Shown: positions 1 through 32,000, numbered from the stretch's first letter. The stretch: 32,000 nt of DNA from Microcystis aeruginosa NIES-843 (GCF_000010625.1 NC_010296.1:2310001-2342000), one strand, 5' to 3'. The notes: generated by a model not told the origin, from the letters alone. A program made the numbers and translations.

Positions 1-488
1 CAGAGTGGCCAGAAGGAGTCTATTTTCTTCCCTTGCTTTATCGCACGGCAATTATCGCTATTAATCAATTGCCTGTGACTGCTGAGACTCTTTGGTTAAG
101 ATTATTGGGACGGGGAAAAACGCAAAACCAAGCGGTGCGAGAATTGTTAGAATTACCTCAAGGTAATGCTTTCCGGGAAAATGTCCTGGAATTATTAATT
201 AGTTGGCGGGTTAGTATGGAAATAAATAACATCCTAGAAACTGAGGATAGAGAGGTGTTTATGACTTTATCTCAAACCTATCAGGAATGGAAGGAAGCAA
301 CTAAACGGGAAGGACTCGAACAAGGACTCGAACAAGGACTAGAGCGAGGACTAGAGCGAGGAAAACTAGAGGCTAAACTGGAATCTATTCCCCGTTTGCT
401 TGCTTTGGGTTTAAGTGTGGAACAAATCGCTCAAGCTTTGGATTTAGACTTAGAACAAGTCCGACAAGCTATTCAAGAAACTCCATGA
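1..488 (+). CDS. Array paralog copy 0 (5' end outside window): uncharacterised Rpn/YhgA-like (putative PD-(D/E)XK) family protein with repeat linker and HTH-like tail
   Basis: Frame is open from base 3 (EWPEGVYFLPLLYRT...), so track ORF 33..488 is only the tail of a longer gene. It aligns with residues ~129-end of the full copies at 7494 and 8387. Its TGA overlaps the next ATG (ATGA at 485-488). The family label is tentative. Confidence 0.85.
   Translation, partial: EWPEGVYFLPLLYRTAIIAINQLPVTAETLWLRLLGRGKTQNQAVRELLELPQGNAFRENVLELLISWRVSMEINNILETEDREVFMTLSQTYQEWKEATKREGLEQGLEQGLERGLERGKLEAKLESIPRLLALGLSVEQIAQALDLDLEQVRQAIQETP
312..383 (+). repeat. In-frame 12-nt tandem repeat, copy 0: (GGACTCGAACAA)x2 (GGACTAGAGCGA)x2 + GGAAAACTAGAG GCTAAACTGGAA
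   Basis: Read directly; encodes GLEQGLEQGLERGLERGKLEAKLE. Confidence 0.9.
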
Positions 489-1180
489 AACCCCATGACC
501 AATTTGCCAAAAATTACCTTGAACAATTACTTTCTCCCCTGGGAATCGTCGAAATCAGCAAAGAAGTCAGCGACGAAACTCGACAGATAGATTTATTTTT
601 TTCCCCCAATCCCGAACCCAACCCCAATTATCTGGGATTATTAGGCAGAATTGTCCTTAATACTGTCTTAATTGAACCCTATCGCAATCCTCCCAACCGT
701 AGCGAGATTCGTAATTGTTTAGCGAAACTTTTGACAATTTTAGCCGAACTGCAAAGACAAGCTAAACGGGAAAATCAGAGCTACAATGAAGACAATGCCC
801 CTCGTTTGTGGATTTTATCCCCTTCGGCTAGTCTGACTCTTGTAGAGAGTATTGGGGCAAAATTAGACCCAGATTGGCCAGAAGGAGTCTATTTTCTTCC
901 CTCGCTTTATCGCACGGCAATTATCGCTATTAATCAATTGCCTGTGACTGCTGAGACTCTTTGGTTAAGATTATTAGGAAGGGGAAAAACTCAAGACCAA
1001 GCGGTGCGAGAATTGTTAGAATTACCTCAAGGTAATGCTTTCCGGGAAAATGTCCTGGAATTATTAATTAGTTGGCGGGTTAGTATGGAAATAAATAACA
1101 TCCTAGAAACTGAAGATAGAGAGGTGTTTATGACCTTATCTCAAACCTATCAGGAATGGAAGGAAGCAACTAAACGGGAA

Positions 1181-1240
1181 GGACTCGAACAAGGACTAGA
1201 GCGAGGACTAGAGCGAGGAAAACTAGAGGCTAAACTGGAA
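1181..1240 (+). repeat. In-frame 12-nt tandem repeat, copy 1 (GLEQ GLER GLER GKLE AKLE)
   Basis: Read directly; five 12-nt units. Confidence 0.9.
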
Positions 1241-1270
1241 TCTATTCCCCGTTTGCTTGCTTTGGGTTTA

Positions 1271-2220
1271 TAGTTATTTCAAATAAGAACGAGACACTAG
1301 GCGACACAATAAGTACGAATAATTTCATCAAGGGGTGTCCCCACAGGAGCATACATTCTTGCCCTCTTTAATGCACTAAAATCATGTTCGATATCATTTA
1401 AATCAGGAGAGTATTTTGGCAAAAACACGACCTGATGACCTGCTTCCTCTACCAGTTGTTTAATGACTGTCTTCCGATGAATTGGTGCATTATCCATAAT
1501 TAATACTGATGTTATGGTTAGAGAGGGCAACAAATATAAAGATAACCACCCTTCAAAACCTTCGGCATTCAGGCTTCTCGTAAATACCATCGGTGCAATA
1601 AAGTCTTTTTTTCCCTTTCTTCTACCAGCGACAAGGTTCTCTCTTTTTCCTCGTTTTCCTTGTCTATCTCCAAAGACTTTCTTCCCTTTTTTTGACCAAG
1701 CATAAAAACAGGCTTGAAATTCTTCAAACCCTGACTCATCAATAAATACAAGGCTTTCACTTCCATATATTTTAATCAATTCTCTCAGCACTCTGTAGTA
1801 TTTCATTCTTTCTTCTCGGTTTCTTTCTCTATAACGAAGTTCCTTCTTTTTTCTGGTAACTTTCATTTTTTTTAAGGCATAGCAAATGGCACTTGGTCTC
1901 ACTCCAAATTTCTCGGCTCTGTCTCTTAATCTTGCCTCGGGATTTTCTTGGACATCTTTTGACAGTGCTTTCCAGTCCAGCTTTCTCTGACGGTGTTTTA
2001 CCTTTGTTGCTTCCAGTTTTTCCCTACCTAGCCATCTATATATCGTCGCTCTTCCTATATTAAATAGAGCGGCGGCTTTGGTTATGCTTCCCCCATTCTC
2101 TACATAATCGATTACTTTTTTTCTCAAGTCTAGGCTATAAGACATTTTTCTGTATGGGTTGCTCGTTTCTCTTGATTTTACCTTATTTTTCCCTCGTCTC
2201 ACACTTATTTGAAATGACTA
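1271..2220 (-). mobile_element. IS630-family insertion sequence (950 bp)
   Basis: Terminal inverted repeats are TAGTTATTTCAAATAAG (1271-1287) and the reverse complement of 2204-2220, TAGTCATTTCAAATAAG. They are flanked by TA (1269-1270) and TA (2221-2222), the TA target duplication typical of IS630/Tc1-mariner. The element contains a single DDE transposase gene. Confidence 0.9.
1297..2145 (-). CDS. IS630-family DDE transposase
   Basis: N-terminal HTH (MSYSLDLRKKVIDYVENGGSITKAAALFNIGRATIYRW). DDE motifs are FIDESG, IMDNAPIH and DLNDIEHDF, with 34 residues between the second D and the E. The track ORF starts at a GTG (2202); the ATG at 2145 (MSYSL...) is the more likely start. Confidence 0.9.
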   Translation of the reverse strand: MSYSLDLRKKVIDYVENGGSITKAAALFNIGRATIYRWLGREKLEATKVKHRQRKLDWKALSKDVQENPEARLRDRAEKFGVRPSAICYALKKMKVTRKKKELRYRERNREERMKYYRVLRELIKIYGSESLVFIDESGFEEFQACFYAWSKKGKKVFGDRQGKRGKRENLVAGRRKGKKDFIAPMVFTRSLNAEGFEGWLSLYLLPSLTITSVLIMDNAPIHRKTVIKQLVEEAGHQVVFLPKYSPDLNDIEHDFSALKRARMYAPVGTPLDEIIRTYCVA

Positions 2221-2293
2221 TAAGTGTGGAACAAATCGCTCAAGCTTTGGATTTAGACTTAGAACAAGTCCGACAAGCTATTCAAGAAACTCC

Positions 2294-3154
2294 ATGAAAC
2301 CCCATGACCAATTTGCCAAAAATTACCTTGAACAATTACTTTCTCCCCTGGGAATCGTCGAAATCAGCAAAGAAGTCAGCGACGAAACTCGACAGATAGA
2401 TTTATTTTTTTCCCCCAATCCCGAACCCAACCCCAATTATCTGGGATTATTAGGCAGAATTGTCCTTAATACTGTCTTAATTGAACCCTATCGCAATCCT
2501 CCCAACCGTAGCGAGATTCGTAATTGTTTAGCGAAACTTTTGACAATTTTAGCCGAACTGCAAAGACAAGCTAAACGGGAAAATCAGAGCTACAATGAAG
2601 ACAATGCCCCTCGTTTGTGGATTTTATCCCCTTCGGCTAGTCTGACTCTTGTAGAGAGTATTGGGGCAAAATTAGACCCAGATTGGCCAGAAGGAGTCTA
2701 TTTTCTTCCCTCGCTTTATCGCACGGCAATTATCGCTATTAATCAATTGCCTGTGACTGCTGAGACTCTTTGGTTAAGATTATTAGGAAGGGGAAAAACT
2801 CAAGACCAAGCGGTGCGAGAATTGTTAGAATTACCTCAAGGTAATGCTTTCCGGGAAAATGTCCTGGAATTATTAATTAGTTGGCGGGTTAGTATGGAAA
2901 TAAATAACATCCTAGAAACTGAAGATAGAGAGGTGTTTATGACCTTATCTCAAACCTATCAGGAATGGAAGGAAGCAACTAAACGGGAAGGACTCGAACA
3001 AGGACTAGAGCGAGGACTAGAGCGAGGAAAACTAGAGGCTAAACTGGAATCTATTCCCCGTTTGCTTGCTTTGGGTTTAAGTGTGGAACAAATCGCTCAA
3101 GCTTTGGATTTAGACTTAGAACAAGTCCGACAAGCTATTCAAGAAACTCCATGA
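2294..3154 (+). CDS. Array paralog copy 2 (intact, 286 aa)
   Basis: Full-length ORF. Its ATG overlaps the tail of copy 1 (ATGA at 2294-2297) and its TGA overlaps the ATG of copy 3 (3151-3154). Motifs: RQIDLFFSP, VLIEPYRNPP, GLEQGLERGLERGKLEAKLE linker, LLALGLSVEQIAQALDLDLEQVRQA tail. Confidence 0.9.
   Translation: MKPHDQFAKNYLEQLLSPLGIVEISKEVSDETRQIDLFFSPNPEPNPNYLGLLGRIVLNTVLIEPYRNPPNRSEIRNCLAKLLTILAELQRQAKRENQSYNEDNAPRLWILSPSASLTLVESIGAKLDPDWPEGVYFLPSLYRTAIIAINQLPVTAETLWLRLLGRGKTQDQAVRELLELPQGNAFRENVLELLISWRVSMEINNILETEDREVFMTLSQTYQEWKEATKREGLEQGLERGLERGKLEAKLESIPRLLALGLSVEQIAQALDLDLEQVRQAIQETP
2990..3049 (+). repeat. In-frame 12-nt tandem repeat, copy 2 (identical to copy 1)
   Basis: Read directly; five 12-nt units. 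Confidence 0.9.
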
Positions 3155-3969
3155 AACCCCATGACCAATTTGCCAAAAATTACCTTGAACAATTACTTTC
3201 TCCCCTGGGAGTCGTCGAAATCAGCAAAGAAGTCAGCGACGAAACTCGACAGATAGATTTATTTTTTTCCCCCAATCCCGAACCCAACCCCAATTATCTG
3301 GGATTATTAGGCAGAATTGTCCTTAATACTGTCTTAATTGAACCCTATCGCAATCCTCCCAACCGTAGCGAGATTCGTAATTGTTTAGCGAAACTTTTGA
3401 CGATTTTAGCCGAACTGCAAAGACAAGCTAAACGGGAAAATCAGAGCTACAATGAAGACAATGCCCCTCGTTTGTGGATTTTATCCCCTTCGGCTAGTCT
3501 GACTCTTGTAGAGAGTATTGGGGCAAAATTAGACCCAGATTGGCCAGAAGGAGTCTATTTTCTTCCCTCGCTTTATCGCACGGCAATTATCGCTATTAAT
3601 CAATTGCCTGTGACTGCTGAGACTCTTTGGTTAAGATTATTAGGAAGGGGAAAAACTCAAGACCAAGCGGTGCGAGAATTGTTAGAATTACCTCAAGGTA
3701 ATGCTTTCCGGGAAAATGTCCTGGAATTATTAATTAGTTGGCGGGTTAGTATGGAAATAAATAACATCCTAGAAACTGAAGATAGAGAGGTGTTTATGAC
3801 CTTATCTCAAACCTATCAGGAATGGAAGGAAGCAACTAAACGGGAAGGACGACGGGAAGGAAAACTGGAATCTATTCCCCGTTTGCTTGCTTTGGGTTTA
3901 AGTGTGGAACAAATCGCTCAAGCTTTGGATTTAGACTTAGAACAAGTCCGACAAGCTACGCAAGGGTAG
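3151..3969 (+). CDS. Array paralog copy 3 (272 aa, shortest linker, divergent C-terminal end RQATQG)
   Basis: Full-length ORF nearly identical to copy 2, but the GLE[QR] repeats are absent (REGRREGKLESIP). It ends with TAG at 3967-3969 and is not overlapped by a following paralog. Confidence 0.9.
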   Translation: MKPHDQFAKNYLEQLLSPLGVVEISKEVSDETRQIDLFFSPNPEPNPNYLGLLGRIVLNTVLIEPYRNPPNRSEIRNCLAKLLTILAELQRQAKRENQSYNEDNAPRLWILSPSASLTLVESIGAKLDPDWPEGVYFLPSLYRTAIIAINQLPVTAETLWLRLLGRGKTQDQAVRELLELPQGNAFRENVLELLISWRVSMEINNILETEDREVFMTLSQTYQEWKEATKREGRREGKLESIPRLLALGLSVEQIAQALDLDLEQVRQATQG

Positions 3970-3982
3970 AGAATTGATTTAA

Positions 3983-5995
3983 CCCACATTCCGCAGGTTG
4001 AAAAACACCAAGGAAAAGACAGAGAAAGTTGAGCAATCCACTAAGCATAAATACTCAAGAAAGTCTTGAGAGAGCTAAGTATAAATACTCAGACATCTAA
4101 GACGAAAAAGATGAGATAATAATTGAAGTCAACCGCTAATAGCTAGAGAAAAAACATGAAACAAGAAATCGAGGTAAAAAACTTAGATCACTTAGGGATA
4201 GTTGCGGGAATTATTGATGAATTAGGAATCGAAGATTTAGTCAATCAAGCATTAGGAACAGATAAGAGAGAGAAAATTAGTGCTGGCATAATTGTCAAAG
4301 CTATCATCCTAAATGGGTTGGGATTTGTCGCCAAACCTTTATATTTATTCCCCCAATTTTTTGCAGATAAACCGATAGAACACTTATTAGGGGAAGGAAT
4401 AAAAGCTGAAGAGATTAATGACGATAAAATCGGCAGGGTTATGGATGATTTATATGAATATTCTCTGGAAAGTCTTTGGACAAGTTTAGCAATAAATACG
4501 AGCAACAAATATGAAATAAAAACTAAATATAGCCATCTAGACTCTAGCTCCGTGTCTGTTCACGGAGAAGACAAAATCAACCCAAAGCAAGAGGGAGAGA
4601 ACCTAGAAGAAAACCGAGAAAATGTCATCGAAATTACTTACGGATATTCGCGAGATAAAAGACCTGATTTAAAGCAATTTATGCTGGATTTGATGGTAAG
4701 TAGTGATGGGGATGTTCCTTTACTAATGAGAACAGGTTCCGGGAATGAATCGGATAAAAACATTTTTCCCTCAATCATAAAAGCTTATGAAAAAAATCTA
4801 AATTTGTCGACAATATATGTAACCGATAGTGCCTTGTACACCGCCAAAAATCTTCATAGTTTAGGAGGAACAAAATGGTTAACTAGAGTTCCTTTTAGCC
4901 TAAAAAAGGCGAAAGAAATCGCAGAAAAAGCTAAAGAAGCTGAGTTTCAGTCAAGTGAAAAAAAAGGCTATAAATACCAAGAGAAACCAGTAAACTATCA
5001 GGGAATTAAGCAAAGATGGCTCATTGTAGAGAGTGCAGCTAGAAAAGATTCAGACTTAGAGCAGTTGGCTGATAAGTTAACAAAGGAAAGAGAAAAGATG
5101 GAAAAACAATTAAAAAATTGGCAGCAGAGAAAAAAGCTCGACCTAAATGAATTAAAACTGGAAGTAAAGAAATTTAATGAAAGCTTAAAATATTATCAGT
5201 TAGAAGAATTAAAATATCAAGAAAACCTTAATAACAAGAAAGAGAAAGTCTATAGCTGTCAAGGAACAATTGAAGAAAAAGCCGAAATCATTAAAGCCGA
5301 AACAGAAAGAGCAGGGAGATTTATTCTCGCCACTAATGTTCTCGACAGCGAACAACTATCTGCCGCGGAAATGCTTCATGAATATAAAGCACAACAATCT
5401 TGTGAACGAGGATTTAGATTTATCAAAGACCCCTTATTTCTCGCAGATACTGTCTTTGTAAAAAACCCCAAAAGGATAGAAACAATGGGGTTTTTAATGG
5501 GAGTATGCTTATTGGTGTATAGTCTGGGACAAAGAATGTTAAGAAGAGAATTGCAAAAAAGAGGTGAGAAAGTCAAAAATCAACTCGGCAAAGCCACAGA
5601 CAAACCAACTTTAAGATGGATATTTCAGGTTTTACAGGGGATTCATTTAGTCAGGATTCATGGTCAAAGCCATCTCAGTAACTTAACTGAGGAGATTCTT
5701 GATATTCTTCAATACTTTTCAATTTATTGCCAAAATTACTACCGAGTAAGTTGAGACATCAAATTGAGCAAATTGAGTTTAAGCCAATCCAAGAAAAACC
5801 TTTTTCCTCGAAAAGTGTCCGATAAATTAGGTCACTTTAGTTTAACTATGTCTAACTTGAGCGACCCTTGCTTCCCTCAAATTGTTCTTTGTGAAATCGG
5901 ATGTCAAAATTCTATAATCTCAACAAATTTTGTCGGTTTAATCAGTTTTTCTCGGTGGTGTTATGGCAACTTAATCATAAAGTGCGGAATGTGGG
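3983..5995 (+). mobile_element. IS1634-like (IS4 superfamily) insertion sequence, 2013 bp
   Basis: Perfect 13-bp terminal inverted repeats: CCCACATTCCGCA at 3983-3995 and its reverse complement at 5983-5995. The element is flanked by the direct repeat ATTTAA (3977-3982 and 5996-6001) and holds one long transposase ORF. Confidence 0.85.
4156..5754 (+). CDS. IS1634-family (IS4-like) DDE transposase, 532 aa
   Basis: The N-terminus KNLDHLGIVAGIIDELGIEDLVNQALG and the overall length and organisation match my recollection of cyanobacterial IS1634-type transposases. It has a central Lys/Glu-rich coiled segment and sits between the IRs described above. Confidence 0.8.
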   Translation: MKQEIEVKNLDHLGIVAGIIDELGIEDLVNQALGTDKREKISAGIIVKAIILNGLGFVAKPLYLFPQFFADKPIEHLLGEGIKAEEINDDKIGRVMDDLYEYSLESLWTSLAINTSNKYEIKTKYSHLDSSSVSVHGEDKINPKQEGENLEENRENVIEITYGYSRDKRPDLKQFMLDLMVSSDGDVPLLMRTGSGNESDKNIFPSIIKAYEKNLNLSTIYVTDSALYTAKNLHSLGGTKWLTRVPFSLKKAKEIAEKAKEAEFQSSEKKGYKYQEKPVNYQGIKQRWLIVESAARKDSDLEQLADKLTKEREKMEKQLKNWQQRKKLDLNELKLEVKKFNESLKYYQLEELKYQENLNNKKEKVYSCQGTIEEKAEIIKAETERAGRFILATNVLDSEQLSAAEMLHEYKAQQSCERGFRFIKDPLFLADTVFVKNPKRIETMGFLMGVCLLVYSLGQRMLRRELQKRGEKVKNQLGKATDKPTLRWIFQVLQGIHLVRIHGQSHLSNLTEEILDILQYFSIYCQNYYRVS

Positions 5996-6058
5996 ATTTA
6001 ACTATAATCTGAGTCAAAATCAATCAAGATTCTGGTTAAAACGCCGATTTAAGCATTT

Positions 6059-6496
6059 TTGTCCTTGAAAAAACCAATGCCCGATGAAAATAGTTTTGAG
6101 GAGTTAATTAACGAACTAAAGCTTAGAAATATTAAACACAATTCCCAAGATATTATTGCCATTACTCAATTAGACAACGGGCGGATAATCTTTTTAGAAA
6201 TCGGTAATTCTTCATCGGGTTTGGAACATATTCTTAATAAACATGGAGAAGATTTTCAGCGTCGAGGCATTGCGATTAATAATATTATTGATTTCTTGAT
6301 GAAAGCAATTACAATGGGTCAATTAATCGGCACTCAAGGAACGAGCAGAAGTATTTATAAAGTTGATTATCAAGGAGAAATTCAATACATTTCTATCGAT
6401 ATTGGTAGTAATGGTTATGTAGTTAGTGCGAATCTCACTCCCCGAAAACTCATCCAACGTTTCTTAGGAGAAGACCTTGATGAAAAGAAAAATTAA
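6059..6496 (+). CDS. Small toxin-like protein (possible BECR-type nuclease domain), family unassigned
   Basis: 139-145 aa ORF (TTG at 6059 or ATG at 6077; in-frame TAA at 6050 blocks extension). Motif SSGLEHILNKHGEDF followed by beta-rich YKVDYQGEIQYISIDIGSNGYVVSANLTP. It is followed 4 nt later by a small acidic ORF. The function is inferred, not recognised with certainty. Confidence 0.6.
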   Translation: MSLKKPMPDENSFEELINELKLRNIKHNSQDIIAITQLDNGRIIFLEIGNSSSGLEHILNKHGEDFQRRGIAINNIIDFLMKAITMGQLIGTQGTSRSIYKVDYQGEIQYISIDIGSNGYVVSANLTPRKLIQRFLGEDLDEKKN

Positions 6497-6500
6497 ACTA

Positions 6501-6839
6501 ATGGCAGAATATAACTATTCGCCTCTTTGGGATATGGAAACTGCTGATAACCTTAACTTAGATGAGTTACCTTTATCGAGTTCTATCCAACAGAAGTTAA
6601 GTAATTGGGCAGAGATTTATAATCAAATTATAAATTGGGATAATCCCGCCGATTCACATTTTTTTGATGCAGTAAGTCAAGACAATTTTGAGAGGGAAGG
6701 TGTCAATATTTGGCGGCAATTACAAGAGGAATTATCACCCAATTATCAAATATTTTACTTTAGTGAAAAACAGCAACGACTTTTGACTCCAGAAGATGCA
6801 AGTGAAGCGATCAGAGAAAAAGAGGTTAGATATAAATAG
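6501..6839 (+). CDS. Small acidic immunity-like protein
   Basis: ATG at 6501 lies 4 nt after the stop of the upstream ORF (the track start 6477 is a TTG inside that ORF). MAEYNYSPLWD...LPLSSSIQQKLSNWAEIYNQIINWDNPADS resembles small proteins I recall next to toxin domains. Assignment is tentative. Confidence 0.55.
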   Translation: MAEYNYSPLWDMETADNLNLDELPLSSSIQQKLSNWAEIYNQIINWDNPADSHFFDAVSQDNFEREGVNIWRQLQEELSPNYQIFYFSEKQQRLLTPEDASEAIREKEVRYK

Positions 6840-6884
6840 CCTCAAAACTAGATCGCTTTTATTGTCAAGTTTTTAGCTCATAGA

Positions 6885-7313
6885 TTATTTTGAGAAAATA
6901 AATCTTTTATGGACTGAATTAAGTTCATAATATTTTTTTCCTGTATTCGGATCGGTAACTATCTTCATGTTATTGTTATCGCAAGGCTTCCAATCAGATC
7001 CAGTTACTGATCCAAATATACCATCATATACAGCTACACATTGTCTTCCTTGGGCAGGAATGTAGCAATATATATCATGAATAAAAGACCCTGATATATT
7101 AGGTGCAATCGTAGTACCCGAGCCATTAAACTGACAAACAAATTCACGACCACGAGGAGCAAATTGAGCGATAATAAGGTGATCTTGCTCACTAATTTCG
7201 GCTGTGGCACTGGTCGCTATAGCAGTATATCCGATCGCTGTAGTTGCTACTAGAGAAAAGACCTGAAGGAGAGAATTGCATAAGCTTTTCTTCTCCCCCC
7301 CCCCATTTTTCAT
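6885..7313 (-). CDS. Secreted Cys-containing hypothetical protein
   Basis: MKNGGGEKKS + hydrophobic LLQVFSLVATTAIGYTAIATSATA|E looks like a signal peptide, and the mature part has 5 Cys. The track ORF starts at a TTG (7340); ATGs at 7331 and 7313 are alternatives. Confidence 0.65.
   Translation of the reverse strand: MKNGGGEKKSLCNSLLQVFSLVATTAIGYTAIATSATAEISEQDHLIIAQFAPRGREFVCQFNGSGTTIAPNISGSFIHDIYCYIPAQGRQCVAVYDGIFGSVTGSDWKPCDNNNMKIVTDPNTGKKYYELNSVHKRFIFSK
7295..7304 (-). repeat. G10 homopolymer (C10 on + strand) inside codons 3-6 of the secreted-protein gene
   Basis: + strand reads ttctCCCCCCCCCCattttt. On the coding strand it is AAT GGG GGG GGG GAG (N G G G E), immediately after the ATG at 7313. 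Confidence 0.9.
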
Positions 7314-7409
7314 AATTGTTGCTAATGTCATGATGCTCAAGGGAATTTATCGAAGACAATTGTAAGTTAACAAAACTGATTTTTATTTGTCAAGGGATTT
7401 CTGAAATAT

Positions 7410-7439
7410 CTGACATTTTTGTTAACATAAGTTTATAAA
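7410..7439 (+). promoter_or_regulatory. Candidate sigma70-type promoter for the second run of the array
   Basis: CTGACA (7410-7415), an 18-nt spacer, then TATAAA (7434-7439), about 55 nt upstream of the ATG at 7494. Pattern match only. Confidence 0.3.
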
Positions 7440-7493
7440 ACCATTCAAAAATCGCTCGATACAATTGAGAATTATCGATTAACTGCTCAGTCC

Positions 7494-8390
7494 ATGAAAC
7501 CCCATGACCAATTTGCCAAAAATTACCTTGAACAATTACTTTCTCCCCTGGGAACCGTCGAAATCAGCAAAGAAGTCAGCGACGAAACTCGACAGATAGA
7601 TTTATTTTTTTCCCCCAATCCCGAACCCAACCCCAATTATCTGGGATTATTCGGCAGAATTGTCCTTAATACTGTCTTAATTGAACCCTATCGCAATCCT
7701 CCCAACCGTAGCGAGATTCGTAATTGTTTAGCGAAACTTTTGACAATTTTAGCCGAACTGCAAAGACAAGCTAAACGGGAAAATCAGAGCTACAATGAAG
7801 ACAATGCCCCTCGTTTGTGGATTTTATCCCCTTCGGCTAGTCTGACTCTTTTAGAGAGTCTTGGGGCAAAATTAGACCCAGATTGGCCAGAAGGCGTCTA
7901 TTTTCTTCCCTCGCTTTATCGCACTGCAATTATCGCTATTAATCAATTGCCTGTGACTGCTGAGACTCTCTGGTTAAGATTATTGGGAAGGGGAAAAACG
8001 CAAAACCAAGCGGTGCGAGAATTGTTAGAATTACCTCAAGGTAATGCTTTCCGGGAAAATGTGCTGGAATTATTGATTAGTTGGCGGGTTAGTATGGAAA
8101 TAAATAACATCCTAGAAACTGAGGATAGAGAGGTGTTTATGACTTTATCTCAAACCTATCAGGAATGGAAGGAAGCAACTAAACGGGAAGGACGACAGGA
8201 AGGACTAGAGCGAGGACTCGAACAAGGACTAGAGCGAGGACTAGAGCGAGGACTCGAACAAGGAAAACTAGAGGCTAAACTGGAATCTATTCCCCGTTTG
8301 CTTGCTTTGGGTTTAAGTGTGGAACAAATCGCTCAAGCTTTGGATTTAGACTTAGAACAGGTCCGACGAGCTATTCAAGAAACCCCATGA
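7494..8390 (+). CDS. Array paralog copy 4 (298 aa, longest linker)
   Basis: Full-length ORF with its own upstream non-coding region. The linker is GRQE-GLERGLEQGLERGLERGLEQ-GKLEAKLE. Its TGA overlaps the ATG of copy 5 (8387-8390). Confidence 0.9.
   Translation: MKPHDQFAKNYLEQLLSPLGTVEISKEVSDETRQIDLFFSPNPEPNPNYLGLFGRIVLNTVLIEPYRNPPNRSEIRNCLAKLLTILAELQRQAKRENQSYNEDNAPRLWILSPSASLTLLESLGAKLDPDWPEGVYFLPSLYRTAIIAINQLPVTAETLWLRLLGRGKTQNQAVRELLELPQGNAFRENVLELLISWRVSMEINNILETEDREVFMTLSQTYQEWKEATKREGRQEGLERGLEQGLERGLERGLEQGKLEAKLESIPRLLALGLSVEQIAQALDLDLEQVRRAIQETP
8202..8285 (+). repeat. In-frame 12-nt tandem repeat, copy 4 (GLER GLEQ GLER GLER GLEQ GKLE AKLE)
   Basis: Read directly; seven 12-nt units, starting at codon 237 of the gene. 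Confidence 0.9.
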
Positions 8391-9241
8391 AACCCCATGA
8401 CCAATTTGCCAAAAATTACCTTGAACAATTACTTTCTCCCTTGGGAACCGTCGAAATCAGCAAAGAAGTCAGCGATGAAACCCGACAGATAGATGTATTT
8501 TTTTCCCCCAATCCCGAACCCAACCCCGATTATCTGGGATTATTAGGCAGAATTGTCCTTAATACTGTCTTAATTGAACCCTATCGCAATCCTCCCAACC
8601 GTAGCGAGATTCGTAATTGTTTAGCGAAACTTTTGGCGATTTTAGCCGAACTGCAAAGACAAGCTAAACGGGAAAATCAGAGCTACAATGAAAAGAATGC
8701 CCCTCGTTTGTGGATTTTATCCCCTTCCGCTGGTATCACTGTTTTAGAAGGATTTGGGGCAAAATTAGACCCAGAGTGGCCAGAAGGAGTCTATTTTCTT
8801 CCCTTGCTTTATCGCACGGCAATTATCGCTATTAATCAATTGCCTGTGACTGCTGAGACTCTTTGGTTAAGATTATTGGGACGGGGAAAAACGCAAAACC
8901 AAGCGGTGCGAGAATTGTTAGAATTACCTCAAGGTAATGCTTTCCGGGAAAATGTGCTGGAATTATTGATTAGTTGGCGGGTTAGTATGGAAATAAATAA
9001 CATCCTAGAAACTGAGGATAGAGAGGTGTTTATGACTTTATCTCAAACCTATCAGGAATGGAAGGAAGCAACTAAACGGGAAGGACGACAGGAAGGAAAA
9101 CTGGAAGGAAAACTAGAAGGAAAACTAGAAGGAAAACTGGAATCTATTCCCCGTTTGCTGGCTTTGGGTTTAAGTGTGGAACAAATCGCTCAAGCTTTGG
9201 ATTTAGACTTAGAGCAGGTCCGACAAGCGGCGCGAGAGTAA
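8387..9241 (+). CDS. Array paralog copy 5 (284 aa, GKLE-type linker, last copy)
   Basis: Full-length ORF. The linker is GRQE-(GKLE)x4. It is the most diverged of the close copies (IDVFF, NPDYL, SAGITVLEGFG, LPLLYRT) and ends RQAARE-TAA. Confidence 0.9.
   Translation: MKPHDQFAKNYLEQLLSPLGTVEISKEVSDETRQIDVFFSPNPEPNPDYLGLLGRIVLNTVLIEPYRNPPNRSEIRNCLAKLLAILAELQRQAKRENQSYNEKNAPRLWILSPSAGITVLEGFGAKLDPEWPEGVYFLPLLYRTAIIAINQLPVTAETLWLRLLGRGKTQNQAVRELLELPQGNAFRENVLELLISWRVSMEINNILETEDREVFMTLSQTYQEWKEATKREGRQEGKLEGKLEGKLEGKLESIPRLLALGLSVEQIAQALDLDLEQVRQAARE
9095..9142 (+). repeat. In-frame 12-nt tandem repeat, copy 5 ((GGAAAACTRGAA)x4 = GKLE x4)
   Basis: Read directly; starts at codon 237, the same position as in copy 4. 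Confidence 0.9.
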
Positions 9242-9312
9242 AGGTGGAGAGTTAAAACGCAAAAATGCCACAATGGATAAAATAGGCATTTTCTGACTAA
9301 CTGACATCTTCT

Positions 9313-11937
9313 ATGAGTAACCACCTAAGCGGAAGCGAGATTCGCCAGCGATTTTTAGACTTTTTTGCGGCCAGAAACCATAAAATTCTCCCTAGTGCCT
9401 CCCTAGTCCCAGAAGACCCCACCGTTTTGCTGACTATTGCGGGAATGCTCCCTTTTAAACCGATTTTCTTAGGGCAAAAGACCCCAGAATTTCCCCGCGC
9501 TACCACTTCTCAAAAATGTATTCGCACCAACGATATCGAAAATGTCGGCCGGACTGCTAGACATCATACTTTTTTTGAGATGTTGGGCAATTTTAGCTTT
9601 GGTGATTATTTTAAAGAACAAGCGATCGCCTGGGCCTGGGAATTGTCCACAGAAGTTTTTAACCTTCCCCCCGAAAGATTAGTCGTTAGTGTCTTTAAAG
9701 AGGATGAGGAAGCTTTCGCTATCTGGCGCGATAAAATCGGTATTCCTGCCCATCGTATCCAAAAAATGGGCGAAGAGGATAACTTTTGGGTATCGGGTCC
9801 CACGGGTCCCTGTGGTCCCTGTTCGGAAATTTACTACGATTTTCACCCCGAATTAGGGGATAAAACCATCGATTTAGAGGATGATAGCCGTTTTATCGAG
9901 TTTTATAACCTCGTCTTCATGCAGTATAACCGCGACGCGGACGGCAATCTGACACCCCTAGCGAATAAAAATATCGATACGGGGATGGGTTTGGAACGGA
10001 TGGCGCAAATCCTGCAAAAAGTCGCCAATAACTACGAAACTGACCTAATTTTCCCGATTGTCGCCGAAGCGGCCCGGTTAGCAGCGATAGACTACCAGAA
10101 AGCGGACGAAAAAACGAAAGTTTCCCTAAAAGTCATCGGCGATCATGTGCGTTCGGTAGTACACATGATAGCGGATGGTATCTCAGCATCGAATACTGAC
10201 AGAGGTTACGTCCTGCGTCGTCTGATTCGGAGAGTAGTACGGCACGGGCGTTTAATCGGTATTGAAGGTCAATTTATCACCAAAGTGGCGGAAGTTGCGA
10301 TCGCTCTTTCCGAGTCCGTCTATGGCAATGTTCGGGAACGAGAAACGGTGATCAAGGCAGAATTAGAGCGAGAGGAAGCGAGATTTTTAGAAACCCTAGA
10401 AAGAGGCGAGAAACTGCTCGAATCGATTCTAGAAAAAGAAAAAAGCCAGATTTCGGGAGTCGATGCTTTTACCCTTTATGATACCTATGGCTTCCCCCTG
10501 GAACTCACTCAAGAAATCGCCGAGGAGCAGGGTTTAAGCGTCGATACGGCGGGCTTTGAGCAGGAAATGAAAAAACAGCAGCAAAGATCAAAAGCCGCCC
10601 ACGAAACCATAGATTTGACGGTACAGGGCAGTTTAGATAAGCTGGCAGAACATATTCACCCGACGGAATTTCTCGGTTATACGGATTTGCAAGCAACCGC
10701 AACAGTAACGGCGGTTTTAGTCGCCGGTAAAACGGTGGAATCGGCCGCAGCAGGCACTGAGGTGCAGGTAGTTCTCGATCGAACCCCTTTTTATGCCGAA
10801 TCGGGTGGACAAATCGGTGATAAGGGTTATTTAACCGGCGATAATCTGCTTATCCGCATTGAGGATGTGCAGAAAGAATCGGGGATTTTTATCCATTTTG
10901 GTCGGATTGAGCGGGGAATTGTCACCACCGGCGATACAATTAATGCTCAGATCGATCGCTCCTGTCGTCGTCGCGCTCAAGCTAATCATACCGCCACCCA
11001 TCTGCTACAATCGGCCCTGAAAAAGCTTGTCGATGGGGGGATTTCCCAAGCAGGTTCCCTCGTCAGTTTCGATCGCCTCCGTTTTGATTTTAACTGTCCT
11101 CGTCCCCTGACTAGCTCTGAATTGCAACAGGTGGAAGAACAGATTAACACTTGGATTGCCGAAGCGCATGACACCCAGATAGCGGTGATGGGATTGGAAG
11201 AAGCGAAGCAGAAGGGAGCTATTGCCATGTTTGGCGAGAAATACGGCTCAGAAGTGCGAGTTATCGATATTCCTAGCGTTTCTATGGAATTATGCGGGGG
11301 AACTCACGTTAAAAATACCGCCGAGATCGGTTTATTTAAAATCATCTCCGAGACGGGAATCGCCGCGGGAATTCGTCGCATCGAAGCGGTGGCTGGCCCT
11401 GCCGTGTTAGCATACCTGAATGAACGGGATCAGGTGGTGCGGGCTCTGTGCGATCGCTTTAAGGTCAAACCTCTGGAAATTCCCGATCGCATTACGGCCC
11501 TACAATCGGAGTTAAAGGGGACACAAAAGCAGTTAGAAGCGGTTAAACAGGAGTTGGCCCTAAATAAATCGGATGCTTTGCTATCTCAAGCCGAATCTAT
11601 CGGCGAATTTAAGCTTTTAGTCGCTTCTTTGGGCGATATTGATGCTAATGCTTTGATGGCTGCAGCCGAAAGACTACAGCAAAAATTAGGGGAAGGGGCG
11701 GTGATTTTGGCCTCGACTCCCGCAGCTGATAAAGTGAGTTTAGTGGCCGCTTTTAGTCCCCGGGTGATTAAAGATAAGGGTTTACAAGCGGGTAAATTTA
11801 TCGGTGCGATCGCTAAAATCTGCGCTGGTGGTGGTGGTGGTCGTCCCAATTTAGCTCAAGCTGGGGGACGGGATGCTAGTAAGTTAAGCGAAGCTTTAGC
11901 TAAGGCCAAAAGTCAGTTAACTAGCAGTTTACAATAG
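9313..11937 (+). CDS. alaS: Alanine--tRNA ligase
   Basis: 874 aa. The N-terminus [45 protein letters not shown], the editing-domain HTATHLL and CGGTH motifs, and the C-terminal DHHA1-like [14 protein letters not shown] are typical of AlaRS. Confidence 0.97.
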
Positions 11938-11942
11938 TTGCT

Positions 11943-11972
11943 AAGGTGGGCATTTTGTCCACCTTTAAAAAT
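11943..11972 (+). terminator. Candidate intrinsic terminator after alaS
   Basis: Stem AAGGTGG (11943-11949) / CCACCTT (11959-11965) with a 9-nt loop, followed by a TTTAAAAATT tail. The T tract is weak. Confidence 0.4.
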
Positions 11973-12069
11973 TAGTTATTCTCTCGGTGTGATTGGTAAA
12001 AATAATATGGAACTACTGATCAAGAATTTGGGTCAATTAGAAATAATAATCAAACCATAGATTTAATGG

Positions 12070-12345
12070 TTATTGGTGCGCTTCCATATAGGCTCGGAGC
12101 AACTCATTGATCTGTGTTTGATAGCCTTTTCCCTGAGATTGAAACCACTCGAATACATCATTATCAATGGAGAGAGTAACTTGAGCTTTGTCCTTGGTTA
12201 CGGGGACACTTCGCCGCACTACGGATTTAGCAAACATTTCAGGTGTAATTTCTGGACAGTCTGACAAATCAATATCTTCATCGCTCATTGCGTCTAATCG
12301 TTGCCAATCAGTTTGAGAGTTGCTTAAAGTAGGTTCGTTGTTCAT
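12070..12345 (-). CDS. brnA: BrnA-family antitoxin
   Basis: MNNEPTLSNSQTDWQRLDAMSDEDIDLSDCPEITPEMF...VTLSIDNDVFEWFQSQGKGYQTQINELLRAYM matches the BrnA pattern, and the gene lies downstream of a BrnT gene. The start is taken as the ATG at 12345; the track ORF is longer. Confidence 0.8.
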   Translation of the reverse strand: MNNEPTLSNSQTDWQRLDAMSDEDIDLSDCPEITPEMFAKSVVRRSVPVTKDKAQVTLSIDNDVFEWFQSQGKGYQTQINELLRAYMEAHQ

Positions 12346-12583
12346 ATTTCGTTGCCTTTCTTGCAGAAATAATACGAGTGTAATCCTCACGTTCAGTATG
12401 GACAACGGCAATAATTCGCCCTTTTAGTAAACCCAATGTAACAAAACGCTGCTCTCCATAATCGAGACGATCATCTTCAACCGTTAAAATGTCCCCATCG
12501 AAAACGGCGGGAACATCGGCAAAATCTATACCGTGTTTACGAAGATTAGTAAGTCGTTTTGCTTCATCCCATCGGTATTCCAT
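12308..12583 (-). CDS. brnT: BrnT-family toxin (DUF497 ribonuclease)
   Basis: MEYRWDEAKRLTNLRKHGIDFADVPAVFDGD...RFVTLGLLKGRIIAVVHTEREDYTRIISARKATKYE is the typical BrnT signature. The start is taken as the ATG at 12583. Confidence 0.85.
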   Translation of the reverse strand: MEYRWDEAKRLTNLRKHGIDFADVPAVFDGDILTVEDDRLDYGEQRFVTLGLLKGRIIAVVHTEREDYTRIISARKATKYEQRTYFKQLSN

Positions 12584-12810
12584 AACTGAACGACTGTTAC
12601 AACTTTCAATTATATTCATTATAATCCTATGCGGTATGAGTTTTGTTTAAAACCGCAGGATTGGCCGTTTTTCAGTATCTATCGGTTTATTGCTGAAGTT
12701 TTTTATCCGTCTGATTGGGACGAGACAACAATTCTCGACAGTATTGGCAATAAAGAATGCAGGATATGTTAGCGTAATGTAACGCATCGCAATATTGATT
12801 AAGGTGTTTT

Positions 12811-12839
12811 GAAAAAGTAAAAGGTGCGTGGTACGCACC
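12811..12839 (-). terminator. Intrinsic terminator for the HXXEE-domain gene
   Basis: On the - strand, 18 nt after the stop, GGTGCGT-ACC-ACGCACC (12839-12823) is followed by TTTTACTTTTTC. Confidence 0.6.
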
Positions 12840-12856
12840 CTACACCAATGTTTTTA

Positions 12857-13297
12857 TTACTTGACTTCTTGTGTGACTTGCTTGGGAGTCGCTTGAAGTT
12901 GCTGAATAAAGAAAATACTCAAGACAAATAATATCGGACCTGATACCCCACCAGGGAAATAGGTGTGCAAAAACACCCAAGTACTAATATGAAAAGCTCC
13001 ATTCAAGATTTCAATCACCGCCCAACCCCACATCAGGACAAAACCTAATCTCTTACCTTGTTCAGTTACAGGAACTGACCCTAAAATCAAGGCAATCATG
13101 AGATAGTTAAATATTGCAAACATATCTGCACTGATTTCAACCAAAGGGAACCAGGGCAAAAGTTGATGCAACACTTCAATCATCAAATTGAGTTTAAGAT
13201 AAAGCTCAGTATAGGTCTCTTCCATGCTGTGAATGACCTGAGCCAACCCTAGAAGCCAGTAGCTTTGGGTGATTTTCGCCAGTTTATCTTTAAGCAT
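12857..13297 (-). CDS. HXXEE domain-containing membrane protein
   Basis: The motif VIHSMEETYTE (H-x-x-E-E) is followed by four hydrophobic segments. The start is taken as the ATG at 13297 (MLKDKLAK...), which removes the overlap with the upstream gene. Confidence 0.7.
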   Translation of the reverse strand: MLKDKLAKITQSYWLLGLAQVIHSMEETYTELYLKLNLMIEVLHQLLPWFPLVEISADMFAIFNYLMIALILGSVPVTEQGKRLGFVLMWGWAVIEILNGAFHISTWVFLHTYFPGGVSGPILFVLSIFFIQQLQATPKQVTQEVK

Positions 13298-13307
13298 GAA
13301 AACAGCC

Positions 13308-14156
13308 TCACCATAGCAAACCAAAGAAGTAAATCTGAACAATCATGCCAAGATTAAGAAAGATCACAGCGATAAAATGCCACCATTGGTTAAAGGTTGA
13401 TTCAGCGATAACTCCTTCAATCACTCCGCCTAACATTAGTAGAGCTGGAGCTACTCCTGCTAGAACAATAGGTAAGTTAGCTGTTGCAAGAGCAGTATCA
13501 AAAAGATGGAAGTAAGCAAAAAAGTTGACAACAGCGTTAACAATGAACACTATTGACATCGATACAGAAAGGGGAAATACAGGCTGCTCGTTGACGTAAA
13601 ATGTAGCTTTAGGATTTTGAGGACCAATGAATGCAATGATTGCACTGATAGCAGCGAAAGCCAAAGTGATTTTGTTAATGCCGAATACACCTAAAGAAAA
13701 GGCTAAAAGCCCTGCGCCCTGTAGGAAGAATAGGAGCTTGTATGCCACTTCCCGCAGCCACTCATTATTGCAGTCCTTAATCTTAAAGTCTGTATCGAGG
13801 GGATTCTGAAAAAATACAACTTGCCAACCTTCATATTCATGCATTGTTATCCCCATTAATCCCCCAAAAGTTTGCACTAGGGGACTAAGCAAGACCAAAA
13901 ATACTTGAATATCGCTACCTAGTAGCAAATGTAAATTGCTGGAATGTTGAAAGATAATAAAAGATAGAATAAAAGTAGGAACGAACGGAAGCCAGTGAAC
14001 AAACTCAACAAGATTCAGTATCCAAGCACGGGCATATTTGGCTAGGTCGTGCTCGACGAGATAGGTCTTTGGTTCGGGTTTTTGCCATTCCCATCCAGGT
14101 TCAGGATAGTACCCTAAGCTCGGATTGGAATTCTTGTCGTACTTCTCAGTTTCCAT
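13308..14156 (-). CDS. Multi-pass membrane protein, unknown function
   Basis: 282-aa ORF with at least 6 long hydrophobic segments. No family recognised. Confidence 0.65.
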   Translation of the reverse strand: METEKYDKNSNPSLGYYPEPGWEWQKPEPKTYLVEHDLAKYARAWILNLVEFVHWLPFVPTFILSFIIFQHSSNLHLLLGSDIQVFLVLLSPLVQTFGGLMGITMHEYEGWQVVFFQNPLDTDFKIKDCNNEWLREVAYKLLFFLQGAGLLAFSLGVFGINKITLAFAAISAIIAFIGPQNPKATFYVNEQPVFPLSVSMSIVFIVNAVVNFFAYFHLFDTALATANLPIVLAGVAPALLMLGGVIEGVIAESTFNQWWHFIAVIFLNLGMIVQIYFFGLLW

Positions 14157-14545
14157 GTGGTTGTTTCTCTATTTCGAGATAAAAAGGATAGTTTATTTTA
14201 TGTCTTATCTCAACACCCAACGCAACCGAAGTTTAGCAACTTAAGGAAAAAGTTAGTAAAATTCCCCCAATCCCTTATCCTGCCTAACTTCCAGTCCCTC
14301 ACCCCTCCCGCAAAAATCCTTAACTTGGGAAAAATTCCCAACTTTACCAACTTAAGCCCAAACTTTGTCAGAATATCCTGACAATTTATCCACTCTCCCA
14401 ACCCAAAACTTGGCGTTGCTGATTTGAGATATGAATCTTCTCTTGTGGGATTTTTAAAACCTAGACCCAAACCAACCCCTGGATACGATGCACAGTTGGC
14501 ATTCATACCTTGATTCAGCAACGTCTCTGTGGGCAAAAATTGCTA

Positions 14546-15862
14546 TTAACTACCCGGAGGGGGAATTACAGGAATTTCGATCCCGTCCGGCGCTAAGGGG
14601 GGAGGTGTGGGAGTTAGTCTTGGCTGGTAAACAGGTTCAGGTGTACTAACTAAGGGAATATTTTCCAGCACGGGAAGACGGGGAGTGATGGGTTGGGAAA
14701 ACATCGCTTGAATTGCCGCTTTTCTGGTTTCTGGAGGTTCCAAAGCTTGCTGCCAGAGACTTTCATAAAAGAAGAAAATCACCCCTAAACCCCGTTGACG
14801 AGCAGCCAATACCTTTTCTTCAATAAAGGGTAGGGCAATCGGTCGATTGCGTAAACCGGTTAAAACTCCCACACCGGTGGGGATAGTTTGCTGGGTTTCC
14901 TGAATTTCGGGACGCTCTATTTGCTTGAGAAAACTGGGCAGATCGGGACGATAAACCTGTACAATTAACTCGTCGACTAATCCTTGCCGCACCCAACCGA
15001 GCCAATCCTGTAAATGACCATTATAGGCGAATTCGTAGGGATTAGGGGCGATCGAAAGCAGTATATTCGGTTTAATTGCCTCAATTGATTCTTTGAGATT
15101 AGCCAGAAAAGCGGTGATTTTATCGGCCCGCCATTTTGTCCATTCGGGATCCCGGGGGTTAGCCGGGGGCGTTTTTTCGGTTTCCTGTTGATAAAGGGCG
15201 ATAGTATAGGGATCATAGCCGAATTCGTTGGGTAAACTCAGATGATCGTCGAATTGGATGCCGTTAATATCGTATTGTCCCACCACTTCCAAGACTAACT
15301 CCCGCAGAAAATTCTGCACCTCGGGACGGAAAGGATTCAACCACACCACCTCACCGGCTGCCCCTACCCAAGTGGTCCCTCCGTCGCGTTTTTGGGTTAA
15401 CCAGTCCTGATGTTTTAAGGCTAATTCGGAGGTGGGAGGAGCCATAAATCCGAATTCAAACCAAGGAATGACCAATAATCCCCTGCCACGGGTTTGTTCC
15501 ACCAATTCTGCCAAGATATCTTGTCCCTGCGCTCCCGTAGGCACAAAAGGCTGTATTCCTTCCCGTTGAGCGATCGCACTAGGATAGAGAGCATAACCGG
15601 AATTCCAAACCACGGGATAGATAGCATTAAAATTAAGATTAACTAATTGCTCGATCGCCTGTTGTCGTTTATCCCTATCCATCAGCATCGCAGTATCGTT
15701 GGTAGTGATCCAAACACCGCGGATATCGCCATCCCGACTTTGAGAGAAAGCAGCAGAAAAATAGCCTAATAGTAGGACTATTAGAAAAGATGCTAAGAAT
15801 AGTAGTATGGGTAGCTTTTTAAGAATTTGCCGCCAAATGCTGGTCGGAATTAGAAAAGTCAT
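14546..15862 (-). CDS. Glycoside hydrolase-like family 10 (GHL10/DUF187, YngK-type) protein with Pro-rich C-terminus
   Basis: N-terminal signal/anchor, then IRGVWITTNDTAMLMDRDKRQQAIEQLVNLNFNAIYPVVWNSGYALYPS and VIPWFEFGF, typical of GHL10. The C-terminal tail is PEPVYQPRLTPTPPPLAPDGIEIPVIPPPGS. Confidence 0.8.
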   Translation of the reverse strand: MTFLIPTSIWRQILKKLPILLFLASFLIVLLLGYFSAAFSQSRDGDIRGVWITTNDTAMLMDRDKRQQAIEQLVNLNFNAIYPVVWNSGYALYPSAIAQREGIQPFVPTGAQGQDILAELVEQTRGRGLLVIPWFEFGFMAPPTSELALKHQDWLTQKRDGGTTWVGAAGEVVWLNPFRPEVQNFLRELVLEVVGQYDINGIQFDDHLSLPNEFGYDPYTIALYQQETEKTPPANPRDPEWTKWRADKITAFLANLKESIEAIKPNILLSIAPNPYEFAYNGHLQDWLGWVRQGLVDELIVQVYRPDLPSFLKQIERPEIQETQQTIPTGVGVLTGLRNRPIALPFIEEKVLAARQRGLGVIFFFYESLWQQALEPPETRKAAIQAMFSQPITPRLPVLENIPLVSTPEPVYQPRLTPTPPPLAPDGIEIPVIPPPGS

Positions 15863-15955
15863 TTCGTTAAAGGTGAAGATTAACGCTTTTAACTGGTTAT
15901 GATAACAGCTTTGCTCAACTCTTTCAGGCTAGATTGACCCAAAATATATATTTGC

Positions 15956-17533
15956 CTATTTCTTCCCTCGCCACAATTGACCTTGAGGATAGAAATAATC
16001 AAGACGAATATCGAATTGATCTAGGGCCAGTAATAACCGATTGGAAGGACGAAAAAGAAATAAGTTGACGCAGGGAATTTCTAGGACTTCTTTTAACTTA
16101 TCGGTATCGGGGTTAGTGGTAGTCAGAAAGTATTGTACATCAGCATTAAGACGATAATTAAGGGAAAGCAAATCACCTAAGTTAGTCCAGTCATTACCTT
16201 CGTCGCTGATAATAATGGCATTGGGTACAGCATTGATTTTTCTGGCAACTTCGCCATTCCAATAACTAGGAACTTTTGCCCAAGTAGTTTCGGAAAGAGC
16301 ATTATTGAAGTTCGGTATTATACTAGCACTTAACAAAAAAGTCAAGATATTTTTACCTAAAATTTTGCCTTGATTAAGCAATTGTGACAAGAAAAAAGCC
16401 GCAGTTATATAGATAGTAGGAAAGGTCGCAATTAGATAACGGGTGACAGTCGATCTAGTGGTAGTCAAAATTAGATCGGGAATGACTAAAGCTAGTAAAG
16501 GTACTAGGGTTGAGGTAATCAGAAAAGTAAAAACTATCGGGTTATTGTAGCGATAAACTCGATAAAAAGCATAGATAATTAAGATTAAAAAAATCATTCT
16601 ATATATATAGGTGAAGATGTTATTAAAAACAAAATCGCTATCGCTAAATGGAGAAGTAAAAGTTAAGAGCCATAATTTACTGATAAATCCCCAATCGAGA
16701 TAGTTAACGGCAGCCCAACTGGTGGAGTTAAAGGCCCTTTGAGAGTTAGTTAAAAAAAACTGTAACCAGGGTATATATAAAATCATCATTGTTAACCCAG
16801 ATAACAGGAAAAATATCAAGTTATTTTTTCGCTCTGGTTTCATAACAAGATACCAAAGTATAAAGGCTGCTTGAGCAAATAAGTTGAGAATAAAAAAGAG
16901 ATGGGTGTAGAGTCCGAGAGTATTAGCGACGGTGTATAAAGACCAATTAACAAGAGTTCTTTTCTTGAGGCATTTTAACAGTAGTAATTGACTGATTATC
17001 GTTAACAAAACCAAAAGACTATACTGACGGGACATTTGAGCAAATATTATATCAACTGGAGACAGTCCTAATAAAATTACTGCTAAAATTGCCGTTAACT
17101 TTGCTGCAAATAATTCTAGGGATAGATAGTAAATAAATGGGAGAGAGAGAAGACTAAAAACAATCGCTAAACTGCGGGAAGAAACGGGAGAAAGACCGAA
17201 TATTTTTTCCCAATAGCGAGAGATAATAAAGTATAAAGGTGGGTGTTGAGGGTCTTCTTTAGCGAGAGATTTTATTGTATCAAAAACATTACTTTCGGGT
17301 TTCAGTTGTTGAAATTTTCCTAATTCTGTGGTAGATAAAAGACGATTTTGAAAGATAGTATCAGCGATTTCCTTTGCTTGATAACCAGTGGTTCTAATGG
17401 TGGTGTAGGATTCATCATGCCAATAGATTTTTTTATCGATATTTGCGAAACGAAAAACCACACCGAGAGTTAGGATAATTGCCAAAAGTATTAAGAGCCA
17501 ATTGGGAGTTTTATAATTAATATTTGCTTTCAT
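15956..17533 (-). CDS. Membrane glycosyltransferase, GT39/ArnT-like
   Basis: 525 aa with about 11 hydrophobic segments. The early loop motifs WHDESYT and HPPLYF resemble PMT/ArnT-type glycosyltransferases. Its ATG lies 1 nt after the dnaB stop. Confidence 0.7.
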   Translation of the reverse strand: MKANINYKTPNWLLILLAIILTLGVVFRFANIDKKIYWHDESYTTIRTTGYQAKEIADTIFQNRLLSTTELGKFQQLKPESNVFDTIKSLAKEDPQHPPLYFIISRYWEKIFGLSPVSSRSLAIVFSLLSLPFIYYLSLELFAAKLTAILAVILLGLSPVDIIFAQMSRQYSLLVLLTIISQLLLLKCLKKRTLVNWSLYTVANTLGLYTHLFFILNLFAQAAFILWYLVMKPERKNNLIFFLLSGLTMMILYIPWLQFFLTNSQRAFNSTSWAAVNYLDWGFISKLWLLTFTSPFSDSDFVFNNIFTYIYRMIFLILIIYAFYRVYRYNNPIVFTFLITSTLVPLLALVIPDLILTTTRSTVTRYLIATFPTIYITAAFFLSQLLNQGKILGKNILTFLLSASIIPNFNNALSETTWAKVPSYWNGEVARKINAVPNAIIISDEGNDWTNLGDLLSLNYRLNADVQYFLTTTNPDTDKLKEVLEIPCVNLFLFRPSNRLLLALDQFDIRLDYFYPQGQLWRGKK

Positions 17534-17534
17534 T

Positions 17535-19298
17535 TTAATAATTAGAGCGACTTTGTTTAAGATTAAGAAACTTGGTAAATTCTGGTTGAAAAAGTAGCTT
17601 AATTGTGCCGGTGGGACCGTTACGGTGTTTAGTAATAATTACTTCGGCCACACCTCGATCGGGACTATCGGGGTTATAATATTCATCTCGGTATAACATC
17701 ATAATTAAATCCGCATCCTGTTCGATACTATTATGGACGATGATATTATTGGCAATAAAATTATGCAATTTATCTACTGTTAAATCATACACTTCTGTCT
17801 CTCCATCCGCTTGAATTGCCATAACTTCATCCCAATTAAACCTTAGGTCTGAATTACTCAGAGAGCGAGGTAAAGCGATATAATTACCGATATTTAATTC
17901 ATCTAATCTTTGCCAACCGTGGACAGTCAAAAATTTATGATTGGCTGTAGCTCTAATCGTGCGACCTAAACGAGTTGTTAATCGAAAAACTGGCTTAAAT
18001 CCTGTGGAAAAGACCTTAGTTACCAGTGCTTTTTCTAATTTCATTGTTTCCTCATTAAGAGCAAAAACCGTAAAATTAGAGCAATTCACTAACTGACAAA
18101 TTGGCACTTTAGCACGAGGAGCGGCTAACTCAACTAAACTATCACCCGCTAAACATCCCGACTCGCGTAAATCGGACATCATCGGTCTTTTATTATTGCG
18201 AGATTCCACGGCGCGACTTAACTGAGAAAGAGCAATTACCGGAGCATGAATTTCTCTCGCTAAACCCTTAAGACTGCGGGTAATTTTAGAAAGTTCCTGA
18301 ACACGATTATCACCTCCCCCTTCCATTAATTGCAGATAATCGATTAAAACTAATCCCATTTGCCCCTTTTTTTCTGCCTGTAAACGCCGCACTTGGGAAC
18401 GCATTTGAATTACACTTAAATTGGCACTATCATCGATATATATGGGCAAATTTAATAACTTTTCTAGTCCCCCAAGAACCTTCTCTAAATCATTTTGTCC
18501 CAAACGGCCCGAGCGAATCCGATTACTTTCGATTTTAGCCTCATTTGATAACAAACGTTGGGCTAATTGTTCCTTGGACATCTCCAAACTAAAGACAGCC
18601 ACAGGTAAATTCTGTTGAGCGATATTATAGGCAATATTAAGAGCAAAAGAAGTTTTTCCCATGGAAGGCCTACCCGCGATAATAACTAAATCCGAGGGTT
18701 GTAAACCACTGGTCATCGCATCGAGATCATAAAATTGAGTTTCGATACCAGGTAGAGTGGTCGTCTCCTGCATTTTCTCAATTTCGTTAAAAGTTTCAAT
18801 TAAAGTATCCCCCAGAAAAATTAAACCCTCCTGGGGTCGTTTTTGGGTGAGACGAAAAATCTTTTGTTCCGATTCATCGAAAACATTTTCTAATTCTAGC
18901 GTCGTATCCCTGGCTAACTCAATAATTTCTCCCCCGGTGGAAATTAACTGACGACGCATATATTTATCCATCACTAATTCAGCATAGCGATCGATGTTGG
19001 CAGCCGAGACAGTGCGCTCAATTAATTGTAACAATCGCGGCATTCCCCCGATTTCTTCCAGCAGATAGTTATCCTGTAACCAGCTGCTAACCGTCATTAA
19101 ATCCGTCGGTTTTCCCTTCCCTTGTAAAGCAAGCGCCGCACGATAAATATCTTGATGGGTTTTCACATAGAAAGCTTCTGGAATTAAAAAATCACTGATT
19201 CTACCTAACGCTTTTGGATCTAGTAAAATACCACCTAAGATAGATTCTTCCGCTTCAATATTTTGGGGGGGGAGGGACTGATCGCTAATCATTGTCAA
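17535..19298 (-). CDS. dnaB: Replicative DNA helicase DnaB (intein-containing precursor)
   Basis: LPPQNIEAEESILGGILLDP, Walker A GRPSMGKTSFALN, LVLIDYLQLM and ALSQLSRAVESR are DnaB hallmarks. The track start at 19298 is a TTG; an ATG at 19292 is the alternative. Confidence 0.95.
   Translation of the reverse strand: MTMISDQSLPPQNIEAEESILGGILLDPKALGRISDFLIPEAFYVKTHQDIYRAALALQGKGKPTDLMTVSSWLQDNYLLEEIGGMPRLLQLIERTVSAANIDRYAELVMDKYMRRQLISTGGEIIELARDTTLELENVFDESEQKIFRLTQKRPQEGLIFLGDTLIETFNEIEKMQETTTLPGIETQFYDLDAMTSGLQPSDLVIIAGRPSMGKTSFALNIAYNIAQQNLPVAVFSLEMSKEQLAQRLLSNEAKIESNRIRSGRLGQNDLEKVLGGLEKLLNLPIYIDDSANLSVIQMRSQVRRLQAEKKGQMGLVLIDYLQLMEGGGDNRVQELSKITRSLKGLAREIHAPVIALSQLSRAVESRNNKRPMMSDLRESGCLAGDSLVELAAPRAKVPICQLVNCSNFTVFALNEETMKLEKALVTKVFSTGFKPVFRLTTRLGRTIRATANHKFLTVHGWQRLDELNIGNYIALPRSLSNSDLRFNWDEVMAIQADGETEVYDLTVDKLHNFIANNIIVHNSIEQDADLIMMLYRDEYYNPDSPDRGVAEVIITKHRNGPTGTIKLLFQPEFTKFLNLKQSRSNY
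17730..18155 (-). other. DnaB mini-intein (142 aa, no homing-endonuclease domain)
   Basis: Inserted between RESG and SIEQDADL. It starts with Cys (CLAGDSLV, block A), has TANHKF (block B), and ends with VYDLTV...HNFIANNIIVHN followed by a +1 Ser. Codon positions were checked: TGT at 18155-18153 and AAT at 17732-17730. Confidence 0.9.
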
Positions 19299-19374
19299 TG
19301 CTGACCGTGCTTTATCATTAATATTGTATAGTCAGTTTCACCGTAATTAAATACAAATGTTCAGGTTAATGATC

Positions 19375-19485
19375 GGGGTTGGGTTTTGGGGTTTTAGGGT
19401 TTTGGGGTTTTAGTTGAAATTTCCCCACTTCCCCACTTCCCCACACCCCACACCCCACACCCCACTTCCCCACATCCCACATCCC
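19375..19485. repeat. Compound microsatellite block A: telomere-like GGGGTT/GGGTTTT run (19375-19411), then CCCCACTT/CCCCACA units (19423-19485)
   Basis: Read directly in the divergent dnaB-cobM intergenic region. Confidence 0.9.
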
Positions 19486-19503
19486 TTGTAAAGAGGATTT
19501 AGT

Positions 19504-20292
19504 ATGACTTTAATTGACTCCTCGGCGCTCTCCCCGGCCGTCTATTTTATTGGTGCGGGACCCGGAGATCCGGAATTATTGACGGTAAAAGCCTATAAAA
19601 TTCTCCAAAAAGCCGATGTTATCCTCTTTGCTAATTCCCTCGTCCCTAAACAGATTCTTGAGGATACTCGTCAAGATGCCGAGTTAATTCCCACCAGTAG
19701 CATCACCCTAGAGGAAATTATCCCTTTAATGATCGATCGCGTGCGTCGGGGTTTAGCGGTGGTGCGACTGCAATCGGGGGATTTAAGTCTCTATAGTGCC
19801 ATCCAAGAACAAATTCATCTTTTGACAGCAGCAGATATCCCCTTTCAGCTAATCCCCGGAATTAGTGCCTTTCAAGGATTAGCGGCCAAATTGGCCCTAG
19901 AATTAACGATTCCGGAATTAGTCCAGACAATTATTCTAACCCGGGTGGAAGGAAAAGCCTCTCCCATGCCAGAAAGTGAAGAATTAGCCTCTTTAGCCGC
20001 CCATAAAGCCAGTTTATGCCTATATTTAGCCGCCCGTCACGTTGACAAAGCCCAGGAAAAACTCCTAAAATACTACCAGCCAGAGCAACAGGTGGCCGTT
20101 TGTTTCCGTCTCGGTTGGCCTGACGAAAAAATCTGGGTTGTCCCCCTGTCAGAGATGGCCCAATTAACCCATCGGGAAAATTTAACTAGAACTACCCTTT
20201 ATCTAATTAGTCCCGCTTTAAACCAGATTACAGGAACTCGATCGCAACTTTATCACCCGCAACATTCCCATCTTTTCCGTCCTCATCCTTAG
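19504..20292 (+). CDS. cobM: Precorrin-4 C(11)-methyltransferase
   Basis: VYFIGAGPGDPELLTVKA, LQSGDLSLYSA and LTRVEGKASPMPESE closely parallel CobM/CbiF. Confidence 0.85.
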   Translation: MTLIDSSALSPAVYFIGAGPGDPELLTVKAYKILQKADVILFANSLVPKQILEDTRQDAELIPTSSITLEEIIPLMIDRVRRGLAVVRLQSGDLSLYSAIQEQIHLLTAADIPFQLIPGISAFQGLAAKLALELTIPELVQTIILTRVEGKASPMPESEELASLAAHKASLCLYLAARHVDKAQEKLLKYYQPEQQVAVCFRLGWPDEKIWVVPLSEMAQLTHRENLTRTTLYLISPALNQITGTRSQLYHPQHSHLFRPHP

Positions 20293-20427
20293 GTATTTTC
20301 TGGGAAGTCTATCGAAAGAAACACTAGGTTTCTACCTAAAGTTAGAGTTAAAGAGCGGCGATTTTGTTTAAGATTATTTCAGGAGGTAGGACAATTTTAA
20401 AAGCTTTTAAAATTAGTCTAACAATCC

Positions 20428-20586
20428 ATGCACAACTGCCCTATATGTTCGGGAATTACCCTTCGTCACCTTGTGGCTAGTCGTGCCTACTGGTATTGTC
20501 CTCACTGTCGTCAGGAGGTTCCTAACTTCCTTGATTGCTCCATTCCTCGCAGGGTAGAGCGAGTTAGAGCGGAAAAAACAGTCTAG
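20428..20586 (+). CDS. Small zinc-ribbon protein (52 aa), absent from the ORF track
   Basis: ATG at 20428 to TAG at 20584-20586: MHNCPICSGITLRHLVASRAYWYCPHCRQEVPNFLDCSIPRRVERVRAEKTV. It contains paired CPxC motifs (C4/C7 and C24/C27) and is followed by a strong hairpin. Confidence 0.5.
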   Translation: MHNCPICSGITLRHLVASRAYWYCPHCRQEVPNFLDCSIPRRVERVRAEKTV

Positions 20587-20617
20587 ATTTTCAAGTTGGT
20601 AGATGGCAATAAGACCT

Positions 20618-20648
20618 GTGGGATGTGTTAATTTTTAACCCATCCCAC
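20618..20648. terminator. Hairpin between the convergent zinc-ribbon ORF and tspO (possible bidirectional terminator)
   Basis: GTGGGATG-t-GTTAA-ttt-TTAAC-c-CATCCCAC, giving 13 bp of pairing. The flanking T tracts are weak. Confidence 0.4.
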
Positions 20649-20657
20649 TTTACCTAT

Positions 20658-21125
20658 CTATACATCCCGAGGATTGAGATGGATCATTTCCCAAGTCACA
20701 TAGGTACCGATCGGACTCCAAATCAGGTAGGGTAGGAGTAGGATGCCCGCCCAAGAAGAAACAGGGAAAACCAATAGCGCCAGAAGACAACCCAAGAAAA
20801 AACCCGTACCTCCGATAATCGTTCCCGCTTTGAGACTGCGTAGTTTACAGGTGACGGGAGTATAGGCAGTAATAGTCAATTCCACCAACAGATAAAAAGC
20901 CATCAAAAACCAGCGATTAGCCGGTTGAGCTTCCCAGACTAAATAAGCAGAAATTGCCCCACAAATATAGATAATTGTCCAGATAAGAGGGATTAATCTT
21001 TCAAAGGTTAACCAATCGGGACGACGCAATCGCGCAAACCAACGTACATCGCGAGAATTGAGTAATCCCCCAGCTAACGCTACCAAAAATCCGACGACAC
21101 CGATAAGCAACCAAGAGGGAATCAT
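20658..21125 (-). CDS. tspO: TspO/MBR family tryptophan-rich sensory protein
   Basis: 155 aa with five TM segments. WFARLRRPDWLTFERLIPLIWTIIYICGAISAYLVW is the TspO signature. Confidence 0.85.
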   Translation of the reverse strand: MIPSWLLIGVVGFLVALAGGLLNSRDVRWFARLRRPDWLTFERLIPLIWTIIYICGAISAYLVWEAQPANRWFLMAFYLLVELTITAYTPVTCKLRSLKAGTIIGGTGFFLGCLLALLVFPVSSWAGILLLPYLIWSPIGTYVTWEMIHLNPRDV

Positions 21126-21134
21126 GATTTTAAG

Positions 21135-21476
21135 CTATCCTCCGCTAATTTTGGCTTTGTAACCCGATTCAATGAGAATTTGTACAATTTTTTGGCGATG
21201 ATCTCCTTGGATCTCAATGGCATTTTCTTTCACTGTACCACCCGTTCCGCAAGCAGTTTTTAACTGTTTTAATAATTTCGTCAGAGTTTCGGTTTGGCAT
21301 TGAAAACCTGTAACCATGGTAACGGTTTTTCCCGCACGACCGGAGCGGGAGGTTTGAACTCGCAAATTCTGCTGATTTGGGGGTAATTCAGGAATGGAAC
21401 GCTCAAAAGCTGGAGAATTACTTTGATCTCCAAATTCCTGATAGGCAATCCGGTTTTTTTCTTTTGATTTACTCAT
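21135..21476 (-). CDS. yciH: SUI1/YciH family translation initiation factor
   Basis: LRVQTSRSGRAGKTVTMVTGF...LKQLKTACGTGGTVKENAIEIQGDHRQKIVQILIESGYKAKISGG. Confidence 0.9.
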   Translation of the reverse strand: MSKSKEKNRIAYQEFGDQSNSPAFERSIPELPPNQQNLRVQTSRSGRAGKTVTMVTGFQCQTETLTKLLKQLKTACGTGGTVKENAIEIQGDHRQKIVQILIESGYKAKISGG

Positions 21477-21493
21477 ATAGCAATTATCATACT

Positions 21494-21607
21494 GGGTTTG
21501 GGGGTTGGGGTTTGGGGGTTGGGAAGTGGGGAAGTGGGGAAGTGGGGAAGCTGTCTCATCACCCTATCACCCCAAAACCCTATCACCCTATCACCCTATC
21601 ACCCTAT
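21494..21607. repeat. Compound microsatellite block B: GGGTTTGGGGGTTGGGG + (GGGGAAGT)x3.5 (21494-21550), then (CACCCTAT)n (21560-21607)
   Basis: Read directly. The last CACCCTAT unit overlaps the last two codons and the stop (21599-21601) of the photolyase-like gene. Confidence 0.9.
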
Positions 21608-23122
21608 CTCCTCCTGACTACTGATAGCTCTTAATTGGTTGGACTGGCAGCGCATTTGATTAAGTTCAGCTGCCGACATTCGATCGAGATGACCTAAAAT
21701 CATATTAACTCGACCTTGGGATTTTAATTTTTCTCGATGTCGTGCCAAAAAATCCCAGTAAAGAAAGTTAAAAGGACAGGCAAACTCCCCGACTCGTTCA
21801 TTTTTTTTATACAGACAACCCCGACAATAATCACTCATTTTATCAATATAGTTGGCCGAGGCGGCGTAGGGTTTGGAAGCGAGAATTCCCCCATCGGCAA
21901 ATTGTCCCATTCCCAACACATTAGTCTGCATTACCCAATCGTAGGCATCGATAAAAACACTATGAAACCAGTTTTCAATCTCTTGGGGAGAGCAACCAAA
22001 AATTAAGGCAAAATTGCTCAAAATCATTAATCTTTGAATATGATGGGCATAACCAGTATTTTCCACCTGTGATAATACTTGTTTGAGGCAATTCATCTCG
22101 GTTTGATTACTATCCCAAAAGAAAGCCGGTAAGGGTTGTTGATGCTCAAACCAATTACGATTAGCGTAATCTTCTCCCAAATAATGATAAATTCCCTGCA
22201 TATATTCCCGCCATCCCAACACCTGACGGATAAATCCTTCGATGCTATTTAGGGCTAAATTATCTTTTTTATAGGCAATTTCTGCCCCCTGAATCACTTC
22301 CAACGGCGTTAGTAATCCTAGATTAAGATAGGGAGATAATAGGGAATGCCAGAGGGTTTCTTCTCCCGTTATCATCGCATCTTGGTAGGGTCCAAAGTTG
22401 GGCAGACAATTAGTAATAAAATGCTCCAAAACCTGTAAAGCTTGTCTGCGGGTTACTGCCCAGCGAAAAGGTTTGATTTTTCCATATTTAGGAATATCTA
22501 AAGCTTCCACATCAGCGATAACCTGAAGGGTAATTTCATCGGGTTCAAACCAAAGAGGAGCAGCAGTTTTTAATCCATCCTTGGGCGGTTTGCGGTTTTG
22601 TTTATCAAAGTTCCATTGTCCTCCTATGGGTTGATTATTCTCCATTAAAATCTGCCATTTTTTGCGACTTTCTCGATAGAAATCCTCTAGTAATAGTCTT
22701 TTACGAGATTTAGCCCAATTATTAAAATCTGTCCTAGTCCAGAGAAAGTGATTATTATCAATTAGGGTTATAGGACAGTCTAAATTAAGATTTTTGATTA
22801 ATCTAAGAAAAGGTAAATCATTAGGCATCATAATCTGTAATTCTTTAATGCCTAATCGTTTAATCCAAGCAGATAAAATCGGCTCAAAATCTTCTGCAAC
22901 TTCGTAGGTGACAGACCATCCTAAAGTTTTTAATTCTTCGGCAAAATGACGCATCGCCGACCAGATGAAAACTAATTTTTGCTGATGATAGGGTCTTTGT
23001 CGAATATGATTGTGGGATTCAATTAAAATAACCGGCGTTTCCTGTGCATAGGCTTGACGATTAGCTAAGGCCGCTTGTCCTGTCCATAATTGATCCCCTA
23101 AAATCCAAATACCAATGGTCAT
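21599..23122 (-). CDS. Cryptochrome/photolyase family protein, FeS-BCP / bacterial (6-4) photolyase-like
   Basis: 507 aa. The N-terminus is MTIGIWILGDQLW. C-terminal Cys residues (MNCLKQV ... CRGCLYKKNERVGEFACPF) fit the four-Cys Fe-S cluster arrangement of PhrB/CryB-type proteins. Confidence 0.8.
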   Translation of the reverse strand: MTIGIWILGDQLWTGQAALANRQAYAQETPVILIESHNHIRQRPYHQQKLVFIWSAMRHFAEELKTLGWSVTYEVAEDFEPILSAWIKRLGIKELQIMMPNDLPFLRLIKNLNLDCPITLIDNNHFLWTRTDFNNWAKSRKRLLLEDFYRESRKKWQILMENNQPIGGQWNFDKQNRKPPKDGLKTAAPLWFEPDEITLQVIADVEALDIPKYGKIKPFRWAVTRRQALQVLEHFITNCLPNFGPYQDAMITGEETLWHSLLSPYLNLGLLTPLEVIQGAEIAYKKDNLALNSIEGFIRQVLGWREYMQGIYHYLGEDYANRNWFEHQQPLPAFFWDSNQTEMNCLKQVLSQVENTGYAHHIQRLMILSNFALIFGCSPQEIENWFHSVFIDAYDWVMQTNVLGMGQFADGGILASKPYAASANYIDKMSDYCRGCLYKKNERVGEFACPFNFLYWDFLARHREKLKSQGRVNMILGHLDRMSAAELNQMRCQSNQLRAISSQEEIG

Positions 23123-23308
23123 AATTATCTCATTGCCTCGACTATTCCCCCGTATTTTTTAGCCATAATATCCGCCATTTCCCGAGCAGAAAATTTACTG
23201 GCTTTGTCGATGCTGGGGGTAAATGTCCCCGTAGGGGTTAAATAATGGGTAAATACCCCGACTTTTTTGCTAATAATCCACATATTTCTTGAAGTAAAAA
23301 ATCAAAAA

Positions 23309-23443
23309 GGGGATGGGAAGTGGGGTGTGGGGTGTGGGGTGTGGGGTGTGGGGTGTGGGGTGTGGGGTGTGGGGTGTGGGGTGTTTTCTCAGTGAACTGA
23401 TAACTGATAACTGATAACTGATAACTGATAACTGATAACTGAC
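23309..23443. repeat. Compound microsatellite block C: GGGGATGGGAAGT + (GGGGTGT)x9 (23322-23384), spacer, (AACTGAT)x6 + AACTGAC (23395-23443)
   Basis: Read directly. The block abuts the stop codon (23450-23452) of the hetZ-related gene. Confidence 0.95.
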
Positions 23444-23449
23444 TCCTGA

Positions 23450-24583
23450 TTAGGTTTTTGTCCTGAGACTTTGGGCGCTTAGATAAAGTTGCGTCCATTC
23501 TTTGACCACTTGCGTGCGTTTACAGTTTAATTCGCCGGCGATTTCCTCAAGGGTTTTACCCGCTTTTAAGCCATCGATAACGCTTTTACCCCTGGGAGAA
23601 AGGCCAGCATAGAAACTTTGCCATTGACTGAGAGTTAAGCCAAAATTATGCTCTTTCGGGCTGATTTCTAACCATTCACTGATTAATTCTGTCCCTTCCT
23701 TGAGGGCAAAAACCTTAATCGCATGATAGCCAACTTTTTCCCGGAGACGATAAATCCGTTGAATGGGAATATTCATCTCTTTGGCGATCTCATCTTGGCT
23801 TTCGCCCCCTAGATAGAGGTTAAACCAAGTCACCGCCTCCGGACTAACATTTTCCTCTAGATACTTAGCAAAACTCTCTTGAACTTTTGCCCGGAGAATT
23901 TGCGCTTCTTGGCAAGTGCGTTCATCTTCGTAGGTAGCGATCGCATTTTGATCCAGTAAACTTAAGCTAGTTTCCCCCTCATCGTCACTAATTTCATCGG
24001 AGAGAATCCGGATCATTTCTTGCCGCGGCACGTTAGTAATACCGCTTCTCGATTGACGACGGAGATAATTAACAAAACGATAGGCTAACAGGGGTTGATT
24101 GCGGATCGGACGCAGGGCGTATTCCTCTAGGGTGGCTAACAGCAGCCGATCGCGAGTAGTTTGATCGTTGGTACAACGAGCGATCCATGCTAACTGGGAT
24201 TGCAGATAGCGATCGCTATTTAACATCTCTTGAATAATTTCTTGCAAGACATCGGCCACCGCTTGCCGACGATCGCGACTTAAGGAAACCCAAGTGCGAA
24301 TTTTTTGCCGGAGAGTGACACAAGCGCCGAGACGATCGATCAGGTTACGATAGCCGCGGGTGGGACTAACTTTGAGATAGCGTTGCCGTAAAATTTGCCA
24401 AAGATAGACTAATCCCCGTTTAGCGATTTCTAAATCTCTCTCATCTAAATTTTCCCAACGTTGGCTATCTTCACCGAGTAACCAATTGATAATGGTATCC
24501 CGTTGGCGATCGGTTAAGGAATCCTCTGTTTGAGAGAGGCGATCTTGCCATTGTTGCCTTAACTCGTCGATTATTGTCGTCAT
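23450..24583 (-). CDS. HetZ-related protein (two C-terminal sigma-70 region-4-like HTH segments)
   Basis: The C-terminal half (SQDEIAKEMNIPIQRIYRLREKVGYHAIKVFAL...ELISEWLEISPKEHNFGLTLSQWQSFYAGLSPRGKSVIDGLKAGKTLEEIAGEL) parallels Anabaena HetZ as I recall it. The track start at 24601 is a TTG, so the ATG at 24583 is used here. Confidence 0.6.
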   Translation of the reverse strand: MTTIIDELRQQWQDRLSQTEDSLTDRQRDTIINWLLGEDSQRWENLDERDLEIAKRGLVYLWQILRQRYLKVSPTRGYRNLIDRLGACVTLRQKIRTWVSLSRDRRQAVADVLQEIIQEMLNSDRYLQSQLAWIARCTNDQTTRDRLLLATLEEYALRPIRNQPLLAYRFVNYLRRQSRSGITNVPRQEMIRILSDEISDDEGETSLSLLDQNAIATYEDERTCQEAQILRAKVQESFAKYLEENVSPEAVTWFNLYLGGESQDEIAKEMNIPIQRIYRLREKVGYHAIKVFALKEGTELISEWLEISPKEHNFGLTLSQWQSFYAGLSPRGKSVIDGLKAGKTLEEIAGELNCKRTQVVKEWTQLYLSAQSLRTKT

Positions 24584-24672
24584 CGAAAAATTGAGTTCCA
24601 AACCCCGTCTTTTGAGGACGGCTTTAGTTTGAATATTAGCGCATTTACACGATATATGCTAGAACCTGAGCC

Positions 24673-24720
24673 ATGGAGAAAGCCTATCGCTACCGATTTT
24701 ACCCAACACCCGAACAAGAT
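24673..24720 (+). pseudogene. Remnant of an IS200/IS605-family tnpB (OrfB) 5' end
   Basis: ATG GAG AAA GCC TAT CGC TAC CGA TTT TAC CCA ACA CCC GAA CAA GAT encodes MEKAYRYRFYPTPEQD, the canonical TnpB N-terminal motif. Similarity is lost after codon 16 and a stop follows 25 codons later. Confidence 0.4.
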
Positions 24721-24849
24721 AGGACTCTAGGCAGAAGAGAAATAGGAATTGTGCGGAAAGTGCGCTCGCATCGCTTCCTAGGGTGTGTTCCCTGAAAACA
24801 TGACAATTTCAAGGTTAACCAATATTTGGGAATGCACCACCCCTACCAT

Positions 24850-25071
24850 TTATAATTCGGGAACATTTTCCTGTTCATAATTTTCTATTAATATTCCCAA
24901 AATTTCCATTAAAGAAGCAAGAGGATGATTTTCATTTTCTCCTATTTCATCTATCAAATTATCTAACATAATTACTAATTGTTCATATTCTGATTCGCTA
25001 CGGGGTATAAAGAGTATTGGCTTTAAGTTTGTCCAGGCTTGCCGTGTTTTCTCTAGATCTATCGTCGGCAT
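24850..25071 (-). CDS. higA: HigA-like antitoxin, N-terminal domain only (HTH domain missing)
   Basis: MPTIDLEKTRQAWTNLKPILFIPRSESEYEQLVIMLDNLIDEIGENENHPLASLMEILGILIENYEQENVPEL parallels the first ~70 residues of E. coli HigA. The ORF stops where the C-terminal HTH should begin. Its ATG (25071) is 4 nt after the higB stop. Confidence 0.6.
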   Translation of the reverse strand: MPTIDLEKTRQAWTNLKPILFIPRSESEYEQLVIMLDNLIDEIGENENHPLASLMEILGILIENYEQENVPEL

Positions 25072-25075
25072 TTTT

Positions 25076-25363
25076 TTACTCCTTCCATTTATTTTTGTCG
25101 TATTCAGCATGAGTTAAAACTTCTCGAATATAAATTTTTTGTCGATTGTAATGAATCGCCGCTATGAGTCTAATCTTATTTCCGCCTATGTTAAAGACAG
25201 TCATTTTTCCTACTTTGTCAGCACTGGGGAAAATGGTTCTTAATGCTGCTATGGACTGAAATTGTCCTGTCTTCATTTTTTGATACCATTCTTTTAATGC
25301 TGATTTGGTTTCGGGATACCTTTCGGCAAATTCATTTAATTTCCTCCGACTGATAACGTGCAT
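25076..25363 (-). CDS. higB: HigB-family type II toxin (RelE-fold mRNA interferase)
   Basis: MHVISRRKLNEFAERYPETKSALKEWYQKMKTGQFQSIAALRTIFPSADKVGKMTVFNIGGNKIRLIAAIHYNRQKIYIREVLTHAEYDKNKW matches the HigB_toxin pattern. Confidence 0.85.
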   Translation of the reverse strand: MHVISRRKLNEFAERYPETKSALKEWYQKMKTGQFQSIAALRTIFPSADKVGKMTVFNIGGNKIRLIAAIHYNRQKIYIREVLTHAEYDKNKWKE

Positions 25364-25392
25364 TTTATTAATAAATCCCGAAAATATTGCCC

Positions 25393-26502
25393 TTAATTAG
25401 CTTTAACTTTCTGCCCGATCGTATCGGCAGTGGTAGTGGAAACCATGGCCGCCATAACTTGTTCGGGGGAAACCGTAAAAGGCAGACGATGAATGTCCGA
25501 ATTAGGCTGACAGGCAATTGCGGCCGCGTGGCGCAACTGGGCCAGGGAAACATCTCTTAATCCTAAATCCTCTAGGGATTTCGGTAAACCAATTTGTTCA
25601 TAAAACTGGATTAGTTGCCCCCGGGCCGATACTGCCAATTGATTACCCAAAACTATTTCCTCTAGACGCAATTGGGCGAGGATGCCGTAGGCGACTTTTT
25701 CCCCGTGCAGGGCATGATGGCAAGCGGGAATATGGGTTAAACCATTATGAATTGCATGGGCGGCCACGGTACGACAATTAGCGCCCCCCAAACCACCAAT
25801 TACTCCGGCTAATAAAACGGTGGCATCTACCACCTGTTTCCAGTCCTCCCCGCCGATATTTTCCAGGGCTGCCGGGGATTTTTGGAAAAGAATATCCCGC
25901 AAAACCCGGGCCTGTTGGACAGCGGCAATGATCAGGGTTTCTGTGCAATGACCGCTACTGACGGAAGCTTCGTACCATTTAGCGATCGCATCGCCAATAC
26001 CGGCGATTAAGGTTCTTTTCGGGGCAGTTTGGATAATACCGTAATCGAGAATTAATAAATCCGGGCAACGGGCTAGGGACAGATCGTAAAGAAACGCCCC
26101 CGCATCGGAATAAACGTTAGATAGGGCCGTCCAAGCGGCACAAGTGGCCGCGGAGGTGGGAATCGTGGCGATCGGCAAATGGCACTGATGGGCGAGTAAT
26201 TTGGCCGTATCGAGGGCCTTGCCGCCACCCACACCGATGATAAAATCTGCCTCATGACTCTTGACAGATGCCTTTAAATATGCTAAGGAATTTTCCGAAC
26301 AATCGGGGGCGTAACTGTGATAGCTAGGAGTGAGATTTTTCAGGGGAGATGACAAAAAAGCTAAATTGCGATCGCCGCCCACCACCAGGGGACGTTTACC
26401 CAAATCCGCTAATTTGCCGGTGGATTCTTCTAGGGCATTGTCACCCCGAATCACTTGTGCGGGGGCGATTAACAGGGGCAAAACAGCGACAGCATTGGAC
26501 AT
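25393..26502 (-). CDS. Iron-containing alcohol dehydrogenase family protein (glycerol dehydrogenase-like)
   Basis: 369 aa. GVGGGKALDTAKLLAH (NAD-binding glycine motif), DAIAKWYE and AAHAIHNGLTH...LHGEKVAYG (metal-binding His residues). Confidence 0.8.
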   Translation of the reverse strand: MSNAVAVLPLLIAPAQVIRGDNALEESTGKLADLGKRPLVVGGDRNLAFLSSPLKNLTPSYHSYAPDCSENSLAYLKASVKSHEADFIIGVGGGKALDTAKLLAHQCHLPIATIPTSAATCAAWTALSNVYSDAGAFLYDLSLARCPDLLILDYGIIQTAPKRTLIAGIGDAIAKWYEASVSSGHCTETLIIAAVQQARVLRDILFQKSPAALENIGGEDWKQVVDATVLLAGVIGGLGGANCRTVAAHAIHNGLTHIPACHHALHGEKVAYGILAQLRLEEIVLGNQLAVSARGQLIQFYEQIGLPKSLEDLGLRDVSLAQLRHAAAIACQPNSDIHRLPFTVSPEQVMAAMVSTTTADTIGQKVKAN

Positions 26503-26521
26503 TTTTTGACAACCTCAAGGA

Positions 26522-27034
26522 TTATTGGCTAATTTTAGCGAAACTTTCGGGAAAAAGCTGTAGTTCAGGTGTATTATCCCCCGGGGCGGTGAAGGATTTT
26601 TTAATCTGTCCTAAGTACAAAGGAGCAGATAAACCGGGCTGAGGGTGAACCAGAGTGCGAGCGCTAATGATAAATTGATTATTACCGCCAGCACCGGCGC
26701 GACCGGAGGAAAACAAGTCACTAGCGGCTTGTTTTAGGGTTGCTTCCACTTGCTCGGGAGTAACAGTATTGGGCAGGGAGATAACAGCTTGATTAGCTCC
26801 GTTATCATAGACAAGGGAGAATCTCACCGCTCCCGGAATTTCGGTACGGGTAAACAGTCCCAACCCAAGACCGAAAATCCCCACCGTCAACACGGCCATA
26901 AAGCTAGTGACACCGACGAGACGAAAGCGGATTCCCCAACCGACGAGAAAAGCGATAATCGTGAGTACCAAAAAAACCAGCGTGGCAATACCAGACCATT
27001 GGATGTATTTGGCAAAGTTCAGGGGAATGTCCAT
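26522..27034 (-). CDS. ycf51: Ycf51 family protein (DUF2518)
   Basis: MDIPLNFAKYIQWSGIATLVFLVLTIIAFLVGWGIRFRLVGVTSFMAVLTVGIFGLGL...GAVRFSLVYDNGANQAVISLP...LYLGQIKKS. The track ORF extends to 27316, but that extension is antisense to queE. Confidence 0.8.
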   Translation of the reverse strand: MDIPLNFAKYIQWSGIATLVFLVLTIIAFLVGWGIRFRLVGVTSFMAVLTVGIFGLGLGLFTRTEIPGAVRFSLVYDNGANQAVISLPNTVTPEQVEATLKQAASDLFSSGRAGAGGNNQFIISARTLVHPQPGLSAPLYLGQIKKSFTAPGDNTPELQLFPESFAKISQ

Positions 27035-27040
27035 ATTTTC

Positions 27041-27046
27041 TATAAT
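27041..27046 (+). promoter_or_regulatory. Perfect TATAAT hexamer between the divergent ycf51 and queE start codons
   Basis: TATAAT at 27041-27046 lies 9 nt upstream of the queE ATG, within a 21-nt intergenic gap. Pattern match only. Confidence 0.3.
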
Positions 27047-27055
27047 ACTGATTCT

Positions 27056-27673
27056 ATGAAAACGGTTAGCATAAACCATTGTACCTATCCTGTTGTCGAA
27101 ACTTTCCATTCTGTCCAGGGCGAAGGCTTTTGGACGGGAAGCAATGCTTTTTTCCTCCGTTTGGGAGGTTGCGATGTCTATTGCCCTTGGTGCGACCAAA
27201 AAGAGTCTTGGAATGCCCACCGTTATCCACAACAATCCCTGCGGGAATTGGTTGAGATGGCAAAAGGGGCTAACCCCGCTATGGTGGTGATTACCGGGGG
27301 TGAACCTTTGATGCACAATCTTGATCCTTTGACCAAGGAATTAAAAAATCAGGGTTTACGGGTACATTTAGAAACTTCTGGCGCTCATCCTTTTACCGGG
27401 GTTTTCGATTGGGTGACTTTTTCTCCTAAAACTTATAAAATGCCCGATCCTAGTATTTATGCACGGGTAAATGAGTTAAAAATTGTCGTGGCTCATCCAG
27501 AGGATTTAGACTGGGCATCTATGCAGGAAAGTAAGTTATCGGAAGGGGTGATTAAATATCTACAACCCGAATGGAATACAGCAGAAAGCAAAGAGTTAGT
27601 CTTTAATTATGTTCTTCGGCATCCCCAATGGCGTCTCAGTCTCCAAACCCATAAGTTTTTAGGAGTCCGCTAG
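27056..27673 (+). CDS. queE: 7-carboxy-7-deazaguanine synthase (radical SAM)
   Basis: YPVVETFHSVQGEGFWTGSNAFFLRLGGCDVYCPWCDQKESW (CxxxCxxC radical-SAM cluster) and the WRLSLQTHKFLGVR end. The start is taken as the ATG at 27056; the track ORF from 26750 is antisense to ycf51. Confidence 0.9.
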   Translation: MKTVSINHCTYPVVETFHSVQGEGFWTGSNAFFLRLGGCDVYCPWCDQKESWNAHRYPQQSLRELVEMAKGANPAMVVITGGEPLMHNLDPLTKELKNQGLRVHLETSGAHPFTGVFDWVTFSPKTYKMPDPSIYARVNELKIVVAHPEDLDWASMQESKLSEGVIKYLQPEWNTAESKELVFNYVLRHPQWRLSLQTHKFLGVR

Positions 27674-27997
27674 TCAGTTATCAGTTATCAGTTATCAGTT
27701 ATCAGTTATCAGTTATCAGGAGTCAGTTATCAGGAGTCAGTTATCAGGAGTCAGTTATCAGGAGTCAGGAGTCAGGAGTCAGGAGACTACTTTTTATTTA
27801 TTCTCCCCACTTCCCCATCTCCCCACTTCCCCATCTCCCCACTTCCCCATCTCCCCACTTCCCCATCTCCCCATCTCCCCACTTCCCCACTTCCCCATCT
27901 CCCCATCTCCCCCCGCAACGCGCACGAAGTGGTCTCCCCACTTCCCCATCTCCCCAATTCATAATTCATAATTCATAATTCATAATTCCCAATCCCT
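27674..27997. repeat. Compound microsatellite block D: 16 heptamers TCAGTTA/TCAGGAG (27674-27785); CCCCACTT/CCCCATCT octamers (27805-27955, interrupted at 27909-27935); AATTCAT heptamers (27956-27997)
   Basis: Read directly. The block starts at the base after the queE stop codon (27671-27673). Confidence 0.95.
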
Positions 27998-28023
27998 AAT
28001 TTACTAACAAGAGGTTAAATACT

Positions 28024-28341
28024 ATGTCTAACAACAATTCTGAACGAGTAGTGCGTCGTGGTCGAGTTTTTCCGGAGATGCAATCTACAGAGGAAGAAAA
28101 GGCCAAACATCGCGCCCGACAATTAGAATTTTATCATCGTTGTTGGCCGATTTTTCAGAGTTTACAGCCCCGGTTAATGAAACATTATTATGGTTGGTAC
28201 ATTGCGATCGAACCCGATAGCGGCGATTATTTTATCGATCCCGATCAAGAAGTGGCCAGTAAAAAAGCCAGGGCAAAATATCCCGACAAAATTCATCACA
28301 TCTTTGGCATTAATGAAACTGGAGTTAGTGGCAGAATATGA
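28024..28341 (+). CDS. Small hypothetical protein, partner of the retropepsin-like protease
   Basis: 105-aa ORF with GAGG 8-11 nt upstream of the ATG. Its TGA overlaps the next ATG (ATGA at 28338-28341). GWYIAIEPDSGDYFIDPDQEVASKKARAKYPDK resembles small DUF5678-like partners, but the assignment is tentative. Confidence 0.65.
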   Translation: MSNNNSERVVRRGRVFPEMQSTEEEKAKHRARQLEFYHRCWPIFQSLQPRLMKHYYGWYIAIEPDSGDYFIDPDQEVASKKARAKYPDKIHHIFGINETGVSGRI

Positions 28342-28700
28342 TTGAAGGGAGATTTGGAACCAAAGGACAAATTTATTTTGATATCGATTTAGTTGGCGAT
28401 GATGGATTGATTCTACCCGCAGAAGTTGTGCTGGATACGGGTTTTACCGAGTTTTTAGCCATAAATAGTCAAGATGCTGACAGTCTTGATTGGCGTTTTT
28501 TGCGACAAAATAAATTGATAACCGCTCAAGGAGAAGCATTTTTTGATATATATTTAGGCAGAGTAAGAATTGATGGTCAGGAATACGAAATTCCCGTCTT
28601 TGCAGGGGAGGCAATTAAGGAGATTTTGTTAGGTTCGCGGTGGCTAAAACAATTTATCTTAGTAGCTAATTATCAACAAACACAGGTGACATTAGGATAA
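28338..28700 (+). CDS. Clan AA (retropepsin-like) aspartic protease, DTGF type
   Basis: 120 aa. The catalytic motif [13 protein letters not shown] and the later ILLGSRWL (flap/dimer region) are consistent with single-domain retropepsin-like proteases of the AF_0612 type. Confidence 0.75.
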
Positions 28701-29392
28701 TGACAAAAAAGGCGATTATTTTACTTTCCGGGGGATTAGATTCAGCGACAACAGCAGCGATCGCTCTAGCTGCTGGTTATCAATTAATTGCCCTTTCCTT
28801 TCGTTATGGACAAAGACACGAACGTGAATTAGCGGCGGCGAAAAAAATTGCTAATTTCCTCAATATTAAAGAACATCATCTGATCGAAGTCAATCTATCT
28901 TTGTGGGGAGGTTCCGCTTTAACGGATCAATCTATAGCTATTCCCCAAGAGGGAATTAACCCAGATATTATCCCGATTACCTATGTGCCGGGGAGAAATA
29001 CAGTTTTTATTTCGATCGCTCTTTCTTTAGCGGAAGCAAGGGAAGCGGAGGCGATATATTTAGGAATTAATGCGGTGGATTATTCCGGTTATCCCGATTG
29101 TCGTCCCGAGTATTTAGATGCCTTTCAAACTTTAGCTAATTTATCATCGAAAGCGGGTTTAGAAGGGAAAGCACCCCAATTAATTGCCCCTTTGGTGATG
29201 GATAGTAAGGTAGATATCGTCCGTCGTGCCGTTAGTTTAGGGGTTCCCATTGCTGATACTTGGTCTTGTTATCAAGGAGAAGTTGAACCCTGCGGTTTAT
29301 GCGATTCCTGTCGCATCAGAGATCAGGCTTTAATTGAGGCCGGTTATCCCGAATTAGCCACTCCCCTGTTGAAAAACAGCCGGGGAAAATAG
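28700..29392 (+). CDS. queC: 7-cyano-7-deazaguanine synthase
   Basis: [20 protein letters not shown] (PP-loop) and the C-terminal Zn-binding [18 protein letters not shown]. Its ATG shares one base with the upstream TAA (TAATG). Confidence 0.95.
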
Positions 29393-29418
29393 GGAGGATA
29401 GTGAAAAATGGAGATAAT

Positions 29419-29991
29419 CTAGGCGATTAAATGTTCAATGAGGATTTTACTGCCGATTAATATTAAAACTAAACCGCCGAGAATTTCCACCTTTTGACTA
29501 AATAAATTACCGAATTTATGCCCGATAAAAACAGCTATAAAACATAGAGCAAAGGTAATAGAACCGATGACAGTGCAAGCTAAAAGTAAGGGAGTTTTAA
29601 TCATCGATAGACCCAAACCAACTACTAAAGCATCGATGCTAGTAGCGATCGCTAATCCGATTAAAGTATAGGAATCTAGAGGATTAAATTTTTTTTCCTC
29701 GTCATCATTTTGAACAGCTTCGTAGATCATTTTACTGCCGATCGCCCCTAAAATAATAAAAGCGATCCAGTGGTCAAAAGAAGCAAGAAAATCGCGACAA
29801 GTTAGACCAATACCCCAACCGATCATCGGCATAATCGCTTGAAATCCGCCAAAAAACAAAGCAATTTTCAAAGCCTTATTAACATGAATATGACGAATCA
29901 TCAGGCCACTGGTCAGAGAAACGGCCACGGCATCGGCGGCTAATCCCACGGCCACAAAGGAAGTGGTTAAAAGTTCGAGTGAAGTAAACAT
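29419..29991 (-). CDS. mntP: Manganese efflux pump MntP family (Mnx-like)
   Basis: 190 aa with six TM segments and duplicated DAxAVS/DALVVG motifs (LAADAVAVSLTSG ... IATSIDALVVGLG). Confidence 0.85.
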   Translation of the reverse strand: MFTSLELLTTSFVAVGLAADAVAVSLTSGLMIRHIHVNKALKIALFFGGFQAIMPMIGWGIGLTCRDFLASFDHWIAFIILGAIGSKMIYEAVQNDDEEKKFNPLDSYTLIGLAIATSIDALVVGLGLSMIKTPLLLACTVIGSITFALCFIAVFIGHKFGNLFSQKVEILGGLVLILIGSKILIEHLIA

Positions 29992-30128
29992 CTATAGTTG
30001 TTTATCCTTTAATTTCCCCCTATCTTAACTAATTTTTACCCAGAAAACTTTCATATTTCTCTCATGATCCTCTCATTTATCTATCATTTCTCTAACCTAA
30101 GTAGGTAGGCGTTAAAAGTTGTCAGATG

Positions 30129-30204
30129 CCCCCCTTATCAAGGGGGGATTAAAGGGGGGACTAAGGGGGGATCGGCACCCCCCTTATCAACGGGGGCAGG
30201 GGGG
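30129..30204. repeat. G6/C6 hairpin-rich element: two copies of CCCCCCTTATCAA(G/C)GGGGG plus extra G6 runs
   Basis: C6-TTATCAA-G6 at 30129-30147; G6 at 30154-30159 and 30165-30170; C6-TTATCAA-C-G5 at 30178-30196; G6 at 30199-30204. Confidence 0.85.
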
Positions 30205-30669
30205 ATCGAACCTAAAATCCATTTTTAATTTAATTATAACCAGCTACTTAATTAGTGAGAGGATCGAATTGAAAACGTTTAAAACCACATTACTGGTTTC
30301 TAACCGATCGCCTGCACCTGATGGATCGCTTCTGGGGTAAAACCGATAATATACTCAGCTTCTAGGACTTTTTCAGCCGCTACTGCGATTTTATCGGGAA
30401 ATTCAGCCGTAGGAGTCCGAGTAACCAATGCTACTGTTTCATAAATTCCCCCGAATTTTTTCCAGGACAAAGTTGAGGAAGATACCTTTTCCCATCATCG
30501 ATCATCCCGTCTGCTTTTAAGGTGGCGAACGCTACCATATAGGAAAAGTGCCAAGTAAAAAATTATGATAATTTCGAGAATTACCGGAGAATGAGGTGGG
30601 AGAGAACGGTGATAAAATTAGCTAATTGACTCCCCTAACTTAAGCACTCAATAACCGCTCACTGAAAAT

Positions 30670-31623
30670 ATGGCTGATTTTTTTAACACCTATGGTTTTT
30701 TAATTGTTTCAATGATATTTGGAGCCATATTAGGCATTTCAATTTATCTGCCCTTAATGGCCGGTCAATTATCCTTAGCAACCCCCGGTTTTTACGCTTT
30801 AGGTGGTTATGTTGCCGCCATTCTTTCCACGAAAGTTTTTACTAATACTGGTAGCAATTATCCCCTTAATTTGGTCTTTTTAGAAATGTTAATTGCTGGC
30901 ATTATTGCAGGAATATTAGCCATAGTTTTAGGTATTCCTGTTCTCCGTTTGCGAGGGATTTATTTAGCTATTGCCACAATCGCCTGGGTAGAAATTTTGA
31001 GAATTATTGCCCTTAATCTCGAGATAACTGGCGGTGCGGTCGGTATTTTCGCCATTCCCCAACCTTTCACCACTCAATTAGCCTACCTTTGGCTGGCCTT
31101 GCCCCTCTTATTCCTAACTATGCTGTTTCTCTACCGGTTAGAAAACATCAAAATTGGTCGGGCATTTAATGCCATTCGTGCCGATGAATTGGCAGCTGCA
31201 TCTATGGGAATTAATCCCACCTATCACAAAGTTTTATCCTTCACTTTCGGGGCAGTTTTAGCGGCAGTGGTGGGAGCGGTAAGCGCCCATTTTCTCAATA
31301 CTTGGAATTCCCGTCAGGGAACTTTTGATGCCAGTATTATTTTCCTGGCTTTCGTTTTAATTGGTGGTTCAAGAACTTTTGTCGGGCCCGTGGTGGGCGG
31401 CATTGTTTTAACTGCTTTGCCCGAAGTTTTACGCGCCCTCGGCGGCATGAATGGTTTACCAATTTGGTTAGGGAATTTCTTGCGCGATGGTCGTTTGATT
31501 ATTTTTGGAATTTTAATCGTTTTGGGAACAATTTTTTATCCCCAAGGCTTAATTACACCTGAATTAATCAAAAAACTAATTCCTTTTAAAAGACGTTCCT
31601 CTCTTAGTCAATTTGATTCCTAG
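30670..31623 (+). CDS. Branched-chain amino acid (LivM/HAAT-type) ABC transporter permease
   Basis: 317 aa and about 9 TM segments. SLATPGFYALGGYVAAIL, LRLRGIYLAIATIAW, RAFNAIRADELAAASMGIN and LIGGSRTFVGPVVGG are LivM-type motifs. Confidence 0.85.
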   Translation: MADFFNTYGFLIVSMIFGAILGISIYLPLMAGQLSLATPGFYALGGYVAAILSTKVFTNTGSNYPLNLVFLEMLIAGIIAGILAIVLGIPVLRLRGIYLAIATIAWVEILRIIALNLEITGGAVGIFAIPQPFTTQLAYLWLALPLLFLTMLFLYRLENIKIGRAFNAIRADELAAASMGINPTYHKVLSFTFGAVLAAVVGAVSAHFLNTWNSRQGTFDASIIFLAFVLIGGSRTFVGPVVGGIVLTALPEVLRALGGMNGLPIWLGNFLRDGRLIIFGILIVLGTIFYPQGLITPELIKKLIPFKRRSSLSQFDS

Positions 31624-31714
31624 TCATGGATCAATGTTGTCGATTGGATTCCTTTTTAATTAATGATATAATAGGATAGTTTATCCCCCTTTATATTCTC
31701 AGTCATCTCCGAGA

Positions 31715-32000
31715 ATGACCCGCCAAATTCACGACCAATTTGCCAAGGAATATTTAGAGGAACTGTTAGCGCCTCTAGGAACCATAAAAAAGAGTAAGAA
31801 AGTGAAAAGTGAGGTTCAAGAAATAGATGTCTGGTTTGAACCGGCCAGTTCACCATTAAGGACCGAACTCCCTTTAGGTTTACTCGGAAAAATGGCGGCG
31901 ACTTCCTGTTTGTTTGAACCTTTCCGTAACCCGCCCTCAGAAATAGAGATTCGCAGTTGTATATCAAAGTTATATACTGTTCATAATGACCTGTTAAGAA
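31715..32000 (+). CDS. Distant paralog of the array family (3' end outside window), missing from the ORF track
   Basis: ATG at 31715 is open to the window end: MTRQIHDQFAKEYLEELLAPLGTIKKSKKVKSEVQEIDVWFEPASS...LGLLGKMAATSCLFEPFRNPPSEIEIRSCISKL. It is colinear with MKPHDQFAKNYLEQLLSPLG...RQIDLFFSP...LIEPYRNPPNRSEIRNCLAKL. Confidence 0.8.
   Translation, partial: MTRQIHDQFAKEYLEELLAPLGTIKKSKKVKSEVQEIDVWFEPASSPLRTELPLGLLGKMAATSCLFEPFRNPPSEIEIRSCISKLYTVHNDLLR

Follow-up and report, generated by a model that had tools for sequence, protein, structure and literature searches.

A tandem, ATGA-overlapped gene array in Microcystis that resembles a diverged branch of the Rpn phage-defence family

The window analysed here, 32,000 nt of Microcystis DNA, begins with at least six nearly identical plus-strand genes arrayed head to tail. 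ORF listing and a repeat finder placed all six copies where the original prediction, made from the sequence alone, had put them. At each of the four internal junctions (485, 2294, 3151, and 8387) the TGA stop of one gene overlaps the ATG of the next in the same context, ...CC ATGA AA..., as predicted; one array unit measures exactly 4 nt less than one gene. The claimed near-identity holds for aligned 300-nt blocks of the copies (97–100% identity) but not for the repeats, as the copies differ chiefly in how many 12-nt (four-amino-acid) repeats a C-terminal helix contains and of which type these are. Copies 1 to 6 contain 5, 4, 4, 1, 7, and 4 units, respectively, and the composition differs in the copy 6 set.

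The left run comprises four copies. Copy 1 (<1–488) runs off the left edge of the window and is represented by its 3' part only; its internal RpnS-like ORF starts at 261, its repeat block spans 315–374 (5 units), and its counterpart in AP019314.1 is a 290-aa copy. Copy 2 (485–2297) is disrupted by an insertion sequence, with gene parts at 485–1270 and 2223–2297 (the ORF as listed runs 485–1273), an internal Met at 1130, and a 4-unit repeat block at 1184–1231. Copy 3 (2294–3154) is intact and encodes 286 aa, with a predicted nuclease domain at residues ~1–165, Met216 at 2939, from which a 71-aa small protein is predicted, and a block of 4 units, LEQG LERG LERG KLEA, at 2993–3040. Copy 4 (3151–3969; 272 aa; internal Met at 3796, predicted product 57 aa; a single repeat unit at 3850–3861) closes the run with ...QATQG-TAG and no overlap. 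The right run consists of copy 5 (7494–8390; 298 aa; internal Met at 8139, predicted product 83 aa; 7 units at 8193–8276) and copy 6 (8387–9241; 284 aa; internal Met at 9032, predicted product 69 aa; 4 units, RQEG KLEG KLEG KLEG, at 9086–9133). Copy 6, the final copy, ends in ...QAARE-TAA, adjoins alaS (9313–11937), and shows amino-acid changes clustered at residues 116–123. The identity over 261 aa that had been ascribed to copies 1 and 2 belongs instead to copies 2 and 3 (~262 aa): after restoration of copy 2 the two show 0 differences in 690 nt compared, and their whole-gene codon alignment has no variable column. Between partial copy 1 and copy 2, 8 codons differ, and copy 1 has one repeat unit more.

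The element in the tail of copy 2 is an IS630-family insertion sequence on the minus strand (1271–2220), whose transposase ORF (1297–2202) matches the Pfam models HTH_Tnp_IS630 and DDE_3 and the NCBIfam IS630 model. It has terminal inverted repeats, TAGT(T/C)ATTTCAAATAAG, and is flanked by a TA target duplication (1269–1270 and 2221–2222). Its excision in silico yields an intact 861-nt gene, in agreement with the suggestion that copy 2 is IS-split. The segment between the two runs (3970–7458) contains an IS1634-family transposase (4156–5754, plus strand), a 145-aa ORF with a weak match to the PBECR1 toxin domain (6059–6496, plus strand), a 120-aa ORF overlapping it (6477–6839, plus strand), and a 151-aa ORF on the minus strand (6885–7340). 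Positions 5995–7423 correspond, at 91% identity over 1442 nt, to a region of the MAG W13-11 (L007) that is bordered by a partial copy and a full copy. Directly upstream of copy 5 lies a 35-nt leader (7459–7493, plus strand). L001, L003, and L004 have the identical 35 nt immediately before their first full copy; in AP019314.1 the equivalent stretch before the first copy of the left run falls in a 95.6%-identical alignment. A promoter scan was uninformative, with 25 sites found versus 20 expected.

The window is 99.9% identical to AP019314.1, in which 4+2 copies occupy the corresponding site upstream of alaS; a further upstream copy in that genome confirms that the array extends past the left edge, as had been supposed. 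Comparison of the locus across strains, which the original prediction had proposed as a check, revealed a copy-number polymorphism: AP019314.1, CP134413.1, NZ_CP169647.1, and NZ_CP191408.1 each hold 2–6 ATGA-coupled copies upstream of alaS, other strains than AP019314.1 having 2 or 3, and the states seen are 2, 3, 4+2, or at least 4+2. Because these four independent assemblies are titled chromosome or complete genome, or are Mb-sized records, the array is real. Several draft and MAG contigs terminate inside copies, as would be expected if the tandem arrangement were an assembly artefact, but the copies bear distinguishing substitutions and repeat blocks and one of them bears an IS, so that this explanation is extremely improbable.

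Variable copy number might also reflect a selfish mobile element that amplifies in place, as the original prediction had considered. Some members of the family cluster are annotated 'putative transposase/invertase (TIGR01784 family)', and PHROG 3300 is labelled 'transposase'. However, the flanks of the array units show neither terminal inverted repeats nor target-site duplications, both of which the genuine IS630 element in copy 2 possesses; the units abut by a 4-nt overlap, with no space for ends; and the chromosomal site upstream of alaS is constant in the strains examined. We know of no autonomous PD-(D/E)XK transposase, and we consider the selfish-element explanation very unlikely. Zhong et al. 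came to the same conclusion for rpn (PMC10400941).

A different possibility is that, Rpn-like though the genes are, the array serves no function of its own: copy and repeat number would drift by unequal crossing-over and slippage, and extra copies would be neutral or act only through dosage, without forming a set of insulated specificities. Nearly identical strains do differ freely in copy number: relative to AP019314.1 the window has one additional copy, and the pair concerned (copies 2 and 3) is identical. One copy is already IS-inactivated, the arrays in NZ_CP191408.1 are split or relocated, and the Microcystis genome is rich in repeats and IS elements. Along the left run, neighbouring copies are set apart by single LEQG units, the pattern expected of simple slippage; the first three copies in AP019314.1 have 6, 5, and 4 units, KLEA counted. 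Repeat blocks vary among copies and strains, with tails of up to 91 aa elsewhere, yet among the listed copies every tail is different except that shared by copies 2 and 3, of which copy 2 is disrupted, and this diversity does not favour drift. Nor does the finding that the copies are under purifying selection (dN/dS 0.10–0.40 across paralogues and strains), or that cross-neutralisation in E. coli is lost once a single repeat is added. We thus regard a functionless, drifting array as unlikely.

To which protein family do the copies belong? An AF2 model of the N-terminal domain (pLDDT 90.2) suggests a PD-(D/E)XK-type fold: almost all of the top Foldseek matches in the PDB are nucleases of this class, including EndoMS/NucS, R2 endonuclease, Bse634I, Can2, PfoI, EcoO109I, Avs3, SgrAI, and LmuA, although all are weak (E ≥ 6e-3; TM-scores 0.3–0.37; nothing at E ≤ 0.001). 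Residues 1–195 matched no Pfam model even at E ≤ 10 in 18 members, and the N-terminal part is left unaligned by TIGR01784 and PHROG 3300, both of which cover the C-terminal part only. None of the Pfam, NCBIfam, PHROG, or PADLOC models tried detects the domain, which occurs in a cyanobacterial family of ~1,850 clusters at 50% identity; in PADLOC the array genes are unmatched, as is RpnA. When the family was compared with an RpnA alignment by hhalign, the N-terminal region yielded the PHD..FK motif alone (E = 0.012, not significant), and a permissive full-length colinear alignment to enterobacterial Rpn was likewise not significant (E = 0.06). The PD-(D/E)XK character proposed for the domain agrees with the predicted fold, and the Asp of IDLFF and the Glu of IEPYR are conserved; Rpn models do not detect the proposed kinship to Rpn in this part of the protein.

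These weak fold matches, together with the absence of significant sequence matches to nuclease families, could mean that the domain is a catalytically dead PD-(D/E)XK relic and that the proteins are DNA-binding or regulatory factors, or scaffolds, acting through their tail. In the (D/E)xK motif, Tyr or Phe (Y/F66) stands at the Q/K position (Q84 in RpnA), as such a relic might have it. However, the sampled family shows no variation at D5, E31, E64, or R76, and at least 90% of it retains D36. D5, D36, E64, and R76 are colinear with RpnA D11, D63, E82, and R94, mutation of which abolishes activity, whereas RpnA-Q84A is still toxic and SOS-inducing.

The C-terminal tail is more readily placed. 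TIGR01784 aligns residues 194–280 to model positions 196–272 (E = 2.2e-13), with a whole-protein score of 50.7 bits, just below the curated cut-off of 52.1; PHROG 3300, which RpnA matches over its full length (1.4e-90), aligns residues 216–281 to profile positions 243–310 (E = 2.3e-5); and hhalign of the family against the RpnA alignment gives E = 2e-5 around an internal Met. These matches show that the tail, which is HTH-like as had been predicted, is homologous to the RpnS-type antitoxin module of Rpn proteins, which have been characterised (PMC10400941); the family, first described as uncharacterised, is not an orphan. PF27070, which accompanies canonical Rpn proteins, was not matched in Pfam searches of the window copies and sampled members. 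The tail also gives weak HTH matches (HTH_23, DUF433, and Sigma70_r4), which would fit a DNA-binding role of a relic protein.

At least 90% of family members retain the internal Met, Met216, which aligns with RpnA Met244, the proven start of RpnA-S (PMC10400941), whose structure (PDB 7TH0) spans RpnA residues 244–292. The repeats start 17 residues past Met216, within the range of 8–20 residues after the internal Met reported for RpnS. A Shine-Dalgarno-like core is present at positions -16 to -5 of the internal Met in 56/62 distinct family genes, against a background of 11% in control windows. Three codons before Met216, the Glu codon is GAG rather than GAA at a ratio of 58:6 (the count adding the preceding codon where this is also Glu), whereas the remainder of these genes gives 512:1442 (p = 2e-26); the motif is preserved at synonymous sites throughout the family. 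A conserved start of the antitoxin type would be pointless if there were no toxin, and with the conserved acidic residues this makes the dead-relic explanation quite unlikely.

Considering the observed anatomy of the units, their repeat variation, and the conserved internal Met with its ribosome-binding motif, we favour, as moderately likely, an explanation in which the individual units are Rpn-like toxin-antitoxin genes of the 'gene within a gene' type and the array has grown by tandem duplication. The full-length product (272–298 aa) would carry an N-terminal PD-(D/E)XK-type DNA nuclease, with D5, D36, E64, and R76 as the likely active site, and a C-terminal three-helix, HTH-like oligomerisation module with the variable four-residue repeats in its first long helix. 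A small protein of 57–83 aa is probably translated from Met216, aided by the SD-like motif a few nt upstream, and may attach to the tail of the full-length protein it is paired with, keeping the nuclease inactive until release, e.g. upon phage infection. Repeat number would decide which small protein fits which large protein, and in an array with all-different repeat blocks the nuclease/antitoxin pairs would then be insulated from one another. The array could expand and shrink through tandem duplication and through unequal crossing-over of near-identical units, with gene conversion homogenising and shuffling the nuclease part, and the large proteins of one run may be made from a single message by termination-reinitiation at the ATGA overlaps. 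We infer nuclease activity, toxicity, antitoxin function, repeat-based specificity, and phage defence in this way, along with co-transcription and translational coupling of the runs. Among the explanations offered originally, amplification of a defence nuclease comes closest to this model; a selfishly transposing unit, with no ends and at a fixed site, finds no support.

A further reading, which we put forward tentatively as a possibility, is that the array is a built-in specificity repertoire: one coupled operon of insulated pairs whose repeats step by one unit, in which new specificities would arise through unequal crossing-over within and between units, and whose nuclease would come from an unmodelled PD-(D/E)XK clade working without the canonical Q/K. 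If so, the locus would be a natural test bed for repeat-length coding of toxin-antitoxin pairing and of cyanophage range. If the Rpn model applies, bloom-forming Microcystis holds at one fixed locus a strain-variable battery of insulated abortive-infection nucleases, with a bearing on cyanophage-host dynamics and strain typing. As a compact natural experiment, the array bears on questions that follow from the E. coli work: what repeat number specifies, how repeats and copies expand, and whether different copies respond to different phages. It also exposes two annotation problems, namely a large cyanobacterial family with an unmodelled N-terminal domain and a misleading FliH name on many of its Microcystis members.

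In public records, many Microcystis proteins of this family bear the wrong name 'flagellar assembly protein H'. FliH models score 15–30 bits against cut-offs of 180–293, and the repeat region alone aligns; since the repeat block drives the match, the annotation is spurious, and the likeness does not go beyond a repetitive helix rich in Glu, Gly, and Leu.

Among solved structures the best matches are PD-(D/E)XK nucleases such as EndoMS/NucS, Bse634I, Can2/Card1, the R2 restriction-like endonuclease, and LmuA, which share the alpha-beta-beta-beta-alpha-beta core with acidic residues on strands 2 and 3. This likeness is confined to the fold (8–15% identity), and domain contexts and partners differ. 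A further comparison is with the DUF4351 (PF14261) proteins of cyanobacteria. Relatives that share the N-terminal domain end in genuine DUF4351 tails (46–66 bits versus a cut-off of 25), and near the array in CP134413.1 a 64-aa gene with a strong SD encodes the tail alone, like the stand-alone small RpnS-like genes (RpnSs, e.g. E. coli YpaA); both observations favour the tail as a protein in its own right. The window tails differ in being of the TIGR01784 type (…LLALGLSVEQIAQALDLDLEQV…): PF14261 matched none of the window copies, and 17/30 sampled family members match it below threshold (best E 5.8e-4).

The closest relatives are the Rpn (YhgA-like) proteins, recombination-promoting nucleases (COG5464) encoded by RpnL/RpnS toxin-antitoxin phage-defence genes in E. 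coli and elsewhere (PMC5350276, PMC10400941). The array genes share with them a size of ~290 aa, an N-terminal 'PHD..FK' motif with conserved D, E, and R in colinear order, the homologous three-helix tail, and an internal Met at the equivalent position preceded by a ribosome-binding motif. They also share the hypervariable four-residue repeats, a hallmark of Rpn toxin-antitoxin genes (PMC10400941), as well as strain-variable copy number and tandem-duplication arrays without IS-type ends. In contrast to Rpn, the N-terminal domain escapes PF04754 as well as the other Rpn models, Tyr or Phe replaces Q84, and the second acidic residue lies 31 residues rather than 52 from the first. In addition, the Microcystis units are fused by ATGA overlaps without intergenic DNA, an arrangement not reported for rpn arrays in those parts of the published descriptions that were available. 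Tandem rpn arrays formed by direct duplication, and the idea that repeat differences block cross-inhibition of paralogues, have been published (PMC10400941, PMC10400984), so that the family belongs at least in part to a characterised system, one of the outcomes that the original prediction had named as its refutation. Because Rpn toxin-antitoxin genes, four-residue repeats, tandem arrays, and paralogue insulation were all described before, the gain is incremental. The array genes look like a diverged cyanobacterial branch of the Rpn gene-within-a-gene phage-defence family, and the array is not a new kind of system but an unusually clear example of a known one.

Six near-identical copies of one gene occupy the left end of the window on the + strand. 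The ORF table and repeat finder place the 3' part of copy 1 at <1–488, the interrupted copy 2 at 485–1273 plus 2223–2297, copy 3 at 2294–3154, copy 4 at 3151–3969, copy 5 at 7494–8390, and copy 6 at 8387–9241, as the original prediction had it; alaS comes next after copy 6. The sequence at 485, 2294, 3151, and 8387 reads ...CC ATGA AA..., so that the TGA of the upstream gene lies inside the ATG-A of the downstream gene, and the proposed overlap is borne out at all four junctions. Aligned 300-nt blocks are 97–100% identical between copies; near-identity holds at this level but not for the number of 12-nt units, which differs greatly. Copy 2 is split by an IS630-family element (1271–2220) with terminal inverted repeats, a TA target duplication, and a transposase ORF at 1297–2202 on the - strand. 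Its excision in silico restores an intact 861-nt gene with 0 differences from copy 3 in the 690 nt compared and none in the codon alignment. It is thus copies 2 and 3 that are identical, and the earlier assignment of the identical pair to copies 1 and 2 was wrong.

The left run (copies 1–4) and the right run (copies 5 and 6) lie 3.5 kb apart, with a transposase of the IS1634 family, a pair of small genes, and one more ORF in between. The IS1634-family transposase (532 aa, 4156–5754, +) directly follows the left run, is intact, and matches NCBIfam NF033559 (E = 1e-116) and the Pfam models DUF4277 and DDE_Tnp_1; in the 99.9% identical AP019314.1 this stretch is annotated as two shorter genes. 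The small ORFs overlap (6059–6496 and 6477–6839, both +) and may encode a toxin and its immunity protein. The first weakly resembles the PBECR1 toxin-type nuclease domain, scoring below threshold (E = 7e-4; 20.4 bits versus a cut-off of 27.6), and the second is without any match. The same segment also lies between copies in the locus from MAG W13-11, which keeps beside it the third ORF (6885–7340, -, 151 aa); this protein has a hydrophobic N-terminus and several Cys, and Pfam, NCBIfam, PHROGs, and PADLOC assign it to no family. No RNA genes came up in Rfam and tRNA scans of the window, and site counts from a promoter/terminator scan were overall no better than those of shuffled sequence. A terminator-like hairpin (TTCCGGGAAAATGTCCTGGAA followed by a T-rich tail) lies inside the coding region of copies 1–4 (171–191, 1040–1060, 2849–2869, and 3706–3726, +), and an antisense promoter-like site, GTCACA-17-GATAAT, in every copy (79–51, 948–920, 2757–2729, 3614–3586, 7957–7929, and 8850–8822, -).

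This is a genuine array with a polymorphic copy number. The closest protein matches come from Microcystis (95–97% identity), and window positions 2221–12000 are 99.9% identical to the Microcystis chromosome AP019314.1. There, a run of four coupled copies (294, 290, 286, and 272 aa) is followed by the intervening segment found in the window, a pair of copies (298 and 284 aa), and alaS. The window exceeds this set by one 286-aa copy, the IS630-disrupted one; the window strain thus probably has 5+2 copies with the first beyond the left edge, in line with the prediction that the array runs past it. The same site holds two coupled copies in CP134413.1 and three copies in NZ_CP169647.1, arrays occupy two sites in NZ_CP191408.1, and several draft and MAG contigs stop within copies. 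Across strains the same site holds 2, 3, or 4+2 copies, and we dropped the reading that the tandem copies are an assembly artifact; it is excluded in practice because substitutions and repeat blocks distinguish copies and one is interrupted by an IS. A transposable element, and with it the selfishly amplifying unit offered earlier, is unlikely: the units lack ends and target duplications, leave no space for ends, and stay at a fixed chromosomal site. At 65 loci of other cyanobacteria there is one homologue per locus, making tight arrays a Microcystis feature in the sample examined. A 945-bp contig labelled Nocardioides allogilvus (NZ_PZYX01000042.1) encodes copies 89–98% identical to the Microcystis gene, with a coupled junction among them, and is almost certainly Microcystis DNA contaminating an actinobacterial assembly.

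Downstream of alaS the window holds two overlapping small ORFs (12070–12619, -). The 98% identical stretch of CP134413.1 (about 14543–15056 of the fetched locus, L001) encodes genes with BrnA_antitoxin and BrnT_toxin domains, which identifies the window ORFs as a predicted BrnT/BrnA-type toxin–antitoxin pair; in AP019314.1 alaS is followed by a different region with an AAA_15/AAA_21 ATPase. Farther along, a 587-aa DnaB-like replicative helicase ORF (17535–19298, -) appears by eye to contain an inserted mini-intein (…ESGCLAGDSLVEL … NNIIVHNSIEQDAD…). Intergenic tandem repeats of 7–8 nt at 19414–19474, 21498–21621, 23389–23453, and 27660–27971 (units TCCCCACT/TCCCCATC, ACCCTATC, and TCAGTTA/TCAGGAG, some of them inverted relative to each other and several kb apart) look like the short tandem repeats typical of cyanobacteria. 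A 95-aa ORF (25076–25363, -) looks by eye like a HigB-type toxin, and another ATGA-coupled pair of small ORFs (28024–28341 and 28338–28700, +) lies immediately upstream of a queC-like gene (28700–29392).

Sequence models connect the C-terminal tail of the array proteins to the Rpn nuclease/antitoxin genes. TIGR01784 ('Rpn family recombination-promoting nuclease/putative transposase', NCBIfam) matches residues 194–280 (E = 2.2e-13), with a whole-protein score of 50.7 bits, slightly below the curated cut-off of 52.1. PHROG 3300, whose match to E. coli RpnA is full-length (1.4e-90), aligns through positions 243–310 with residues 216–281 of copy 3 (E = 2.3e-5). A profile–profile comparison with an RpnA alignment was significant (E = 2e-5) exactly at the motif ...E..M-T-(L/I)..., around the internal Met only; BLASTP against RpnA was not significant, yet placed the internal Mets of both together. 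A PDB sequence search with the tail alone gave no meaningful match, phmmer did not reach the RpnA-S structure 7TH0, and the 81 cyanobacterial loci contained no canonical Rpn genes as bridging sequences. On these matches we assign the tail to Rpn. The view that the family lies outside any characterized system thus falls at least in part, through the tail; for the N-terminal domain, Pfam, NCBIfam, and profile–profile comparison did not establish membership in the Rpn sequence family. According to the published account (Zhong et al., PMC10400941), rpn genes specify two products, a toxic full-length nuclease (RpnL) and, from an internal start, the small antitoxin RpnS; hypervariable four-residue repeats in the shared region lie 8–20 residues past that start, one added repeat abolishes neutralization, stand-alone RpnS genes are frequently annotated as DUF4351, and rpn arrays originate by tandem direct duplication. 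A commentary has already proposed that repeat variation insulates paralogues (PMC10400984).

The candidate internal start, Met216 in copy 3 numbering, is conserved in at least 90% of 30 aligned members that span 48–95% identity. In RpnA it aligns with Met244, the residue at which RpnA-S was mapped to start and with which PDB 7TH0 begins; the repeats start 17 residues after Met216. In the window the sequence up to and including this codon is GAGAGGTGTTT-ATG. Of 62 distinct family genes, 56 carry an SD-like core (GGAG, GAGG, or AGGA) between -16 and -5, as compared to 11% for control windows in the same genes. The Glu codon three before Met, with the preceding codon if also Glu, shows a GAG:GAA ratio of 58:6 versus 512:1442 elsewhere in the same genes (Fisher p = 2e-26), and CAG is likewise preferred to CAA (p = 7e-5); relatedness among the sequences means that these p-values overstate independence. 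Such synonymous-site bias is as a conserved ribosome-binding site would predict. The predicted small proteins of copies 1–6 comprise 75, 71, 71, 57, 83, and 69 aa. A stand-alone 64-aa tail-only gene (MFSLSDLKQTKVYQEALEEGREEGELAAKLASIPRLLALELNFEQIAQALELEIEQVRQATQRE; 3362–3556, -, in the CP134413.1 locus), 6.5 kb from the array and with a strong SD (GGAG) upstream, looks like a free antitoxin of the RpnSs type; another fetched locus (L004) also has a tail-only gene, at about 3390–3494.

Residues 1–195 match no Pfam model, even at E ≤ 10, NCBIfam matches only the C-terminus, and a profile search found no meaningful sequence relatives in the PDB. PADLOC returned nothing for these proteins, a null that says little because RpnA also lacks a PADLOC model. 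Comparison of this domain with enterobacterial Rpn profiles was not significant, including with a 101-sequence family alignment. In an exhaustive profile search, 1,848 clusters (50% identity) passed E ≤ 0.001, 1,184 of them at E ≤ 1e-10 (the best 150 of the 1,848 all had E < 1e-44); by this count the N-terminal family is large, and some members have genuine DUF4351 tails. AlphaFold models the protein with a pLDDT of 82 overall and 90 for residues 1–195, predicting an alpha-beta-beta-(alpha)-beta-alpha-beta core. The top Foldseek matches in the PDB are almost only PD-(D/E)XK nucleases (EndoMS/NucS, R2 endonuclease, Bse634I, Can2, PfoI, EcoO109I, Avs3, SgrAI, and LmuA), all weak, with E-values of 6e-3 or worse and TM-scores of about 0.3–0.37; a viral structure library gave weak, mostly unnamed matches. 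The sampled family shows no variation at D5 (PHDQFAK), E31, E64 (LIEPYRN), and R76, and at least 90% conservation of D36 (RQIDLFF). In a permissive, non-significant colinear hhalign alignment (E = 0.06), D5, D36, E64, and R76 fall onto RpnA D11, D63, E82, and R94, and Y/F66 onto Q84. The missing Q/K residue makes a catalytically dead domain possible. However, RpnA loses its activity through D11A, D63A, or E82A but stays toxic and SOS-inducing with Q84A (Kingston et al., PMC5350276), so a missing Q is not disqualifying. We consider the domain a likely, but not proven, PD-(D/E)XK nuclease. The predicted acidic core is thus upheld by conserved D36 and E64 and by the top folds; the fold matches are weak, and profile searches matched a model, TIGR01784, in the tail but none in the N-terminal domain.

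Substitutions among the copies are few and scattered in the codon alignment, with amino-acid changes in copy 6 clustered at residues 116–123. The variants are mosaic, partial copy 1 sharing some with copies 5 and 6, which suggests gene conversion among copies. The main difference is the number of 12-nt units encoding LEQG, LERG, KLEG, or RQEG: 5, 4, 4, 1, 7, and 4 in copies 1–6, the set in copy 6 differing in composition. Across the window and the other strains compared, only the duplicate pair, copies 2 and 3, has identical tails, and the first three copies of AP019314.1 are stepwise, one LEQG unit apart. Over the first 230 codons dN/dS is 0.10–0.40, indicating that the genes are under purifying selection.

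We propose that each unit is an Rpn-like large/small toxin–antitoxin gene, whose large protein would be a toxic nuclease neutralized by the small one, and that the differing repeat blocks would make neutralization specific and insulate the pairs from each other. Each run is probably co-transcribed as a single operon. The large proteins would be translated by reinitiation at ATGA and the small ones from their own ribosome-binding site; the array may grow and shrink through unequal crossing-over, and gene conversion would shuffle the nuclease part. From this model we infer a role of the array in phage defence. The main alternative is neutral drift in copy number, in which the array as such would have no role.

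Earlier publications already describe the kind of system proposed here with its hallmark repeats and internal antitoxin, as well as tandem arrays and the notion that paralogues are insulated. Literature on Microcystis 'FliH'-named proteins and later Rpn work held nothing specific to these arrays. That common database name, 'flagellar assembly protein H', is spurious: against FliH models the proteins score 15–30 bits, with cut-offs of 180–293, and align in the repeat region only. Besides this correction, three points are new: an N-terminal clade that appears diverged, lacks a sequence model, and has Y/F where Q/K would be; units fused exactly at ATGA with zero intergenic DNA, not seen in the text consulted on rpn arrays; and a clear within-genome series of differing repeat numbers, together with a fixed chromosomal site and strain-level copy variation in a bloom-forming cyanobacterium.

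Follow-up and report, generated by a model that had tools for sequence, protein, structure and literature searches.

TAACTGA repeats have already been published in Microcystis, with 265 sets in M. aeruginosa NIES-843 that are "often mixed with others" (MacGregor, 2015, Front Microbiol, PMC4679880). In the TAACTGA orientation these arrays stop short of start codons by 1 to a few nt, and in reverse orientation they are occasionally found directly past stop codons; translational regulation was proposed for them, and only 24 of the Microcystis sets were mapped, giving no clear pattern (PMC4679880). Edge-polar placement of G-quadruplex (G4)-type heptamers has likewise been described in Nostoc and Xanthomonas, where the 5' end of the G-rich strand is directed toward the nearest ORF in any ORF orientation (Rehm et al., 2015, PLoS One, PMC4692102). 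Those repeats, equivalent to the STRR1 sequence CCCCA(A/G)T of Mazel et al. (1990), are under-represented in divergent spacers, and G4 and i-motif formation in vitro was found only for CCCCAAT- and CCCCAGT-type oligonucleotides (Rehm et al., 2015). In Microcystis, G patterns are extremely over-represented (Huang and Mrazek, 2014, PMC4060949). In non-pathogens, long simple sequence repeats (units of 5-11 nt) are dominated by intergenic heptamers; cyanobacterial genomes are among those richest in them, and slippage of the polymerase was proposed as their source (Mrazek, Guo and Shah, 2007, as summarised in PMC4679880).

The present analysis concerns a window of 32,000 nt from M. aeruginosa NIES-843 (NC_010296.1:2310001-2342000), which holds four compound repeat blocks, A to D. 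The blocks are of the same class as the cyanobacterial STRR or "long simple sequence repeat" heptamers, the TAACTGA (= TCAGTTA) family and the G-quadruplex-type G-rich heptamers and octamers. The TAACTGA unit itself, of which TCAGTTA is the reverse complement, is present between genes in blocks A and B as (TCAGTTA)x6 interleaved with TCAGGAG, 0 nt from a stop codon, and both published placements, before starts and past stops, were reproduced in our survey. The arrays differ from the published description in following one rule, by which the TCAGTTA strand has its 5' end directly at the gene edge, be it a start or a stop, and in serving as an arm of compound blocks whose junctions are conserved. 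Like the repeats of Rehm et al., the blocks contain intergenic tandem units of 7-8 nt with G4/C4 tracts, whose array length varies among relatives. However, the Microcystis units are different and more diverse (CCCCACTT, CCCCATCT, CCCCACA, GGGTTTTG and GATAGGGT), and their arrays stand in convergent pairs or together with TCAGTTA/TCAGGAG arrays around junctions and are not depleted from divergent spacers. With the long simple sequence repeats the blocks share units of 7-8 nt in at least 3 copies, dispersed intergenic positions and polymorphic copy number, whereas the 2007 account, in its summarised form, is statistical and does not deal with unit syntax, polarity or shared junctions.

Four compound blocks in the window

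The blocks were located by direct sequence reading and Tandem Repeats Finder (TRF), which returned units of period 7 or 8, repeated 3.2-13.8 times, for every one of the four. G4 motifs were searched with the regular expression G3+N1-7 x4, and every G/C-skewed array of the blocks was matched as a predicted G4. Gene identities were checked with Pfam as DPRP (photolyase-related), radical SAM/QueE beside QueC, and HetZ. The original prediction, made from this sequence alone, had placed three blocks after the queE, hetZ-family and DPRP genes, and direct reading and TRF confirmed their positions, units and counts, each block lying 0 nt past the stop codon or overlapping it (Table 1).

Table 1. Coordinates of the repeat blocks and adjoining features, counted from the first nucleotide of the window
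Feature	Position	Strand	Basis	Context	Predicted G4 motif (regex)
queE stop, TAG	27671-73	+	sequence reading		
Block A, stop-side module, 16 heptamers TCAGTTA/TCAGGAG	27674..27785	+	sequence reading, TRF	0 nt from queE stop	
Block A, core junction ACTACTTTTTATTTATT	27786..27802	+		member of dispersed motif CAGGAG-ATTAYTTTTTATTTATTCT-CCCCAC	
Block A, start-side module, CCCCACTT/CCCCATCT octamers	27803..27960	+	sequence reading, TRF	octamers at 27803-27912 and 27935-60	- strand, 27805-27914
Block A, 21-nt dispersed insert CCGCAACGCGCACGAAGTGGT	~27913-27934			splits the octamers	
Block A, (AATTCAT)x4.7 array	27956..27988	+	TRF	ATG of next gene (28024) 36 nt on	
hetZ-family stop, TAA	23450-52	-	sequence reading		
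Block B, stop-side module, TCAGGAG + 6 TCAGTTA + partial unit	23395..23449	-	sequence reading, TRF	gap to stop 0 nt; full heptamers 23401-23449, then CACTGAGAAAACA	
Block B, start-side module, (CCCCACA)x9, then CCCCACTT + CCCATCCCC	23302..23384	-	sequence reading, TRF		+ strand, 23309-23381
Conserved 52-aa ORF	23125..23283	-	annotated as gene in public assemblies		
DPRP stop, TGA	21599-601	-		within GATAGGGT array	
Block C, stop-side module, (GATAGGGT)x6.4	21558..21608	-	sequence reading, TRF	sense strand G-rich	- strand, 21562-21604
Block C, start-side module, (CCCCACTT)x3.5 + CCCCAA(A) units	21494..21550	-	sequence reading, TRF	SUI1 ATG (21476) 17 nt beyond	+ strand, 21494-21547
Block D, left module, (GGGTTTTG)x4	19381..19411	+	sequence reading, TRF	divergent dnaB/methylase spacer	
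Block D, right module, CCCCACTT/CCCCACA array	19421..19485	+	sequence reading, TRF	methylase ATG (19504) 18 nt beyond	

The heptamers of block A pass from six TCAGTTA through alternating TCAGGAG/TCAGTTA to four TCAGGAG. Its AATTCAT array base-pairs with the TCAGTTA array in a predicted RNA fold, and the arrangement of a C array followed by AATTCAT is seen again at other loci. Among strains with an identical QueE protein the stop-side unit count ranges from 16 to more than 26, and in other strains CCCCACA/CCCTACA units make up the start-side module instead. Many contigs end within the block A array.

In block B, the stop-side array counts 3 to ~57 units in other strains and the C-rich array 3-9 units across strains. 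The gene edge faced by its C module is that of the 52-aa ORF, which starts ~20 nt past the C-rich tract and whose end is separated from the DPRP ATG by 2 nt. Comparison of six strains gave synonymous-only changes in four codons of this ORF and amino-acid changes in two; a Pfam search with it returned no match.

Because the DPRP gene ends (...GAG ATA GGG TGA) inside the GATAGGGT array of block C, its last two codons and stop are supplied by the array, as had been predicted. Other strains carry different modules in place of block C: H1-core-Hx in L003 and, in L004, H2-core-C-AATTCAT broken by a MITE-like insert, with the DPRP protein of L004 extended to 517 aa through TCAGGAG units. Fragment L083 is orthologous to the window.

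Block D (19381-19485), built in the same way as the other three, was overlooked in the original prediction. It is flanked by the divergent starts of dnaB (19292, - strand) and a tetrapyrrole methylase (+ strand), and therefore no stop codon is involved. The right module is followed by a recurrent tail, TTGTAAAGAGGATTTAGTATG, whose motif is present at at least nine loci, and its junction TTTTAGTTGAAATTTCCCCACTT is shared with L119 and L087. At the same position, L003 and L004 have TCAGGAG units, a junction and CCCCACA units (H2-junction-CCCCACA).

Edge polarity of arrays across Microcystis

The survey sample consisted of 82 Microcystis fragments, each picked for carrying an array, with gene edges taken from a home-made ORF caller, so that start codons are approximate. 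Arrays were divided into H arrays (TCAGTTA/TCAGGAG-type) and G/C arrays (G/C-skewed type). Arrays are almost exclusively intergenic: only 3 of the 254 period-7/8 arrays in ~485 kb of Microcystis DNA are intragenic. They also show edge polarity, in that the G-rich or TCAGTTA/TCAGGAG strand points 5' to 3' away from the nearer gene, at a start or a stop. All eight arrays read in the window obey this rule. In the survey, the G-rich strand polarity described for Nostoc and Xanthomonas was followed by G/C arrays in a ratio of 73:26 (p=2.5e-6), divided into 37:14 at stops and 36:12 at starts. H arrays followed the rule 69:12 (p=7e-11), with 33:7 at stops, where the median gap is 1 nt, and 36:5 at starts. 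Polarity is kept in 43 of 52 spacers that have a single array.

The 5' edge of TCAGTTA-type arrays is closer to the gene than the 3' edge in 59/64 cases, and in a non-Microcystis metagenome set (98 loci) it is the gene-nearer edge in 65/80. An independent survey placed these arrays at most 1 nt from a gene edge on the 5' side in 19/64 cases and on the 3' side in 1/64. The abutment of arrays to stops is thus not chance, and the earlier view that these are not random microsatellites stands. Distances of at most 4 nt from a stop were found in 22/40 and of at most 7 nt from an opposite-strand start in 9/33. The arrangement (TAACTGA)n N1 ATG recurs across phyla, with 10 arrays on non-Microcystis contigs having a gap of exactly 1 nt.

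Polarity at both edges makes adjacent arrays converge and the spacer quasi-palindromic; neighbouring polar arrays converge 47:1. The G/C-rich array is located 3' of the TCAGTTA/TCAGGAG array in 18/18 adjacent pairs, and the two-module order of the original prediction is therefore a recurrent syntax. When applied to a co-directional spacer, edge polarity yields the order stop, TCAGTTA-type or G-rich array, junction, C-rich array, next start, from which it follows that the C-rich module belongs to the downstream start. In the window, C-rich arrays are closer to the downstream start than to the upstream stop, including the 52-aa ORF start at block B.

Junctions and exchange of modules between strains

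The junction CAGGAGATTATTTTTATTTATTCTCCCCAC occurs ~20 times in ~670 kb of Microcystis DNA, orthologous copies included, with constant polarity. Junctions that recur with fixed polarity at many unrelated loci are CAGGAG-ATTATTTTTATTTATTCT-CCCCAC, (TCAGTTA)n-TCAGATTTGAGTTTTAAGT...-(TTTACTG)n and GGGGTTTTAGTTGAAATTTCCCCACTT; the TCAGATTTGAGTTTTAAGT core was found at at least 10 loci. An insert with inverted ends, ATAGCGTTT, sits within the junction, and the 21-nt insert of block A is also present inside C arrays at five unrelated loci. A conserved tail, CTATACCTTTTAAACAGGATTTAGTAT, closes C modules directly at some start codons. The junction cores could not be matched with any transposase, target-site duplication or empty site. 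The small dispersed repeats of cyanobacteria, reportedly described by Elhai and colleagues in 2008, are said to be short, intergenic and quasi-palindromic. The blocks resemble REP/BIME and REPIN elements (Bertels and Rainey, 2011, PMC3116915) and MITEs in being short, dispersed, intergenic and quasi-palindromic with nested small inserts, but their arms are expandable tandem arrays instead of fixed inverted repeats, and no RAYT-type or other transposase is linked to the blocks.

Orthologous spacers differ by module replacement and not by clean presence or absence, and one spacer can hold wholly different module sets in different strains. Whole module sets are exchanged between strains at a given spacer, and copy number is hypervariable among strains with identical flanking proteins.

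Candidate origins and functions of the blocks

The original prediction read the blocks as dedicated 3'-end elements, in which a template-strand G-quadruplex blocks RNA polymerase, or C-rich unstructured RNA brings about termination or processing, replacing Rho. Cyanobacteria are generally held to lack Rho. All three co-directional blocks of the window do begin at a stop with C-rich arrays on the sense strand and strong G4 motifs on the template strand, and folding predicts no structure for the block B sense RNA (z=+0.97). A conventional hairpin that could terminate in their place is missing: the intrinsic-terminator search of 19000-28400 gave seven terminator-like hits, none of them in a block. 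Blocks A and B resemble Rho-utilisation (rut) sites in that their sense RNAs are rich in C and poor in G, and the G-arm and C-arm of block C can form a predicted hairpin of -36 kcal/mol resembling an intrinsic terminator; however, the blocks have neither a U-tract nor a terminator-like hit, and in the survey array orientation and position do not follow 3' ends. Fold energies of blocks B and C are no better than those of shuffles. The expected bias after stops was found for TCAGTTA arrays, but starts of genes in the opposite orientation are abutted as regularly, for H and G/C arrays alike. Enrichment after stops with depletion where there is no 3' end did not hold either: in ~640 kb of Microcystis DNA outside the window (array-selected fragments), arrays occupy 28% of co-directional, 21% of convergent and 30% of divergent spacers (chi-square p=0.42), and block D and its L004 version lie between two starts. 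H-to-C compound blocks outside the window occur in every gene context (6 '>>', 3 '<<', 3 '<>', 2 '><'). The claim that the G-rich strand is the template in every case is correct for the C-rich modules and wrong for the stop-proximal GATAGGGT array of block C; in the survey, 37/51 of the G/C arrays whose closest gene edge is a stop have a G-rich sense strand, and sense-oriented C-rich arrays go with downstream starts (51 vs 14 antisense). Blocks in co-directional spacers lean ~2:1 to the sense layout (22:12 and 15:6; p=0.12 and 0.08), and there may be a weak transcription-linked orientation preference in such spacers. The queE block is located in a co-directional run on to queC of the same pathway, where a terminator would be odd, and module sets differ between strains at one spacer, so no locus-specific 3'-end function is conserved. 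Taken together, a dedicated 3'-end element is highly improbable.

A second explanation is that polarity exists for its content in the transcript. Trailers past stops would be G-rich or UCAGUUA and would give 3'-end protection or pausing through RNA G4 or protein binding, while leaders before starts would be C-rich or UAACUGA, unstructured and G4-free, with UAACUGA having stop codons in all three frames, and would favour initiation with little Shine-Dalgarno dependence. This is consistent with a rule that has the same strength at both kinds of gene edge and is obeyed by single arrays, with the tail CTATACCTTTTAAACAGGATTTAGTAT at start codons, with (TAACTGA)n N1 ATG in several phyla, which fits the proposal of MacGregor (2015), and with the effect of heptamer repeats upstream of Nostoc recF/recO on reporter expression (bioRxiv 10.1101/2022.06.06.494920). 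The range of 3 to ~57 copies at one locus and the replacement of modules beside identical proteins argue against a tuned locus-specific function, and Rehm et al. sought a gene-regulatory role for analogous repeats and found none (PMC4692102); overall we regard such a transcript-level role as unlikely. Doubtful to a greater degree is the idea of a mobile, quasi-palindromic spacer cassette of which the blocks would be copies, with expandable arrays as arms and functional edge polarity. Upstream genes would receive a G-rich/UCAGUUA trailer, by which 3' ends would be formed or protected through G4 or a protein in a Rho-less organism, and downstream genes a G4-free C-rich/UAACUGA leader with a portable initiation tail, ...AAACAGGATTTAGTATG. 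If this were true, the TCAGTTA rule in unrelated phyla would imply a shared protein or mechanism that reads or writes the heptamers. Contingency loci, at which slippage between promoter and start would switch or tune adjacent genes in a phase-variation-like manner and produce diversity in a bloom-former, would account for the extreme length polymorphism among near-identical strains, the many start codons with an array 0-50 nt away, and C-termini sometimes changed by units (DPRP of 504, 507 and 517 aa). They are nevertheless very unlikely, as the neighbours are unrelated housekeeping genes (queE, SUI1, dnaB, cobA-like) instead of genes for surface or defence functions, between roughly a quarter and a third of all spacers are occupied, too many for the classic type, and for Nostoc and Xanthomonas Rehm et al. 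likewise concluded against such a role (PMC4692102).

The reading we prefer, with a probability of about 0.7, is that the blocks are ordinary representatives of a short-tandem-repeat system of Microcystis intergenic DNA and are placed relative to the nearest gene edge. Arrays would lengthen and shorten through replication slippage, junction cores would spread via some transposition or recombination process, and neutral DNA from the outer end of an array to the coding edge would be lost. The stop TAA would then often lie within a degenerate terminal unit (TTA to TAA), and units may sometimes become C-terminal codons. Effects on neighbouring genes would be a by-product of UTR length or structure, with no dedicated terminator. 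Single arrays are polar and TCAGTTA arrays abut edges with a median gap of 1 nt, which goes beyond slippage with random insertion and calls for a directional process or RNA-level selection. The flanks of the arrays give a logo of T[AT][AT] only, which resembles the end of the unit.

Repeat blocks of the window and their counterparts in other strains

Positions 21300-28300 were inspected base by base, with the blocks turned to the sense strand and repeats called by Tandem Repeats Finder (TRF). The original prediction described a stop codon, a gene-proximal short array, a spacer and a C-rich array after three genes, and all of these elements are present by direct inspection and TRF in the blocks 3' of queE (block A), the hetZ-family gene (block B) and the photolyase-related DPRP gene (block C). 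The prediction did not include block D, a fourth one built in this way, which lies between the divergent starts of dnaB and a tetrapyrrole methylase gene, in a spacer without any stop codon. The gene names are backed by Pfam, which gave DPRP, HetZ and a radical-SAM QueE beside QueC. The accompanying claim that the G-rich strand is the template strand holds for the C-rich module only; the stop-proximal array of block C is G-rich on the sense strand and carries a G-quadruplex (G4) motif on the minus strand (21562-21604). The last codons of DPRP (..TATCAGTAGTCAGGAGGAG.., 21609-21640) and of queE (..TTAGGAGTCCGCTAG, 27656-27673) look like TCAGTAG/TCAGGAG/TCAGTTA units, and the 3' ends of both genes may have taken up repeat units or, conversely, have been their source.

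Features of the repeat blocks and sites of recurrent elements (window positions unless an outside locus, L, is named)
Feature	Position	Strand	Remark
queE stop codon TAG	27671-73	+	Followed by block A
Block A heptamers TCAGTTA/TCAGGAG, exactly 16	27674-27785	+	
Block A AT-rich junction, then CCCCACTT/CCCCATCT octamers	27803-27912 and 27935-60	+	C array 63 nt from next ATG, 129 nt from queE stop
Block A end, (AATTCAT)x4.7		+	Next ATG at 28024
hetZ-family stop codon TAA	23450-52	-	Followed by block B
Block B: TCAGGAG, (TCAGTTA)x6, CACTGAGAAAACA, (CCCCACA)x9, CCCCACTT		-	C-rich tract ends ~20 nt upstream of conserved 52-aa ORF (23283-23125)
52-aa ORF (MWIISKKVGVFTHYLTPTGTF...)	23125-23283	-	Between block B and DPRP; ends 2 nt before DPRP ATG
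Block C: DPRP 3' end (...GAG ATA GGG TGA) within (GATAGGGT)n array	21558-21608	-	
Block C second part: (CCCCACTT)x3.5 and CCCCAA(A) units	Reaching 21494	-	C array ends 17 nt upstream of SUI1 ATG
Block D: (GGGTTTTG)x4, then CCCCACTT/CCCCACA	19381-19485		Divergent dnaB/methylase starts; C array ends 18 nt upstream of methylase ATG
Tail CTATACCTTTTAAACAGGATTTAGTAT	19480-19506; L026, L067, L079, L098, L110, L115, L119, L156/L203, L198		
~100-nt insert	L004 (block C spacer); L044 4932-5264; L026 952-1397		
Telomere-like units	19381-19411; L119 2443-2962; L071		

Comparison with other strains revealed extensive variation at these positions. An identical QueE protein is encoded on nine public contigs, the 5.87-Mb chromosome AP019314 among them, and several short contigs of this kind terminate within the block A array. 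Among strains with identical QueE, block A holds from 16 to >26 heptamers, and its C-rich module consists of CCCCAYYT octamers or of CCCCACA/CCCTACA heptamers, depending on the strain. Block B varies from 3 to ~57 TCAGTTA units and from 3 to 9 CCCCACA units. The outside locus L083 is an ortholog of the window. Other strains have block C replaced outright. In L003 its place is taken by (TCAGTTA)3 and (TTTACTG)n with a unique core between them; in L004 the order is (TCAGGAG)n, a junction that a MITE-like insert splits, and two C arrays with (CATAATT)n between them, and the DPRP protein is extended to 517 aa by read-in to TCAGGAG units. In both L003 and L004, block D is made up of TCAGGAG units that lead through the junction ATTGTTTTTATTTATTCT to (CCCCACA)n, placing the syntax of block A upstream of the methylase start; the L004 spacer is still divergent between dnaB and the methylase gene. 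From this variation in length and module, the blocks are hypervariable and their modules interchangeable at a fixed position, and such behaviour fits poorly with a conserved signal tied to the locus. Assembly artefact was ruled out, since independent assemblies, complete chromosomes among them, share these blocks.

Placement and polarity relative to gene edges

Species-representative genomes were scanned for CCCCACTTCCCCACTT, which gave 120 stretches, 60 of them 8-kb Microcystis fragments (453 kb). A metagenome scan for (TCAGTTA)3 gave 120 further stretches, of which 22 (186 kb) were assigned to Microcystis by BLAST overlap and contig-series names, as a 5-mer classifier did not discriminate; the remaining 98, from diverse organisms, served solely as a separate cross-phylum check. 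Arrays were called by TRF, and genes by a codon-log-odds ORF caller that was trained on long ORFs of the surveyed loci, yields approximate start codons and agreed well with public gene calls for the window. Orthologous spacers were merged via BLAST of their flanks, and loci orthologous to the window were excluded. The fragments were selected for array content, which puts no bias on orientation or spacer class, and are not a whole-genome census.

In the Microcystis fragments, 3 of 254 period-7/8 arrays were intragenic. Among 428 independent spacers, arrays occupied 78 of 276 co-directional (28%), 15 of 71 convergent (21%) and 24 of 81 divergent spacers (30%), with a chi-square p of 0.42. A 3'-end element, as originally proposed, would be expected to favour convergent spacers and to be all but missing between divergent genes, and the counts depart from this expectation. 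Outside the window, a TCAGTTA/TCAGGAG array followed by a C-rich array on the same strand was found six times in sense orientation between a stop and a start, three times antisense in co-directional spacers, three times in divergent and twice in convergent spacers. Sense-to-antisense ratios of blocks in co-directional spacers were 22:12 for C-rich (p=0.12) and 15:6 for TCAGTTA-type arrays (p=0.08), so the sense layout leads by only ~2:1 and a strict sense orientation is not borne out.

Orientation followed the nearer gene edge. When the P strand is defined as the strand that reads G-rich (G/C-skewed arrays) or TCAGTTA/TCAGGAG/CAGT-type, it runs 5' to 3' away from the nearer gene in most arrays of the 122 independent spacers, namely 73 of 99 with G/C skew (p=2.5e-6) and 69 of 81 of the CAGT type (p=7e-11). 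The rule was kept at stops (37:14 for G/C, 33:7 for CAGT-type) and at starts (36:12 and 36:5). The usual G/C-skewed array beside a stop is thus G-rich on the sense strand, the reverse of the C-rich RNA or template-strand G4 envisaged there. Adjacent polar arrays within one spacer were convergent in 47 cases, tandem in 25 and divergent in 1, a count independent of gene calls. Spacers with a single array kept the rule in 43 of 52 cases, and for TCAGTTA arrays in 21 of 23, with a median gap of 1 nt.

In 59 of 64 TCAGTTA-type arrays (p=9e-13), a gene lies closer to the 5' edge than to the 3' edge; median gaps are 6.5 and 187 nt, respectively. Of 40 cases beside a same-strand stop, 22 have a gap of at most 4 nt and 9 have none; of 33 beside an opposite-strand start, 9 have a gap of at most 7 nt. 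Among the non-Microcystis contigs (n=98), TCAGTTA arrays obeyed the rule in 65 of 80 cases (p=1.4e-8), and ten stop exactly 1 nt short of an opposite-strand ATG. All eight arrays of the window obey it, and its C-rich arrays are start-side modules. In a co-directional spacer the rule by itself yields the layout first described, namely a stop, a proximal array, a spacer and a C-rich array. Replication-strand bias was ruled out, because orientation flips within 100 nt in one spacer and switches with the gene edge inside 4 kb.

The 52-aa ORF alters which gene edge the C-rich array of block B faces. Across six strains, four of its variable codons differ only synonymously and two change the amino acid; Pfam gave no match for it.

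Shared cores and predicted structures

Short unique sequences connect the modules, and these connectors are repeated at unrelated loci in a single polarity. The core CAGGAG-ATTATTTTTATTTATTCT-CCCCAC occurs ~20 times in 670 kb (orthologous copies included), at times with only one TCAGGAG unit, and (TCAGTTA)n-TCAGATTTGAGTTTTAAGTGAGCAGTATTAAATAG...CTGTCTTTTCACTG-(ATTACTG/TTTACTG)n-AAAA presents CAGT and ACTG arrays as an inverted pair. GGGGTTTTAGTTGAAATTTCCCCACTT is common to block D and two outside loci (L119, L087). A 21-nt insert, CCGCAACGCGCACGAAGTGGT, lies within C-rich arrays at five unrelated loci (window 27913-27934, L019, L040, L047, L091), always as CCCC|insert|CTCCCCA in one polarity, and resembles the very small dispersed repeats reportedly found in Nostoc. 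The tail CTATACCTTTTAAACAGGATTTAGTAT(G/AAT) closes C-rich modules at at least nine loci, counting near-exact copies only since a 2-mismatch search was too loose (212 matches); it sometimes provides the ATG and might serve as a transferable leader or part of a promoter. The three bases 5' of TCAGTTA arrays are T[AT][AT], resembling the TTA end of the unit, so that a stop TAA seems to belong to a degenerate last unit; in four arrays the stop codon lies within the repeats, at a depth of 7, 14 or 21 nt. An insert of ~100 nt with inverted ends, ATAGCGTTT...AAACGCTAT, interrupts the conserved junction TCAGGAGATTAT|...|ATCTTTATTTATTCT and looks like a MITE nested within the repeat blocks.

Taken together, the recurrent junctions, inserts, tail and flank suggest that core elements are dispersed and that their arms grow by slippage. 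Neither terminal duplications nor empty sites nor a linked transposase were found for the cores at the surveyed loci, so that we can only infer that the core elements are mobile.

An Rfam gathering scan of the entire window gave no match, and a terminator and promoter consensus scan placed a terminator-like site in none of the blocks and one weak promoter-like match in the AATTCAT array (27958-27986). Among blocks A-C, only the sense RNA of block A was predicted to fold more stably than its shuffled versions (z=-3.8), through pairing of TCAGTTA with AATTCAT and of GGAG with CUCC. Block B RNA is predicted to be unstructured (z=+0.97), and the G-arm/C-arm hairpin of block C (-36 kcal/mol) showed no gain over shuffles. 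Neighbouring arrays are inverted at class level (-13.6 versus -8.2 kcal/mol with a reversed partner), and permutation of partners detected no pair-specific complementarity (z=-0.18).

As a sequence motif, a predicted G4 coincides with every G/C-skewed array of the blocks. Several of the G-rich units match eukaryotic telomere repeats exactly (TTTTGGGG, TTTTAGGG, TTTAGGG), with G-rich strands running 5' to 3' toward the spacer middle from both sides, as in two fused telomeres. This identity probably reflects convergence on G4-forming units; an origin by 3'-end addition would likewise account for the polarity.

Origin of the arrays, published repeats and other window features

We favor, at a probability of roughly 0.7, selfish or neutral arrays driven by slippage and seeded by dispersed cores, with no dedicated terminator role. 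Dispersed cores would seed the arrays, slippage would drive their growth, and the arrays would come to fill the spacer from gene edge to gene edge. Their polarity could stem from a directional growth or insertion process. It might instead result from selection on the array content of 5' leaders and 3' trailers, which we consider unlikely; a translational role has been suggested for arrays ending 1 nt before starts (MacGregor, 2015; PMC4679880). The terminator model accommodates the three stop-proximal blocks from which it was drawn, but it is highly improbable given that divergent spacers are occupied no less often than convergent ones (30% versus 21%) and that the sense strand beside stops is mostly G-rich (37:14).

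The blocks of the window are new members of known repeat families. By later accounts, the repeat class was defined by Mazel et al. (1990; STRR) and Mrazek (2007). MacGregor (2015; PMC4679880) reported TAACTGA repeats in Beggiatoaceae, cyanobacteria and Bacteroidetes, including 265 sets in M. aeruginosa NIES-843 that were "often mixed with others", and saw no clear pattern in the 24 NIES-843 sets mapped. Rehm et al. (2015; PMC4692102) studied GGGAATC and GGGGA(T/C)T repeats in Xanthomonas and Nostoc; intergenic repeats lay nearer the 5' neighbouring ORF regardless of its orientation, the repeat oligonucleotides gave G4 and i-motifs in vitro, and a regulatory role was not found. Extreme over-representation of G patterns has been listed for Microcystis, among other genomes (Huang and Mrazek, 2014; PMC4060949), and the Microcystis genome papers (Frangeul 2008; Humbert 2013) do not mention tandem or heptamer repeats. 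The present analysis goes modestly beyond this literature in merging the two partial patterns of MacGregor and Rehm et al. into one edge-polarity rule, and in the 47:1 convergence of adjacent arrays, the conserved junction cores and the swapping of modules among strains.

For the window, the result is mostly corrective, in that the blocks are not gene-specific 3' signals. In annotation of Microcystis genomes, such blocks should be expected in one spacer out of every three or four, where they disrupt short-read assemblies and alter gene C-termini. The part most worth following is the edge-polarity rule, which is strong and, for TCAGTTA arrays, cross-phylum. Natural length and module variants at one locus make Microcystis a good test system for transcription ends, translation starts and genome stability.

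Several other features were observed. Tandem paralogous gene pairs (33-3969 and 7494-9241, plus strand; 262-298 aa, 4-nt overlap) gave no significant Pfam match and contain in-frame 12-nt repeats, AGGACTAGAGCG and AAACNGGAAGGA; GAAACCCCAT x2 recurs at the paralogous-gene junctions (477, 2286, 3143, 8379), and a DDE transposase gene (4156-5754) separates the two sets. The dnaB gene (17535-19292, minus strand) encodes an intein (Pfam Intein_splicing, residues 391-523), and strain L003 has an IS605 OrfB/TnpB-type gene inserted in the interval from dnaB to block D. At 24850-25363 (minus strand), a 73-aa ORF is adjoined by a gene for a HigB-type toxin (25076-25363). This toxin gene occurs in L002 and L006 and was not called in L001, L003, L004 or L005, and so represents a strain-variable toxin-antitoxin insertion.
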